From positions 1 through 64,000 of the forward strand of contig CAWAPJ010000008.1 in the NCBI GenBank assembly GCA_963783885.1: 64,000 nucleotides of DNA. Reading direction: 5' to 3'. Position 1 is the stretch's first letter. Every line of letters begins with the position of its first letter. The DNA is from Waddliaceae bacterium (GTDB lineage: Bacteria > Chlamydiota > Chlamydiia > Chlamydiales > SLFE01). A model generated the notes under the pieces. It was not told the origin of the DNA. It saw nothing but the letters and a program-made list of their open reading frames with translations, and did not search any database. A program made the position numbers and the translations under genes. Shown here piece after piece: positions 1-64,000 of the stretch.

Positions 1-74
1 CCGAATCAGGGGGTCTTCCCCTATCTTCCATACAGCTCCCTCACGAGCTAAAGCTTATGAGGTTCGTGTCACAC
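1..74 (-). mobile_element. Group II intron 5' end, copy A (runs off the left edge; completeness unknown)
   Basis: Minus strand begins GTGTGACACGAAC at 74 (GUGYG consensus); identical to the 5' ends of the copies at 2343, 2982 and 5383. Confidence 0.8.
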
Positions 75-104
75 CACGGTACGACCCCTTTTCGGCCCCT
101 TTTG

Positions 105-431
105 TTAAACATATGGCCAAATGATTTTGACTCTTTTGTGTGAAGCATTTTTCCAAAATTTCTGAACATCTTGTAATAAGTGAACATATGCATCTAAATT
201 GCATGGGTTTAAATGAGGTAATTCATCATGAATAATTGCAATAGAATTACTCTCTAGCCAATTCAAGTCGCATAAACAGTCATATAAAGCATCCCAGTTA
301 TATCCAAAATATGATGGAAATTTTAAATTTTTAGAATAAAATTTCATTAATTGATTTTTTTCGTTAATTTCAACAGGTACGTTGATAATTAAATCATAAT
401 TTTCATACTTATTATATTCTTTATTTTTCAT
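105..431 (-). CDS. Barstar-family immunity protein
   Basis: FPSYFGYNWDALYDCLCDL barstar motif; directly downstream of a barnase-like toxin domain. Confidence 0.9.
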   Translation of the reverse strand: MKNKEYNKYENYDLIINVPVEINEKNQLMKFYSKNLKFPSYFGYNWDALYDCLCDLNWLESNSIAIIHDELPHLNPCNLDAYVHLLQDVQKFWKNASHKRVKIIWPYV

Positions 432-436
432 ATCTC

Positions 437-1741
437 TTATCTCACTTTAATAAATGATTGGTAATGATCGGGGGTATAATAAATTTCATCACATTCACCA
501 TAAATAATTCGTTGAGGACCAGGTCCTTTAATACCTGGTGTTGGATGCACGAATTCACGATAATAACTTTCAGTTTTTATCGGTAATAAATTTTCTCTAT
601 TACGGAAAATCGCTCCATCATTTCTATGAGAAAATTTGATACCTTTATCAATTCTTTTAATCGTAGAATTCAGATCATTCCATCCATATAATGCCTGATC
701 TTTTCCAACTTTAATTTCACTCCATACCATGGGAATTTCTTCCGCTGCAACACTTATACTGCTAATTTTACTTGCTTGAATTATAGACGATGCTCCCGAC
801 GTACCTACAACACTTAACAAATCATTTGTGATGGATGCACTTTGCGGTGACATTCCTGCTGTTTGCAGAAGATGTTCAGTTATTGTTGCTGTTTCTCTTC
901 CTGTGATCGCAGTGTTCATGCCGGCAACAAATTGATCAAGGCCATGAGCAAACACGGGCCATCCAACAGGAGCTGCAAGTCCTCCTGAACAGAAAATTGC
1001 CGAACCTCCGGCACTTGCCTCGGCAGCACCTATAAAGGCTTGCAGAGATCCCTGTACCCGAGGATTAGACAAAACATCTATAGAATTGTTGATTAAGGAC
1101 TTAAAATTAAAATCGCGAGCACAGGTAAAGGGATAAACTGCTGCATTTTTCATCCCCTGGAATTGCGCTCGAGGATCATACATGCCTATTTCCTCCGGCG
1201 TTGGGTCCCAATACCCGTCAAAGAGACCATACTCATCGAAATGAGTGAGCGGATTATTGTGAACATAAGCGTAGAGATTGAACCCGTCGGAGTAGCCTGT
1301 CGGATCGCAAGTGGTCCAGCGCCCAAGTGAGGAATCGTAATAGCGGCGCCCGAAATAAATCCACCCTGTTTCGGGATCAAGCCGCTTGCTGGAAAACTGA
1401 TAGGGAGGGGAGAGCCCTTGCGATTTTTCTACTTGTCCAAAGGCGCTGTATCTGGCGGCGTGAACGAAATTGCCTGTTTGAGCGTCGACTAGAGCAATGA
1501 CACTTCCCGATTGATCGTGAGTGGGGGCATAAACGACTCCCTCGATCTCCAGAGCGAAGGCCGCTCCGATTTCTGCGCCGAGACCGGCCCAAAGGGCGCG
1601 GAAAGAAGTAAACGCATCGCCTTCAAGACTGCCTACTTCGCAGCTATCCTGATAAAGGAATTTGGTTGTCGATTCAAGGTTCCAATCATCGAAGGTCTTG
1701 CAATATTTCTGCTTGGCGATTCGCCTGTTGGTCGGTAACAT
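437..1741 (-). CDS. Orphan Rhs core + C-terminal microbial guanyl-specific RNase (barnase/RNase Sa-like) toxin
   Basis: Rhs core YFGRRYYDSSLGRWTTCDP...NLYAYVHNNPLTHFDEYGL; C-terminus FRNRENLLP...YYREF...RIIYG...YYTPDHYQSF. N-terminally truncated; expression uncertain. Confidence 0.85.
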   Translation of the reverse strand: MLPTNRRIAKQKYCKTFDDWNLESTTKFLYQDSCEVGSLEGDAFTSFRALWAGLGAEIGAAFALEIEGVVYAPTHDQSGSVIALVDAQTGNFVHAARYSAFGQVEKSQGLSPPYQFSSKRLDPETGWIYFGRRYYDSSLGRWTTCDPTGYSDGFNLYAYVHNNPLTHFDEYGLFDGYWDPTPEEIGMYDPRAQFQGMKNAAVYPFTCARDFNFKSLINNSIDVLSNPRVQGSLQAFIGAAEASAGGSAIFCSGGLAAPVGWPVFAHGLDQFVAGMNTAITGRETATITEHLLQTAGMSPQSASITNDLLSVVGTSGASSIIQASKISSISVAAEEIPMVWSEIKVGKDQALYGWNDLNSTIKRIDKGIKFSHRNDGAIFRNRENLLPIKTESYYREFVHPTPGIKGPGPQRIIYGECDEIYYTPDHYQSFIKVR

Positions 1742-2346
1742 CTCGCGAAATCAGGTTTCCTGTTTCGCCATAAGTGATGTTGCTTTGCGACCACTCGGCA
1801 AAATTTTATTCAAGAGTGATTCACAATGCAGGGACCGGCCCCCTTTACGACCCCTTCGCTCCATCTCCATTACAGAAACTTCATCACTACTACGAGTCGT
1901 TCCGCCCCCGTGCCGCACATCGATACTCTCGCTCTTATGGGTCTTCCACTTTGAGCTTCTCTCTTATCATTACGACGACGAGTTCACACGTTCCATATGA
2001 AAGCCTATGTTAAGTTCATGCCACCTCTATGCCGGCCGCCGCTCAAGCAGTACTCAGGTTTCCCTTGAGCTTTAGTCCTGGATGCTGCCGTGATGCTTCC
2101 AGTTTTGACGACTTCTAAGGGCCTTACGACATTTTCATACAGTGGTTCACTTTCGTTCATCTCCTTAACATGCACCTGAAATGGTCATTTCCACTCCTTT
2201 TCCTTAACGCTCACCACGTGCGGCAATTTGCCTTCGCAGCTTAAGGTGGTTTGATTCTGCTCCTAAAAGCCGAATCAGGGGGTCTTCCCCTATCTTCCAT
2301 ACAGCTCCCTCACGAGCTAAAGCTTATGAGGTTCGTGTCACACCAC
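775..2346. repeat. ~1.57 kb direct repeat (copy 1): intron fragment + linker + Rhs core + pre-toxin region
   Basis: Near-identical to 3815-5386 (offset 3040). Confidence 0.95.
1847..2343 (-). mobile_element. Group II intron 5' fragment (DI-DIII), copy B; no RT ORF, no DV/DVI seen
   Basis: GTGTGACACGAAC start; EBS2-like GGCCCTT (2117-2123); EBS1 CACGGC (2087-2092) in a CTGGA..TCCAG hairpin; typical DIII GGCGGAACGACTCGTAGTAGTGATGAAG...GTAATGGAGATGGAGCGAAGGGGTCGT. Confidence 0.8.
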
Positions 2347-2394
2347 AGCACAGCCCTATCACGGACCTGTTTTCAGGTCTTTAACTCGGTCCTT

Positions 2395-2559
2395 TTACTT
2401 TTCCTTCTCGACCAAATCTTTAAATACTTGAATCAATTCCAGCATATTGAAAGGGCCACAATAACCTTTAAAAAGGTTATCTTTGATACAACAATAAATC
2501 CAATCCGTGTCAGTTCTATCTATAAATTTTTCAAAAAATTCATGATTATCTAAAATTGT
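2395..2559 (-). pseudogene. C-terminal half of a second Imm53-family immunity gene
   Basis: Manual translation TILDNHEFFEKFIDRTDTDWIYCCIKDNLFKGYCGPFNMLELIQVFKDLVEKEK* aligns with the C-terminal half of 3154-3456; no start, fused directly to intron copy C. Confidence 0.8.
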
Positions 2560-2982
2560 CGATACTCTCGCTCTTGTGGGTCTTCCACTTTGAGCTTCTC
2601 TCTTATCATTGCGACGACGAGTTCACACGTTCCATATGAAAGCCTATGTTAAGTTCATGCCACCTCTATGCCGGCCGCCGCTCAAGCAGTACTCAGGTTT
2701 CCCTTGAGCTTTAGTCCTGGATGCTGCCGTGATGCTTCCAGTTTTGACGACTTCTAAGGGCCTTACGACATTTTCATACAGTGGTTCACTTTCGTTCATC
2801 TCCTTAACATGCACCTGAAATGGTCATTTCCACTCCTTTTCCTTAACGCTCACCACGTGCGGCAATTTGCCTTCGCAGCTTAAGGTGGTTTGATTCTGCT
2901 CCTAAAAGCCGAATCAGGGGGTCTTCCCCTATCTTCCATACAGCTCCCTCACGAGCTAAAGCTTATGAGGTTCGTGTCACAC
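2559..2982 (-). mobile_element. Group II intron 5' fragment, copy C (truncated before DIII)
   Basis: Matches copy B with about two substitutions; homology stops at 2559. Confidence 0.8.
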
Positions 2983-3052
2983 CACGGCACGGCCCCTTCT
3001 CTAGGCCCCTTCTCTGTGGCTCATGGGGTATCCTCCTTTTGTGCAAAAAAAG

Positions 3053-3081
3053 AGTTTACCCCTGTTTTTTTCTCCTATCAA
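3053..3081 (-). promoter_or_regulatory. Candidate sigma70/sigma66 promoter pointing into intron copy C
   Basis: TTGATA-17 nt-TAAACT, followed by AAGGAGG and an ATG at 3024. Confidence 0.35.
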
Positions 3082-3153
3082 GTCTCAATTTTAATCTTGG
3101 CATGTTGCTCAGAACTTTCCCTAGAGAATTAGGCAACACACCCCTTCCTCACT

Positions 3154-3456
3154 TCACATTTCTACCCAATCCTTAAAAACTTTTATCATGTCCATTAAGT
3201 TATAAGGTCCACCATCTCCAAGAAATTGTGTGTTTTCAATTCTACAGCAATACCAGTCAAATTCGGAATTTTCGATTATTTTTTTTGGAAAGTGTTTATT
3301 TTCCAAATTAGTTCCATCGAGTTTTATGGTAATTGCCCAGCCAGGATTATCAATTGTAGTTATAAGAATATTTTGATCATGTTCCCAATCTCCATCACAG
3401 TTACTGTAATACCATTCTTGCAACCACAAAATGGCATCATAATTATCTTTCGTCAT
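3154..3456 (-). CDS. Immunity protein 53 (Imm53) family
   Basis: WLQEWYYSNCDGDWEH...ITTIDNPGW motif; ATGA overlap with toxin stop, GGAGG SD in the toxin's last codons. Confidence 0.85.
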   Translation of the reverse strand: MTKDNYDAILWLQEWYYSNCDGDWEHDQNILITTIDNPGWAITIKLDGTNLENKHFPKKIIENSEFDWYCCRIENTQFLGDGGPYNLMDMIKVFKDWVEM

Positions 3457-4781
3457 GGTACCTCCCAATAATATGGTTCTCTAACACCCCCAGGACATAA
3501 AGGATCATGTATATGAGGAGTTTCTACTCTGATTTCAGTAATTTTATTGTAATGATGATGCGGGTGCATAGGACCATCATATCGTACTCCCAATTCCCAA
3601 GGATTTGGATTTCTTGGATTAGATTGGGGCCAATATGTTTGATATTTTTCTGTCTTACCAGTTATTGGATTTTTTCTGAAAACACTATGCCCCCCATCTG
3701 CAAATTCATCAGGACTAAATCTTTTCCTTAATACTTTATTTTGTTTACCGAAATTTGTAAATGATGAAAATTCGTTAGGAAGTTGAAAACGAGAACAAGC
3801 CTGAAATCTACTCCCTTGAATTATAGACGATGCTCCCACCGTACCTACAACACTTAACAAATCATTTGTGATGGATGCACTTTGCGGTGACATTCCTGCT
3901 GTTTGCAGAAGATGTTCAGTTATTGTTGCTGTTTCTCTTCCTGTGATCGCAGTGTTCATGCCGGCAACAAATTGATCAAGGCCATGAGCAAACACGGGCC
4001 ATCCAACAGGAGCTGCAAGTCCTCCTGAACAGAAAATTGCCGAACCTCCGGCACTTGCCTCGGCAGCACCTATAAAGGCTTGCAGAGATCCCTGTACCCG
4101 AGGATTAGACAAAACATCTATAGAATTGTTGATTAAGGACCTAAAATTAAAATCGCGAGCACAGGTAAAGGGATAAACTGCTGCATTTTTCATCCCCTGG
4201 AATTGCGCTCGGGGGTCGTACATGCCTATTTCCTCGGGCGTTGGATCCCAATACCCGTCAAAGAGACCATACTCATCGAAATGAGTGAGCGGATTATTGT
4301 GAACATAAGCGTAGAGATTAAACCCGTCGGAGTAGCCTGTCGGATCGCAAGTGGTCCAGCGCCCAAGTGAGGAATCGTAATAGCGGCGTCCGAAATAAAT
4401 CCATCCTGTTTCGGGATCAAGCCGCTTGCTGGAAAACTGGTAGGGAGGGGAGAGTCCATGCGATTTTTCTACTTGTCCGAAGGCGCTGTATCTGGTGGCG
4501 TGAACGAAATCGCCTGTTTGCGCGTTAACTAGAGCAATGACACTTCCCGATTGATCGTGAGTGGGGGCATAAACGACTCCCTCGATCTCCAGAGCGAAGG
4601 CCGCTCCGATTTCTGCGCCGAGACCGGCCCAAAGGGCGCGGAAAGAAGTAAACGCATCGCCTTCAAGACTGCCTACTTCGCAGCTATCCTGATAAAGGAA
4701 TTTGGTTGTCGATTCAAGGTTCCAATCATCGAAGGTCTTGCAATATTTCTGCTTGGCGATTCGCCTGTTGGTCGGTAACAT
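3453..4781 (-). CDS. Orphan Rhs core + Ntox24-like C-terminal toxin
   Basis: Rhs core motif; CT with GHSVF...YQTY...NPRNP...RYD...H.N...TPHIH..PGGVR; the Imm53 neighbour fits Ntox24. Confidence 0.8.
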   Translation of the reverse strand: MLPTNRRIAKQKYCKTFDDWNLESTTKFLYQDSCEVGSLEGDAFTSFRALWAGLGAEIGAAFALEIEGVVYAPTHDQSGSVIALVNAQTGDFVHATRYSAFGQVEKSHGLSPPYQFSSKRLDPETGWIYFGRRYYDSSLGRWTTCDPTGYSDGFNLYAYVHNNPLTHFDEYGLFDGYWDPTPEEIGMYDPRAQFQGMKNAAVYPFTCARDFNFRSLINNSIDVLSNPRVQGSLQAFIGAAEASAGGSAIFCSGGLAAPVGWPVFAHGLDQFVAGMNTAITGRETATITEHLLQTAGMSPQSASITNDLLSVVGTVGASSIIQGSRFQACSRFQLPNEFSSFTNFGKQNKVLRKRFSPDEFADGGHSVFRKNPITGKTEKYQTYWPQSNPRNPNPWELGVRYDGPMHPHHHYNKITEIRVETPHIHDPLCPGGVREPYYWEVP

Positions 4782-5386
4782 CTCGCGAAATCAGGTTTCC
4801 TGTTTCGCCATAAGTGATGTTGCTTTGCGACCACTCGGCAAAATTTTATTCAAGAGTGATTCACAATGCAGGGACCGGCCCCCTTTACGACCCCTTCGCT
4901 CCATCTCCATTACAGAAACTTCATCACTACTACGAGTCGTTCCGCCCCCGTGCCGCACATCGATACTCTCGCTCTTATGGGTCTTCCACTTTGAGCTTCT
5001 CTCTTATCATTACGACGACGAGTTCACACGTTCCATATGAAAGCCTATGTTAAGTTCATGCCACCTCTATGCCGGCCGCCGCTCAAGCAGTACTCAGGTT
5101 TCCCTTGAGCTTTAGTCCTGGATGCTGCCGTGATGCTTCCAGTTTTGACGACTTCTAAGGGCCTTACGACATTTTCATACAGTGGTTCACTTTCGTTCAT
5201 CTCCTTAACATGCACCTGAAATGGTCATTTCCACTCCTTTTCCTTAACGCTCACCACGTGCGGCAATTTGCCTTCGCAGCTTAAGGTGGTTTGATTCTGC
5301 TCCTAAAAGCCGAATCAGGGGGTCTTCCCCTATCTTCCATACAGCTCCCTCACGAGCTAAAGCTTATGAGGTTCGTGTCACACCAC
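3815..5386. repeat. ~1.57 kb direct repeat (copy 2)
   Basis: Near-identical to 775-2346. Confidence 0.95.
4887..5383 (-). mobile_element. Group II intron 5' fragment (DI-DIII), copy D
   Basis: Appears identical to copy B; EBS1 5127-5132, EBS2 5157-5163. Confidence 0.8.
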
Positions 5387-5388
5387 GG

Positions 5389-5446
5389 CACGGCCCTATC
5401 ACGGCCCTATCACGGCCCTATCACGGCCCTATCACCACGGCCCCTT
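5389..5446. repeat. 11-bp tandem repeat CACGGCCCTAT x4 plus one variant unit
   Basis: Units at 5389, 5400, 5411, 5422 and variant CACGGCCCCTT at 5436. Confidence 0.95.
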
Positions 5447-5487
5447 CCCGCTAGTAAACTTGGGCCAACTTCCCGCGGCCCGCCTGT

Positions 5488-5748
5488 TCATTGGTCAGTT
5501 TTTGGTATTTCATCAGGTTCAGGATTTCTTACTTCTTTAATAAATTTCATTGATGAAGCACCGAATTTAATAAAATTTTCTCTTGCTTCATTTAAACTTT
5601 CTTTGTTGGCTCCACCTCTATAATTCGGATCATTATATTGAACATAATCATCTTCCCAATTACATACTGGGCAAATTTCATAGGTTCCTGGGGGTGATTC
5701 GGATAGAGTTAAGAAACCGCAACATGGGCATTTATACATTCTAGACAT
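5488..5748 (-). CDS. CPCC-family cysteine-rich protein, probable immunity protein
   Basis: CPCCGFLTL...YEICPVCNWEDD...GGANKESLNEARENF; follows the Rhs CT. Confidence 0.85.
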   Translation of the reverse strand: MSRMYKCPCCGFLTLSESPPGTYEICPVCNWEDDYVQYNDPNYRGGANKESLNEARENFIKFGASSMKFIKEVRNPEPDEIPKTDQ

Positions 5749-5753
5749 AACTC

Positions 5754-8700
5754 TTATTGTACCTCCCAATATAAATAACCATCTTCTGGGCGAAACATCG
5801 TTTTTGGAATGCCTTCCTTAGTGTATGCTCCAAAAGTATTTGTGGATGGATTATATCTTAACATCTCACCATTTACCCTCGTTTTATTGAACACATTTGG
5901 ATCAAAATATAGTTCCCTTGCTTTTTCTAAATATTCCTTAGAATTTCTCAATTCCGGAAATTCAACACAATGGTCTTTCCAATGCTTGTAAGCATTTTCT
6001 ACCGAAGAACGACTTTTAGTAGTAGACCAAATTGGTTTTGTATCTACCGATGATCCAAAAAATCTCTTTTGAACAGAAGCTATTTTAGCACTGATAGTAT
6101 TTTGAGGTGTAGCTCTTTGAACAGCTTTTGCCGCCTTTCTTGTTTTCCATAAAGCGTCAAATGTTCTCATGGCAACTTGAGCAGTCTTTCTCACATAAGG
6201 TATTTTTAAAGCCTTTTTTCCTAAGAATTTGACTCCTCTTCCACAAGCTCCCCACACTTTTTCTCCGGTAAGCTCAAGGGCTGTACCACCGGCAAGTAAA
6301 CCGATTTCCGTAAAGCTTCTTTGAGATATAGGAATCACTCTATTTGGATCATTAGGATCACCCCAGAATTCACTATGCAAGCTGCTTCCAAGCTCATAGG
6401 TACAACCAAAAAAGAAATCTCCCGCTTGTAATGCACCATATTTCATCCCTTGCAGCTGAGCTTCAGCATTGAACATTGCGCTTTCTTCCGGCGTTGGATC
6501 CCAATACCCGTCAAAGAGACCATACTCATCAAAATGAGTGAGCGGATTATTGTGAACATAAGCGTAGAGGTTAAACCCGTCTGAGTAACCTGTCGGATCG
6601 CAAGTGGTCCAGCGCCCAAGTGAGGAATCGTAATAGCGGCGTCCGAAATAAATCCACCCCGTTTCGGGATCAAGCCGTTTGCTGGAAAACTGGTAGGGAG
6701 GGGAGAGTCCATGCGATTTTTCAACTTGTCCGAAGGCGCTGTATCTGGCGGCGTGAACGAGATCGCCTGTTTGCGCATTAACTAAAGCAATGACACTTCC
6801 CGATTGGTCGTGAGTGGGGGCATAAACGACTCCCTCGATCTCCAGAGCGAAAGCCGCTCCGATTTCTGCACTGAGGCCGGCCCCAAGGGCGCGGAAAGAA
6901 GTAAACGTATCGCCTTCAAGACTGCCTACTTCGCAACTACCCTGATAAAGGAATTTTGTTGTCGATTCAAGACTCCAACCTGAGGTTGTCTTGCAATATT
7001 TCTGCTTGGCGATTCGCCTGTTTTGCGAATCGTAGATGTAGCGGTACTTTTCTTCATTCTTAATGACTGTGATAAGGCGGTCAAGAGCGTCGTATAAATA
7101 GGAGCTGTCGCTATCCAAAATGAGATTACCTGCAAGATCATAAGCGTAGGTTTTGCCGTTTGCGGTTAACACCTGATTTAAGTCATTGATGGCAATCTCA
7201 CCGCCGTCATAGGCAATGCGGTTATTGATGGAATCATGGGTGTAGGCATGGGATGCCATACCCTCTTCAGAAACAAGCTGGTCAAGCTTGTCATAAGAAT
7301 AATCACAGTGATTAAGACCCCATTGGTCGGTAACATCCCGCGAAATCAGGTTTCCTGTTTCATCATAAATAAGGTTGCTTTGCAACCAATATTTTGAATC
7401 CTGGGAAGTTTCGCGCCCCATCAAATCATAGCTGATGCCGATTCGGCCCGCAAGACCAATTTGGTGAATACTTTTGAGTTTCCCTGATATGCCGTATCGG
7501 TAGTTTGCGTAATACTCGTCTTGAGATGTTTTGTAGACAGCCTGCAGAAGATGGTCGCCTTGATACAGATATCCAACCTCTTTTTGGTAAGGAAAAGATA
7601 TTTTACCGGTCCTTCCCAGACAATCCTTCTCATAAAAAATTTCAAGATCATTGCCCAGTTTTTCAAAAATCATTTCTGAATGGTCGTTATACCTCCTTTG
7701 AGTCTCAAAGTTATTGATCCGGTCGAGGACAGAGATGAGATTTTTGAGCATGTCGTAAGTATATTCATAGCAAATGGCACTTTCTTCGGGAGCGTTGAGC
7801 GATTCAAGCTTTTCAACAAGCCCCAATGCATTGTAGGTATATTTCAGCACAATTCCGTTTGGCTTGAGAATTTTTTCTTTCTCTCCAAAATCATTGTATT
7901 CGTAACGCGTAATTCTCTGATCATTGGATCCGGCGGCTTCTATCAGGCAAGTCAGCTGATTTGCGCTGTTGTATTCCATAAGATTGATGATTGTACGGTC
8001 ATCTTTTCCCGGAGTAATGACAGTTTGCTCCTCTTGGATAAGATTTCCGACAAAATCAAATCTCTTATCGACTTTCGATAGCATCTGGCCAAATGGATCC
8101 TTTTTCTCAACACGAACGACGCGATCGAAAACATCATAGGTTTCAACCGTCTGAACTCCCTTGGGATCCACAGTCGTTTTTTGTAAAATGCGCTGCCCAA
8201 ATTCATTGCGAAATTCAAAATTGTAATCGATATACGTCGCATACCCTAAGGGATCGATAATTTTAGTCGGTTGATTCAGGACGTTATATTCCGTTTTCGT
8301 GATCGAGAGTCCCTCATCGGTATGGACAATCTCCGATATTTTATTCCCCGTTTCATCATATTCTGTTTGAACCCTGCCCCAAATGCGCCCTGATGAATCT
8401 TCTCGATACTCGTCTATCATCTGATTGCAAAAGTCATAAATTTTAACAGAAGCAATCCAATTCCCATCATGCCATTGCTTAACAACTGATTCTCTTCCCA
8501 GTGAATCATATTCATAGGTTGTGAGTCGGCCTTCCCTCTCAGCGGCAATTTTTCTGCCCGCCCCGTCATAGGAATAATTTGTCTTGACGCCTGCAGCATC
8601 GGTTTCAGAAACAAGCAAAGACCCTTTGTAGGTTTTGGCCTCTTTAGATAGCACCTCTCCATCAGAAGAGATGACAGTTTTGCCAATCAACCGTTTAAGG

Positions 8701-8858
8701 CAATCCCATTCAAAATGAGTTTCTGTTCCTTTTTTATCTTTATGCGTTTTGAGCGTGCCATTTAAATTGTAAATCCATTGTTCAGAAGTTCCATCGGGAT
8801 ATGTGATTGAAGTAGGTTTTCCGAGAATATTGTAGGTTTTTTTTGTTTCCCTTCCCAA
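5754..8858 (-). CDS. Rhs/YD-repeat protein, C-terminal part with core and putative RNase toxin tip
   Basis: Many YD repeats, Rhs core, CT HWKDH..EF...LRYNPSTNTFGAYTKEGIPKTMFRP; same frame as 8910-10030 across a TAA. Confidence 0.9.
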   Translation of the reverse strand: MGRETKKTYNILGKPTSITYPDGTSEQWIYNLNGTLKTHKDKKGTETHFEWDCLKRLIGKTVISSDGEVLSKEAKTYKGSLLVSETDAAGVKTNYSYDGAGRKIAAEREGRLTTYEYDSLGRESVVKQWHDGNWIASVKIYDFCNQMIDEYREDSSGRIWGRVQTEYDETGNKISEIVHTDEGLSITKTEYNVLNQPTKIIDPLGYATYIDYNFEFRNEFGQRILQKTTVDPKGVQTVETYDVFDRVVRVEKKDPFGQMLSKVDKRFDFVGNLIQEEQTVITPGKDDRTIINLMEYNSANQLTCLIEAAGSNDQRITRYEYNDFGEKEKILKPNGIVLKYTYNALGLVEKLESLNAPEESAICYEYTYDMLKNLISVLDRINNFETQRRYNDHSEMIFEKLGNDLEIFYEKDCLGRTGKISFPYQKEVGYLYQGDHLLQAVYKTSQDEYYANYRYGISGKLKSIHQIGLAGRIGISYDLMGRETSQDSKYWLQSNLIYDETGNLISRDVTDQWGLNHCDYSYDKLDQLVSEEGMASHAYTHDSINNRIAYDGGEIAINDLNQVLTANGKTYAYDLAGNLILDSDSSYLYDALDRLITVIKNEEKYRYIYDSQNRRIAKQKYCKTTSGWSLESTTKFLYQGSCEVGSLEGDTFTSFRALGAGLSAEIGAAFALEIEGVVYAPTHDQSGSVIALVNAQTGDLVHAARYSAFGQVEKSHGLSPPYQFSSKRLDPETGWIYFGRRYYDSSLGRWTTCDPTGYSDGFNLYAYVHNNPLTHFDEYGLFDGYWDPTPEESAMFNAEAQLQGMKYGALQAGDFFFGCTYELGSSLHSEFWGDPNDPNRVIPISQRSFTEIGLLAGGTALELTGEKVWGACGRGVKFLGKKALKIPYVRKTAQVAMRTFDALWKTRKAAKAVQRATPQNTISAKIASVQKRFFGSSVDTKPIWSTTKSRSSVENAYKHWKDHCVEFPELRNSKEYLEKARELYFDPNVFNKTRVNGEMLRYNPSTNTFGAYTKEGIPKTMFRPEDGYLYWEVQ

Positions 8859-8909
8859 AGGATCTGTTACTTGTGTGACATTGCCGATGGGAATCGAAAT
8901 ACTGATGCT

Positions 8910-10030
8910 TTACGAGATAGGTTGAAGGCCATTTTCTCCAAGGGTATGGGGAAGAACTGTTGCAATGTTCCGGCCATAGCTGTCATATTTAGTAACCGTA
9001 CCTTCGCCAAATATATTTCTGGACAAAGTTCGATAACCCATTTGATTGTACTTATACGTTTCGACAAAAGAATTGTCCTGTCCATCACGAATTTCTTTTC
9101 TTATTGGCTGATCAAGAAAATTGTATTTATATAAGATAATTTGCCCCGGCTTGGGCCCTTCTTCGCAAATCATGTTCCCATAAATGTCATAGTTTCTCGT
9201 GATAACACGCCCTAAAGCATCCACTTCCCTGGTCATCTTGCCGAATCGATTGTACTCCCACTCCAGTGTATAGCAATAGTTGTCGTCTGCATCGTAAACC
9301 TCTTGCTTTGCCTGCCACCCCTCCCTAGTGTATTCATTCACTAATCGCTTTATCTGCTTTTCCTCTTCAAGGTCGAGATAAACTTCTCTTATCTCTACAG
9401 GAAACCCGATGCAAGGGGCATCTTTTTTCGGAGTGTAATACTTAATGATTCTATGGGTCATTCCTGTAAAATCATCTTCCATTTCAGAGCAGCCGTCATC
9501 GGCAATTTCTTTGATCAAAGTCGAGTTGTTGTCATATTCCATAAATTTTCTGTGAAGAATATTTCCGCTGTCTGTCACAAATTCCTGTGAACAAAGATCG
9601 GTATTGTTTTTATAGGCAAAAATAGTCGTCGTGTCGCCATCAGCGGAGGTAAGCATATTGTTGAATTTGTCATTTGAATAGGTGTATTCTTTAAAACAGG
9701 TTTCTAAAGAATCTCCGCAGCCGCTGAATCGCCCTGTTAAATCCTCTCGGATAACATTTCCGCGATCGTCATAAGTGTATTGATGCTTAAAAAGAGAACC
9801 TGACCAATCCCGCAGTTCTTTCCAGACAAGCCTCTCTTGACTCCATGCAAACACCTCTTGTTTCAACATACTCTTTTCGCAAACACCATGGATAATGTTT
9901 GTAATTTTTAAATTATCACCGTATACAAAGTTGCGCCGATAGCCCAAAGCGTCTGTAACAATTGTATTTCCCCTATAGAGTTGTCTGTTTTTTTCATCAT
10001 TGATTTTATATTCAAAATGATACTGATCGC
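8910..10030 (-). pseudogene. Rhs gene upstream fragment, cut by IS66 and ended by an in-frame TAA
   Basis: YD repeats; frame is open up to the IS66 end at 10031; TAA at 8910-8912 is in frame with the downstream Rhs ORF. Confidence 0.8.
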
Positions 10031-10037
10031 GTAAGCG

Positions 10038-11591
10038 TCATTTAAGCCCATCTGGAAAAATTATTCCAGATTCTTTAGAGATCGAGAGCCCCTTTGCCTT
10101 AGCCCAGCGATCGGGGAGAAGTTCGTACAGCTTGTTTGCGGGGTGATCCATTAAACTGCGCATGACATCTTCAAGATATTCGTGGGGATTAATGCCAAGT
10201 TCACGGCATGTTTGAATAAGGGAATATATGATTCCTGCTGCTTCCCCTCCATTAGCGCTTCCAAAAAAGAGCCAGTTTTTACGACCGATTGCCAAGGGAC
10301 GTATTGCTCGTTCGGCAACATTGTTATCAAGATGGGCAAAGGGTTTTTTGATATAGTTTTTAAGATGAGGAATAAGGTCGCAAAAATACTTCAACGCTGC
10401 CATTAGTTTTGATTTTGGGAGAATTTTATGGTCTTGAAGCTTTTTTTTCGCCTGTTTGATCATTTCGCTGATGATCGGCTCCTCATCTTCCCGCCGTATT
10501 TTTAATCGTTCTTCGGGGGATTTTTCCCAAGCGATTTTTTCATACTTGTAAAGCTCCTGAATTTGGGCTAAAAACCAATCTTTAAACTCTTTATCGCCGC
10601 TTTGGATATCGAAAAATTTACGACGAATGTGCGCCATGCAGGGGCACCAGGTATACTGCTTCATATTCGCAAGCGTTTCATAAGCTCCGTATTTATCGGA
10701 ATGAAGAGTCCCCTTGAAGCCTTTTAAAAGTTCTTTCGCGTTGCAATGCTTGCGGTTTTCGAAAAATTGATAAATCCGATAAGGCGGATCTTTTGTTTTT
10801 CCTCCAGCGAGCGCCCATACATAAGACTCTTTAGTTTTTCCTCTTCCGGGATCCAGCATCTTGACAGGAGTTTCATCCGCAAAAGCATTTTCACTTTCAA
10901 GAATTTTTGTTTTCATTAATGTATACAAGGGTTTTAAGGCGAGACCCGCTTTTACAACCCATGTGCAAAGGTTTTGCCGGCTTATCCTAACATCTTCCCT
11001 TGCGCGCATTTCACTTTGACGGTATAGAGGCAAGTGGTCGGCGTATTTCTTAACCATAATGTCTGCAAGCAGGCTTTCATCCGCAAAACAACGATCTAAT
11101 AATGAACCCGGAAGCGGCGCTATTGAAACTCCATGCTCAGGACGATCCGGAGAAACGTACTTGGGACGAACATACTTTTTAAGGTAATAGCTGGTGGGCT
11201 TGCAAGCAAGCTTATAGGTTACCTCTTCCCCCATTTTTACGAGAGGTTTTCCTGTTTCAGGGCATACTTTCTCCTCTTCGGGAATGTCGACAGGAATAAC
11301 TTCCGTTGGGATATCTTCGGGTAGAGTGATTTTGTCTTTTCCGTTTCTTTTCAGCTTTCGTCTTGTATGGGAAGAAACCGTTTTTTTCTCTTCTTTTTCT
11401 TCTCCTTGAAGATTACCGAAGCCATCGAATTCCAGTTGATTTTCATTCTGGGGGATGATCTTTTCAGAGCGTTTGTCAAATATCTGGCGCTTGAACCATT
11501 CCAGTTGTTCTTTGAAGTAATTGATCTCATTTTTGAGTTCTGAATTTTCTTTCTGAAGTTGTTCTATAGAAGGGTTTTGTATCGCTTTCAT
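10038..11591 (-). CDS. tnpC: IS66 transposase TnpC
   Basis: KYADHLPLYRQ, ADETP, CMAHIRRKF, DNNVAERAIRPLAIGRKNWLF motifs. Confidence 0.95.
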   Translation of the reverse strand: MKAIQNPSIEQLQKENSELKNEINYFKEQLEWFKRQIFDKRSEKIIPQNENQLEFDGFGNLQGEEKEEKKTVSSHTRRKLKRNGKDKITLPEDIPTEVIPVDIPEEEKVCPETGKPLVKMGEEVTYKLACKPTSYYLKKYVRPKYVSPDRPEHGVSIAPLPGSLLDRCFADESLLADIMVKKYADHLPLYRQSEMRAREDVRISRQNLCTWVVKAGLALKPLYTLMKTKILESENAFADETPVKMLDPGRGKTKESYVWALAGGKTKDPPYRIYQFFENRKHCNAKELLKGFKGTLHSDKYGAYETLANMKQYTWCPCMAHIRRKFFDIQSGDKEFKDWFLAQIQELYKYEKIAWEKSPEERLKIRREDEEPIISEMIKQAKKKLQDHKILPKSKLMAALKYFCDLIPHLKNYIKKPFAHLDNNVAERAIRPLAIGRKNWLFFGSANGGEAAGIIYSLIQTCRELGINPHEYLEDVMRSLMDHPANKLYELLPDRWAKAKGLSISKESGIIFPDGLK

Positions 11592-11635
11592 AGCCCATAT
11601 TTTACCAAAAAACACTCTCTAAAAAAAGGAAATAT

Positions 11636-11971
11636 TTAAGTTTTTTCGAGAAAAAATCGGGTGCTGATCCGTTTGGGAATAATGCCTTCAAGCATCATGA
11701 AAAAATCCCTCCTGTTCATGGCAATTTTTCCGGAAGCTTTAAGAGGAAAGCGCCCTTTTTCAAGGCGCTTATACCAGATCGCAAGACCGTCATTATCCCA
11801 GTAGAGCACTTTCATTTTATTGCGCTGGCGATTGAGAAAAACAAAGAAAGCACCTGATGTCGGCTCTTCCAAGGATTGCTCTATGATAGCGCATAAACCC
11901 TCGAAACTCTTTCTCATGTTAACCGGCTCGCCGAAGACAAAAATACGAGCATTTCCTGTAATTGTCAGCAT
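11636..11971 (-). CDS. tnpB: IS66 accessory protein TnpB
   Basis: NMRKSFEGL...KVLYWDNDG...KRLEKGRF. Confidence 0.92.
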   Translation of the reverse strand: MLTITGNARIFVFGEPVNMRKSFEGLCAIIEQSLEEPTSGAFFVFLNRQRNKMKVLYWDNDGLAIWYKRLEKGRFPLKASGKIAMNRRDFFMMLEGIIPKRISTRFFLEKT

Positions 11972-12282
11972 AGGTTTCCTAAAAGTTCCAGGCATCGAGC
12001 AAGCGTAGATTGGTCAAAGTTAGTTGAAAGATGGATGCGGCCTGCAGCCGTTTCGATAATGATTCCGGCATCGGGTCGACTCTCATCCTTTAATTCCAAG
12101 AATCCTTTCGGAGATGAAGGCTTCTTGCTTTGAGACCCCAGGAACCGTACTTTCCAATAAATGCTTTGAGAATAGATGAAATTATTTTCCCTGCTCCACT
12201 CAGCTAAAGACTTACCGCTAGCCTGCCATTGCTGGATTCTATCTTTCCAAGCCAAAGCTGTATCCGACAGTTCATCATGCAT
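11965..12282 (-). CDS. tnpA: IS66 accessory protein TnpA
   Basis: W..RIQQWQASGKSLAEW HTH-like segment, first ORF of the element. Confidence 0.8.
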   Translation of the reverse strand: MHDELSDTALAWKDRIQQWQASGKSLAEWSRENNFIYSQSIYWKVRFLGSQSKKPSSPKGFLELKDESRPDAGIIIETAAGRIHLSTNFDQSTLARCLELLGNLC

Positions 12283-12353
12283 ATTTTCCCTCCTCTTCTG
12301 TATCGAGTTTTGGGGAAAGAATAACTGGAAGGAAAATCAGAAAGAAGATGGGC

Positions 12354-12869
12354 TTAAATGACGATTACATCCCAGTCGACGATTAAAATATTTTTGATGT
12401 GATACTGTTTTTGCGCATATTTGGCTCCGATTGCAACATTGTTGAATAAGCAAAATCCTTCTCCTTTATCTCTGGAGGCGTGATGCCCTGGGGGTCTGAC
12501 AGCGCAAAATGCATTATCCGATTTTCCTGTCATAACGGCATCGACCGCTTCTAGCACCCCTCCCACAGCAAGTTTTGCCGTGTCATAAGATACTGGACAA
12601 ATAGGAGCATCGCCTGTTGTCAGCATTTGGGATCCATCGGCTCTGCTCGCTTTGGCTTCTCTTTCTACCAGTCTGATATACTCAGGACTGTGGCAAAGGG
12701 CGATTTCTTCTTCGGTAGCCATTCTGGGAGGTAAGAGATTGTTTTTATTTAGTAATCTTTCTTTTAGAAGGCGGCTTAGGATAACCTCTATCCTTTCCGG
12801 CCTCTCCGGATGACCCGGTCCGGTCAGATGTTTTTGATATCTTTCATCGGCTACGATCAATGTTTTCAT
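12354..12869 (-). pseudogene. Histone deacetylase-family protein, truncated by IS66
   Basis: HPERPER, RPPGHHA, GFCLFNN; broken at DWDV just before the expected HHGNG, with the last codons supplied by the IS end. Confidence 0.88.
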
Positions 12870-12917
12870 TTTCGAAATCCTCAGTTTTCTTTAATATAAC
12901 CATGAAGGAGAATAAAA

Positions 12918-14195
12918 ATGACACATCAGCCTAATACCAATTATTTATACCCCTTATTTACAGACGCTTTGACAAGACTCGACAAGGCCGCCAAACATGT
13001 TGATGTCTCCAACGAGACTTTGGAACTCTTGAAGAATCCGTATCGCGCCATACAAGTTGCCATACCGATAAAAAAAGATGATGGAACTCAAAAAATCTTC
13101 ACGGGTTTTCGTGTACAGCATAATCTCTTAAGAGGCCCTGCAAAAGGGGGTATTCGTTTCCATCCCTCTGTTTCTCTGGACGAGTGCATGGCTCTTTCCT
13201 TTTGGATGACATGCAAATGCGCGGCTCTCAATATTCCCTTAGGCGGAGGTAAAGGGGGGATAATCGTCAATCCCAAGGAGCTATCCCGCCTTGAGCTTGA
13301 ACGCTTGTCTCGAGGCTATATTCGGCAACTTGCCGATGTTTTGGGTCCCGATGTCGATATTCCCGCCCCCGACGTTTATACGAACGAACAAATTATGGCC
13401 TGGATGATGGATGAATATTCGACCATTGTCAGAAAATCTTGTCCCGCTGTCATTACCGGAAAGCCCCTTGCGATAGGAGGCTGCCAAGGCAGGGCCGCCG
13501 CAACAGGACAGGGAGCCTATTTTTGCGTCAAAACCCTCGATCAAAAATTTGACTGGGGCGGCTCGGGACATAAGACCGTTGCCATCCAGGGTTTTGGAAA
13601 CGCCGGGCAAAGTCTTGCTGCGTCGCTATTTAGAGACGGCTATCAAATAGTCGCTATCAGCGACTCCAAGGGTGCGGTTTATTCAGAGGGTGGTCTTGAC
13701 ATTCCTCGCTTAATCGAATGGAAGGGCGGTTTTAATAGCCTCGTCGATTTTCCTTCTCAAAAAGGGCACCGGTTGAAAAGGCTTTCTAATGGAGAGCTTC
13801 TGACTCTGGATGTCAGTCTCCTCGTCCCTGCAGCTTTAGAAAAGGTTATCACCAAAGACAATGCTGCCGACATTAAAGCAAGGACGATTTTAGAGCTTGC
13901 GAACGGACCGATAACATCCGAGGCCGACGAAATCCTGAATGCCAGAGATATTCATATAGTTCCAGATATACTTTCCAATGCAGGAGGAGTCGTCGTGAGT
14001 TATTTTGAGTGGATTCAGAATAGACAAGGCGAGTATTGGACTGAAGAAACCGTTAAAAGCAAACTTAAAGAAAAAATTACCGAAGAACTTGAGCAGATCT
14101 ACATGCTGAAGCATCAGCTCAATGTCGATGTCCGAACAGCCACCTATGCTTATGCACTTTTACGGCTCGACCAAGCCGCCAAGGTGATAAAATAA
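12918..14195 (+). CDS. gdhA: Glutamate dehydrogenase (Glu/Leu/Phe/Val family)
   Basis: [42 protein letters not shown]. Confidence 0.93.
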
Positions 14196-14269
14196 CTGCG
14201 CCCGTAACAGGCTAGATGGTTTATTCTAAGACCTATACGAAATTACTGTGATTTTTCGAAGAAAACCGC

Positions 14270-14299
14270 TTGCACGAAATGTCTTTTCTCTATTATATT
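14270..14299 (+). promoter_or_regulatory. Candidate rRNA operon promoter
   Basis: TTGCAC followed by a TATTATATT -10 region upstream of 16S. Confidence 0.4.
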
Positions 14300-14461
14300 T
14301 GGAGTTTCCTCAGCACAAAAGCTGATGAAAAGACCGGAGCTTGAAAGCACGGAAACGATGTTTTGACAGTATAGACAAGGTAATGTGTGTAATACGCGAA
14401 GTTTGTGCGATGGTTTAGTTACCGTCGTTTAAATTTTTTTATCAAGTTTTCAAAGTTTATT

Positions 14462-16017
<1,556 letters not shown>

Positions 16018-16297
16018 TAAGGACAAGTACGCATTTAGCTGTAGTACTAGGTTGAGACAAGCTGTTGATGTACATTATCTTTCTTTACTGCTGTCAAGCA
16101 GTTGTATGTTATCTTGGACAGTAAAGTCAGATAAGTTAAGATTCAAGTTGACAAGCATTATATTCACTGATAAGATATGTAAGTGAAGTAATCGTCTAAT
16201 AACGACGATATATCACTGATAGTAAATCGACGCTTGAGAATAACTATAATCATTATATAGGCAGCTAAAGCATGCTTACAATTTAGTAACAACTTTG

Positions 16298-19252
<2,955 letters not shown>

Positions 19253-19385
19253 CTTTTTTTTAAGCTAGTGGAAAAAACCGACTACGAGTTGTGTAGAAGA
19301 GACTTTAAGCGCTATTTTTTAATAAGAGGCTAGAGAACTACTCAAGCGTCGATTTTTGTTAGTGACATAAGATATAATCGATTTA

Positions 19386-19501
19386 TCTTGGTGGCAATAG
19401 AGAAGGGGAAATACCTGATCCCATCCCGAACTCAGAAGTCAAGCCCTTCATCGCCGATGGTACTGCACACAAGAGTGTGGAAGAGTAGGTCGCTGCCAGG
19501 T
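19386..19501 (+). rRNA. rrf: 5S rRNA
   Basis: CTTGGTGGC...CCCATCCCGAAC...GATGGTACTGC...GAGTAGGTCGCTGCCAGG. Confidence 0.95.
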
Positions 19502-19511
19502 TTTTTTTTGT

Positions 19512-19842
19512 AGTTTTGTAATTTGCCGTTTTAGTTCTTTGTGAAAGATGATCTAGCGGCCCATATTTTGCATTTGACTCCTCGCCAATAGCTGGCCCGC
19601 TTTTCTCACAATTTCTCGGACAATTTGGACAATCTGTTCACCGATTTTGCATAAAACTCTCGTCGGTCTAGTTTTTCAAACTATGCCACTCCTCGAGTTT
19701 TTGCAATCTCGGCAAACATCTTGCCCAACTTGCCTCGAGATCTTGTGATAAAAGGGGGCGGCTATTGCCTTCGTCGCCAAATTCAAAATCTGAATCACTA
19801 TCTCACCCCTCACAAAGAACTAAAACGGCAAATTACAAAACT
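19512..19842. repeat. 331-bp palindromic MITE-like element with 33-bp perfect terminal inverted repeats
   Basis: AGTTTTGTAATTTGCCGTTTTAGTTCTTTGTGA (19512-19544) and its reverse complement (19810-19842); interior is an imperfect long hairpin. Confidence 0.85.
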
Positions 19843-20066
19843 TTGCCTTGCAATCTGAGATCAGAGAGCAGAAATCAGAAATGTTTAGATGCTTACCTCT
19901 GAACTATTGCAAGACGTTTATTCAAAAGTTCTGTCAATTATCAAAAAGGTTTAGTCTCAACATTTCTTCTTTCTGCTCTCTTCTTGAAATGTGTTAGTGT
20001 AATAGGAGAAAAACATTGACATTCATTTTGCCTATTATTAATTTTCCAATTGTTAGGTGAAAAAAA

Positions 20067-20756
20067 TTGAATGGAGGATCCTTAAAAGTGCCAACACTTA
20101 ATGCAGCCCCATTTCCTTATGAGTTCGATATTGACCATATCGCACTTATTTGCATCGATATGCAGCGAGACTTTTGTCTGAGCGGTGGATTCGCCGAATC
20201 ACTAGGAAATAATATCAAGAATATCGCTCCCTGTATTCCAGTCATCGCCGAACTGCAAAAAGCATTCCGTAAGGCCGGCCTTCCGGTTATTCACACCAAA
20301 GAATGTCACAAGCCGGACCTTTCAGACCTTCCAACTGCCAAACGCAACCGAGGCAATCCCAAGATCAAAATTGGAGACCCCGGGCCAATGGGGCGGATCC
20401 TAATCGATGGGGAAGAAGGCTCTGACTTTATCCCTGAGCTGGCCCCTGCAAAAGGTGAGCTGGTTATCGCCAAACCGGGCAAAGATACATTTTACCGCAC
20501 AAACTTTTACGAATACCTCTCGACACGTCAGATCACCAATCTAGTGATCACCGGAGTGACGACCGAGGTCTGCGTGCAGACGACCATGCGTTGTGCAAAC
20601 GACCGCGGGTTTGACTGCTTGCTCATCGAAGACGGAACCGACAGCTACTTTCCAGAGTTTAAGGAGTCTACTCTCAAGCAGGTGAAGGCGCAGAATGGAA
20701 TTGTGGGCTGGACTTGCAAGGCAGCGTTGGTGCTAAAACTTCTAGAATCAATCTAA
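20067..20756 (+). CDS. Isochorismatase-family cysteine hydrolase, triuret/biuret amidohydrolase-like
   Basis: IDMQRDF, KPGK, GVTTEVCVQTTMR.ANDRG, Q.GIVGW; true start may be the GTG at 20088. Confidence 0.8.
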   Translation: MNGGSLKVPTLNAAPFPYEFDIDHIALICIDMQRDFCLSGGFAESLGNNIKNIAPCIPVIAELQKAFRKAGLPVIHTKECHKPDLSDLPTAKRNRGNPKIKIGDPGPMGRILIDGEEGSDFIPELAPAKGELVIAKPGKDTFYRTNFYEYLSTRQITNLVITGVTTEVCVQTTMRCANDRGFDCLLIEDGTDSYFPEFKESTLKQVKAQNGIVGWTCKAALVLKLLESI

Positions 20757-20850
20757 ACTTACATCACTGCAGAAGGGGATAAGACTGAAAAAGCCTGTCG
20801 ATTTTATTTTTCCACCATCAGAAACAGGCAGGGTCCCGTATTATCGGCTT

Positions 20851-21750
20851 GTGCTGCGTGGTGTTTCGCAGATTTGCTTTCAGACCAATGAGTTGACAGG
20901 ATTGTTCTTTCTGATTGCTGTTTTGATTGCCTCGCCCATCTCTTTTGCTTATCTATTAGTGGCGGCAACTCTGGGACCTGCCGGCAGGATGTTGTTGGGA
21001 GAACGGGAGGCAGTGCTCGCAACCGGTCTTCCTGGCCTCAATCCCAGTTTGATAGCACTGTCGCTTCCGGTTTTCTTCCAAACTGGCTGGACAAACATAG
21101 GTATGTGGATTGTTCTCGTTGTCTGCGTCTTAATCGCTGTCGTCTTAGTACGGATATGCATCGCTATCCTGCCGTTTCCAACGCTGGCTCTGCCCTTTCT
21201 GATCATATTCTGGATTCTTTACGCCCTAGAGCCTAAGCTTAGCTTTCTTCAACCTCTATCGTTCACAACTACTGCAAGCTCAGCATTTCATCCTTTGAGG
21301 GCGGTGCTCTATAGTTTGGGCCAAGCACTTTTTTCCGCAACCATCTGGTCGGGCTTATTATTTTTAATTGGCATGCTTCTGAGCAACTGGCGTCATGGCA
21401 TGATTGCTTTTTTTGGGGCTGTCATTGGGACAATGGTCTCTTATTATTATCGCGGCGTCAATCCGGCAAGCGCCGAACTGGGCCTCTATGGTTTTAATGG
21501 AGTTTTGACTGCCGTGTCGGTATTTGTTTATTGCGGCGGGCTTAGGCTTGCTATTTTGGGAGCTCTTCTTGCCACGATTTTTATGCCGGTGATTGCTGAC
21601 CTTATTATTCAACCTCTGACGGCGCCGTTCGTTTTCACGACCTGGCTGATGCTAGGACTTGGCTGGATTGAAGACCAATGGTTTGGTGTTCCTCCAGCTG
21701 CCGGAACGGATATTAGCAGCTCGTCAACTCAGAAACAAAATGGAGATTGA
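20851..21750 (+). CDS. Urea transporter (UT family)
   Basis: LRGVSQICFQ.N..TGL, GLNPSL, LPF, GLYGFNG, LTAPF; frame is open upstream to a CTG at 20785 with an SD. Confidence 0.82.
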   Translation: MLRGVSQICFQTNELTGLFFLIAVLIASPISFAYLLVAATLGPAGRMLLGEREAVLATGLPGLNPSLIALSLPVFFQTGWTNIGMWIVLVVCVLIAVVLVRICIAILPFPTLALPFLIIFWILYALEPKLSFLQPLSFTTTASSAFHPLRAVLYSLGQALFSATIWSGLLFLIGMLLSNWRHGMIAFFGAVIGTMVSYYYRGVNPASAELGLYGFNGVLTAVSVFVYCGGLRLAILGALLATIFMPVIADLIIQPLTAPFVFTTWLMLGLGWIEDQWFGVPPAAGTDISSSSTQKQNGD

Positions 21751-21753
21751 CTT

Positions 21754-22134
21754 ATGCCTTCCTTGCCCTCTTCGATAGTCATCACAAACCTTCTTGAACA
21801 AGCGAAAAAGCTGCAGGCGACGGACGATTGGAAGCCGTTCAGGCCTGGAGTGACTGCTCACTGGCTCTATAACGAAGGTGAAGGCCAGGCCGCAGCGGTG
21901 TTGCTGCGTTACGAGGCGGGAGCTCGCGTTATGCTGCACGAACACATCGGCTATGAGCATATGTATGTTCTTGAAGGCGATCAGTATGATGAGAACGGTT
22001 CGTATCCTGCCGGCAGCTTTGTCGTTCATCCCCCTGGAACTAGGCACTCTCCAGGCAGTGCTAAAGGCTGCATCGCACTGTTGATATATGAAAAGGGTGT
22101 CCGCTTTATAGAAAAAGAAGGCGTTGTTGCATAA
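21754..22134 (+). CDS. Cupin-domain protein (ChrR-like)
   Basis: LLRYEAGA...HEHIGYEH.YVLEG...PPGTRHSP; last four codons and stop come from the IS end. Confidence 0.85.
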   Translation: MPSLPSSIVITNLLEQAKKLQATDDWKPFRPGVTAHWLYNEGEGQAAAVLLRYEAGARVMLHEHIGYEHMYVLEGDQYDENGSYPAGSFVVHPPGTRHSPGSAKGCIALLIYEKGVRFIEKEGVVA

Positions 22135-22181
22135 ATCACCACTGAGACCACCGAGCTCACTGAGAGATTATGAGAGAGGAA

Positions 22182-22589
22182 TTAAATGATTAGACGCCTA
22201 ATCCCATTTTTTAGAAGTTTTACATTGAAATTGATGAGCAAACCTCTGCCACCGCCATTATGCTTAAGATAGGATAGAAGTTGGGCCTCATGAACAGGCA
22301 AGAGATTGGCCACAGATTTTATCTCCAAAATAACCTTATCTTCCACTATCATATCGATCCGGTAGCCTGAGTCTAGCTTTTTATCACGATAAATAATAGG
22401 TACTGGTATCTGCCGGTTAACTTTCAAACCCGCAAGGTTCAACTCGTAGCAAAGACAAGTTTCGTATGTCGATTCAAGCAAGCCTGGACCTAATCTTCGA
22501 TGAACTTCAATCGCAGCACCTATGATTTCCCCTGTTAAAAGGTCATTTCTTTTTTGGTTGGCTTCTTCAGTTGTGTGGGTACTAGTCAT
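22182..22589 (-). CDS. GxxExxY protein (PD-(D/E)XK nuclease superfamily)
   Basis: LGPGLLESTYE...YRIDMIVEDKVILEIKSV...HEAQLLSYLK...GLLINF. Confidence 0.92.
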   Translation of the reverse strand: MTSTHTTEEANQKRNDLLTGEIIGAAIEVHRRLGPGLLESTYETCLCYELNLAGLKVNRQIPVPIIYRDKKLDSGYRIDMIVEDKVILEIKSVANLLPVHEAQLLSYLKHNGGGRGLLINFNVKLLKNGIRRLII

Positions 22590-22673
22590 CTTTTCTCCAA
22601 AAAGGGCGAATGCGAGCTTGCCGACAAATACCTAATACTCTAATTTTTAGTTGCAACAAATTGGAGGATCAAG

Positions 22674-23618
22674 ATGAAGGCAAAATATCGCATTCGCAAC
22701 TGGAACGACTATAACAAATCTCTTATTCAAAGGGGAAGCATAACTGTTTGGTTTTCTGAAGATGCTATCAATAAGTGGATGGCTCCAAAAGAAATAGGAA
22801 AAAAGGGGCGTCCAAAACTCTATTCTGATGACGCTATTCTCACCGCGCTCATTATTCGATCGGTTTTTCATCTTCCATTGAGAGCACTCGAAGGATTTTT
22901 GACATCTCTTGTTATGATTTTATCTGTTGGTTTATCGATTCCTTCTTATACTCAAATTTGTCGGAGAGCTAAGTTGTTGGGGCAAGAGTTGAAGAAACTT
23001 TCGAAAAAAAAAGTCACCAATATTGTAATCGATTCAACCGGTTTGAAAGTGTACGGAGAGGGTGAATGGAAAGTTAGGCAGCATGGAATCAGTAAAAGGC
23101 GAACATGGAGAAAGCTCCATCTGGCAGTCTGCCCTGACTCTCACGAAATTATTTTCGAAATTCTTACTGAAAATAACGTTGCAGATTGTGAAGTGTATCC
23201 AAAACTTCTCGAGGTAATGCCGAAATCAGTTAAGCGCACATATGGAGATGGGGCTTATGATACTAAGCGATGCTATGCTGCAAATGTAGTTCACGGCTCA
23301 ATTCCTATTATTCCACCCAATAGGAATGCTGTTTTTCGAGAAAACATATCTCCTTCTTGGAAGATGCGGAATATCAGTTTGCTGGAAATTTCAGGTTTAG
23401 GAGGTGATGATGATGCAAGAAAATTATGGAAAAAGTTGAAAGGTTATCATCGTCGATCACTTGCAGAAACAGCCATGTTTAGATTTAAACGATTCTTTGG
23501 AAATGATTTAAGAAGTAGAACTCTGGAAACCCAAAGGGCTGAATCAAGGGCAAAATGTGAAGCACTAAATATAATGACAAAGCTGGGAATGCCTGAAAGT
23601 GAATTAATAGCAGCTTAA
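22674..23618 (+). CDS. IS5-family (IS903 group) transposase
   Basis: NW.DYNKSL.QRGSIT, IDSTGLKVYGEGEW, WRKLHL, GDGAYD, GYHRRSLAETAM. Confidence 0.95.
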   Translation: MKAKYRIRNWNDYNKSLIQRGSITVWFSEDAINKWMAPKEIGKKGRPKLYSDDAILTALIIRSVFHLPLRALEGFLTSLVMILSVGLSIPSYTQICRRAKLLGQELKKLSKKKVTNIVIDSTGLKVYGEGEWKVRQHGISKRRTWRKLHLAVCPDSHEIIFEILTENNVADCEVYPKLLEVMPKSVKRTYGDGAYDTKRCYAANVVHGSIPIIPPNRNAVFRENISPSWKMRNISLLEISGLGGDDDARKLWKKLKGYHRRSLAETAMFRFKRFFGNDLRSRTLETQRAESRAKCEALNIMTKLGMPESELIAA

Positions 23619-23847
23619 ATCAAATCTCTCATATTCTCTCTGTGCGCTCTTGTGAGCTCTGTGGTTAATTACGCAACAAAGCCGAAAAAGAATGATATTT
23701 GTTCTTATTTCATTGAATATCAATATCTTTAGTATTTTATTTTAAATATAATTAAATAATTTAGTTTATTTAATACGTTGTTTGTTATAATTATTATATA
23801 ATTATATTTTTAATTTCTAAATTTAAATTGGAAATAAGGGGGAAAGA

Positions 23848-25242
23848 ATGGATATTCATCAAAATTCTAAAACCAGTCCTTTGAACCCTTATCAAAATCA
23901 GGAAAATTCGACAAATAAGCCAGAACAAGGGATAAAAGGCCGCATTTCGAATATTTTCAAAAGATGTTACAAAAAAATAACTCGTTCGTCTTCAATATCT
24001 TCTGGTAAAAAAGTGCGTTCCGGCTCGGTTGGTAGAAGTCGTGTGTCTTCTGTCTCTAAGCATGTATTCGCGAATTTTCGGGGGAAGGAAACTATTTCAG
24101 AGAATGATTTTGATAGAATTATGAATTATGTCAATAAGAATAAGGAAACGCTATTTAAAAAACCCGGTTATTATCGAAAGGAAAAGACAGATTTGCCGAA
24201 TACCATACAGGTTCAGGTCCCTAAAAAAGCAAAAAGTTCCGATGATCTAGTCATTCATGTTCATTTAAAAGATTGGATTAATGAAGGAGCAGAAAAATTT
24301 CTAAAATTATCATTTAGCTATGATATGAAGAATCAAGAAATTCACTATGTCGCTACCGGGACGCCTAGATCAACATCGAAAACTGAAAATCCGGAGCCAA
24401 CACCAAGAGAATTGCTTAAAGCCAAAAGAAGATTTGAAAAAGAGATCGCCATGCTTAAACGGTTTGAAGGTAAAAAGGGCGTTGTTCAGCTCAAGGGGCA
24501 TGCGGTTTATGCCGTTAAAGGATACACAGCTGAGCAGAGACCAAAAGTGAACATGGTTTTTGAAGTAGCTGAAAGTGATCTCTTTGACACCTTAGTAAAA
24601 CTGCATTATGCGGAAGAGAGTGTCAAACAAAAATGGAAGAGAGGTTCAAAAAGGAAACAATATGCTTATAATATTTTGCAGGGGCTTGATAATATCCATA
24701 AGGAAGGAGTGATTCACTTTGATATCAAGCTGGACAATATCTTAATTTGTGAAGGAAAAGCAAAAATCGCGGATTTTGGTTTTGCGGCAGATGAGGCAAA
24801 TCTCAAGAAGAAATTCAGAGGAACGCCGATTTATTTATCCTCTGAGATGCTCAAACTTGTTAAATTTAAATTCGAAGAGGATAAGTATCGCCCAGGCTCT
24901 CAAAAACGTGCTGAAGCAGAATCGTATGTTAGGGAATATGAACGATTAATAGGGAAAAAAACCGATGTTTACAGCACAGGGATTTGTTTGTACTTCTTAA
25001 AGTATCTCGATTTTCCAACATATATTTATAGGAACAAAGATCAAAAAACTGATAGTGATGTTTTGAGACCGGATAATGTCGATGATCATATTAACGAACT
25101 TCACCAGTGGTATGAAAGTTTTCAGCCAGACGATGAGGAGGGGCTTTTGATCAAGGATATGTTAAATCCTGATCCCCGTGAAAGAATCACTGCTGCTAAA
25201 GCGCTTGCCAGGATGAAAAAAATCAAGGGTGAAAAATTATGA
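23848..25242 (+). CDS. Hanks-type Ser/Thr protein kinase-like protein, candidate secreted effector
   Basis: IHFDIKLDN, IADFG, GTPIYLSSE, DVYSTG, DPRERIT; Ser-rich N-terminus. Confidence 0.82.
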   Translation: MDIHQNSKTSPLNPYQNQENSTNKPEQGIKGRISNIFKRCYKKITRSSSISSGKKVRSGSVGRSRVSSVSKHVFANFRGKETISENDFDRIMNYVNKNKETLFKKPGYYRKEKTDLPNTIQVQVPKKAKSSDDLVIHVHLKDWINEGAEKFLKLSFSYDMKNQEIHYVATGTPRSTSKTENPEPTPRELLKAKRRFEKEIAMLKRFEGKKGVVQLKGHAVYAVKGYTAEQRPKVNMVFEVAESDLFDTLVKLHYAEESVKQKWKRGSKRKQYAYNILQGLDNIHKEGVIHFDIKLDNILICEGKAKIADFGFAADEANLKKKFRGTPIYLSSEMLKLVKFKFEEDKYRPGSQKRAEAESYVREYERLIGKKTDVYSTGICLYFLKYLDFPTYIYRNKDQKTDSDVLRPDNVDDHINELHQWYESFQPDDEEGLLIKDMLNPDPRERITAAKALARMKKIKGEKL

Positions 25243-26438
25243 TTGGAAAGGTTTGTTTTCTCGTTCACGATAATCTTTACAACTCCAAAAGAGAGTTCGC
25301 AGCAGGTCTTGAGGGTGCCTTTAAGCGGCTAGGCATTGAGACAAAAACCATCGACATTCGGGATCTGGAGCTGAATAAGGACCAAATATCGGTGCTCTAT
25401 CAATTTGCCCCTAATTTCATGTGTACATTCAATACAATGATGCCGCTGGAGGACGGGACGTTCATCTGGGATGCTTTGGAAACGCCCCATGTCTCCTTTT
25501 TGGTTGATCCGGCGATTTATTACCTCCATTTAACAAAAAGTGATTATTCGGTGATGACCTTTGTCGACCGCAATGATGATGAGATCCTTGCGTCGGCAGG
25601 ATTGAAAACCCGATTTTTCTTTCCCCACGCAGTAGAAAAGTCTCTCGCAGAAGCGCCATTGAAGACAGACCGCTCCTTTGATGTGGTTTTGATGGGAAGC
25701 TGCTATGACCATGAAAGCGTAAGAGCGGCCTGGGAAAGGCAGTATCCGAAGCCTGTTGGAAGGGTAATTGAAGCGGTTATTCAACGAACTTTTGCAGAAC
25801 CTAAATCCTCCTTTGTCCAAATCCTACCCGAGGAGTGGGTTAGAGAGGGGCTTGATCCCAAGAGTGTTGATTTTCAAACGATTTACACTTATATCGATTA
25901 TTATTTGCGCGGATACGACAGGCTGGAGCTTTTGAAAAGCATTAAAGATGTCGACGTGCATGTATTTGGCGATATTTTCTGGCTTGAAGGGAAAAATCTG
26001 AAAGGATGGAGCGAATATTTGTCGGGGATGTCCAATATTACGGTCCATAAACCGGTCCCTTTCAATCAGTCTTATGAAATATTGAAAAATTGCAGAATCT
26101 GTTTGAACAGCACGCCATTTTTCAAAAACGGATCGCATGAAAGACTTTTTATTGGTTTAAGCGCCGGATGCACGGTGCTCACGAGTGAAAATCTTTATCC
26201 TCATGAAGTGTTTGGGGCAAACAAGGGCATCGAATATTACCGTTTTGATCAGAGGGAGCTTGTAGGCGAGTTCATTCAAAACATTTTGTTTGATGAATCG
26301 GCGCGCCTAGAGAAGGTTGCCATCGGTAAAGAAATCGTTAAACGAGACCATACCTGGGACAATCGCGCGGAGCTTTTGCTGCAAATGATGCCCGATATGA
26401 CCTCGGAAATCTTTGCCCGCACAATGAATCCCAATTAA
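25239..26438 (+). CDS. Glycosyltransferase (CgeB/GT1-like)
   Basis: ICLNSTPFFKNGSHERLF...HTWDNRA. Confidence 0.75.
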   Translation: MIGKVCFLVHDNLYNSKREFAAGLEGAFKRLGIETKTIDIRDLELNKDQISVLYQFAPNFMCTFNTMMPLEDGTFIWDALETPHVSFLVDPAIYYLHLTKSDYSVMTFVDRNDDEILASAGLKTRFFFPHAVEKSLAEAPLKTDRSFDVVLMGSCYDHESVRAAWERQYPKPVGRVIEAVIQRTFAEPKSSFVQILPEEWVREGLDPKSVDFQTIYTYIDYYLRGYDRLELLKSIKDVDVHVFGDIFWLEGKNLKGWSEYLSGMSNITVHKPVPFNQSYEILKNCRICLNSTPFFKNGSHERLFIGLSAGCTVLTSENLYPHEVFGANKGIEYYRFDQRELVGEFIQNILFDESARLEKVAIGKEIVKRDHTWDNRAELLLQMMPDMTSEIFARTMNPN

Positions 26439-27259
26439 TGCTCACTCCAGATAAAGCTAAAGTATCTTTTCTGTGCTGGGGTTTCGACAATTTTCAACAG
26501 TTTTTTTGCCAAAATGATGACAAGTGAGTTTTTTTCCTCGTCTTTCGGAAAATAATAATAAAATAGGGGGAAAATACGAGTTTTGATCTTATTAATCTGG
26601 GTTAGGAAATCTTGGGATTTTTCCTGTCCCTTCTTTTTCATTTCTAATGCCAGTTTGCAGCAATCAATGTAATTTTTAACGTTCTGAAATTTTTCGATAT
26701 TTGTTAATTCTCGAGTCAAATGGTTCTCTAAATCTTGAGAAAATTCAAATCCGGTGTGTTTTGTGATTTTTTGCGCTTCATAGATCAGTAGTTTGATATG
26801 CGAAGGCATGTAGGCTTGTTCTAAAATTTCTTTTATAAGATCATAAACTTCATTGCAATCGTCTTTGGAGTGTTGCACTATTTTTTCCGTGAGTTCCTTG
26901 TGGATTAAGGAAAGATTGCAAAAGATTTTATGATTAAAATCGACGTTTTCCGGTTTCCATGTTGAGGTTTTTTTTTGGATTCCATAACACGTGTCAAGAA
27001 AAATAGCTAACTGATCGAAAACAGACTTTTCTTTGATTAAACTCAACATTGTTTGAGGAATGAAAGAATTCTTTGGAAAGATGCGGTGAATTTTGTGGTT
27101 GATAATTTCAGCCTTATAGACATTGTTTTGCAATTCTTGCTGCTGTTCTTTCAACTTTCTTCTGCAGATTTCTTCAAGCTCAGTTCGGATATTTTCGGGA
27201 ATATGAATCTCTTGTTGATTCTGAGTGATCTTGATTTTTATGTCATCAGGCGGCTGCAT
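26435..27259 (-). CDS. Hypothetical protein
   Basis: 274-aa AT-rich ORF, no motif recognised. Confidence 0.65.
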   Translation of the reverse strand: MQPPDDIKIKITQNQQEIHIPENIRTELEEICRRKLKEQQQELQNNVYKAEIINHKIHRIFPKNSFIPQTMLSLIKEKSVFDQLAIFLDTCYGIQKKTSTWKPENVDFNHKIFCNLSLIHKELTEKIVQHSKDDCNEVYDLIKEILEQAYMPSHIKLLIYEAQKITKHTGFEFSQDLENHLTRELTNIEKFQNVKNYIDCCKLALEMKKKGQEKSQDFLTQINKIKTRIFPLFYYYFPKDEEKNSLVIILAKKLLKIVETPAQKRYFSFIWSEH

Positions 27260-27283
27260 AACTTTTCCATGGCATAGGGATGA

Positions 27284-27523
27284 TTATTTTGCAATGTCCT
27301 CAGACTCATTATAAGATGTGCAGATGGGGCATTTGGAAATTCTTTTTTCAATGGCTGCCAAATAAACCTGGCTGCAATACTCGCAAGTCACGAGTTTTTG
27401 TTTAGAGGTGACAACACTCTTTTTTCGAAGGCGGAAATGGCTTGCCAGCCAGATGGAGAGCATGGCGAGTATCGTCAGACCGAGGTAGATCATAACGGCA
27501 GTGTGCGGGGCGAGTTCTATCAT
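27284..27523 (-). CDS. Small membrane-anchored zinc-ribbon protein
   Basis: N-terminal TM, CEYC..CPIC; overlaps upstream stop. Confidence 0.7.
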   Translation of the reverse strand: MIELAPHTAVMIYLGLTILAMLSIWLASHFRLRKKSVVTSKQKLVTCEYCSQVYLAAIEKRISKCPICTSYNESEDIAK

Positions 27524-28167
27524 TTGACTTGTACCTCGAGAATTCCTTTTGTCAGCGTTTGGCTTGGAAGTTGATTTAACTTGATTTGGCTAATGAGAAG
27601 ACCTAGGTCGTCTGCAGGGGAAATCCAGATAATGCTGCCTGTTTTATCGTCGACTGTCACTGAATACTGACTATTTTTTATGGAGCTTGCCTTTAGAGAG
27701 GGAAGAGCTTTTGTCATCGTCCTATGGGCAAGTTTGCCGAGAAGTACAATGGATACTGACGGAGCATTTTTTTCCGGAGGAGGTGGAAGATAAGGAGAAT
27801 TTTTCCTTTGCAATGTCAGAAGCCGGCTTTCTTGGCCAATGAATTTGGTCTGATTGTCTAATGGAAGCCCGGGGAGTCCCGGTTTCTGTTTAGGGCGGGC
27901 AGGCAGTGAATAGAGCGGCTTGGGATCTTCCGGGATGGAAGCGGCAACTTCACCCCGCTCAATTCCCGAAGATTCTAAGGCAACGGAAATCAAGGGAAGA
28001 ATTTTCTTGGACTTAGCTAAGGTTATCGGCTTTACTCTAAAGAGAACAAATGCCGAAAAGTGGAGGACCAAAGCGAGGCCAAGCGAGAAAATAAGGGTTT
28101 TATTCCAGAATTTTTCACGTTGATGAACTTTGAGGGCAAAGTTTTGATCGCGATCAATCGTGAGCAT
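27520..28167 (-). CDS. Hypothetical single-TM, proline-rich protein (possibly TonB/TolA-like)
   Basis: SLGLALVLHF TM with His, Pro-rich linker, in operon with exbB/exbD-like genes. Confidence 0.65.
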   Translation of the reverse strand: MLTIDRDQNFALKVHQREKFWNKTLIFSLGLALVLHFSAFVLFRVKPITLAKSKKILPLISVALESSGIERGEVAASIPEDPKPLYSLPARPKQKPGLPGLPLDNQTKFIGQESRLLTLQRKNSPYLPPPPEKNAPSVSIVLLGKLAHRTMTKALPSLKASSIKNSQYSVTVDDKTGSIIWISPADDLGLLISQIKLNQLPSQTLTKGILEVQVK

Positions 28168-28594
28168 AGGACTCTTCCATTTGATAAATCAGTCTTATCT
28201 TGGGGCAGCACCCCTGTGCAATAGAAAATAGTTTCAGAAACGATCCATAATCGACTCGCCTGTCAACGCTTAAAACGACTGATGGGTTGGCTTTGGGATG
28301 CCGTTTTTTTATTTTTCCGATTTCTTCTTCCAGACGCTGTTTCACTGTTGTCATATCGACAATCGCTTTTTTTGATCCCATATAGATAACGTTTTGGGCA
28401 TCCATAACGACCAGAAGCTGCGTTGTTAGTGGGGAAGAGTCTTCCTTAAGTTTCGGATTTTCAATATTTAAAGATTTTAAGGGGAGGATGTCAGATGTGA
28501 CGATAAAAAAAATCAGCATGAGAAAGACAACATCGACAAGGGGAGTTAAGTCGATTAGGCTAAAGGAACTTTTTAATCGGGTTTGGAATTTCAA
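28154..28594 (-). CDS. exbD: ExbD/TolR family protein
   Basis: IDLTPLVDVVFLMLIFFIV. Confidence 0.88.
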   Translation of the reverse strand: MKFQTRLKSSFSLIDLTPLVDVVFLMLIFFIVTSDILPLKSLNIENPKLKEDSSPLTTQLLVVMDAQNVIYMGSKKAIVDMTTVKQRLEEEIGKIKKRHPKANPSVVLSVDRRVDYGSFLKLFSIAQGCCPKIRLIYQMEESYAHD

Positions 28595-29244
28595 TAGTCG
28601 TCCTCGCTATGTACAAGCAGATCGACCACTTCCGATGATGTGGTCTGAATTTCAAGGATGAAATTTTCTATACGGCTCACAATATAATTATAAGCGATAA
28701 CGCAGGGTATGGCCACGACAAGTCCGGCAGCAGTGGTGATGAGCGCATACTCCATCGCCTCGCCTATGCGTGTGGCGGATATGTCGACAAGGCCGCTTAG
28801 TCTCATTTCAGCGAAGGCTTGGATAAAGCCAAGAACTGTTCCAAGCAGCCCGATCAGGGGGGCGACATGGGCGAGTATGGATAATATTTTGGCGTTTTTT
28901 TCCAGTTTGGAGATTTCCATGAGTCCGGCAATTTCCATAGCGTTTTCAATATCGCTTTGACTGCGGTTGTGTTTGCATATGCCATGTTTGATAATATTGG
29001 CAATCGCCCCGCCGGTGGTTTCGCAAAGCTGAATGGCTGAGACCATATTTTTTTCCCTGATAATAGGTCTTAGCTGAATAATAAACTGATTTGTGTCGAT
29101 TTCGGATTTTCTGAGAAAGAGGATTCTTTCTACAAAAATAGTCACGCCGACGATGGAACATAAAAGGATAATCAGCAAAATAATATTCCAATTGGCGTTG
29201 GAAGTAAAAATATCAAAATAATTTAAAATGATGGTGTTAATCAT
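28591..29244 (-). CDS. exbB: MotA/TolQ/ExbB proton channel family protein
   Basis: APLIGLLGTVLG, ALITTAAGLVVAIP. Confidence 0.88.
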   Translation of the reverse strand: MINTIILNYFDIFTSNANWNIILLIILLCSIVGVTIFVERILFLRKSEIDTNQFIIQLRPIIREKNMVSAIQLCETTGGAIANIIKHGICKHNRSQSDIENAMEIAGLMEISKLEKNAKILSILAHVAPLIGLLGTVLGFIQAFAEMRLSGLVDISATRIGEAMEYALITTAAGLVVAIPCVIAYNYIVSRIENFILEIQTTSSEVVDLLVHSEDDY

Positions 29245-31858
29245 AAACCTGTAATTTTTCCTTTGCTTTTATTGCCCATTCTCCCTGTTGTTTTGCCAGG
29301 GCTTCTAATTGTCTTAAGGCAAGTTCTTTTCTTCCTTGACTTTCATAAATGTTTGATCTTAAAAACATGGCCTTTAACCGCTGGGTTGAGGCGACATCCT
29401 GATTGATGACATGGGACAAGATCTTCATGGCCATCTCGTCATTGCAACGATCAAGATAACATAAACTTTGCTGAATCCAAATATCTAGCAATTGATCCGA
29501 AGTGACAACCTTGCCCTTTGCCGCATCTTCGGCCTGCCGCAATAGATCGAGGGCTTTTAATGTCTGGCCGCGTCGTTTTTCAATCATGGCCGCTTCGTAA
29601 TACACAAGGGACAGGTAATAACCTCTCGTAATTTTAGATTTTCGATATTCTTTTTGCATTTCCGATAAAATTGTTTCGGCTTCTCTGTCTTCATGCATTT
29701 TAATATGCGCTATGGCCAGGTGATATTCGCACTCTTCTAAAAGGCTTGGATAAGGGCCCGCTGCTGCCATAAAGCTGCTTTGCTTAAGTTCCTTTATCAT
29801 TCCTTGGAGCAAGTCTTTTGCGTATTCCAAATAAATCTTCAGTTTAGTCCCTTTGCTGCTCTCGGCAATTTGCATATAAGTCAGGGCTCTTTCAATGGCG
29901 GCATGGCACCGCAGGGTATAAAAGTATTGCTGCTGCTCCGATAGGGACCCTTTATCATGAAACACGCTGTAGATCGTTTCGGCATGTTGAAACATTTCCA
30001 GAGCCTTGGCCGGATCTTTGGGCCTCGATAAGTTGCCTGAGCTTGTGCGGCGGTCTCGTTTGAGGTCCATCCCAAGCAGATAATAGGCTTCGATGCACCA
30101 AGGGGATTCGGGAAACCTGTCCGGCATGCCGGCCAAGTGGTCGATGGCCTCCTTTTCGCCCATAATATATCTTTGCCCGGGATAGTAGGAAAGATAAGCT
30201 TCGGCAGCAAGGGGGGAGAGGGGGTAACTTTCGAAGAGCTTTTTTTTGATATCCTGATTTGAGAAGCACTCAGCGGCAAAAAAAAGGGCCTCCGGGGCTT
30301 TTTGATGCTCGGGGTTCTTTTCGGCAAACTTCAGAAATATTTTTTCCGCAATCTCAAGACGATTGTTTTGAAAGTGCAGCGCTCCCAGAGTAAACAACGC
30401 TTCTATTGCTGCCGGAGTCCGATCGTATTCAATCGCTTTTTCAAAAGATTCAACGGCTAAATCGGGATCGAGGTCAAAGGCGGCGAGACCTCTGAGATAG
30501 AAAATATCATCGAGGTTGGGGAGGTTTAGGTCATTTTGTGAAAGAATGGCGGCAATCAGTTTAATCGCGTTTTCATTCGATTTTTTTGTCTTGCGGGCAA
30601 GTAGAGCCTGCAGATGCGATTTAAGTGCCAGCCCGGCAAAATGCTTATTAACGTTTAAACAATGCTTCCACACAATTTCAAACTCGCAGCAAGCGCGGTT
30701 TAAAGCTTCGGGCGCACAGTGCTTTTCTCCGTATTTCAAATCATTCAACCCCCTTAAATACCAACCCTTCAAAACATAAGGGGAGTTGATATTTTCCGCG
30801 GTGAGAAGTCGATAGAGCCTGTCTTTTTCCTCATAGGTTAGAGCAAGCTGGGCCTGTAAAATGAGGGCCTTTGTTTTGTTTTCTTTTCCAATGGACTCAA
30901 TATCGCTTAGAAGCTCGTTGGTTCTTTGGAGGCAAACAGGATCACCAAGCAAATTATGAGTAACCAGGTAGTAGTGGGCTAAAAAAATAGTAGAAGGGCT
31001 TTGCTTTCTCAAAAGGTCTTTTAATGGCTGATGAAGCTTATGCCAATAATGGATTCGTTTAGAGGGATTTAACTTAAAGTCATCTGCCAGAATCAGAAAT
31101 GCCTCTAATTCTGCCTCCAAAAGTTCGAAATCATAGGAATTTACGCGGTTTTTAGCTTCAGAAAAATAATCGAGTGCTTCTTGATATTGGCCTCGGTTGA
31201 CCGTAATTTCCCCCATTAAAAGGGCATATTCATATAATTCGGTGTCATGATAGACATTTTCTCTTAGAATGCGTTCGGCTCTGTCTAGATTTCCCTGTCT
31301 GATAAATACTTTCGCAAGAGCCAGTAAAATCCTCTTGTTGGCCTCTTTTTCTGCTAAACGGGAGAGTATGGAGGCGGATTCATCGAGTTTTCCCGCTTTA
31401 AACTCGATGTCGGCAAGTTCATAGAGAGCTTCATTCCTTTTTTTTACATTCTCTTTTTCCAGATACTTTTTAAATGAGCTTCTGGCGAGGTCAATCTGAT
31501 CTAAGTCCTTGTAAGACAGTCCTAAAAGATAATAAGTTTCAGGAATTTTACTGAGGGTGATTTTGTGTTTCAACAAGTCGATTACTTTCTCGTCGTCATC
31601 CATGAGATAATACAAAGAGGCCATTCTATATCGGAGATTTGGAGATATTTTGTTTTTTAACTGCGATGCCATTTCATACCGGATTAAAGCTTCAGGAAGC
31701 GCCCCTTCCTCATAGAGTCTATGGCCCTGTTGAATTAGCTCTTTATGACTCTTTTTCAGTGACTTAGGGTCTGTTCTTATGGGGTTGTTTTCAGAGGCGG
31801 ACAAGGCAAAAACTTGCACAAACATCAAGTAAAGAATCATTTGATAAAAAACACTCAT
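29237..31858 (-). CDS. Tetratricopeptide-repeat protein with signal peptide
   Basis: Repeated helical TPR-like motifs (YYLLGL, ALYELA, EALFTLG). Confidence 0.8.
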   Translation of the reverse strand: MSVFYQMILYLMFVQVFALSASENNPIRTDPKSLKKSHKELIQQGHRLYEEGALPEALIRYEMASQLKNKISPNLRYRMASLYYLMDDDEKVIDLLKHKITLSKIPETYYLLGLSYKDLDQIDLARSSFKKYLEKENVKKRNEALYELADIEFKAGKLDESASILSRLAEKEANKRILLALAKVFIRQGNLDRAERILRENVYHDTELYEYALLMGEITVNRGQYQEALDYFSEAKNRVNSYDFELLEAELEAFLILADDFKLNPSKRIHYWHKLHQPLKDLLRKQSPSTIFLAHYYLVTHNLLGDPVCLQRTNELLSDIESIGKENKTKALILQAQLALTYEEKDRLYRLLTAENINSPYVLKGWYLRGLNDLKYGEKHCAPEALNRACCEFEIVWKHCLNVNKHFAGLALKSHLQALLARKTKKSNENAIKLIAAILSQNDLNLPNLDDIFYLRGLAAFDLDPDLAVESFEKAIEYDRTPAAIEALFTLGALHFQNNRLEIAEKIFLKFAEKNPEHQKAPEALFFAAECFSNQDIKKKLFESYPLSPLAAEAYLSYYPGQRYIMGEKEAIDHLAGMPDRFPESPWCIEAYYLLGMDLKRDRRTSSGNLSRPKDPAKALEMFQHAETIYSVFHDKGSLSEQQQYFYTLRCHAAIERALTYMQIAESSKGTKLKIYLEYAKDLLQGMIKELKQSSFMAAAGPYPSLLEECEYHLAIAHIKMHEDREAETILSEMQKEYRKSKITRGYYLSLVYYEAAMIEKRRGQTLKALDLLRQAEDAAKGKVVTSDQLLDIWIQQSLCYLDRCNDEMAMKILSHVINQDVASTQRLKAMFLRSNIYESQGRKELALRQLEALAKQQGEWAIKAKEKLQVYD

Positions 31859-32184
31859 ACTTTATCCCATCTATTTAATAGCAAGAACTTTAAATTCCAT
31901 TTATCCGCTCTTGACTTCCAGAAAAAGTTCCATTTTTTTTTCCATTTTTGAACTGCTTGAAAAGCCTACAATATATAAAAAAAATAAAAAAATCACACAA
32001 AAGAATCTCATTGATTCGCTACTGGAAATACAGGGAAATACATATTTGCACATCGTTTTGGGAAGGTTTTTTTTGAAATAGAAAGAAAAATTAAAAAATA
32101 ATTCAAAAAAATCTTGCAGAAATTCTGTAAAGTGAATTATTCAGAGAATTAGCTATGCAACTCAAATTTAGAAGGAGTTCTAAC

Positions 32185-32979
32185 ATGGCATTAGCAACCA
32201 TCCAAAAAAATATGCAGGATCTTCTTTCCACAATCGCGGACGATCTTGCCAAAGCTGCGCGTTCCGGGAACAAAGCCGCATCGCAGCGAGTTAGAACTGG
32301 AACAATCAAGCTGGAAAAGCTTGCAAAGCAGTTCCGCAAACAGTCAGTTAAGTCCAAGAGGTCGTCAACTGGCGCCAAAAAGAAAAAATCTGCAAAAAAG
32401 AGTAAAGGGGTTAAAAGAAAAACTATGAAAAAAACAGCTAAAAAGAAAACAGTGGCTAAGAAAAAGCCTGCTGCTAAGAAAAAGACAGCTGCCAAGAAAA
32501 AGACAGCTGCCAAGAAAAAGACAGCTGCTAAGAAAAAGACAGCTTCTAAGAGAAAGCCTGCTGCCAAGAAAAAGACAGCTTCTAAGAGAAAGCCTGCTAA
32601 GAAAAAGACAGCTGCTAAGAAAAAGCCTGCTAAGAAAAAGACAGCTGCTAAGAAAAAGCCTGCTAAGAGAAAAGCTGCTAAGAAAACTACAGCAAAGAAA
32701 AAGCCTGCTAAGAGAAAAGCTGCTAAGAAAACTACAGCAAAGAAAAAGCCTGCTAAGAGAAAAGCTGCTAAGAAAACTACAGCAAAGAAAAAGCCTGCTA
32801 AGAGAAAAGCTGCTAAGAAAACTACAGCTAAGAAAAGACCTGCTAAGAGAAAAGCTGCGAAGAAAACTACAGCAAAGAAATCAGCTAAGCGTAAGACAAC
32901 ACGTGCAAAGACAAGCACTCTTTCACAACGTCGTCCTACTGCTAAGCTTCCCACACGCCGTCGCGCTGCCGCAAGATAA
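32185..32979 (+). CDS. hctA: Histone H1-like nucleoid protein Hc1 with extended K/A repeat tail
   Basis: MAL....M.DLL...GNKAASQRVRT.TIKLEK Hc1 N-terminus; AAGGAG SD before ATG 32185. Confidence 0.85.
   Translation: MALATIQKNMQDLLSTIADDLAKAARSGNKAASQRVRTGTIKLEKLAKQFRKQSVKSKRSSTGAKKKKSAKKSKGVKRKTMKKTAKKKTVAKKKPAAKKKTAAKKKTAAKKKTAAKKKTASKRKPAAKKKTASKRKPAKKKTAAKKKPAKKKTAAKKKPAKRKAAKKTTAKKKPAKRKAAKKTTAKKKPAKRKAAKKTTAKKKPAKRKAAKKTTAKKRPAKRKAAKKTTAKKSAKRKTTRAKTSTLSQRRPTAKLPTRRRAAAR
32650..32874 (+). repeat. 45-bp coding tandem repeat x5 (KKKPAKRKAAKKTTA)
   Basis: Seen directly in DNA and protein; preceded by shorter KKKTAA/KKKPA repeats. Confidence 0.9.
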
Positions 32980-33003
32980 TCTTGGCAAATTTTCACAAAT
33001 TAT

Positions 33004-33029
33004 AAGGGAGGTCAAGACCTCCCTTTTTT
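33004..33029 (+). terminator. Intrinsic terminator after hctA
   Basis: AAGGGAGGTC-AA-GACCTCCCTT + T run. Confidence 0.8.
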
Positions 33030-33039
33030 CTATATATGG

Positions 33040-33190
33040 AGAAAATCAGACCGCTTTTTGGCTCTTTCACCGACTTTGGCCATTCGTCACAAATCCCCTA
33101 CTCTAAAGAGTATGTGAGTTTGCGTCGAATGGCCAATCTCGGCAAAATAGCTCAAAAATCAGTTTTGCCTTAGTTTTGCAATTCCCTCTA
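33040..33190. repeat. Palindromic interspersed element
   Basis: TTCACCGA...TGGCCATTCG...CGAATGGCCA.TCTCGGCAAA core; right end shared with 53406-53474. Confidence 0.65.
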
Positions 33191-33217
33191 TGGTATGCTC
33201 TTTGCGAGTGTAAGCAT

Positions 33218-34612
33218 ATGCCGCGAAAATATAAAAATAAAATTGTCGAAACCCAGATAACCCGATTCTCCAATAAGGGAAACGGTTTATCTGAGGATGG
33301 ATATGAGAAAGTAGTCGAAGTTCCTTTTACTATGCCCGGCGATAAGGTGCGGGCGAAGATTGTTCAAAAGCGGTCGGGGAGGTTAAAAGGCATCCTTTCC
33401 GAAATTATCCAACCTTCATCTGATCGAGCCGCTCCAAAATGCGTTCATTTTGGCCTTTGCGGAGGCTGCCGCTGGCAGCATGTTCCCTACTCGATGCAGC
33501 TTTGCAAAAAGCAATCAATCATTGAAAAGCTCTTTGGGCCATGGTTTGCGGAATCTGTTTTGCGCCCCATTATCCCTTGCGACCCTCCCTGGAATTATCG
33601 CAATAAAATGGAATTTTCATTTTCCTCCGATTCCATGGGTAACCGTTATTTGGGGCTGATGATGGACAGCGGACGCGGAAAGGTATTTAATCTCACCGAA
33701 TGCCATCTTCCATCTCCGTGGTTTGCCGGAGTTTTAACTTTTGTCCGCAAGTGGTGGAAAGAGAGCGGGCTTAATGCCTATCACCCGCATAAAAATGAAG
33801 GTTCTTTAAGAACTCTCACACTAAGAGAGGGAGTGCGAAGCGGGCAAAAGATGGCCATATTGACAGTTTCCGGCAATCCCGAATACGCTTTGGACAATAC
33901 ACATTTAATGAGTTTTGTCAAAGCCGTCAGGGAGGCGCTGCCTAATGAGGACCCCAGCGTATTTTTAGTTATCCATCAAATCGCTAAGGGAAAACAGACG
34001 CAGTTTTATGAAGTGCATCTTGGCGGGGAAGAGTTTATCCAGGAAAAATTGAAGGTTAGAGATCAGGAATGGATTTTTCAAATCAGCCCGCGGGCATTTT
34101 TTCAGCCCAATACCTATCAGGCAGAAAAAATTTATCAAAAAGTCATCGAGATGGCCTCGGTTTCTCCAAGCGATATCGTCTACGATCTCTATTGCGGGAC
34201 AGGAACCTTGGGGATCATTGTATCAAAAATGGTCAAACGGGTCTTTGGCATCGAGCTGTCGCCGGAGGCGCTTTTAGACGCTCGCGAGAATGCAAAAATC
34301 AATCAATGCTCGAATATTGAATTCATTCAAGGGGATGTTGGAAAAGTGCTGGGAAGCCAAACATTGCCAAGTCCTGATATCGTTATGGTCGATCCTCCGC
34401 GTGCAGGTTTGGATAAAAAGGCTCTGGAAACAATCGGCGCTCTCAAAGCTCAAAAAATTGTGTATGTTTCCTGCAACCCCGTTACTCAGGCCGCGGGCGT
34501 TGATGAATTAATCAAAATGGGCTATCATTTAAAGGTCATTCAGCCTGTGGATCAATTTCCCCAGACCCTGCATATGGAAAATATCGTATTGTTATGCCGT
34601 TCCAACTCTTAA
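33218..34612 (+). CDS. rlmD: 23S rRNA (uracil-C5)-methyltransferase RlmD/TrmA family
   Basis: CVHFGLCGGC, FFQPN, DLYCGTG, VDPPRAG, YVSCNP, VDQFPQT.H.E. Confidence 0.9.
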   Translation: MPRKYKNKIVETQITRFSNKGNGLSEDGYEKVVEVPFTMPGDKVRAKIVQKRSGRLKGILSEIIQPSSDRAAPKCVHFGLCGGCRWQHVPYSMQLCKKQSIIEKLFGPWFAESVLRPIIPCDPPWNYRNKMEFSFSSDSMGNRYLGLMMDSGRGKVFNLTECHLPSPWFAGVLTFVRKWWKESGLNAYHPHKNEGSLRTLTLREGVRSGQKMAILTVSGNPEYALDNTHLMSFVKAVREALPNEDPSVFLVIHQIAKGKQTQFYEVHLGGEEFIQEKLKVRDQEWIFQISPRAFFQPNTYQAEKIYQKVIEMASVSPSDIVYDLYCGTGTLGIIVSKMVKRVFGIELSPEALLDARENAKINQCSNIEFIQGDVGKVLGSQTLPSPDIVMVDPPRAGLDKKALETIGALKAQKIVYVSCNPVTQAAGVDELIKMGYHLKVIQPVDQFPQTLHMENIVLLCRSNS

Positions 34613-35688
34613 AACAGCATGGAAAAGCCAGACTGGGGCTTATCGAGACCCGTCATGGGGATATCGAGACTCCTGTATTTATGCCTGTCGGCACAAGGGG
34701 AGCCGTTAAAACTCTCACGAACCGCCAGCTGGATGAAATCGGCGTTCCCGTCATATTAGGCAACACCTATCATTTGCTGCTTCGCCCCGGAATGGACATT
34801 ATGGAAAAGGCAGGCGGTCTTCACGCTTTTATGAACTGGCAAAAGCCGATTCTGACCGATTCGGGCGGTTTTCAGGTCTTTTCCCTGGCTAATCTTAATA
34901 AAATTACCGATAAAGGAGTCAAGTTTCAATCCCATATCGACGGAAAATCCTATTTCATCGGCCCCGATGAGAGCATGCGGATTCAAAAGACTCTCGGATC
35001 CGATATTGTCATGGCTTTTGATCAGTGCGCCCCTTATCCCTGCAACATCGAAGATGTCGAAGCGGCGCTTAAAAGGACGACCGAATGGGGCAGAATCTGC
35101 CGGGATTACCCCCTTTCAGACCATCAGAGCCTGTTCGGCATTGTACAGGGAGGCATGCATCCTAACCTCCGCGAACGCTCGGCAAAAGAGCTCGTGGCCT
35201 TAAATTTCGACGGCTACGCAATAGGGGGCCTTTCCGTCGGCGAGCCTGCCGAGATGATGTACGAAATGATCGATGAAACCGAGCCGTTTCTTCCTACCGA
35301 CAAACCGCGCTACCTTATGGGCGTCGGAACCCCCAGCAACATCGTCCAGGCGGTCAAAAGAGGCATTGACATGTTCGATTGTGTGATGCCTACCCGAAAT
35401 GCCCGCAACGGAACGGCCTTTACCTGGAAGGGGAAGATCCACATCAAAGCCGGCCGCTACAGCGATGATTTTTCTCCCCTTGATCCGGAGCTGGACTGTT
35501 ATACCTCGCAATTTTCCAAAGCTTATTTACGACACCTGATCAATGTCGACGAGATCACCGGCCTGACACTTGTCACCATTCAGAATGTCGCTTTTTACAT
35601 CGATTTTATGGAAAAGCTCCGCGCCTCTATCCAGGATGGCTCATTCGACAGCTTTTACGACCGCATCTGTCAAATCTTTCCCGAATGA
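34594..35688 (+). CDS. tgt: tRNA-guanine transglycosylase
   Basis: TPVFMPVGT, LTDSGGFQVFSL, DMFDCVMPTRNAR. Confidence 0.95.
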   Translation: MPFQLLKQHGKARLGLIETRHGDIETPVFMPVGTRGAVKTLTNRQLDEIGVPVILGNTYHLLLRPGMDIMEKAGGLHAFMNWQKPILTDSGGFQVFSLANLNKITDKGVKFQSHIDGKSYFIGPDESMRIQKTLGSDIVMAFDQCAPYPCNIEDVEAALKRTTEWGRICRDYPLSDHQSLFGIVQGGMHPNLRERSAKELVALNFDGYAIGGLSVGEPAEMMYEMIDETEPFLPTDKPRYLMGVGTPSNIVQAVKRGIDMFDCVMPTRNARNGTAFTWKGKIHIKAGRYSDDFSPLDPELDCYTSQFSKAYLRHLINVDEITGLTLVTIQNVAFYIDFMEKLRASIQDGSFDSFYDRICQIFPE

Positions 35689-35690
35689 CT

Positions 35691-35793
35691 ACCGTTTGTA
35701 AGCATGCCGAGACCTATGTTTCTAAAGAACACAGCAGCCCGGAAGCCACTGCAAGTTATCTAGGAACATGAGTCACCGAATGCTTACCACCGT
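35691..35793. repeat. Short palindromic intergenic element
   Basis: GTAAGCAT...ATGCTTAC arms with inner ATGTTTCTA/TAGGAACAT. Confidence 0.5.
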
Positions 35794-35856
35794 TTTTTTG
35801 CCTTAAAAAGGAAATTCAGTTAAAATTTTAGAAAAACATTTAAAAAGGAAAATCAC

Positions 35857-36231
35857 ATGTTTAAATATTTAATTCCCTTTCTTCTTGTCCTTCAGGGACT
35901 GGCCGCTGAAAACGGCGAAGCGCCTCCTGCAAGCGATTGGAGCAGCTATCAGGGTTTGGTCATCATTGTCGTCGGTGTCGTCTTTATGTATTTTATTCTT
36001 TGGCGCCCTGAGCAAAAAAGGCGGAAAGCTTTGGAAGAGCAGAGGTCAAATCTGAAAAAAGGTGACAAGGTGACTGCCGTCGGCATTGTCGGCCAGGTGG
36101 ACACTATCAAAGAGAATACCGTGATCTTGAAAATGATTGACGGAACAAAAATCGAGGTATTGAAAGCGGCGATTTCCGATGTGTTGACCGAAGAGGAAAA
36201 AGAGCCCGAATCCCCAAAAAAAAGTGAATGA
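35857..36231 (+). CDS. yajC: Preprotein translocase subunit YajC
   Basis: YFILWRPEQKRRK...LKKGDKV, downstream of tgt. Confidence 0.92.
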   Translation: MFKYLIPFLLVLQGLAAENGEAPPASDWSSYQGLVIIVVGVVFMYFILWRPEQKRRKALEEQRSNLKKGDKVTAVGIVGQVDTIKENTVILKMIDGTKIEVLKAAISDVLTEEEKEPESPKKSE

Positions 36232-36868
36232 GGCTCAAAGAAGATATCGGCTGGTTGAGGAATTTATCCGTGCACACGGCGTCGATAATGAGCTTGTTTT
36301 AAAAAGCATGGGTGAAGTGCCCCGCCATCTCTTCGTTCCCGAAGATTTAAGGGGCGGCGCCTATGAAGATATCCCTTTGCCGATTGGCTATGGGCAGGTC
36401 ATCAGCCAGCCCTATCTTGTCGGTATTATGACACAGGCTCTGAATCCAAAACGCAATTTCAAAGTCCTGGAAATCGGAACAGGTTCCGGATATCAAGCGG
36501 CTGTCCTGGCACGTATCTGTAGTGACGTATACACTATTGAAAATATCGCTCCTCTTGCTGAAACGGCCATGAAAGTATTTGATGATTTGAATCTGAAAAA
36601 TATTCATCCTCTCATTGGCGACGGTTCTTTAGGCTGGCCCGAAGAGAGTCCTTTTGACGGCATCATTGTCACTGCAGGCGCTCCCGAGGCGCCTTCCGCT
36701 CTTGTCCATCAGCTTGCCGTGGGCGGCAACCTTGTCATACCGATTGGCAATCGAGACGCGCAAAATTTAAGGTGTTTTCATAAAAATGAAGACGGCAGTC
36801 TTACAGAGGAGGTTTTTGACTGGGTGCGGTTTGTCCCTCTGATCGGCCAGCAGGGCTGGCCGGAATGA
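36224..36868 (+). CDS. pcm: Protein-L-isoaspartate O-methyltransferase
   Basis: VPRHLFVP, ISQPY, VLEIGTGSGYQAA, VRFVPL. Confidence 0.93.
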   Translation: MNEAQRRYRLVEEFIRAHGVDNELVLKSMGEVPRHLFVPEDLRGGAYEDIPLPIGYGQVISQPYLVGIMTQALNPKRNFKVLEIGTGSGYQAAVLARICSDVYTIENIAPLAETAMKVFDDLNLKNIHPLIGDGSLGWPEESPFDGIIVTAGAPEAPSALVHQLAVGGNLVIPIGNRDAQNLRCFHKNEDGSLTEEVFDWVRFVPLIGQQGWPE

Positions 36869-38069
36869 TTGGCTCTTGGCTGAATTCGTCAAAAACGTTT
36901 CCGTTGGGATCGACCGCCTGAAATTGCCTCTTGCCTGAAGGAAAAAGCGTGCCGACAATAAAATTTGTCTTTTGAGCGGTTTTAGCTAAATACCACCTAT
37001 CGCGGGGCCGAGCCGGTTTTCGCGGATCGCCCACCCCATAGCCCCCATCTCCCAGATAAAGCACACCTGTGGGGTCGACTTTTCCATTCCGGATGAGTTT
37101 TGAACGTTTATAGGCGTGGTCGTGATTTTCAAAAGCGACGTTGAGGTTGTACTTTTCAAAAAGAGGGACCCAATATTTTCTAATCAACCTGCTGACAGGT
37201 TTATAGGGAGTCCGAACGCTTGGAAATGCCGGAACATGATAGATGGCGATTTTGTGCAAAATGTTTTGTCTGGATTTCAGGGTTTCATCGAGCCAGCGCG
37301 TTTGGTCGCCATAGATAGGGTGTGTGTGGCCCGAATCGAGAAGGAAAATGCTTAAATAGGAGTCGAAATCCAGCACATTATATCCCTGTTTTCCCGGCAT
37401 GGCGAGCAGTGCATAGAAGAAAGGGGCTTGCTTCGGCGTCTGATCGTATCTCCCTTTTGTGTCCTCATTGCTGATTACAGGGAGCATCGGAACCATTCTG
37501 CCGTCCGAAGTGATCATATTGTTTTGCCACGACTGGAGGAAGGCCAGCCAGCGGTTGAAATCTTCGGGCTTTTCCCCATATTTATCGGCCGCGTAGGCGA
37601 TATCTCCTCCGACTAAAGCAAACATAGGATCGAATCTAGCGGCAGCCCGGTTGGTTTTATCGAGAACTTTGATAGAATCGTGATACATATCGCCGCCGGC
37701 GATAAATCGAATGGGCCTTGTCATCCGATCAGGCATAGTGCGGAATTTATAGACCGTCTCGTCATTCGCGACTCTGAAATAGTACTCGGTGTCCGGTTTT
37801 AAGTATTTCAGCTCGGCAGTATGGATTAGAAGATCGTCTCTTCCCTCGGGCAGCTTTTTATGGGATGCCTGTTTGATGTCCCAAAGCAGACTGGAGCATT
37901 CGTGATAAAAAATGTCGTCGAGTGGATCGCTTGCCTTGGAAATCCATTGCACGGTCATGGTTGATTCGGGGTGGCTTTGCCAAGTTAAATAAACTGCGAG
38001 GGGTGGCTCTGCGGCTAAAGACACAGAAAACAGGAAAAAAACGGAAATTAAAAAATATTTTTTCATCAA
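36801..38069 (-). CDS. Purple acid phosphatase-like metallophosphoesterase with FN3 domain
   Basis: Signal peptide, GGD, GGDIAY, SNED, HVP, NHDHAY.R. Confidence 0.8.
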   Translation of the reverse strand: MMKKYFLISVFFLFSVSLAAEPPLAVYLTWQSHPESTMTVQWISKASDPLDDIFYHECSSLLWDIKQASHKKLPEGRDDLLIHTAELKYLKPDTEYYFRVANDETVYKFRTMPDRMTRPIRFIAGGDMYHDSIKVLDKTNRAAARFDPMFALVGGDIAYAADKYGEKPEDFNRWLAFLQSWQNNMITSDGRMVPMLPVISNEDTKGRYDQTPKQAPFFYALLAMPGKQGYNVLDFDSYLSIFLLDSGHTHPIYGDQTRWLDETLKSRQNILHKIAIYHVPAFPSVRTPYKPVSRLIRKYWVPLFEKYNLNVAFENHDHAYKRSKLIRNGKVDPTGVLYLGDGGYGVGDPRKPARPRDRWYLAKTAQKTNFIVGTLFPSGKRQFQAVDPNGNVFDEFSQEPIIPASPAGRSEGQTAPSQKPPL

Positions 38070-38388
38070 ACTTTGCCGATCCTTAACATTATGAATAAAT
38101 ATATCTCTTTAATGTTAAGTATATGTAAATTTTTACCAAATTGTAAGCCTCAAAATGAATATAGAGCAATTTGAAAAATTTTAAGGCAAAGACAAGGGGT
38201 CGCAGGGAGGTGGAAAGTGGGATGAAAAGAAAAACAGCCCCTGCATCCCTGCGACCCCCGAGCCTCCGAGTTTATTTGATTTTGTCATGGGAATTGCTGA
38301 TAAAAATATCTGATTATTAGCGTGTTAAGAAAGTTTGACAACAAGTAGGCCCTATGACTTGATGCAGATGAGGACAAGGAGGTCTTCT

Positions 38389-38781
38389 ATGGTTAGTAAA
38401 TCTAAAAGTATGGCTCTGAACCAGTTGTTTTCTGGTTTGGACTTTCAGGAGTCGATTAACCTCATCCCCGGCTCTATCTATATTAAAGACAAGGAAGGGG
38501 TTTTTCTTTATGCAAACGATGCTCTAAAACAAGACGCAAGGACGAATCTGATCGGTAAGAAAGATTCCGATATGCCCTGGAAAGAGGGGACCGAAGCATT
38601 TAGAGAAAATGACAAGAAAGTGATGAACAGTAAAAAACGATTGGTTTTCATTGAAAAAGCTAAAATAGGCGGCGAAACAAAGACTGTGTTATCAGTTAAG
38701 GCGCCTCTTTACGATGATAATGATACCGTGGTCGGAATCATTGGGCATTCGGTTGACATAGGCGATCTGAAGCTTCTGTAA
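38389..38781 (+). CDS. Stand-alone PAS-domain protein
   Basis: IYIKDKEGVFLYAN...IGKKD...ND..V...K.PLYD....VVGIIG; AGGAGG SD before ATG 38389. Confidence 0.8.
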   Translation: MVSKSKSMALNQLFSGLDFQESINLIPGSIYIKDKEGVFLYANDALKQDARTNLIGKKDSDMPWKEGTEAFRENDKKVMNSKKRLVFIEKAKIGGETKTVLSVKAPLYDDNDTVVGIIGHSVDIGDLKLL

Positions 38782-38789
38782 TTGATTTT

Positions 38790-38826
38790 AAAAAAACCAG
38801 TATGTCCTAAATTTAGGACATACTGG
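38790..38826 (-). terminator. Probable terminator for htpG (30-bp perfect palindrome + T run)
   Basis: CCAGTATGTCCTAAATTTAGGACATACTGG preceded by A7. Confidence 0.7.
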
Positions 38827-38846
38827 GGAAGTTGTTTGAAAAATCT

Positions 38847-40682
38847 TTATTTTTCAGCGGCCTCGCCGGTCAGTTTTTCCAGGATGCGGCTGCTTCTCTG
38901 GATAAAAAGGCTGAATGATTCGGCGTCCATCTCCTTCTGGGAGAGGAGGGCGAGATCGAAAACTTGGTGGACGAGATCTTTGGCAAGCTCCGGATTTTTA
39001 CCGCTCAGCTTCTCAATGGAGGTTATGAGGGGGTTGTTTGTGTTGACCACAAATGTTCTCTTGTCCATCAGGTGCGTTTGGTGGGAAGGATCCATAGCGC
39101 GCATGTAATCCCTCAAGCGGCGCTGGTTCTCATCCATTGTGATGATGCCGGGAATTTGGTCGGCCGCCAGGCTTTTCGCCTGTACGACAATGCTTTCATC
39201 ATCAAATTGGGATTGAATAAAGTCGGCAAGTCGCGACGCTTCTGTTTTTCCCTCTGAGTCAAGAACTGTTTTTTCCCTGTCCTTGTCAATGAGGGTTTCA
39301 TCGATATCGGCGTCGAGGCGTTTGAATGCCGCGGGAGCAATATGCTGTTCGAGAAAATTGATCAGGTAGGGGTCGACGGGGTGGTCGGCAATCAGAACGT
39401 CGATTCCCTTTTGTTTGTAGATGTCGATCAAATGAGTGTTTTGCGTGGCGTCTATCGTATAAAGGATTTTGTCTTGGGTTTTTTCTTTGTTCAGCTCCAG
39501 ATAATCTTCGATCGTTGTCCACTCTTTATCCGCTTTTTTCCAGATGAGGCATTCTTTGACTTTCTGGTAGAATTTCTCATTTTCGACTGCGCCGATTTTC
39601 ACGACGACAGCAAGATCTTTCCAGCAGCTTAAGAATTTATCCCGGCTGTTTCGATAGAGCTGGATCAGACTGTCGGCGACTTTTTTGGAGATATGCCCTG
39701 AAAGCTGCCTGACGGTGCGGTCCATTTGCAGATAGCTTCGAGAGACATTCAGGGGGATGTCCGGACTGTCAATCGCTCCTCTTAAAGGCATGAGAAACTC
39801 AGGGATAACATCTTTGCAGTTATCCGACACAAATACGCGGTTGCAAAAAAGTTTGATCGAACTTTTGCTGAGGTCGATATTTTTTTGCAGTTTGGGAAAG
39901 TAGAGGATTCCTTTTAAGTGAAACGGATAGTCGACATTGAGATGAACCCAGAAAAGGGGATCTTCCTGCATCGGATAGAGGTGGCGGTAAAATTCGAGAT
40001 AGTCGCTTTCTGTCAGTTCCGACGGGGATCTGATCCAGAGGGGCTCTTTTTCATTGAGGCGCTCTCCGTTCAGATAGATTGGGTGGGGGAGGAACTCGCA
40101 GTACTGTTTCAAAACCTGCTTTAAGTGGTGGGCGTCGAGAAAGTCTTCATTATCCTGCGAGATGTGCAGGATGATTTCGGTGCCTCTTTTCTCGCGCTGC
40201 CCCGCCTCCAGAGTGTATTCGGGGGAACCGTCGCAAAGCCAATGTACGGGCTTGGCCTCCGGTTTGTAGGAAAGCGTTTGAATTTCCACCTTGTCTGCAA
40301 CCATATAAGCGGAGTAGAATCCTAGTCCGAAGTGGCCGATGAATTGATCCTGTTCATTTTGCGTCTGGTATTTTTCAATAAAATCTTCGGCTCCGGAAAA
40401 AGCGATCTGAGCGATATATTTTTCCACTTCTTCTTTGTCCATACCGATTCCGGTATCTCTGAAGACGAGGGTCTTTTCATCTTTCTTGATATCGATATCG
40501 ATGCGGAACTCATCATCTTTGGCTTCCGCCTCTCCTTTGTCGCGCAAAATTTTTAGTTTGTGGATAGCGTCGTTTGCGTTGGAGATGAGCTCTCTTGCGA
40601 AGATGTCTCTATCGGAATAAAGCCATTTTTTGATAATGGGAAGAATGTTCTCACTATGAATCTTGAGTTTGCCTGTAGTCAT
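38847..40682 (-). CDS. htpG: Hsp90 chaperone HtpG
   Basis: RELISNA.DA, DTGIGM, IGHFGLGFYSA, DIPLNVSRS. Confidence 0.95.
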   Translation of the reverse strand: MTTGKLKIHSENILPIIKKWLYSDRDIFARELISNANDAIHKLKILRDKGEAEAKDDEFRIDIDIKKDEKTLVFRDTGIGMDKEEVEKYIAQIAFSGAEDFIEKYQTQNEQDQFIGHFGLGFYSAYMVADKVEIQTLSYKPEAKPVHWLCDGSPEYTLEAGQREKRGTEIILHISQDNEDFLDAHHLKQVLKQYCEFLPHPIYLNGERLNEKEPLWIRSPSELTESDYLEFYRHLYPMQEDPLFWVHLNVDYPFHLKGILYFPKLQKNIDLSKSSIKLFCNRVFVSDNCKDVIPEFLMPLRGAIDSPDIPLNVSRSYLQMDRTVRQLSGHISKKVADSLIQLYRNSRDKFLSCWKDLAVVVKIGAVENEKFYQKVKECLIWKKADKEWTTIEDYLELNKEKTQDKILYTIDATQNTHLIDIYKQKGIDVLIADHPVDPYLINFLEQHIAPAAFKRLDADIDETLIDKDREKTVLDSEGKTEASRLADFIQSQFDDESIVVQAKSLAADQIPGIITMDENQRRLRDYMRAMDPSHQTHLMDKRTFVVNTNNPLITSIEKLSGKNPELAKDLVHQVFDLALLSQKEMDAESFSLFIQRSSRILEKLTGEAAEK

Positions 40683-40717
40683 ATCTTATTACCTTTAAAT
40701 TAGTTAGATAAGCTAAT

Positions 40718-42448
40718 TTAAACGCTCTTATTTTTTGTGTCAAGATATGTCAAAAATTCTTTTTTCATTTCAGGGTTAGAAGACAGAAATTCCAAGCAGT
40801 CTTCTTTAAGTTCTGGATGGATAATAAAAATTATTTTCCAATTAAGACACGGAGGGAACCCAAACCCTCTCAACCAGACCCCGCGGTGGTGAAAGAGCCT
40901 GAAATAGTCTTCCCAGCGATGCTGGGGAATAAACTTTGCCCTCTCCATCATGGTGATTTTGTACTTGTCGTTTTCAATCAGATCAAGTTGGGGATAGGCT
41001 TTTGCTAAAAGTTCCGAATCGTAGCGGGTTAGGTCCTCGCGAACTTTTTCGATCAAATATTGTGCGTCTTCATATGGATTCACTTTGAGAAGTTCGATCA
41101 AGGAGTCGATGTGGGAAGAGGGAATTTCGGAAATTGCTTGGCATATATTAGACAGTTTACCTTCAGCTCTTAATTTGGTATTGAACTCATTGTAAAAAGA
41201 GGGACCGCGTTCAAAAGCAGACAGAAGAAGGATTGGAAGTGAAGAAAAATCAGCCCAAAGATAGCGGTACCTTAGAACTTTAGCAAAGTTAACGATTGGT
41301 GAATCTTTGCCATTCATATAATCCTTCAGCAGATCAAGGGTTAAGAGTCTTTTACTCGTGTCAATTTTGTGAAATACCTTTAAATATACAGCGAAACGAT
41401 CGAGATCTTCGGAGATTTTAGCGATGAATGGGTAAATTTTTTCCTGCTCCTTGATGGGAAATAATGCCATGAGTTTTAAATATGAAGCGAGATCACTCTC
41501 ATCATGCAGCGTATATCTACATGCAGCTGATTCTACTGCTTTTAGCGAGAGAGACTCTCCCCGTTGAAAGTCCTTCATGATACGTAAGATTGGAATGAGT
41601 TTACCAGATGTTCTGGGACAGCTGCAATCTACTCGATGAATTCTTTTGATAAACGGCATTGACAGCTTCAGAACACGCGAGAAATTGTGGGGCGGTATGC
41701 TTGTCAATTGATTGATCACAGAATACGAATACCCAAAAAAATCATCAGGGTAAGGTTTCAGAAGGGGGATAGCCGTGTCAATAACGACAGCTCTTTGGGA
41801 CAGAGGGAGTTTTCGGAGAGCTTTTAGAGCTTTGTTTCTCGTTTTTTTCGAGGGGATTTTAATAAGGGCAAAATTTTTGCAGGTTTCCTCCTCTTCCGGA
41901 AGAAGTTTTGAGGTTGTTTTTAATATACGCGCCACTTCGTATCCCTCAGTAATGTCTGGATTATCAGCCATGAGCGACGAGGTTAGCGCTATCGCCTTCG
42001 ACCGGGCTTCCGGGTTTAACCGGTGGACGGCGAAGAAAATATCTTTGATATCTTGTCCACGCATCGTTTCTCGAATCAAGGAAGAGCAGTCTTCTGAAGG
42101 CATTTCTTTGGCGGCCTCGATAAGAATTTCGAGGTCTTCCTGGTTCATTGATCGGTTGACAAACGGCGAGAGGGATTCGACTATAGAATCATCATCCGGA
42201 AGGAGGCACTTGAGGAAAATGCGATTGATTGTTGCGCCGAGGTCTTGATTCCAGAGGAGGACCACTTGCCGGTTCATTTTTTTGAGTTTTTCGAAATGGC
42301 CGTCTTGGAATTTATTTCGGTGATCGTTTAGCCACGACTCGATTTTTGAGACCACCTCCTGCGATTTTCCACGGAGGCCTAGGATTTGTTTGAAAGCCCT
42401 GACGCTGTGGGCTACAGATAATCGATTGACTGTATTATCAAGGATCAT
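40718..42448 (-). CDS. Hypothetical helical protein, tandem paralog 2
   Basis: Full-length similarity to 42452-44233. Confidence 0.8.
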   Translation of the reverse strand: MILDNTVNRLSVAHSVRAFKQILGLRGKSQEVVSKIESWLNDHRNKFQDGHFEKLKKMNRQVVLLWNQDLGATINRIFLKCLLPDDDSIVESLSPFVNRSMNQEDLEILIEAAKEMPSEDCSSLIRETMRGQDIKDIFFAVHRLNPEARSKAIALTSSLMADNPDITEGYEVARILKTTSKLLPEEEETCKNFALIKIPSKKTRNKALKALRKLPLSQRAVVIDTAIPLLKPYPDDFFGYSYSVINQLTSIPPHNFSRVLKLSMPFIKRIHRVDCSCPRTSGKLIPILRIMKDFQRGESLSLKAVESAACRYTLHDESDLASYLKLMALFPIKEQEKIYPFIAKISEDLDRFAVYLKVFHKIDTSKRLLTLDLLKDYMNGKDSPIVNFAKVLRYRYLWADFSSLPILLLSAFERGPSFYNEFNTKLRAEGKLSNICQAISEIPSSHIDSLIELLKVNPYEDAQYLIEKVREDLTRYDSELLAKAYPQLDLIENDKYKITMMERAKFIPQHRWEDYFRLFHHRGVWLRGFGFPPCLNWKIIFIIHPELKEDCLEFLSSNPEMKKEFLTYLDTKNKSV

Positions 42449-42451
42449 TTC

Positions 42452-44233
42452 TTATTCTTTTTTATCAAGATACGTCAAAAATTCTTTTTCCATTTCAGGT
42501 TTAGAAGACAGAAATTTCAAGCAGTCTTCTTTAAGCTCTCGATGCACAACAAAAATCATTTCCCATTTAAGCCCATTACCATAACGGTCTTTCACCACAA
42601 CTCTATCGTCGTTATAAAGTCTGAAATAGTCATCCCATCGATGATTTGGAATGTACTTTGCTCTTTCAATCATGGTAATTTTAGCCTTGCTCCATCCAAA
42701 TATCCTGTCAAGGTGTGGATAGACTTTCATTAAAAGTTTCGCATCAAAAAAACGGTTGAGGTCCTCGCGAACAATTTCAATACTATATTCTGTAATTTCT
42801 TTTGGATTAACATTCATGAGTTCGATCAACGAGTCGATATAGGAAGGGGGAATCTTGTCGATTGCCTGACATAGAGTAGCCAGTTTATTGGACACAGGGT
42901 GCAACCCGGTTGTGAATTTATCGCGAAAAGAGGGGCCGCGTTCAAAAGCAGCCAGAAGAAGGACTGGAAGTGAAGAACAATCAGACCAAAGATAGTGTTT
43001 CTTTAGGAATTTGGCAAAGTTAACGGTTGGCGAATCTTTATCATCTACGTAATCCTTCAATAGATCAAGGGCTAAGAGTCTTCTCCTCGTGTCAATGCTT
43101 TTAAATACCTTTAAATATAAAGCGAAACGAATGAGGTCTTTGGAGATTTTAGCGATGAATGAGCAAATTTTTTCCTGCTGGTCGATAGGAAATGATGCCA
43201 TCATTTTTAAATGAGAAATGAGTTCATCAGAACCGTATGTCAGGTATAGGGTTGCAGCAGATTTTACTGCCTCAAGCGAGAGAGACTCTCTCTGTTGAAA
43301 GTCCCTCATTTGGCGTAAGACGGGAATGAGTTTATCGCATGTCAAGCGATAGTAAGGACTTTTTTGGTGAATTCTTTTGATAAACGGCATTGACAGTTCC
43401 AGGACTCGCGGGAAATTGTTTTCCGGTATGCTCACCAGTATACTGATCACATCGTTCGACGACAAACAATAAGGATAAGGTTTCAGAAGATCAATAGCCG
43501 CGTTAATCACGACAGGCCTTTGCTGCAAGGAGACTTTTCGGAGAGACATTAGGGCTTTGCTTCTCCTGGGAATTTTAAGAAGGGCAAACTTTTTGCAGGT
43601 TTCCTCCTCTTCCGGAAGGAGTTCTAGGGTCGCTTCTAAAATGCGGGCGACTTCGTCTCCCTCAGTGATTTTTGGATCAGCAGCCATAAGCGACGAGGTG
43701 AGTTCTATTGCTTTTGAACGGACTTCCGTGTTTAATCGGTGGACGGCAAAGAAAATAATTTTGATATCTATTCCACGCATAGTCTCTCGATTTAAAGAAG
43801 AGCAAAGGGAGGGCACTGTCGTTTTTTCCGAAGGGTGAAAAAATTTAGCTATGTGCTGGAAGCAATAAGAAGGATGGGAGTCAGGCATCTTTTTGATGGC
43901 CCTGATAAGAATTTCGAGGTCTTCCTGGTTCATTGATCGGTTGACAAACGGCGAGAGGGATTCGGCTATAGAATCATCATCAGGGAGGAGGCATTTGAGA
44001 AAAATGCGATTGATTGCGGCGCCGAGGTCTTGATTCCAGAGGAGGGTTACTCGCCAGTTCATTTTTTTGAGTTTCTCGATATGGTCGATTTGGAATTCAT
44101 TTCGGTGACCGTTTAGCCACGACTCGATCTTTGAGACCACCTCCTGCGATTTTCCACGGAGGCCTAGGATTTGTTTGAAAGCCCTGATGCTGTGGGCTTC
44201 AGATAATTGATTGACTGTATTTTCAAGATTCAT
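42452..44233 (-). CDS. Hypothetical helical protein, tandem paralog 1
   Basis: Full-length similarity to 40718-42448. Confidence 0.8.
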   Translation of the reverse strand: MNLENTVNQLSEAHSIRAFKQILGLRGKSQEVVSKIESWLNGHRNEFQIDHIEKLKKMNWRVTLLWNQDLGAAINRIFLKCLLPDDDSIAESLSPFVNRSMNQEDLEILIRAIKKMPDSHPSYCFQHIAKFFHPSEKTTVPSLCSSLNRETMRGIDIKIIFFAVHRLNTEVRSKAIELTSSLMAADPKITEGDEVARILEATLELLPEEEETCKKFALLKIPRRSKALMSLRKVSLQQRPVVINAAIDLLKPYPYCLSSNDVISILVSIPENNFPRVLELSMPFIKRIHQKSPYYRLTCDKLIPVLRQMRDFQQRESLSLEAVKSAATLYLTYGSDELISHLKMMASFPIDQQEKICSFIAKISKDLIRFALYLKVFKSIDTRRRLLALDLLKDYVDDKDSPTVNFAKFLKKHYLWSDCSSLPVLLLAAFERGPSFRDKFTTGLHPVSNKLATLCQAIDKIPPSYIDSLIELMNVNPKEITEYSIEIVREDLNRFFDAKLLMKVYPHLDRIFGWSKAKITMIERAKYIPNHRWDDYFRLYNDDRVVVKDRYGNGLKWEMIFVVHRELKEDCLKFLSSKPEMEKEFLTYLDKKE

Positions 44234-44348
44234 TGCGGCCGATTATAGACGGGTGAAAATTTAGTTGCAAAGAGAACGTAGGATCTTGATAGGAAAAGCG
44301 TTTCAAGCTATATCTTAAAGGTGATATATTAGTGATGAGAGGCCAGCC

Positions 44349-45665
44349 ATGATGATTGATTTTCAAATACTTGCCCAGATTCCTTTAAACGTCGATTTCA
44401 AGTTGATCATTTATGCTATCGTGGCTTTTATCTTTGTCGGCGTTGGCCTGGCGACCATGATTTTATTCACTAGGGCAAAGCTGGTGAGTTCTGAAGAGGT
44501 TGAGCTTAAGATAAACGAAGACCCCGACTTGACGATCCATCACCGCGCCGGGACGACTCTGCTGAATGCCCTTTCGGTTCACGGCATCCCCGTTCCCTCA
44601 CCCTGCGGCGGCAAGGCCACCTGCAAGCAGTGCAAAGTACAGGTTCTCGAAGGGGCCGGAATACCTCTGCAGACCGATGTCGACACATTTACTAAAAGGG
44701 AGCTGAAGGAAGGGTGGCGCCTTTCCTGCCAGTGCAAGGTAAAGCACGATATGCACCTGCATATCGAAGAGAAATATCTTTCCGTTCAAGAAGTGCAGGC
44801 AAAAGTTATCAGCAACGAAAATGTCGCGACCTTCATCAAAGAACTGGTGGTTGAAGTCGAGGAAGAGATTCCCTATCGGTCGGGCGGATACATGCAATTT
44901 CATGTTCCTCCTTTTAAAACGAACACTTCCGACTGGAAGGAGACGATGAGTCCCGAATATTTCGAGGATTGGGAAAAGTTCGGTCTGTTCGACCGCGAAA
45001 TTGACTTTAGCGACCTTAGCGAAGAAATTATTAGAGCTTATTCTTTTGCTTCGTTTCCCGATGAAGGAAAAAAACTCAAGTTTAATATCCGTATAGCGTC
45101 TCCTCCTTTTATCAAAGGAAAACTTGCGGAAAATATCCCCTGGGGGATTTGTTCTTCCTATACGTTCATGTTAAAACCCGGTGATAAAATCCGTCTTTCA
45201 GGACCCTATGGCGAATCATTTATGATTGAGGATAACAGGGATTTGGTATTCCTGATCGGCGGGGCGGGTTCTTCGTTTGGCCGAAGCCATATCCTGCATC
45301 TATTCAATACTGATAAAACAAAGCGAAACGTCACATTCTGGTACGGTGCCAGGTCGCTGAAAGAAAATATTTATCAGGAAGAATATGAAGAGCTCGACAG
45401 ACAGCATGAGAATTTCACTTACAAGCTGGTTCTGTCCGAGCCGACAAAAGAAGATATTGAAGGCGGATGGCCTAAAGACGACCCTTTGAAGACCAACTAC
45501 CTCTATCTCGCTTTCAAAGAGGGGCAGCTTAAAGATATGGAAGAGCCCGAAGAGTGTCTGTATTATGTCTGCGGGCCGCCTCTTCACAACTCTTCGGTGA
45601 TGAAATTACTTGAGGACTACGGCGTCCCACGGGAAAATATTATCCTCGACGACTTCGGAAGCTGA
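44349..45665 (+). CDS. nqrF: Na+-translocating NADH:quinone reductase subunit F
   Basis: SPCGGKATCKQC, RLSCQ, NVATFIKEL, RAYS, WYGARS, CGPP, DDFG. Confidence 0.95.
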   Translation: MMIDFQILAQIPLNVDFKLIIYAIVAFIFVGVGLATMILFTRAKLVSSEEVELKINEDPDLTIHHRAGTTLLNALSVHGIPVPSPCGGKATCKQCKVQVLEGAGIPLQTDVDTFTKRELKEGWRLSCQCKVKHDMHLHIEEKYLSVQEVQAKVISNENVATFIKELVVEVEEEIPYRSGGYMQFHVPPFKTNTSDWKETMSPEYFEDWEKFGLFDREIDFSDLSEEIIRAYSFASFPDEGKKLKFNIRIASPPFIKGKLAENIPWGICSSYTFMLKPGDKIRLSGPYGESFMIEDNRDLVFLIGGAGSSFGRSHILHLFNTDKTKRNVTFWYGARSLKENIYQEEYEELDRQHENFTYKLVLSEPTKEDIEGGWPKDDPLKTNYLYLAFKEGQLKDMEEPEECLYYVCGPPLHNSSVMKLLEDYGVPRENIILDDFGS

Positions 45666-45667
45666 TC

Positions 45668-47302
45668 ATGAAAATTCAACTTGCCCAGATAGATCCCACA
45701 GTGGGCGACCTGAAAGGAAACAGAGACAAGATCATAGAGCAGATTCGGTCTGCAAAAAAAAGAGGCGCCGACCTTGTCGTTTTTCCCGAGCTGGCATTGA
45801 CAGGCTACCCTCCTGAAGATTTGCTTCTCTTGCCTCAGTTTATCGATGAGACCGAATATCAGCTTCATCTCATCCTTAAGGAAACTAAAGGGATCACCGC
45901 GCTCATTGGATTTCCGAGAAAAAATAACAGGGAAGGGGAAAAAGCGCTCTGCAACAGCGCGGCTGTTTTATCCGACGAAAAGATTATCGGCTTCCATGAC
46001 AAGATCTTGCTTCCGACATATGATGTTTTCAGTGAGAGGCGTTATTTTGAACCCGGAAAGGACGTCACTCTTTGGAATATCGCGGGAAAAAAAGTGGGCA
46101 TCACTATCTGCGAAGATATTTGGCAGCATGCCGAAGCCGTGAAAGACACCTCATACGGGAGTGACCCCGTGATTCTTTATGACAAACTCTCCCCGGAGAT
46201 ATTGATCAATCTCTCTTCGTCTCCTTACAGCTTCAATAAGCCTGCCAGAAGGTTTGCGGTGTGCAGAAAAGCCGCGCAAACTCTCAAATGTCTTGTCCTG
46301 ATATGCAATCAGGTTGGGGGAAATGACAGCCTGATTTTCGATGGATATAGCTTATTTGTTAATGAACATGGCCAGCTTGTCGAAAATGCCAAAGGATTTT
46401 GCGAGGATTCATTATATTTGGATCTTGAAAAAAAACAGGAGCCCAGAAAGTGGCATAGCGATGCTTATGAGGATCTGTTTCACGCCTTGGTTTTGGGCTT
46501 AAAAGATTACTTCACTAAACTCGGATTTAAAAAGGCCTGTTTCGGACTTTCAGGAGGTATTGACTCTGCTGTCACAGCCTGCATAGCTAAAGAGGCGCTC
46601 GGCCCCGAGAATGTTTTGGCCGTCTGCATGCCGTCCCGATATTCTTCGAAGGCAAGCAGCGATGATGCTTAAGCACTTGTGGAAAATTTAGGAATCGAGG
46701 TCAAGTGGATTGAAATTGAAGAACCTTTCAAGGCTTATCTCGATTTGCTTGGACCGCATTTTGAGGGAAAAGAATCCGATGCCACAGAGGAAAATATACA
46801 GGCGCGCATCCGGTCGATGATTCTCATGGCCCTCTCCAACAAACATGGCTACATCGTGCTGAGCACGGGGAATAAAAGTGAAATGGCGATGGGGTATTCA
46901 ACGCTTTACGGCGATATGAGCGGCGGGCTTGGGGTACTTAGCGATGTGACAAAAGAGCAGGTCTATGCTCTTGCCGACTGGATCAATCGAAATAAAGAAG
47001 TAATTCCGAAAAATGTTATTGAGAAGCCCCCATCGGCCGAACTGCGCCCCGAGCAAAAAGACTCCGACAGTCTGCCCGACTATGCCATTGTCGATGCTGT
47101 TCTCAACGATTACATTATTGATCATTTGCCCCCGGAGGAAATTGCCGATAAGCATGAGTATCCTCTCGATCTTGTGGAAAGTTTGATTAAGCGGATCCAT
47201 CTCAATGAATATAAAAGGCGGCAAAGCCCTCCCGGCCTCAGAGTTTCAGAGAAGGCCTTTTCTATCGGCCGCCGCTTCCCCATTGTTCAAAAATGGGTTT
47301 GA
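45668..47302 (+). pseudogene. nadE: Glutamine-dependent NAD+ synthetase interrupted by in-frame TAA at 46670-46672
   Basis: Nitrilase domain (FPEL..GYPPEDL, ICED) + SGGIDS, then ENIQARIR, TGNKSE, PSAEL, EYKRRQ in the same frame after the stop. Confidence 0.88.
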
Positions 47303-50300
47303 TTGAACTTCATGGCTGTGTTCAAGGGTGCTTGAAAAAATTCCAGTAATATAGCAAAGCTTTTCTAACTCTGTGAGACCAAGGGGTCCGTTATAGCAGC
47401 CGTAGTCGCGCCCTCCGTTTGTTCTGAAACCGCGATCTGGATCATAATTTTTAGATCTTTGAAGTTCAATTTCGATCTCGACTTCCGGAGGATAGAGGCC
47501 CTCTTGCAGCTTCTTATTTTTTAGCGCCCCAACGTACCCTTTTTCTGTTGCCTGCATCCAAAATATGAGTTGTTTAGCCAATCTTTCCCAATCGACAGAG
47601 CAATGATTGGCAAAGAGGCTAACTGCTTCTTCGCTTCTCCTTGTAGAGCCTTGCAAAACATAAATAAAACCTTGCCTGAAATCCTCCGCGAGTTCGGATA
47701 TTACCGATGAATCCCGCCAATTCAGGCGGCCTTGTTTGTCAATACGGTCAACGAGCAAAAGAGCATCCACTAAAATCACTGTTGCCCGAGCGGCTAAGGG
47801 AAGATAACGCTTTATGTCTGATAGATCTTCTAAATCTGTTGATTCCAGTTTGATATTTTTTTCAAGGATAGAAAAGGGAATGAAGTCTCCAATATCACGG
47901 GCGCCTGTAGCCAGCGAAACGTTGGGAAAGGCGACAGCGGGGAGAGGGGCGCTCAATCGGCCTGCTCCAAGTCCAGCATTATTTCCTTCAAACGCTTCGT
48001 CTGATCGGATAAGATCGGCAAGAATCTGATACTTTCTTCCAAACATCTCATTATGAAAAAGGGTGACAAGGTCAATTTTTATTTTCCCGACAGATATTGC
48101 CATAGCAGTATCTAGCAGCCAACGTTTTCTCCCTTTCCTCCACTTCTTTGCAAGATGAAGAGAGTCGTTCGGATAATCGTAATATCCTTTAGGTGGCAGA
48201 AAACTATAAACGACTTGACTTTCGGTAGGGCTTATTTCTGGAATCTGATCTCTAATCCAAGATGGAGTACGTTGCACCCAAAAAATACCCTTGGGTTTAG
48301 GGAGAATGGATTGGCAGCCGATCTGATTTAAAAGATCAATTGCAAGAGGTTCGGCGGCAAGTTGTTGAACGGGTTCAGTGAGTTTACGAAATTTTATGGC
48401 TTTTTCCCCTTTGGGCCCTTGCCATGTAATTGTTCTTCCATAAATTTTAATTGTTTTATTCTCGGCTGCAGGAAAGTCGAGCTGACGCACAGGTGTTGGC
48501 TCAGTCTGATTTAGGTATACCGATTTGAATTTATTTTCAAACATTGAACAAGAGGAACTCTGTCCTGCGAGTCCATTCCAGACTAAGACAGCAAAATCGC
48601 CGAAGGTGGAATGAGAACGCCCGCCGGGACGAATGCTGAGCGTTTTGGTATAGAGCAGCGCTTGTAAAACAGGCTCGAAGATTTTTGGATTTTCGAATGC
48701 TGTGGATATAAAAGCTCGTGATTGCGATTCTGTCAGCTTTATTTTGAGAATATCTTTCCGGATTTTTGGGAACTTGCCAACAAGCCAAAACATGGCCGAT
48801 ACCCAGGAATGATCGGGAATGAGTTCAAACGCTTCATCGGTTAATACTGCTGAGAACTCAACAACAAGATCTTTTATTTTATGAGATTTCTTCTCATGTA
48901 GGACATGTTTTAAGATTTGCTTATTGCACTCTGCGAGGTGTTGGTTGAAGTTAATCACAGTCTCGAGATTTTCTTTATCATGATATGTTTCCATTGGGAA
49001 CTGGATATTAGGATATTTTTTAACAACATCCCGAACAAGAGTATCACTGCAGCTCAAGTGAATATAGGTGACGGTTTCAGACCCCTGCCAAAATGTTAGG
49101 ATTTTTCCCAATAGGTCAACGGGATCTTCTTCAACAATAGGAGGGTTTTCCAGGAGCACAGGGAGAAGAAAAGGGCGGCATTTTTCGGGAAGCTTTTCAA
49201 ATGCTTCGGGAAGCTTGAGATTTTCCTTCATCAGGAGGATTAAATTTTGCCTAAAGTTGTTATCAAACGCACCATATCCTAATCCTAGCCAATGTATAAG
49301 TTTGCGGCGAAGCCGCTTGACTTTTTGCGAGGGGTTGTCTGTGAAATAAACTTGCTTTTGGAACTCAATAATTTCATCTTGGGACAATTGCTCTAAAAAA
49401 TAAGAGGTTCTATATTTTTCAGAAGGTAAAGCATCAATAATGCTACGAACCATGAGTTTAGCATTTGATGGGCAGCATGCTCTAAGGTAACGAATTTTCA
49501 TTTTTGCAAAGTGATTTTGATTACCTTTCTTTTCAGTATATTGAATGATTCTAAGGCGCAGTTTTTCTACAACTTCAGCCTCACTCTGCTCGATGAACCA
49601 TGTTAAATAATTTTTTACATAAGTGTCGTTAATTGACTTTTTGTCGATGAGGTAAAATACAATTTCTTCGTGCTCATGCTGGGGCCAGAGGTCGCGCCAC
49701 TTGTGAATGAATTTAACTAAAGTATCAAATTTTTGAATGTATTTTCTGATATTACTTATGTTCCTCATCAGGTCTTTCACTTCATTGATCTGTTGTGAAG
49801 ATGGCTCTTTCAAATCACTGAGTCGGTAGCACATTTTTCTCAGCAACTCAACTTTTTCTCTTTCGGTGTCTGTTTCATGACTAGCAGCTAAAAGCCATGC
49901 GAGCTTTTCATCCTGGACACGAGGTAAATAATGGTCGAATTTGGCAAGTTTATATCCTTTTTCCACAAATTGGGAAACTGAAGAACTGTCTGTTAAAATA
50001 GCGATAAAAAGCGGATTAGGAAGGGAATCGGCATTGGGGATTTTTCCACTCTGAAGATTCTCGATAAATGATGCAGATTCGACGAGATTCTCGTAGGTTC
50101 TGAATTTATATTTTTTTCTGTCTTGCGGCTGCCAGAGGAGTCCTTTTTCGATAAGGAGGGGAACAATGTCTCCCAGATTTGTCCAGAATATCTTTTCTGC
50201 GTCATTTCCACACATGAAGTATTCGAGTTGATCAATTCGACCTTCGAGTCCATTTAGGTCAAGAAATTCATCTGTTTTGATCATTTCTTTTAAGCAAGAG

Positions 50301-50659
50301 AATGCAAAGTAGGTTTTGGGTGAGACATTATTAGCCCGTTGGCACATCACATCCCAAACTGATTGGCCTTTCCCATTATGCTGTCCCCATTTGGCGCCCG
50401 CTTCTAGCAGGATTTGCAAGGCCTCTAAGGATTGGACAAAATGAATGGGAAAATTGCCTTTGCTGTCAGACATTTCAATCAGATAGGGGTAGTCTGAGCA
50501 CCATTTTTTTATGTCCACTAGATGATCGGCCTTTACAGCTTCATGCAGTCGGTTTTCCCCTATTTCATTTAGATATTGAGGACCGTTGAGGTCTTCTATC
50601 ATTTCTTGTTTAAGTTGAGTATTATGGTAATATCTTAAAGGAAATTGAACTATATTCAT
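47246..50659 (-). CDS. Ankyrin-repeat + SidJ-like pseudokinase (glutamylase-fold) protein
   Basis: N-terminal ankyrin-like LHEAV/DSKGNFPIH/LLEAGA; C-terminal GRT, AIKF..TEP, LPKP.G, FHN, GRL, PNV..G.RDIGD, DYGCYNG in SidJ order. Confidence 0.72.
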   Translation of the reverse strand: MNIVQFPLRYYHNTQLKQEMIEDLNGPQYLNEIGENRLHEAVKADHLVDIKKWCSDYPYLIEMSDSKGNFPIHFVQSLEALQILLEAGAKWGQHNGKGQSVWDVMCQRANNVSPKTYFAFSCLKEMIKTDEFLDLNGLEGRIDQLEYFMCGNDAEKIFWTNLGDIVPLLIEKGLLWQPQDRKKYKFRTYENLVESASFIENLQSGKIPNADSLPNPLFIAILTDSSSVSQFVEKGYKLAKFDHYLPRVQDEKLAWLLAASHETDTEREKVELLRKMCYRLSDLKEPSSQQINEVKDLMRNISNIRKYIQKFDTLVKFIHKWRDLWPQHEHEEIVFYLIDKKSINDTYVKNYLTWFIEQSEAEVVEKLRLRIIQYTEKKGNQNHFAKMKIRYLRACCPSNAKLMVRSIIDALPSEKYRTSYFLEQLSQDEIIEFQKQVYFTDNPSQKVKRLRRKLIHWLGLGYGAFDNNFRQNLILLMKENLKLPEAFEKLPEKCRPFLLPVLLENPPIVEEDPVDLLGKILTFWQGSETVTYIHLSCSDTLVRDVVKKYPNIQFPMETYHDKENLETVINFNQHLAECNKQILKHVLHEKKSHKIKDLVVEFSAVLTDEAFELIPDHSWVSAMFWLVGKFPKIRKDILKIKLTESQSRAFISTAFENPKIFEPVLQALLYTKTLSIRPGGRSHSTFGDFAVLVWNGLAGQSSSCSMFENKFKSVYLNQTEPTPVRQLDFPAAENKTIKIYGRTITWQGPKGEKAIKFRKLTEPVQQLAAEPLAIDLLNQIGCQSILPKPKGIFWVQRTPSWIRDQIPEISPTESQVVYSFLPPKGYYDYPNDSLHLAKKWRKGRKRWLLDTAMAISVGKIKIDLVTLFHNEMFGRKYQILADLIRSDEAFEGNNAGLGAGRLSAPLPAVAFPNVSLATGARDIGDFIPFSILEKNIKLESTDLEDLSDIKRYLPLAARATVILVDALLLVDRIDKQGRLNWRDSSVISELAEDFRQGFIYVLQGSTRRSEEAVSLFANHCSVDWERLAKQLIFWMQATEKGYVGALKNKKLQEGLYPPEVEIEIELQRSKNYDPDRGFRTNGGRDYGCYNGPLGLTELEKLCYITGIFSSTLEHSHEVQSNPFLNNGEAAADRKGLL

Positions 50660-50736
50660 GAAAAAATCCTGTTAATTAAATTATTATAAATTCATGATAA
50701 CTTTTTGTAAATATTTAAAAAATAAAATTGCAGTTA

Positions 50737-51435
50737 TTAAATATTAAAAACACCAATATTTCCCCGTTCCAGATAGTTGAAGTGGATAGATACGACAAGA
50801 TAGGTTATCAACAGATACCATAGGGCGGCTCCTCCCCAAAAAAGATAGGAAATCTTTTTTTGAGAATCGTTGCCTTTAAGCACTGCATAGAGGATTTGAG
50901 AAAAAGTGCCGATAGTCATCGAGGTCATTCCCAGAAGAACCGGATTGTAGGATCGCATAATTGGGCTTTCGTCTACCTGGTTGTACAAGACCAAAGCAGC
51001 TGTCGGCAATAAGGTTCCTGCATCCCTAAGAGTTTTATTGAATTTTAGAAATGACGAAGAGGATCTTTCTGTGCAAGACACAAATGACTTATGTGCTAAG
51101 TAGACAGGGATTGATAAGAAGCAATGAAAAACCATGAGTGCTGTTTTTATCATATAGATTCTTTCTTCGGGATAAAGATCAGTGGGGATGCACTCGTCGG
51201 GCTTTAGCGTCCTGGCTTTTGGCAAAGCTTCATAAAGGAAAGAGAAATAATTGATGATCCCGCAACTGAATGTAAGTCCTGTTTTCTCATAGTCGTTTTG
51301 GATAACTTTTATTACGTGGAAAAATAATTCTGTCAGACGGCCCGACTTTCCCTTAAAAGGATTCAATTCTCTAGAAAAATCTATTGGCATTGATTTGCTT
51401 TCGACATTCATTTCTAAATACCTTTTGAATGGCAC
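50737..51435 (-). CDS. Hypothetical membrane protein
   Basis: Several hydrophobic segments; start uncertain. Confidence 0.6.
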   Translation of the reverse strand: MPFKRYLEMNVESKSMPIDFSRELNPFKGKSGRLTELFFHVIKVIQNDYEKTGLTFSCGIINYFSFLYEALPKARTLKPDECIPTDLYPEERIYMIKTALMVFHCFLSIPVYLAHKSFVSCTERSSSSFLKFNKTLRDAGTLLPTAALVLYNQVDESPIMRSYNPVLLGMTSMTIGTFSQILYAVLKGNDSQKKISYLFWGGAALWYLLITYLVVSIHFNYLERGNIGVFNI

Positions 51436-51479
51436 ATTTTCAATGTTTCACAAACTTATAGTCCAATCCTTTTCAATCG

Positions 51480-52370
51480 TCAAGAAAAATGAGAAAGAGG
51501 CATCACATCCGAAATGGTTGTTTCGCCGTGGCGGAGCATCATCAGGCGGTCAAAACCGACAGCGACCCCAGAGCAGGGGGGGAGTCCTTTCTTAAGGGCC
51601 TTAAGAAAATGATGATCTATGGGGAGGGGTTCTTTTCCCATTTCCTTCCGAATTTTATTAGCTTCAATAAACCGTTGTTTTTGGACATCGGCATCGCAAA
51701 GTTCATCATAGCCGTTAGCCAGTTCCATACCCTGATAATACACTTCAAAACGTTTGGCGCAGTCGTTTTCTATTTTGGCAAGAGCCGCTTGCGTTTTCGG
51801 ATAGTCAGTGATGACGGTGAGTTTATCTTTTCCGAGGCGAGGTTCCACCTTCAAGCCGAGAATGATATTGAGAAGTTCGTCTCTAGTATAAATACCTCTT
51901 GGGAGCCCTGCGAGTTTTCTTAGGTCCTCATCCGAAGCGTCAATATAATCGACCATCGCTTGCCGGTAGGTCATTTGCTCTTGATCGAGGTTTCCGAGAA
52001 AAAGGCGGATAAACTCGCACGTTTCATCGACCATCTGCTGATAGGAGAACCCGACGCGGTACCATTCGGCCATCATGAATTCCGGATTGTGTTTGGGGCC
52101 GAGTTCTGCATCACGGAATACGTGCGAGAGCTGATAGATATCTCCGATTCCTTCCGAGAGGAGCCGTTTCATTCCATATTCCGGCGAAGAGTGGAGGTAA
52201 TACGTATGCCGTTTGTCGTAAGTGGCTGTGATGAGGTCGATGTGGGCGTCGACGGAAGCTTCTTTGCTGAGCATCGGGCAGTCAACTTCAAGAATGCCCC
52301 GCTCTGCAAAAAACCGGCGGCATTTGGCCAGCATGCCCGCGCGGTCTAGCAAAATATCAAGACGAGACAC
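51480..52370 (-). CDS. epmA: EF-P lysine aminoacylase EpmA
   Basis: SSPEYGMKRLL, HNPEF.M.EWYR, ELANGY.EL, GVAVGFDRL; adjacent to efp. Confidence 0.93.
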   Translation of the reverse strand: MSRLDILLDRAGMLAKCRRFFAERGILEVDCPMLSKEASVDAHIDLITATYDKRHTYYLHSSPEYGMKRLLSEGIGDIYQLSHVFRDAELGPKHNPEFMMAEWYRVGFSYQQMVDETCEFIRLFLGNLDQEQMTYRQAMVDYIDASDEDLRKLAGLPRGIYTRDELLNIILGLKVEPRLGKDKLTVITDYPKTQAALAKIENDCAKRFEVYYQGMELANGYDELCDADVQKQRFIEANKIRKEMGKEPLPIDHHFLKALKKGLPPCSGVAVGFDRLMMLRHGETTISDVMPLSHFS

Positions 52371-52929
52371 GGGAGTCGTAAGAGCCGGTTCGGGTATCGA
52401 TTTTGACGATTTCGCCCTCGTTGACGAATATCGGAATTTGTACTTGGGCGCCTGTTTCCAGTGTTGCGGGTTTCATCACCCGCCCCGATGCTGTATCTCC
52501 CCTCACTCCGGGCGCTGTTTCGGTGACCTTCAGTTCCATGAATGTCGGCGGCTCGACGGCGATGGGGGACCCTTTATAGAAGACAATGTCGTAGACGACT
52601 TCTTCTTTGAGCCACTTTTTGGATTCTCCCAGCTGTTCAAAAGTGACGGTGACCTGGTCGTAGGTTTCATCATCCATAAAAACAGCGCCGTGCTGGTCTG
52701 TGTAGAGCAGCCGTTTGTAGGTTTCCTCGATATCGGCGAGATCCAGTTTTTCACCGGACTTAAAAGTTTTTTCAACAACCCGATTAGTGAGTAAATTTTT
52801 TAATTTAATTCGGTTAAAAGCCTGACCTTTTCCCGGCTTGACAAATTCGTTGGCGACGACCACAAAAGGCTGGGATTCAAGTTCGATTTTAAATCCGGGT
52901 CTGATTTCATTTGTCGTCACCTGCGCCAT
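52357..52929 (-). CDS. efp: Elongation factor P
   Basis: VKPGKGQAF, PGVRGDT, KPATLETG. Confidence 0.96.
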   Translation of the reverse strand: MAQVTTNEIRPGFKIELESQPFVVVANEFVKPGKGQAFNRIKLKNLLTNRVVEKTFKSGEKLDLADIEETYKRLLYTDQHGAVFMDDETYDQVTVTFEQLGESKKWLKEEVVYDIVFYKGSPIAVEPPTFMELKVTETAPGVRGDTASGRVMKPATLETGAQVQIPIFVNEGEIVKIDTRTGSYDSRVSS

Positions 52930-52991
52930 AAATTTGTCCTTGAGTTTTTTAATTTAAGAAAACACTATAGCAGAAAAAGGATTTATTTCAA

Positions 52992-53180
52992 ATGTGGCCA
53001 AAGAAGTATAAGGATTACCCCATTGATACCCCGCTAAAGCATCAGACAGTCGAGCCTGGCAAGGGGATCATTGGCGCTGAAATGAACGACATCAATGGGT
53101 GGGGCGGGGAGCATCACATCTATCGCAAGCGGAAAAAGGGGCTTTTTGCTCGTCTATTCGGCAGGAGAAAATCGCCTTGA
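52992..53180 (+). CDS. Small hypothetical protein
   Basis: 62-aa ORF divergent from efp, coupled to the next ORF. Confidence 0.55.
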   Translation: MWPKKYKDYPIDTPLKHQTVEPGKGIIGAEMNDINGWGGEHHIYRKRKKGLFARLFGRRKSP

Positions 53181-53383
53181 GCAGCAAAGGATCGCACACA
53201 TGGGATATCGTTATCGACTACCAGGCATGTCCTGAGTGCGGCTATATCAATGAAGACCGGCAGAAATACCGCTATGAAATGGGCGAATACGTCAAGGAAG
53301 TTACATGCTCTCGCTGCGGGCACAGCTTCACGGCCAAAAAATTCCACCGCCACAAATTCGGTCCTATCTGGGATTACGAGTGA
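53177..53383 (+). CDS. Small zinc-ribbon protein
   Basis: CPECG...CSRCG; TTGA overlap start with CAGGAG SD. Confidence 0.6.
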   Translation: MSSKGSHTWDIVIDYQACPECGYINEDRQKYRYEMGEYVKEVTCSRCGHSFTAKKFHRHKFGPIWDYE

Positions 53384-53405
53384 TAACTGAAATAATCTGC
53401 ATAAT

Positions 53406-53474
53406 GAGGGAATTGCAAAACTAATGCAAAACCGATTTTTGAGCGCTTTTGCATTAGTTTTGCAATTCCCTCTA
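53406..53474. repeat. Short palindromic element (same family as 33040-33190)
   Basis: GAGGGAATTGCAAAACTAATGCAAAA / TTTTGCATTAGTTTTGCAATTCCCTC arms. Confidence 0.75.
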
Positions 53475-53491
53475 ATAACAAACTCCATCTT

Positions 53492-53650
53492 GTACCCTAT
53501 CAACTTTGTATTGATAAGTGAGACGATGAGACTTTTGTGACTGCCGAAGCGTGGAGATCGAAGGAAACTTAGTCAAGTTTCCGAGATCGAACGCAATGGC
53601 AGTTGCGAAAAGGTCGAGTCTCACTTATCAATACAAAGTTGATAGGGTAC
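53492..53650. repeat. 159-bp palindromic MITE-like element with 33-bp perfect inverted repeats
   Basis: GTACCCTATCAACTTTGTATTGATAAGTGAGAC and its reverse complement at 53618-53650. Confidence 0.85.
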
Positions 53651-53788
53651 TAGCCTTAAATCACCCTGTACCTCCTTCTATATAAAGGGTTGTAGTCATT
53701 TCTTTAATGTTGAGAAAGGAATTTCTATGTTATTTATTATGAAATATTACCTTGAAATTAATACAGTATGTTTATACTATCTATAACT

Positions 53789-54580
53789 ATGAATCAAAAA
53801 AACAATATAACAAACATCTGTTCGGATAACCTCTATCTGATTCTTCAATCAGTTAATGACGATAGGGTTATGAGGCAAGTTTGCAGTCAGTGGATGTCTT
53901 TGATCGAGTATCGTAACGAAGTTCTTTTCAACAGGATATTGAACAACTGCGGCGAAAGCGATCGGAAAACTATAGAAATTCACGCGAGTGGACAAAAAAC
54001 TTTTTTTGGCAGGATATCGACTTTGCGGATGATTTGGCCGATGAAAAAATTTGGGGTCAAGAATTCAGGTGATTGGGTCGGGCTGTTTGAGACTCTTCCC
54101 AAAAAAAATCCAGAAGAGCTCAGAAACTTTATTCAAACCATTAAAGACAATCATGGCAAAATCAAAAAAGTTCATATCGCTTTTAAAAATTCCTTAAAAG
54201 AATCACTGAAATATCAAAACCCCCTTGATACAATTTTGCTGGCGGCAAATGCCCTCAGATCGATCAAAGAACTAGACCTTAGAAATTCTCAGCTTAAAGA
54301 ACTTCCCTCCTCGATTAAGTACGTATCAAACCTCATTACACTTAATGTATATGATAACTATCTGAAGACCCTGCCTGAAGAAATAGGAGAATTGAAACAA
54401 CTGAAAAAATTGAACGCCGCTTACAACTGCATCAAAACCCTTCCAGCGGCTTTGGCTCAGTTGGCGGCGCTGCAAGAACTCAATCTCCTTGCAAATGACT
54501 CACTCAAGGACTACCCCTCCCCCCTTGATGAGATGAAAAATCGGGAGGGGCTCAAAATTTTAGTCCACCAGTCCGCGTAA
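53789..54580 (+). CDS. Leucine-rich-repeat protein with F-box-like N-terminus
   Basis: LYLILQ...MRQVCSQW; LDLRNSQLKELP, NYLKTLPEEIGEL LRRs; start could be 53768. Confidence 0.75.
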   Translation: MNQKNNITNICSDNLYLILQSVNDDRVMRQVCSQWMSLIEYRNEVLFNRILNNCGESDRKTIEIHASGQKTFFGRISTLRMIWPMKKFGVKNSGDWVGLFETLPKKNPEELRNFIQTIKDNHGKIKKVHIAFKNSLKESLKYQNPLDTILLAANALRSIKELDLRNSQLKELPSSIKYVSNLITLNVYDNYLKTLPEEIGELKQLKKLNAAYNCIKTLPAALAQLAALQELNLLANDSLKDYPSPLDEMKNREGLKILVHQSA

Positions 54581-55753
54581 ATAACGGACCATTTCACCAA
54601 AATCTTTAATGTCGTTTGCTTCAAAGGCTCTCTTCATGGGATCTAAATGACCTGTCAACCATGTTTCAAGATCTTTGAGCATATCAGAATCAACCGGCTG
54701 TTCTTCGCCGCTTGCCTTTTTAACAGCTTCGTTTAGGGTTTCTTGGTTTGAGTTGTACTCATTTTTTAAGGACCTGTAAACTTCTAAAGCGATATAGGCG
54801 GATTTATAGCGAAGGGTGAAGGTTGTTGCCTTAAGTACTGCTTTTAGCCGATCGCCGTGTACGCTCAGCCACTTCTCGAACTGTTCTTTGAGATCTTGGC
54901 TGATTTGAGTATTTTCGCGATAGTTCTCTTGAGCTTTTTCATAGGCTTCGACAATTTCTTGGTCTTCAAACTTTTCTTTGTTTGATAGGCAAAAATATGT
55001 CAAAAATGCCAAAGCTTCCTCCTTATTTTTAAAAGGAACAGGATCTTTCAAGCCAAAGTCTTCTTTTATCTTGTCAACTTGTTCTTGAGTGATTGGCATC
55101 GGATCTTTCTTGTCCTCTTTTTCCGGGAGCGTCTTATTACTGAACCAATATTGAAGAAGCAAGTTGAGGCTGATAGTGAAGGCAAATCCACCAGCTCCTC
55201 CAAGACTCCAGGAAGTATAAAGAACGGCTTTTTCAAGCAAAGCGTTTGCGACAAATTTTGATATAATTGAACTGGCAACCCCTCTCCCTAAGAAAAGCAG
55301 CGTTCCATTTTCTAATGTGAGGTAAAGAAATTCCGGCATTTTTCTTATTGCAAGGCCTTTGATTTGCCAAGCAAGGACGGTTGCGCTTAATCCGGCAAAA
55401 GTATTGGGAGGGATTGATAACTTGATGACACGATCGGTGAAATTCATGACGCTTATGGCGCTGTTGCACACAATATCTTTTGCGGGAAGGATAAAATCGA
55501 TAGCCAATTGCGAAACACCTTGCAGCTGCTCAGCTCCAATGCACGTGGTCCTAACGATTGATGACAGATATCCCGGATTGGGATTGGCAAATTCAACGTT
55601 TTTTCCATAGCCGAGCAGCACCCAATCGTGAATTGACATTTCATCATTCTCCGCCGCTTGGGGATCTGCAAGGACAACAATTTGCCCCTGAGATTCAGTA
55701 CTGCTCTCGACAGGTGTATAATTAGTAATTATTTTTTTATCTAATGGTTCCAT
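54560..55753 (-). CDS. Hypothetical protein with central hydrophobic segments
   Basis: 397-aa ORF; hydrophobic middle, coiled C-terminus. Confidence 0.7.
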   Translation of the reverse strand: MEPLDKKIITNYTPVESSTESQGQIVVLADPQAAENDEMSIHDWVLLGYGKNVEFANPNPGYLSSIVRTTCIGAEQLQGVSQLAIDFILPAKDIVCNSAISVMNFTDRVIKLSIPPNTFAGLSATVLAWQIKGLAIRKMPEFLYLTLENGTLLFLGRGVASSIISKFVANALLEKAVLYTSWSLGGAGGFAFTISLNLLLQYWFSNKTLPEKEDKKDPMPITQEQVDKIKEDFGLKDPVPFKNKEEALAFLTYFCLSNKEKFEDQEIVEAYEKAQENYRENTQISQDLKEQFEKWLSVHGDRLKAVLKATTFTLRYKSAYIALEVYRSLKNEYNSNQETLNEAVKKASGEEQPVDSDMLKDLETWLTGHLDPMKRAFEANDIKDFGEMVRYLRGLVD

Positions 55754-55913
55754 AATAAAATTATCCTTAAAATGTTATTGCTTTATTCGTATTATAGAAA
55801 TCAGATAATAACATAAAATTAAATATTTATAAAGATTTAATTAAATTTGGCTTTGTTGCGTAATTAACCACAGAGCTCACAAGAGCGCACAGAGAGAATA
55901 TGAGAGATTTGAT

Positions 55914-56858
55914 TTAAGCTGCTATTAATTCACTTTCAGGCATTCCCAGCTTTGTCATTATATTTAGTGCTTCACATTTTGCCCTTGATTCAGCCCTTTG
56001 GGTTTCCAGAGTTCTACTTCTTAAATCATTTCCAAAGAATCGTTTAAATCTAAACATGGCTGTTTCTGCAAGTGATCGACGATGATAACCTTTCAACTTT
56101 TTCCATAATTTTCTTGCATCATCATCACCTCCTAAACCTGAAATTTCCAGCAAACTGATATTCCGCATCTTCCAAGAAGGAGATATGTTTTCTCGAAAAA
56201 CAGCATTCCTATTGGGTGGAATAATAGGAATTGAGCCGTGAACTACATTTGCAGCATAGCATCGCTTAGTATCATAAGCCCCATCTCCATATGTGCGCTT
56301 AACTGATTTCGGCATTACCTCGAGAAGTTTTGGATACACTTCACAATCTGCAACGTTATTTTCAGTAAGAATTTCGAAAATAATTTCGTGAGAGTCAGGG
56401 CAGACTGCCAGATGGAGCTTTCTCCATGTTCGCCTTTTACTGATTCCATGCTGCCTAACTTTCCATTCACCCTCTCCGTACACTTTCAAACCGGTTGAAT
56501 CGATTACAATATTGGTGACTTTTTTTTTCGAAAGTTTCTTCAACTCTTGCCCCAACAACTTAGCTCTGCGACAAATTTGAGTATAAGAAGGAATCGATAA
56601 ACCAACAGATAAAATCATAACAAGAGATGTCAAAAATCCTTCGAGTGCTCTCAATGGAAGATGAAAAACCGATCGAATAATGAGCGCGGTGAGAATAGCG
56701 TCATCAGAATAGAGTTTTGGACGCCCCTTTTTTCCTATTTCTTTTGGAGCCATCCACTTATTGATAGCATCTTCAGAAAACCAAACAGTTATGCTTCCCC
56801 TTTGAATAAGAGATTTGTTATAGTCGTTCCAGTTGCGAATGCGATATTTTGCCTTCAT
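55914..56858 (-). CDS. IS5-family (IS903 group) transposase
   Basis: Protein identical to 22674-23618. Confidence 0.95.
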   Translation of the reverse strand: MKAKYRIRNWNDYNKSLIQRGSITVWFSEDAINKWMAPKEIGKKGRPKLYSDDAILTALIIRSVFHLPLRALEGFLTSLVMILSVGLSIPSYTQICRRAKLLGQELKKLSKKKVTNIVIDSTGLKVYGEGEWKVRQHGISKRRTWRKLHLAVCPDSHEIIFEILTENNVADCEVYPKLLEVMPKSVKRTYGDGAYDTKRCYAANVVHGSIPIIPPNRNAVFRENISPSWKMRNISLLEISGLGGDDDARKLWKKLKGYHRRSLAETAMFRFKRFFGNDLRSRTLETQRAESRAKCEALNIMTKLGMPESELIAA

Positions 56859-56942
56859 CTTGATCCTCCAATTTGTTGCAACTAAAAATTAGAGTATTAG
56901 GTATTTGTCGGCAAGCTCGCATTCGCCCTTTTTGGAGAAAAG

Positions 56943-57347
56943 ATGACTAGTACCCACACAACTGAAGAAGCCAACCAAAAAAGAAATGACCTTTTAACAG
57001 GGGAAATCATAGGTGCTGCGATTGAAGTTCATCGAAGATTAGGTCCAGGCTTGCTTGAATCGACATACGAAACTTGTCTTTGCTACGAGTTGAACCTTGC
57101 GGGTTTGAAAGTTAACCGGCAGATATCAGTACCTATTAATCGTGATAAAAAGCTAGACTCAGGCTACCGGATCGATATGATAGTGGAAGATAAGGTTATT
57201 TTGGAGATAAAATCTGTGGCCAATCTCTTGCCTGTTCATGAGGCCCAACTTCTATCCTATCTTAAGCATAATGGTGGTGGCAGAGGTTTGCTCATCAATT
57301 TCAATGTAAAACTTCTAAAAAATGGGATTAGGCGTCTAATCATTTAA
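56943..57347 (+). CDS. GxxExxY protein
   Basis: As 22182-22589 but QISVPINRDK instead of QIPVPIIYRDK. Confidence 0.9.
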   Translation: MTSTHTTEEANQKRNDLLTGEIIGAAIEVHRRLGPGLLESTYETCLCYELNLAGLKVNRQISVPINRDKKLDSGYRIDMIVEDKVILEIKSVANLLPVHEAQLLSYLKHNGGGRGLLINFNVKLLKNGIRRLII

Positions 57348-57480
57348 TTCCTCTCTCATAATCTCTCAGTGAGCTCGGTGGTCTCAGTGGTGATTTATGC
57401 AACAACGCCATTAAATTTTAATGATGCGTGAATTCACGCTAGCGACCATTCCTATTGCCACTTTTCATTAGGCAATAAAA

Positions 57481-60400
57481 TCATTCAGACAACATTTCCA
57501 TCAGCTGCTTTTCCCATTCTTTGGGAGTGCTGACGGGTTTGAAGAGCTTTTGCGAGACTTGTTTTTTCTTTTCTATGCGAACCGAAACTTTGGAGACTTT
57601 GATGGTGTTGATTCCCTTTAAGGCGGCGGTGGTTTTGACGCGGGACATGTGGATGAGCCATTCGGCAGGCTCTGGAAGGGGGCCGAAACGGTCGATGAGC
57701 TCTTCGGAAATGGCGTCGACTTCTTCGAGGGAGACGGCTTCGCCAAGGCGCTGATAAAACTCCATGCGAAGCGATGGTTCGTTGACGTAAGTGTCGGGAA
57801 GGCGGGCGTCGATCGGGGCTTCGATTTTTGTCTCGGTAAAGGTGGCGGGGGTTTTTCCTTTGAGTGTTTGGACGGCCCTTTTTAGCCACTTGCAGTATTG
57901 GTGGAAGCCGATCGTTTCGACTTGGCCCGACTGCTCTTCTCCAAGGATGTTTCCCGCTCCGCGAATTTCTAAGTCGCGAAGGGCGACTTTCATTCCTCCG
58001 CCGTATCCCGATGTTTCGGCAAGGGCGGCGAGGCGGCGGCGCGAGAGGGCGGCGAGGGTGCTGAGTTTGGGGACCATGAAGTAGGCGTAGGCCTGGCGGT
58101 TCCAGCGGCCGACGCGGCCTCTTAGCTGGTAGAGTTCGGCAATGCCGAAGCGGTCGGCGCGGTCGATAAGAATGGTATTGGCGTTGGGTATGTCGATGCC
58201 GTTTTCGACGATTGTTGTCGCCAGCAAAATATCGGCTTTGCCGCTTTTGAATGTGTGGAAGACGGTGTCGATCTCCTGGGCGCTCATCTGTCCGTGGCCG
58301 ACGATGACGCGGGCGTGTGGGAGGATTTTTTTTATGCGGGTTGCGAGGTTGTAAATCGTATCGACGCGGTTGTGGATCACAAATGCCTGGCCGTCGCGGG
58401 ACAGCTCGCGTAAAAGCGCGCTCTTGAGCAGATCGTCGCTAAGCTCTGCGATGACGGTTTTGATCGGGATGCGGTCCTGGGGCGGGGTATTGATGACGGA
58501 TAAGTCGCGGGCTCCCATCAGGGACATATAGAGTGTCCTTGGTATAGGCGTTGCTGTGAGTGTCAGGCAGTCGACCCCTGTTTTGATCTTTTTCAGGTGT
58601 TCTTTTGCCCGGACGCCGAAACGCTGCTCTTCGTCGATAATCACAAGGCCCAAATCCTTGAAAACAATGTCTGGACTGGTGATGCGGTGGGTGCCGATCA
58701 AAATATCGACGGTTCCCTTCTCCACTCCTTCCAGGACTTCTTTTGTTTTTTTTGTCTTTTGAAAACGAGAGAGCACTTGGACGTTAATGGGAAAGTCGCG
58801 CATCCTTTCGGAGAAGTTTTCGTAGTGCTGCATGGCCAAAACGGTTGTCGGCACCAAAATGGCGACCTGTTTTCCTCCGTCGACCACGGCTTTGAAGGCG
58901 GCTCTCATGGCCACTTCGGTTTTTCCGTACCCCACATCGCCGCAGACGAGGCGGTCCATCGCTTTGCTTGATGACATGTCCTGTTTGACAGAGGCGATGG
59001 CGTCTATCTGGTCTTTGGTTTCGATAAAGGGGAATTCGTCTTCGAAAGCAGTGAGATCTTCGCTTCCTTCGGGATATTCGAAACCGGGGGTGATAGAGCG
59101 GTTGGCATAGAGCTCGAGAAGGTCGGAAGCGTAGCCCATAATGGCTGCTTGAGTTTTTTCTTTGGCCCGTTTCCATTTGACGCTTCCAAGAGTGTGCATT
59201 TTGGGGGCTTCTTCGGATGTGCCGATATACTTGGTGAGAAAATGGGCCTGGTTCATGGGAACGTAAAGGCGGGCATTGTCGGCATATTCGAGAAGGAAGT
59301 ATTCATTCATGGCGCCGCTTGCGTCGGGGCGTCTTTCCATTCCCAGATATCTGCCGATGCCGTTTTGCAAGTGGACTACCATATCGCCGGGAGTGAGTTC
59401 ATACGATTCCGACGGGGGAGTGTGGTAGGTGCTGCGGTGTTTTTGTCTTCGGATTTTGTAGCGGTGTGTAATCTCAGTGAGGGAGAAAATCACTCTTTTC
59501 TCCTGGGGAATGATAAATCCCGAAGAGAGATAGCCTAAAGAGACATCTTTATGAAAAATATTTCTTCCGGCAAGTTTTTTTTCAAATGCGTGTTTCTCCA
59601 CTTCACCGGAACAGAGTATCTGCCAGGTATCGGTAAGGTGCGGGTCGGCAAGGGTTTCCAGAACTTCTTCTTCCGAGGTCCCCTCATCGGAAAATTTAAC
59701 AAAAGGCGATTGGAATCTTTTGGCTTTGAATTTTCTGAGAAACATCTCGAAACCGATCGCATAGATTGGATTTTGTTTCGAGTAAAGGCTTCCCGAGACA
59801 TTTTCGAGAATTTCAATCTCGCTGAGCTGCTCAATGTTTGTTTGTGTGAGAAAAATTTTCTGAAAGGAATTCAATTCCTCAAGAAACTCTTCAATACTGC
59901 AAAAATAGGAGGAGCTTCTGCCTGCCATGCCGGTCAGCTTGGCGTAGCGGTCCTCGAGCGCGGTGAGGTTGTCGAGAATCACAATCGTCTCTTTGCCCAG
60001 ATAGTCGAGGATTGTGCTGAGTTTGGGGGCATTTTCGAGCAGCTCTAGCTCTTTGGCGGGGTTGATGCTGACGCTTTCGATTTTCTTGATCGATTTTTGT
60101 CCGATGGGATCGTAAATGCGGAGGGATTCGATCTCGTCTCCCCAAAATTCGATGCGGTAAGGGTCGGGCGATGATACGGGAAATATGTCGATGATGCCGC
60201 CCCGAACGGCATATTCTCCTTTGTCGGAGGCGACAGGCCGCCTTTCATAACCCATGCGCTCAAAGTGTTCAAGGAGGTCGTCGAAGGGAAGAGCTTCGCC
60301 GATCTGCAATTGGAAATGGAGCGAGTGGAAAAGAGAGGGATCTATCAGCTTTTGCAAGGAGGCTTGAAGGCTGGTGAGTATGATGTGGGGCTTTTGGGTA

Positions 60401-60720
60401 GTGACAATTTTTTCCAGGACTTCATAGCGTTCGCCGACAATGTCCGGACTTGGAGGAACTTTTTCCGACGGCAGGGTTTCCCAAGCGGGAAAGTCGACGA
60501 CAGGGGTGTCGGTAAAAAAACCGAAATCATGGAATAGGGCGGCCTCTTCACGGCTGGCCCCAGTCAGGATCAAAATGTGCTTTCCTGTAATTTTTTGCGC
60601 AAGGGAAGACAGATAAGCTTTGGGAGAATCCCAGAGCTCTTCGATTAATATATCATGATTTTCACTCAAAGCCTTTCGAAAAGGTTCGAGTACAGGTAAA
60701 GAAAATAAGTCTTCGGTCAC
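57481..60720 (-). CDS. mfd: Transcription-repair coupling factor
   Basis: [49 protein letters not shown]. Confidence 0.96.
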
Positions 60721-63335
60721 AGTAAATTTTTTACGTTTTCAAGGGCTTCGCTTAGTTTTTCGGGATTTTTTCCGCCGGCTTGAGCGCCGGAGGGTTTTCC
60801 GCCGCCGCTTCCCTCGATGATGGGGGCCAGATCGGAAATGAGTTTTTGGGCATCGAGGCCCTTTTTCACAAAATCATCGCTGACACGGACAATAAGATGT
60901 CCTTTGCCGCTCGATCGGCATCCAAGGACAACAAGCCCTGACTTAAGTTTCTGCAAAAGCTTTTCGGCAAGGGGGCGCAGCTCTTTGGAGTCGACATCCG
61001 CTTCAGCCGTAATGCAGGGGATGCCGTTTATTATTTGCTTTTTTTCAAGCAGAGAATCAATCAGCTGGCCTCTGGACTGTTGATGTATGTGTTTTAATTC
61101 CTGCGACAGCTCCAGGTTTTCCTGGGTAAGCTTTTCCAGGCGTGTTTTGAGTTTTTGAGGCGTTGTTTTCAGCATGTCGGAGATATCGCGGAGCAAATCA
61201 TCGCTGGAGCGGGCGAACTCTTCGGCCTCTTTTCCCGTGACCGCTTCGATTCGCCTTACGCCTTGGGCGATGCTTTTTTCGGAGACGATTTTGAACAGGC
61301 CGATGTTTCCCGATCTGCCGGTGTGGGTGCCTCCGCAAAGTTCTTTGGTCGGCTGTATGTCGACGACTCTGACAACCGAGTCGTATTTATCGCCGAAAAA
61401 TTGCTTGATATCTTTTCGCTTTTGGGCCTCTTCATAATGAATTTCGTAACTGGTGACAGGGTGGTTTTCCCGGATTTTTTGGTTGACCCAGTCTTCAATT
61501 TCCCGGATTTCCTCATCCGATAGAGCTTTGTGATGGCTAAAATCGAATCGGAGGCGGGCGGCGTCGACAACCGAGCCTGCCTGCCTGACATGCTCTCCGA
61601 GTACATGCTGCAAAGCCCCGTGAAGAAGGTGGGTGGCGGTGTGGTTGTTGGCAATTGCCTGTCTTCTTTTAGCATTGACTAAGGCCTCTATGGGGTCGCC
61701 GGCAGTGAGAGTTCCTCTTTTTTGGATGCCGATGTGGGCGGTGACACCTTTAAAGGGGGATTGTGTATCCCGAACTTCGAAAAGGGAATTTATGCCGATG
61801 ATTTCTCCGGTATCGCCCACCTGTCCTCCCATTTCCGCATAAAATGGCGTTCGGTCAAGGATAACGGCCCCTTCCTGCCCTTTCTCAAGACGATCCGTGA
61901 ATTTTCCATCAGCAATTAGGGCAGTGATTTTTCCTTCGGCGCTTGTGTGGTCGTAGCCGAGGAATTGGGTTGGGGAATGCTCTTTGCTAAAGTCTTCGAA
62001 GATGTTTGTTTCGGCGACTTGCTGCGCTTTTTTGTGGACAGCGCGGGAACGCTGGCGCGCCTCCTCTTCCAGCTCTTCATAACGCTTGAGGTCGACATCA
62101 AGGCCTGCATCTTTGGCGAGCAGCGTGATCTCTTCAAGGGGCATTCCATAGGTGTCTTTTAACTTGAAGGCATCGTCTCCGGTGATGTGGTTGCCGTGCT
62201 CCTGGGCCCTTTCGATTGTTTGATTCAAAAGGTTGCCGCCCCGTTTCAGGGTACGGAGGAAACTTTCCTCTTCCAGTGTCAGAATTTCGTCGATGCGGCT
62301 CTGGCCGGTTTTCAGTTCGGTAAAATGATCGCCCATCAGCGCTGCAAGGCGGGGAAGCATTTTTGCGAGAAATGGATCTTTGAGCCCAAGCTGCCTTCCA
62401 TAGCGGACCGCCCGCCTGAGAACTTTTCTCAAGACATATCCCCGGTCGACATTGCTTGGCTGCACCCCGTCGGCGATGGCAAAAGCGAGGCACCGGAGGT
62501 GGTCGGCAATAACGCGGAAGGCTGCCGATGTATGATGGTCGCCGGGATCGTATTTGATTCCGGAAAGGTTTTCGACTTCGGCGATCAGGCTTAGAAGAAC
62601 ATCGGTTTCGAAAATGCTGTCGACATCATACATGAGGGTAAGAAGCCTTTCCAGACCCGCTCCCGTGTCGACTGAAGGTTTGGGAAGAGCGGCTATTTCG
62701 CCGTTTGGCATTTGGTTGTATTGCATGAAGACCAAGTTCCAGAATTCCAGGAATCTGGGGCCTTCCGGGTCTTCTGCAAGCGTGACGGCATCGCTGTAGG
62801 CCGGTCCGCGGTCATAGTAGAGCTCCGAACAGGGGCCGCAGGGGCCCGTATCTCCCATGGACCAGTAATTTTCCGACTCCCCGAAGCGGACGATTCTTTC
62901 GTCGGGAAGGTATTTCGTCCAAATCTCAAAAGCTTCGTCGTCGTCCAGATAGACGCTTGCCCACAGGTGTTTGGGGTCGAACCCGAAAATTTCGGTGGAG
63001 ACTTCCCAGGCGAATTTGACCGCCTCTTCCTTAAAGTAGTCGCCGAAGGAGAAATTGCCTAGCATTTCGAAGAATGTCAGGTGCCGCGTCGTATGGCCGA
63101 CATTTTCCAGGTCGTTGTGCTTTCCTCCTACACGGATGCATTTTTGGCTGGAGGCAGCGCGGTTGTAATCCCTTTTCGATTGTCCGAGAAAAACGTCTTT
63201 GAATTGATTCATACCCGCGTTGGTGAAAAGGAGGGTCGGATCGTCATGGGGCACGACGGGGGAGGAAGGGACGATAGAATGCCCTTGATCTTTAAAGTAC
63301 TTCAAAAATTTGCTGCGAATCTCGCCGGAATCCAT
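60717..63335 (-). CDS. alaS: Alanine--tRNA ligase
   Basis: [49 protein letters not shown]. Confidence 0.97.
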
Positions 63336-63421
63336 AATTTCTTAAAATCATAGTCGATCGCGACATTAAAATGAACTTTAATTCTCAAATTTGTATAAAG
63401 GGAATTTGATTTGGAGGCGGC

Positions 63422-64000
63422 ATGAGAAGTTTTTTTCTTTTTCTGGCAGCAATTTTATTTACCTCTGGACTTTTTGCAGAGGACAAGGAAAGGTGGGTAG
63501 CCTACTATTCCGATAAAGCTCCTATCGAGGCTTTTGATCCGTATTCTCTTATTGTTTTGGATTCCGATGACCACCCCACCCTTGAAGCTTTGAAGGAAGG
63601 AGGCAAGACTCTATTGGGATATCTCAGTTTAGGGGAGGTTGAAAATAATCGGTGGTGGTATCCCGATGTCAAAAATGAAGGGATTTTACTTCATGAGAAC
63701 AAACTTTGGCCTGGATCTTTTTTTGTCGACCTTCGCGATCCCAGATGGGCCAAAAGAGTGATTGAGGATTTGATCCCTTGTCTGCTTCATATGGGATTCG
63801 ACGGGTTGTTTTTAGATACCCTTGACAATGCCGAGGAGCTAGAACATGAAAATCTTGCCGCGTATCAGGGGATGACTCAGGCAGCGGCTCACCTTGTTAT
63901 GGCAATCAAAATGCACTATCCCCACATTCCCGTCATGGTGAACAGGGCCTATTTTCTTCTTCCCGAGACTGTGGGCATCATCGATATGGAGCTGGGCGAG
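63422..64000 (+). CDS. Secreted endo-alpha-1,4-polygalactosaminidase-like glycoside hydrolase (GH114/PelA-like), partial
   Basis: Manual translation MRSFFLFLAAILFTSGLFAEDKERWVAYY...GYLSLGEVE...VDLRDPRW...GFDGLFLDTLD...NRAY; GGAGG SD; runs off the right edge. Confidence 0.75.
   Translation, partial: MRSFFLFLAAILFTSGLFAEDKERWVAYYSDKAPIEAFDPYSLIVLDSDDHPTLEALKEGGKTLLGYLSLGEVENNRWWYPDVKNEGILLHENKLWPGSFFVDLRDPRWAKRVIEDLIPCLLHMGFDGLFLDTLDNAEELEHENLAAYQGMTQAAAHLVMAIKMHYPHIPVMVNRAYFLLPETVGIIDMELGE

Follow-up and report, generated by a model that had tools for sequence, protein, structure and literature searches.

Partial copies of a group II intron that recur between the cassettes of an Rhs toxin-immunity array raise the question of whether they organise this array as ribozymes or are fossils carried along with it. 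The window, i.e. the whole stretch of DNA that was analysed, covers 64,000 nt and belongs to a Waddliaceae genome (G000), which was compared with the genome of a sister species (G001). On the minus strand, Pfam matches and translations yielded a rhs gene followed by toxin-tip/immunity cassettes (CPCC, Imm53 and RNase/Barstar), and bore out the gene order initially proposed, including an Imm53 remnant (Table 1). The N-terminus of the main rhs gene appears to be missing, and an in-frame stop (translation ...GLQPIS-stop-SISISIPIGNVTQVTDPLGRETKK) separates its upstream part from the YD-repeat core, which was matched by PF05593 (E 6.4e-31) and runs to ...DPTGYSDGFNLYAYVHNNPLTHFDEYGL, presumably the Rhs core-end motif. 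The orphan core 3' fragments are 85-92% identical to positions 7388-6437 of the main gene, relative to which the fragment of cassette 2 has an internal deletion of ~300 nt. The GC content falls from ~0.50 to 0.25-0.37 in the toxin tips, and each predicted immunity gene (CPCC, Imm53, Barstar) directly follows a tip, the Barstar gene being preceded by the RNase tip. As for mobile elements, IS66, IS110-like and IS256-like transposase genes were found nearby.

Table 1. Features of the Rhs array and of its intron copies, in window positions (T5, 5' half of the target motif T; CT, toxin tip)
Feature	Position	Strand	Match or basis
Intron copy A, first 74 nt, to contig end	1..74	-	
Barstar-family immunity gene	105..431	-	PF01337, E 8.4e-20
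Linker, Rhs core fragment and orphan toxin tip CT3, with barnase-type RNase domain at C-terminus	437..1813	-	PF00545, E 2.4e-11
ORF with Ribonuclease tip	437-1741	-	PF00545
Intron copy B, nt 1-498 plus tail 499-530; identical to D	1814..2343	-	
C-terminal remnant of second Imm53-type gene; intact paralogue on C19	2395..2558	-	Translation
Intron copy C, nt 1-424 only; deletion-joined to middle of Imm53-type gene	2559..2982	-	
Imm53 immunity gene	3154..3456	-	PF15580, E 8.2e-33
Orphan cassette 2: Rhs core 3' fragment and toxin tip CT2; ATG at 4781	3453..4832	-	
Linker, fixed, ~21 nt, from tail to Rhs core fragment; same in 5 copies, two genomes	4833..4853	-	
Copy D tail, nt 499-530, AAGGGGGCCGGTCCCTG / CATTGTGAATCACTC, copy of unoccupied-type target motif	4854..4885	-	
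Intron copy D, nt 1-498 (DI-DIII to DIV start)	4886..5383	-	RF01999 and alignment
EBS1 of copy D	5126-5132	-	
EBS2 of copy D	5158-5163	-	
5' exon / target half T5 of copy D; 11-nt GATAGGGCCGT repeat (x4); ends in IBS2 AGGGCC, G, IBS1 TGCCGTG	5384..5444	-	
CPCC-family small protein, in immunity position for CT1	5488..5748	-	Cys_rich_CPCC PF14206, E 2.9e-32
Main rhs ORF: YD-repeat core, core end ...DPTGYSDGFNLYAYVHNNPLTHFDEYGL, then toxin tip CT1	5754..8858	-	RHS_repeat
Main rhs frame, upstream part; in-frame stop 8910-8912, frame continues into 5754-8858	8910..9947	-	Weak RHS_repeat match
IS66-family transposase, directly upstream of rhs frame	10038..11615	-	DDE_Tnp_IS66, E 2e-87

Four co-oriented elements behind immunity genes had been announced by the initial annotation, and four exact occurrences of GTGTGACACGAAC were indeed found, all on the minus strand, with starts at 5383, 2982, 2343 and 74 (copies D, C, B and A), i.e. 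~104, 171, 51 and 30 nt after an immunity stop codon. None of 100 shuffled sequences gave four such matches (mean 0.45). Their assignment to the 5' part (DI-DIII) of a group II intron also stood: the copies begin with GUGUG, three of them matched RF01999 (group-II-D1D4-2, Rfam) at 92.4 bits for a gathering score of 36 (5214-5331, 2813-2930 and 2174-2291), and nt 1-498 align with DI-DIII of complete introns from other Chlamydiales, the repeated part being about the front two-thirds of such an intron. Copies D and B are 100% identical, copy C shows 99.5% identity over its 424 nt and copy A 100% over the 74 nt left by the contig end, window position 1 being contig position 1. Two further occurrences were found elsewhere in the genome, one of them a fifth long copy (contig C19), the other a 46-nt stub (C43). 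A candidate start of an intron-encoded protein at nt ~472 ("MEMERRG") was rejected, this stretch being conserved RNA in ORF-bearing relatives, where the intron-encoded protein begins further downstream and in another frame. Loose contig ends at 4890-4892 and a depth peak at 4896-4939 probably stem from other introns with the conserved DIII stretch.

Concerning target recognition, the EBS hairpin of the initial annotation was recovered. EBS1 (CACGGCA, nt 252-258) lies in the loop of a CUGGA/UCCAG hairpin and EBS2 (GGCCCU) at nt 221-226, and both pair with the 5' flank. Ten occupied 5' flanks were compared with EBS1: five pair perfectly, three with one G.U pair and two with one mismatch, and in the relative G061 EBS1 co-varies with the flank. 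At the 3' ends of cassettes, a low-copy palindromic motif T was found, (A/G)GGGCCG-N7-CATTGTGCATAA..., sometimes as a full hairpin; since it matches the EBS2/EBS1 guide sequences, T is the homing site of the intron. A loose tandem GGGGYCG scan was swamped by collagen-like repeats, and the specific T pattern was used instead. GGGCCG-N7-CATTGTG occurs six times in G000 vs. 0.24 expected, as three tails and three unoccupied sites (C22, C29 and C44). Among 21 relatives the pattern was restricted to G000 and G001, plus one doubtful match in G004, and reversed-pattern controls gave none. T is palindromic in G001 (14191/14287), C22 and C29; the unoccupied C22 site falls exactly at the boundary from an immunity-position ORF to an orphan rhs core, and the G001 array terminates in a long, unoccupied T hairpin. 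In several Rhs loci within one Waddliaceae genus, the ends of cassettes are marked by a small palindromic motif that has served as an intron homing site.

The copies share more than their 5' end. Copies D and B, the C19 copy and three copies on contig C3 of G001 (5695, 8262 and 11721) all span query positions 1-530 and have a common 3' end at nt 530. In this 530-nt unit, intron nt 1-498 (DI-DIII) are followed by 32 nt that duplicate the target site of the intron itself. Five of the six long copies then enter the Rhs core through an identical junction of nt 530, linker and core (via its tail for the 8262 copy), and the C19 copy ends at nt 530 as well, with other DNA behind it. Related introns were matched in 24 of 400 Chlamydiales genomes, and among the matches listed outside G000 and G001 none goes beyond query position 498. 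The nearest relatives, G151:C13 (82%) and G061:C175 (78%), are both complete mini-introns in which DV/DVI follow ~100 nt past the point corresponding to nt ~498. Judged by these alignments, the copies represent a single, fixed deletion derivative, joined to an Rhs core fragment in one and the same way, and not independent 5' halves. An exact 22-mer search for the parent intron retrieved only the contig of G001 from the genome collection and nothing from the metagenome contigs. DNA contigs from four runs in three studies contain the junction of nt 530, linker and core, plus an undeleted core of the G001 type, and the C19-type junction is seen in them as loose ends at 4854 in X1 and X6. One X1 contig, of which 30 letters were seen, diverges at intron nt ~502 and may be an unoccupied T-linker-core.

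As a whole, the element is most probably what is left of the 5' part of a group II intron, catalytically dead and now located in the constant spacer between orphan Rhs cassettes. A single retro-homing event would have placed the intron at a T site downstream of an immunity gene; the incoming intron was probably either a mini-intron without an ORF, ~655 nt long as are the nearest relatives, or an ORF-bearing parent. A deletion at a TCGT(A) microhomology, suggested by four to five shared bases, would have joined intron nt ~498 to the next downstream T and removed DIV-DVI, leaving the 530-nt unit (intron nt 1-498 plus T tail). The presence of the nt 530 end beside two downstream sequences, the core linker and the C19 flank, speaks against this deletion model, which would need C19 to be ancestral and to mark the end of the array. 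A module comprising T5, the 530-nt unit, the 21-nt linker and the Rhs core 3' fragment is seen amplified with the cassettes, for which unequal or homologous recombination would account. As a long homology tract comparable to the core fragment, the module could have allowed cassettes to be duplicated, deleted, reshuffled, homogenised and swapped between species. What had been the fallback of the initial annotation, introns serving as recombination repeats, fits these data. A retroelement fossil would thus have become part of what is constant in a polymorphic-toxin array, adding ~550 nt of near-identical homology between cassettes.

Several observations point to recombination among the copies and to their movement between species. 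The polymorphic sites are mosaic across copies and species, with all four combinations at sites 79 and 206; copy C with its Imm53 remnant records a deletion; and CT2-Imm53 is an orphan cassette in G000, while it sits on the main rhs gene in G001. The locus is 92-99% identical between G000 and G001 vs. 85% for housekeeping DNA, and the element itself is 98-100% conserved across eight copies from these two species, whose genomes are 85% identical. Such conservation could reflect selection instead of recent exchange, a reading against which weighs the 97-98% identity of the best-matching neighbouring cassettes.

Separate insertions of a live intron behind the individual immunity genes, every copy being truncated later, are very improbable. 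The 5' flanks do differ upstream of about -16, each matching EBS1/EBS2, and the stubs on C43 also stand behind immunity genes, those of another Rhs family. However, five copies would each have had to end up truncated at nt 498 and joined to an identical tail and linker, and B, C19 and G001-11721 have flanks that are paralogous by descent. Target-primed reverse transcription, by which such introns are copied, begins at the 3' end, so 3'-truncated copies are not expected from retro-homing.

The initial annotation had also envisaged several live 5' splice sites sharing one DV/DVI in cis or in trans, with the excision of cassette-carrying lariats. This part was not supported. No DV/DVI (RF00029; 128 candidates scored), RVT_1 (PF00078) or GIIM (PF08388) was found in the 88.9%-complete assembly of G000; RF00029 has no match in the window, and other group II models gave none at E<=1 in window positions 1-7000. 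G001, in which no GIIM was found, has one 354-aa RVT_1 ORF lacking a maturase domain, and elsewhere a single DV/DVI that looks intact (62 bits) and lies next to a broken IS256 transposase gene. A second DV-like piece in G001 (69 nt) was discarded, as it fell below RF00029 at E<=0.01. The 5' splice sites all lie after stop codons, and splicing would therefore alter no protein. An arrangement with the cassette inside DIV and DV/DVI after each immunity gene was dismissed as well: the spacers from the immunity stop to the next 5' splice site measure 30-171 nt and gave no RF00029 match. As the G000 assembly is 88.9% complete and copy A runs off a contig end, a DV/DVI or a full intron may sit in unassembled repeat DNA. 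The RNA of the 530-nt unit would be unable to splice on its own, and the sequences give no sign of trans splicing.

A split intron was nevertheless weighed: the break would lie in DIV, and the 530-nt units, as live 5' halves, would compete as 5' splice sites for one separate RNA carrying the 3' part of DIV, DV and DVI. The break at the DIII/DIV boundary is like that of natural split introns, as these are described in PMC4424553; neither the 5' splice site nor EBS1 or EBS2 is damaged, IBS1 pairing is kept in eight of ten flanks, and the element is highly conserved. The lone DV/DVI of G001 might be taken as a hint of such a partner, which would then be unassembled or diverged in G000, yet this is far-fetched: that piece has no homologue in G000 and adjoins the broken transposase gene, and the pairing of the unit's 3' end with the region upstream of the G001 DV (-45.5 kcal/mol) is no better than for shuffled sequences (-41.9 +/- 5.0 kcal/mol). 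Moreover, the search of G000 yielded neither DV/DVI nor an RT or maturase, no protein would be changed by splicing, and the last 32 nt of the unit are target-site DNA rather than DIV. The G001 8262 copy has uncompensated changes at intron nt 9, within the first 13 nt, and at three further positions of the first 40 nt, together with a mismatched IBS1. If true, this highly unlikely alternative would place alternative 5' splice sites behind toxin/immunity cassettes and be the first case of natural trans-splicing by a group II intron in bacteria; according to a 2015 review (PMC4424553), none had been reported. The ribozyme-organised cassette system of the initial annotation was thus not sustained, the copies being one fixed deletion derivative and the equivalent inter-cassette site of another Rhs array of G000 being devoid of the element; the claim of ribozyme-driven cassette mobility is unsupported. 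Of the outcomes named beforehand as refuting that system, the one based on an absence of DV/DVI and RT was largely borne out by the searches of the 88.9%-complete G000 assembly; the lack of a group II match was contradicted by the RF01999 hits.

An exapted, non-ribozyme role, for which the fragment would be kept in the array, is unlikely, though less so than the two preceding alternatives. It might split the terminator-like T hairpin, as on C29, and permit read-through into orphan immunity genes, or it might act as a structured leader or promoter for the orphans. T on C29 is a GC-rich hairpin followed by a T-run, a long hairpin closes the G001 array, and the descending arm of T is missing from occupied sites; outward promoters are mentioned for integron-associated IIC-attC introns in PMC3001079, and the high conservation of the element would also agree with a function. 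Against this, a consensus promoter scan gave 12 sites vs. 10.9 expected, none of them on the coding strand inside a copy, and the MFE fold of the 530 nt does not stand out clearly from those of shuffled sequences (z = -1.85). The substitutions break predicted pairs and are, on the predicted fold, uncompensated; G127A in C19, for instance, lowers the RF01999 score from 92.4 to 86.4, with more non-canonical pairs.

As a probably dead intron fragment, the element resembles the truncated group II fragments of bacterial genomes, which are retroelement debris found in intergenic or mobile DNA, by its GUGUG start, its DI-DIII (RF01999), its EBS/IBS pairing with the flank, its non-coding location downstream of genes and close to IS elements, and its lack of DV/DVI and intron-encoded protein. 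It differs from them as a multi-copy, fixed derivative fused to a second target-site copy, lying within the repeat unit of a toxin cassette array and common, at 98-99% identity, to two species whose DNA is otherwise 85% identical. Orphan Rhs toxin/immunity arrays are described as built by core recombination, C-terminal displacement and orphan modules (PMC3150448). Here too, a main rhs gene precedes modules in which a fragment of the core 3' end leads into a divergent, AT-rich tip followed by an immunity gene, and cassette order varies between relatives; in contrast, the constant region consists of core homology plus ~550 nt of intron fragment and target motif, and the cassettes end in a common palindromic motif. 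A search of open-access articles returned no paper on group II intron fragments inside Rhs arrays.

C.te.I1 of Clostridium tetani, which the account in PMC4424553 presents as alternatively spliced with repeated 3' parts, likewise combines repeated parts of one group II intron with a variable-protein locus and, by that account, a genome without intron-encoded protein. Unlike the present element, C.te.I1 is described there as a complete ribozyme that self-splices and changes the protein made, whereas here the repeat is the 5' part, no DV/DVI was found and the splice sites follow stop codons. Organellar trans-splicing group II introns split in DIV share the DIII/DIV break and the intact 5' splice site and DI; here, however, no 3' half was found and no coding need for exon ligation exists. 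Homing into T parallels the introns that target attC in integrons, namely IIC-attC introns as reported in PMC3001079 and IIB introns as reported for halophile integrons in PMC7923331: according to these sources, the homing site is an imperfect palindrome at the 3' end of each array cassette. It is possible, as a milder proposal, that T and the intron fragment form an attC-like cassette boundary driving Rhs cassette exchange between species. Compared with the integron-associated introns, target recognition here involves EBS1 and EBS2 (IIB-like), and the intron, probably dead, would have been amplified by recombination, not by homing.

On the minus strand of the window, which covers the opening 64 kb of contig C8, the order of genes and intron copies described in the initial annotation was confirmed, as was the recurrence of one element at four sites. 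The 13-mer GTGTGACACGAAC occurs exactly four times (0 of 100 shuffles reach four), at the group II intron 5' parts D, C, B and A, which start at 5383, 2982, 2343 and 74, and the group-II-D1D4-2 model RF01999 scores 92.4 bits (threshold 36) in copies D, C and B. The main rhs, which encodes the delivered toxin, appears to be disabled in G000 (assembly GCA_963783885.1) by an in-frame stop codon, which may be an assembly artefact, and an IS66 element in place of the Rhs N-terminus. The rRNA operon (14462-19501) is consistent with a chlamydial genome.

Features of the Rhs array and its surroundings in the window
Feature	Position	Strand	Remark
rRNA operon	14462-19501		
IS66-family transposase gene	10038-11615	minus	Directly upstream of rhs, at the expected place of the Rhs N-terminus
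rhs frame, upstream part	9947-8910	minus	Closes with in-frame stop at 8910-8912
Main rhs (YD core and toxin tip CT1)	8858-5754	minus	Same frame resumed
CPCC-family gene	5748-5488	minus	Followed by intron copy D
Rhs core fragment and tip CT2	4832-3453	minus	After copy D
Imm53	3456-3154	minus	After CT2
Imm53-type remnant	2558-2395	minus	After truncated intron copy C
Rhs core fragment and tip CT3	1813-437	minus	After intron copy B; CT3 with barnase-type RNase domain
Barstar	431-105	minus	After CT3
Intron copy A	74-1	minus	Cut by contig end

A blastn search of G000 added a fifth long copy, at 711-1240 of contig C19, together with a stub of 46 nt on C43, and the same-genus sister genome G001 (five contigs) holds three further long copies and a 38-nt stub, all on one 64.8-kb contig. 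Six out of six long copies cover exactly nt 1-530 counted from the 5' splice site, and five of them are followed by an identical linker of ~21 nt and the same entry point into the Rhs core (corresponding to window position 7388 within the main gene). The C19 copy ends at nt 530 as the others do, but with different DNA downstream; the array may run on from window position 1 into C19. Copy C is the 530-nt unit as well, but breaks off at nt 424, where the sequence passes into the middle of an Imm53-type gene, and it therefore records a later deletion. Both junction types are present in DNA contigs from four metagenome runs belonging to three studies. Where several live 5' halves had been proposed, the copies are one fixed derivative with shared boundaries and not free 5' halves. 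Directly after the C19 copy, stretch L001 (G000:C19:1243-1929, minus) contains two small opposite-orientation ORFs without Pfam matches, the reading frame of the first entering the intron fragment; a transposase gene, IS110-like by reading of its translation, comes after them.

A sample of 400 Chlamydiales genomes contained related introns in 24, and the homology ends at or before query nt 498 in every match listed outside G000 and G001. The two closest relatives among the matches listed, in genomes G151 (82%; C13, L036, about 180-840, minus) and G061 (78%; C175, L037, about 1335-1992, minus), are complete ORF-less mini-introns of ~655 nt with no room for an RT gene; both carry RF01999 and, ~100 nt past nt 498, the DV/DVI model RF00029 (54-55 bits). 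Two maturase-domain ORFs lie elsewhere in G151, and none was seen in G061 (genome 78% complete). Concerning the ORF-bearing relatives (G018:C67 and G256:C1), the RT gene begins shortly after the homology end. Since the DV/DVI or the RT gene of the relatives begins past nt 498, nt 1-498 correspond to DI-DIII as far as the beginning of DIV.

Both guide sequences pair with the 5' flank (A/G)GGGCC-G-TGCCGTG: EBS1 (CACGGCA), which occupies nt 252-258 inside the loop of a CUGGA/UCCAG hairpin, and EBS2 (GGCCCU) at nt 221-226. Over ten occupied flanks, the EBS1 pairing is perfect in five, has one G.U pair in three and one mismatch in two; in G061, EBS1 and flank have both changed and pairing is kept. 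The 5' flank is a genuine homing site, of which the tail, i.e. the last 32 nt of the unit (AAGGGGGCCGGTCCCTG/CATTGTGAATCACTC), is a second copy. The corresponding motif T, GGGCCG-N7-CATTGTG, was observed six times in G000 vs. 0.24 expected, in three tails and at three unoccupied sites, with CATAA next in all; among 21 relatives, it is confined to G000 and G001, plus one doubtful match, and reversed-pattern controls gave none. The unoccupied sites have toxin surroundings. In G000, the C22 site separates an immunity-position ORF from the orphan rhs core fragment of a different array, the C44 site lies within a group of immunity-like genes that follows a third rhs gene, and the C29 site, a GC-rich hairpin carrying a T-run, comes after an ORF that is unannotated; in G001, the site is a long hairpin at the very end of the array. 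The C43 intron stub comes after an immunity gene that belongs to a further Rhs family. Motif T is a native cassette-end element, formerly the target of the intron.

Two further kinds of repeat were noticed around such sites. At the third Rhs locus, an immunity-like gene has a ~55-nt repeat, GAATTCTCCCACACTATTTCACGGGAAGTGACGATTGCGACAAGGGAATAGCTT, on either side (L048, G000:C44:1-55 and 745-800); the repeat may be another inter-cassette type. The target-site half before copy D (window 5397-5441, minus) is tandemly repeated, with four copies of the 11-nt GATAGGGCCGT, and the 18-nt AAAAAGGGCCGTGCTGTG occurs twice before the G001 copy 11721 (L015 11680-11720); these tandem repeats may have arisen by slippage or by recurrent recombination at this place.

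The initial annotation had also put forward a ribozyme-driven mechanism, in which cassette-carrying lariats are released through a shared DV/VI. The analysis does not support it: RF00029, PF08388 (maturase) and PF00078 (RVT_1) gave no matches in the G000 assembly (2.16 Mb, 46 contigs, 88.9% complete), the positive controls being matched, and other group II models gave none in window 1-7000, even at E<=1. The lone well-formed DV/DVI of G001 (L016, G001:C4:101240-101316, minus; RF00029 62 bits) is chromosomal, joined to an IS256-type transposase gene at the latter's truncated 3' end, and followed ~130 nt downstream by a Fic-like gene of 451 aa, a family name read from its sequence. It has no 5' intron part nearby and no counterpart in G000, and the pairing of the unit 3' end with the region upstream of it is no better than with shuffled sequence. 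No maturase domain was found in G001, and its one RVT_1 ORF (354 aa) is of another kind. All four 5' splice sites come after stop codons, and therefore splicing would alter no protein. That the units are live introns has a low probability; if RNA data supported it, this would be notable, because a 2015 review (PMC4424553) states that in bacteria trans-splicing group II introns had not been reported and those lacking an ORF are rare.

The best reading of the element is that of a fossil, produced by one insertion and one deletion, then by co-amplification and concerted evolution. One intron would have inserted into the cassette-end palindrome T, and a microhomology deletion would have linked intron nt ~498 directly to the T that follows downstream, taking away DIV-DVI in the same step; the unit would then have been amplified as part of the constant module of the Rhs orphan array. 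Intron nt 490-498 (...GGGGTCGTA) resemble TCGTTAAAGGGG, which precedes T on C22.

While the housekeeping DNA of G000 and G001 is 85% identical over 8.9 kb, identity reaches 92-94% in the Rhs core, 97-98% in the best cassette pairs and 98-99% in the 530-nt units, and because of this contrast the Rhs locus, or its cassettes, would seem to have been recently exchanged. Between window 1-8500 and the G001 locus (L015, G001:C3:1-20000), identity spans 92-99%. The G001 locus is on the 64.8-kb contig, which may be a plasmid or other mobile element, since it is separate from the main contig C4 (>2.2 Mb). Cassette content and order differ; CT2-Imm53 is carried by the main gene of G001 and is an orphan in G000. 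The few polymorphic sites of the unit are mosaic among the copies of both species, with all four combinations at sites 79 and 206. In the C19 copy, G127A brings the RF01999 score down to 86.4, with more non-canonical pairs, and the G001 copy 8262 has nine changes, one at intron nt 9, plus a mismatched IBS1; the changes in the unit are uncompensated. The signs at the locus point to recombination and not to ribozyme activity. The secondary idea of the initial annotation, in which the introns act as repeats for recombination, agrees with the data.

Elsewhere in the window, a ~145-nt sequence (about 33048-33190) has many repeats on many contigs of G001 and of G002, another genome compared, with 73-94% identity, and looks like a MITE-like dispersed repeat.

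Follow-up and report, generated by a model that had tools for sequence, protein, structure and literature searches.

Truncated group II introns at a recurrent motif between the Rhs toxin-immunity cassettes of a Waddliaceae bacterium

The stretch of DNA analyzed here (the window) comprises 64,000 nucleotides beginning at base 1 of contig CAWAPJ010000008.1 (C8) of a Waddliaceae bacterium, and the Rhs cassettes, linkers, and intron fragments mapped in it below lie on the minus strand. RHS_repeat, a YD-shell end, a Ribonuclease and Barstar pair, and Imm53 mark a polymorphic toxin locus of the Rhs/YD kind that includes orphan modules; Rhs core-end sequence is visible in the translations of both the orphans and the main gene, with which repeat families are shared. 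The main Rhs gene (5754..10037; RHS_repeat, E 6e-31) is broken: its read-through translation, open to 10037, contains one in-frame stop (a single "*"), and an IS66 element, with its transposase at 10038-11615, abuts its 5′ end. After the main toxin end lies a small Cys-rich CPCC ORF (5488..5769; PF14206, E 4e-32) that, judged only by its position, is the putative immunity gene of cassette 0. Orphan cassette 1 (3453..4833) joins a Rhs core-end fragment to a C-terminal toxin domain, as seen from its translation, its YD-shell end, and repeat families D2, D3, and D5, which are common to the main gene or the other orphan; an Imm53 immunity gene follows (3154..3468; PF15580, E 9e-33). Orphan cassette 2 joins such a fragment to a ribonuclease toxin domain (437..1793; PF00545, E 2e-11) and is followed by a Barstar-type immunity gene (105..431; PF01337, E 8e-20).

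Four group II intron 5′ ends, at 5383, 2982, 2343, and 74, each follow a toxin-immunity cassette, and each is directly preceded by a motif of 13-16 nt that shows complementarity to two loops of the intron. Tandem duplication of this motif is seen at all of the junctions, as in the 4.3 copies of an 11-nt unit at 5389-5435. These units make up linker D (5384..5435), the last being an IBS2-GT-IBS1 site at 5384-5399, and lead into intron fragment D (4890..5383; RF01999), which covers roughly the first 494 nt of the intron (domains I-III and the beginning of IV) and carries EBS2 at 5157-5163 and EBS1 at 5127-5132. The interval 4834..4889 then holds a second motif copy (4869-4885), with a position weight matrix (PWM) score of 23.1, and a 35-nt spacer (4834-4868) that, in alignment with the intron-free sites described below, starts like the left end of the X spacer found there. 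Linker C (2983..3015) has two tandem 13-nt units, the last being IBS2-GT-IBS1 at 2983-2998, and fragment C (2559..2982; nt 1-424) is fused to the 3′ portion of an Imm53-like gene (about 2397-2558) homologous to an immunity gene on contig C19. Linker B (2344..2359) is an IBS2-GT-IBS1 site with two C-to-T variants; fragment B (1850..2343) is identical to D, and is followed by a second motif (1829-1845, by PWM) and spacer (1794-1828). Linker A (75..101) again has two tandem units, the last at 75-90, and precedes fragment A (1..74), the cut in which is the contig end and not biology.

RF01999 (group II D1-D4) matches copies B, C, and D at 92.4 bits, the cut-off being 36, and the 5′ part of a group II intron is further recognized by GTGTG at each start, domain I-IV sequence and structure, and a consensus fold common to 12 relatives. 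The preliminary description of this DNA had proposed CACGGC as EBS1 (5127-5132, 2726-2731, and 2087-2092) and GGCCCTT as EBS2 (5157-5163, 2756-2762, and 2117-2123). This assignment was upheld by an alignment of 13 related introns, in which relatives with other targets have the same loops matching their own 5′ flanks: the EBS1-homologous loop forms at least seven contiguous pairs with the last 8 exon nt in 9 of the 13, and the EBS2 loop forms at least five pairs with positions −17 to −7 in 12 of the 13, unrelated targets included. Folding agreed, with CACGGC placed in a hairpin terminal loop and GGCCCTT in an internal loop of the RNAalifold consensus of the 13 introns (123 pairs, 86 with compensatory changes), both bounded by covarying helices. 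In single-sequence folds, the MFE and centroid structures agree in placing EBS1 in a loop of 9 nt, and EBS2 is unpaired in the centroid and partly paired in the MFE structure. In the closest ORF-less relative (G359, L039), the EBS1 loop is mismatched to its own flank, with three pairs only. A compensatory pair considered at nt 9/31 of copy G379_8262 was rejected, the two positions not being paired in the covariation-supported consensus.

The four 5′ flanks (A-D) read exactly as first described, with each cassette ending in an IBS-like site. Allowing at most one mismatch, RGGGYYGTRCYGTG occurs four times in the window, each time directly 5′ of a GTGTG intron start (0.13 matches expected; 0 of 100 shuffles reached four), and a genome-wide count, as suggested in the preliminary description, returned six matches in the assembly, namely five intron junctions and one intron-free site (C44:677). 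Two more junctions, E (C19:711) and F (C43:16960), are located outside this contig; F reads GTCGTG, which the strict pattern misses. A candidate site at C11:29659 was set aside as a chance match inside a gene. The flanks, described earlier as largely different further upstream, are so beyond about −24 nt, apart from flanks B and E, which share homology.

Intron-free occurrences of the motif exist as well. Scanning the assembly with a PWM derived from 11 sites gave 19 matches at a score of at least 16, versus 4 in random sequence; six of these are followed by an intron 5′ end, eight by the X spacer, beginning with its left end in the usual or a variant form, and five look random. X is a short, palindromic-ended spacer, its ends inverted, that follows the motif at intron-free cassette ends on contig C22, where two intron-free motif sites lie directly downstream of the last ORF of cassettes in a Rhs array. 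A possible likeness of the left part of X to Xer/dif-type sites was dropped, because the version of X in genome G359 is without it.

Introns of the same lineage were found at the same motif in four genomes of other genera (G199, G321, G359, and G229), the G199 copy showing an 8-bp EBS1/IBS1 match with a different IBS1. G359, which belongs to another family, also has an intron-free motif-plus-X site and an ORF-less relative, about 660 nt long, that possesses domains V/VI; of the four intron 3′ ends of the present sublineage in that genome, two continue into the left end of an X-like element. In G147, a full-length relative encodes RVT_1 and GIIM and no endonuclease domain. Altogether, the motif-homing introns form two lineages on opposite strands across several genera of one order; none of the 10 ORFs neighboring the scanned intron and motif sites in the other genera has a RHS domain. 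The motif at intron-free cassette ends, taken with related introns at the same motif in four other genomes, points to a linker and homing site that existed before the intron arrived. Thus, the IBS motif is present at the junctions because a linker element stands at cassette ends with or without an intron.

All local copies lack domains V/VI, and none retains a 3′ exon. Homology of fragment D to related introns stops at nt 494-497, and no fragment extends past nt 494: B, D, E, and three copies in G379 (same genus) have one common 3′ break (about nt 494) with the same second motif and spacer downstream, and three others stop sooner, at 424, 46, and 38 nt. In the assembly, which is 88.9% complete and breaks at repeats, such that a full-length intron or lone domain V could be unassembled, no match was found to domain V (RF00029; 128 candidates scored), to a split-intron 3′ half (domains V/VI plus 3′ exon, by RF00029), or to RVT_1 or GIIM, that is, to an RT/maturase. 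The organism occurs in soil and salt-marsh samples, and none of the sequencing runs listed as containing it is of RNA. Logan contigs from four metagenome runs reproduced the junctions, and the divergence seen in them at 4890/4891 concerns other introns and is uninformative on a full-length copy in this organism. With domains V/VI absent from all copies and no domain V or RT in the assembly, the copies here cannot splice; moreover, truncated copies cannot retrohome, which argues that they spread by DNA recombination. B and D differ at 0 positions over 856 nt from intron nt 1, but at 2 within the 16 nt upstream, and the alleles of 12 polymorphic sites are combined in a mosaic fashion across 10 copies. 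The common break, the 856-nt identity, the mosaic polymorphisms, and the varied cuts together indicate spread by recombination followed by ongoing decay. The last copy of the array, on C19, runs into unrelated genes; C8 and C19 are probably connected via copy A. Signs of decay at the locus include the copies truncated at 424, 46, and 38 nt and the broken main Rhs gene.

The most probable reading, with a probability of roughly 0.65, is that the linker motif is a homing site and that the intron copies are non-splicing relics, spread by recombination and now decaying. It builds on what was observed, namely the anatomy, the match of the EBS loops to the IBS sites, the occurrence of the motif without an intron, the common truncation, and the absence of domain V, RT, and maturase from the assembly; the order of events, a microhomology deletion, and the recombination route are what we infer from these. 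The 13-16-nt sequence would be the terminal unit of a short, tandemly repeated linker motif that marks the ends of Rhs cassettes, intron or not, and would serve as the natural homing site (IBS2-IBS1) of one En-less group II intron lineage across a bacterial order. The intron would have inserted between motif and downstream spacer, and the inserted copy would then have been shortened to its first 494 nt, probably through a deletion that joined a motif-like stretch inside the intron (nt 485-497) to a motif unit further downstream. The block thus formed from intron fragment, second motif, spacer, and Rhs core-end may have become the constant part of the array repeat unit, spreading and being homogenized via homologous recombination and gene conversion, with its copies presumably non-functional for splicing and eroded by further deletions. 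The junction would thus be kept because it is the left edge of a homology block, and not because it is spliced. Weighing against this reading are the incompleteness of the assembly, the isolated domain V/VI of G379, and the mismatched EBS1 loop of the closest ORF-less relative.

Independent retrohoming of a full-length intron into the homing motif of each cassette, with later truncation or conversion to one truncated allele, would fit the differing flanks around identical intron bodies and the many targets offered by motifs at intron-free cassette ends, as well as the older allele carried at nt 38-40 by copies F and G379_8262. It would also fit the superior pairing of occupied sites with EBS1: EBS1 and EBS2 together pair with the 5′ exon at 12-13 of 13 positions at all 10 junctions (G000 and G379), as against 10-12 of 13 at intron-free sites. 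However, independent truncations would not reproduce one break point with the same downstream motif and spacer in six long copies, RT and domain V are absent from the assembly, and gene conversion, which spares the outer approximately 20 nt of a homology block, alone explains divergent flanks. Independent retrohoming is therefore regarded as unlikely.

Pure co-duplication, in which a single insertion was copied with 16-24 nt of upstream sequence as the edge of the duplicated unit, so that the variants are random and the motif does not exist without an intron, is very unlikely. It agrees with the homology of units B and D beginning 24 nt upstream of the intron and with all flank variants being single-base changes, but not with the intron-free motif at eight sites in the assembly and in the genome of another family, with the variation in tandem copy number and unit length between junctions, or with the two sequence classes of the flanks, which track the cassette and not the intron.

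The preliminary description had also held that flank variants mostly preserve EBS pairing. Four of the six variant positions do pair, all by C-to-T changes, and yet the support is weak, since it depends on the mutation model (P 0.007-0.08 under models without GC-to-AT bias and 0.14 under a GC-to-AT-only model). The single true mismatch described, in copy A at −6, was joined by a second in G379_8262 at −3. The better pairing of occupied sites and the four preserved variants form a pattern that is also expected from maintained recognition; target choice at insertion would explain the pair-preserving variants equally well. A kept function, with selection on IBS/EBS pairing for an exon-DI-DIII RNA that, given domain V in trans, is still recognized and cleaved at its 5′ splice site, or that forms a structured 3′ end of the cassette mRNA, is highly improbable: beside those variants it can draw on a domain I fold more stable than shuffles (z −2.3) and on intron fragments 97-100% identical between two species in which housekeeping DNA is 85% identical, but this identity also spans an IS element and the toxin genes, indicative of recent transfer rather than constraint, the only domain V/VI in G379, isolated next to a transposase gene, looks like an unrelated orphan fragment, two true mismatches exist, intron copies shortened to 38, 46, and 424 nt have been tolerated, and no promoter-like site in the fragment exceeds chance (12 in positions 1-6000 versus 10.9 expected, with none on the minus strand inside a fragment). 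Accordingly, the view that 5′ splice-site recognition has been kept, arguing against simple decay, was not borne out: the copies lack domains V/VI and an IEP, and the motif is a linker whether or not an intron follows.

If the relics reading holds, a retroelement's choice of target can produce splice sites that only look "maintained," their conservation being a property of the cassette linker and not of intron function. An intron lineage whose homing target is a short tandem motif next to a spacer with palindromic ends is now documented in several genera of one order. Also documented is a Rhs toxin array with intron relics that is 97-100% identical between species against about 85% for housekeeping DNA. 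It is conceivable, although quite unlikely, that the motif, spacer, and intron remnant form a working "cassette linker," in which a 0.5-kb constant block, left behind by a group II intron lineage with a preference for polymorphic-toxin cassette ends, and the Rhs core-end give each cassette homology on both sides and so drive the capture, reshuffling, and interspecies transfer of toxin-immunity modules. Such a unit, built by an intron, would play a part analogous to that of attC sites in integrons, comparable to proposals for IIC-attC introns and cassette genesis, and would link group II introns to polymorphic-toxin diversification, which the present evidence does not require. A literature search found no paper linking group II introns with Rhs toxin-immunity, and among the matches listed for group II introns and Chlamydiae there were only engineered introns or unrelated topics.

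Among known systems, the IIC-attC introns are similar in being a lineage specialized on a short structured element ending each array cassette, with copies between cassettes. Unlike IIC introns, which are without EBS2 according to one account (PMC4424553), the introns here recognize their target by both EBS1 and EBS2, and the presence of EBS2 argues against class IIC. In halophiles, group IIB introns reported at integron attC sites (PMC7923331) are likewise non-IIC group II introns tied to cassette arrays, the type of array being different. Fragmented and ORF-less bacterial group II introns (PMC4424553) resemble the present copies as non-autonomous remnants in intergenic and mobile DNA, but the copies here would have multiplied by riding a recombining repeat unit and not by retromobility. 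Compared with IIC-attC arrays, intron orientation here equals cassette orientation, Rhs toxin ends make up the cassettes, every local copy is truncated at its 3′ end, and, with respect to an integron, 0 of 14 array-flanking ORFs scanned is a recombinase, the integron-like tyrosine type included.

In the study of C.te.I1, the repeated parts are said to be 3′ segments (domains V/VI), with splicing fusing reading frames. With regard to its alternative splicing in Clostridium tetani (PMC3919590), the likeness lies in repeated partial intron segments between alternative protein-coding modules and in an ORF-less intron. The repeats here, in contrast, are 5′ segments that follow a stop codon and an immunity gene and have no domain V, such that exon fusion is impossible. 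In enterobacteria, a main rhs gene is reportedly followed by promoterless modules of core-end, toxin, and immunity gene, with switching by recombination in the core. The array described here is likewise a main gene followed by orphan modules, and a module swap is seen, in that the main Rhs gene of G379 carries the module that is orphan 1 here. Unlike in the enterobacterial orphan arrays, the inter-module spacer here is a defined unit of motif, spacer, and intron fragment that is repeated together with the core.

The window comprises the first 64 kb of contig C8 in an 88.9% complete draft assembly (2.16 Mb, 46 contigs), and the Rhs locus lies at 1-10037 on its minus strand. Its main Rhs gene (5754-10037, minus strand) is broken by a single in-frame stop near 8910; at its 5′ end the gene adjoins an IS66 element (transposase, 10038-11615; TnpB, 11636-11995; region 5754-12282 together with the main gene), up to which it is open but with its N-terminal part missing, and intact Rhs paralogues on contigs C43 and C44 of the assembly encode 1600-1640 aa. 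The next gene is a small CPCC ORF, and the locus continues with two orphan modules—module 1, with a core-end fragment, a toxin, and Imm53, and module 2, with a core-end fragment, a ribonuclease, and a barstar—and, between them, with an isolated 3′ portion of an Imm53-like gene. Each module is followed by the 5′ fragment of one group II intron, namely copies D (5′ end at 5383), C (2982), B (2343), and A (74), the last cut by the contig end; RF01999 matches copies B, C, and D at 92.4 bits. Copy E (C19:711) is the last unit of an array, and copy F (C43:16960; 46 nt) comes after an Rhs gene that is intact (1600 aa) and the ORF downstream of it.

The preliminary description had read a candidate EBS1 (CACGGC) and EBS2 (GGCCCTT) from the intron and matching IBS1/IBS2 sites from the four 5′ flanks in the window. 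These flanks were quoted correctly, and copies E and F show the same pattern; the degenerate flank pattern has 4 matches in the window, as opposed to 0.13 expected, and 6 in the whole assembly, corresponding to 5 junctions and 1 intron-free site. Of 400 genomes sampled across the phylum, 20 (the present one included) proved to have related introns, and the first 500 nt of copy D were aligned with 12 relatives from the same order. The RNAalifold consensus of these 13 introns contains 123 pairs, 86 of them with compensatory changes; in it, CACGGC falls in the terminal loop of a hairpin, and the internal loop with GGCCCTT is bounded by two covarying helices. Furthermore, the same two loops are complementary to the introns' own 5′ flanks in relatives whose targets are unrelated, such as an IS66 transposase gene, intergenic sites, and the stretch coding for YxDD in the reverse transcriptase (RT) genes of other introns. 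EBS1 forms at least 7 pairs with its own flank in 9 of 13 introns and EBS2 at least 5 in 12 of 13, in a measure that allows G-U pairs and is not anchored at the splice site, with noisy off-diagonal values as a result. The clearest case is an intron from another genus (G199), with the same IBS2, a different IBS1, and an EBS1 matching perfectly over 8 nt. In single-sequence folding, EBS1 agrees in both the MFE and centroid structures, and EBS2 in the centroid only. Thus, consensus fold, own-flank pairing, and single-sequence fold together do not place the loops elsewhere, and the assignment stands.

Other introns seen among the relatives include an ORF-less group II intron of ~660 nt (locus L039, G359:C13, 175-840, minus strand) with domains I-III, a minimal domain IV, and domains V/VI; it is 82% identical to the window fragments, but there is no match between its EBS1 loop and the flank next to it. 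Loci L033 (G152), L017 (G052), and L020 (G143) each hold one related intron inside the YxDD-coding stretch of another reverse transcriptase gene, in a twintron-like arrangement, and their EBS1/EBS2 loops match this stretch via several G-U pairs.

The 5′ exon site is the final unit of a short tandem linker motif, which alignment A2 and a weight-matrix scan located, as a 17-nt sequence, at 14 sites in the assembly. The matrix was built from 11 of the 14, which were therefore found by construction; the scan returned 19 matches with a score of at least 16, versus 4 in random sequence. An intron 5′ end comes next at six of them and, at eight, the left end or a variant of X, a short spacer with palindromic ends; the other five, in line with the random expectation, precede neither. 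The scan of the assembly added no motif sites to the 14. On C22, where the Rhs array has no intron, 50-75 nt separate the last ORF of a cassette from the motif; next comes X (~125 nt), which has inverted ends and an inverted motif copy on its far side. X, flanked by such inverted copies, separates the cassettes of this array (C22:36570-36720, 40590-40700, and 42460-42580), and further X spacers lie at C44:664-720 and C29:123070-123104. In copies B, D, and E, homology to the intron relatives ends at about nt 494, directly past which lie a second motif copy, nearly identical to that of a motif-plus-X site without intron in G359, whose genome belongs to another family, and a 35-nt spacer starting like X. 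On this sequence evidence, the linker motif is independent of the intron.

The orphan core fragments of the C8 array, that of the window, and of the C22 array start at the same Rhs core position (window 4834; C22:40590), suggesting a common ancestral unit boundary, and the preceding sequence differs, being intron-linked spacer in C8 and the right end of X in C22. The motif itself behaves like an unstable, microsatellite-like array: it is tandemly duplicated at every junction (2 to 4.3 units of 11-18 nt; 4.3 units of 11 nt at junction D), and the orthologue of junction B in G379, a genome of the same genus, has two extra 18-nt units exactly between motif and intron (L032, G379:C3 11660-11720, versus window 2344-2385).

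The same intron sublineage occupies the same motif in four genomes of other genera (G199, G321, G359, and G229), and in G359 the left end of an X-like element adjoins two of its four intron 3′ ends. The motif is also the insertion site of another lineage of group II introns (L061, G359:C149; L062, G229:C12), whose EBS1 loop can pair with the opposite strand. We conclude from these comparisons that the motif-plus-X junction is a preferred target of group II introns in this order, and that the presence of an IBS at each cassette end is a property of the linker. None of the 10 neighboring ORFs checked at motif or intron sites in other genera has an RHS domain; in the genomes searched, an association with Rhs genes is therefore seen in this genus only.

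With respect to the flank variants, said in the preliminary description mostly to preserve pairing, 12-13 of 13 positions pair with the EBS at 10 junctions in the two genomes of the genus, and 10-12 of 13 at seven intron-free sites. Of six variant positions, four are C-to-T changes giving G-U pairs, and true mismatches account for the other two (copy A at -6; G379_8262 at -3). The significance of this pattern depends on the model, and the number of independent events is uncertain: the probability of at least 4 of 6 pair-preserving changes is 0.007-0.08 under transition weights of 1-4, and that of at least 4 of 5 is 0.14 under a GC-to-AT-only model. The pattern is accounted for equally well by a choice of pairable sites at insertion and by maintenance afterwards.

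The further argument that junction pairing speaks against simple decay is not supported by the copies themselves, none of which extends to domain V and which are truncated at several points. RF00029, RVT_1, and GIIM each gave no match in this 88.9%-complete assembly; G379 has one isolated domain V/VI adjoining a transposase gene and one RT, on another contig. Judging from this architecture, the local copies are evidently unable to splice and are decaying. One and the same 3′ break is found in all six long copies (B, D, and E here; three in G379), for which the simplest origin would be a deletion between intron nt 485-497 and a downstream motif unit, since that stretch resembles a motif unit. 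The shorter copies—C, cut at 424 nt, F at 46 nt, and the G379 orthologue of C at 38 nt—each adjoin different DNA.

From intron nt 1 onward, units B and D show no difference over 856 nt (intron fragment, 494 nt; second motif plus spacer, 56 nt; core, 306 nt), past which they differ by ~2% until the toxins diverge; upstream of the intron, 2 of 16 nt differ and homology ends at 24 nt. As a rule, conversion does not reach the last bases at the edge of a homology block. The pattern in units B and D, together with 12 polymorphic sites in mosaic combinations among 10 copies, fits gene conversion or unequal recombination, by which the repeat unit may have spread with the junction as its left edge. Between the two genomes of the genus, a 7.9-kb housekeeping stretch (24076-32000) is 85% identical, whereas the intron blocks are 97-99%, module 1 98%, and an IS element 100% identical; the array was therefore recently exchanged. 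This IS-like element (22120-23685; ~1.57 kb) is 100% identical to at least 17 copies in G379, a sign that mobile DNA has passed between the two species recently. In G379, the main rhs gene ends, in expressed form, with the toxin and Imm53 of module 1 (98.2% identity; L032, G379:C3 841-4529, versus window 2945-4769), with the crossover inside the core repeat. Thus, as at classical Rhs loci, toxins are switched through the core, and the intron is not required.

A literature search found nothing on introns in Rhs arrays. Alternative splicing of the C. tetani type (PMC3919590) was ruled out because the repeated parts here are 5′ halves located behind stop codons. The nearest known case is that of the group IIC-attC introns in the arrays of integrons (PMC4424553; PMC3001079; PMC7923331). 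Unlike in those arrays, no integrase was found near the present ones; recognition here uses EBS2, orientation and cassette type differ, and all local copies are truncated.
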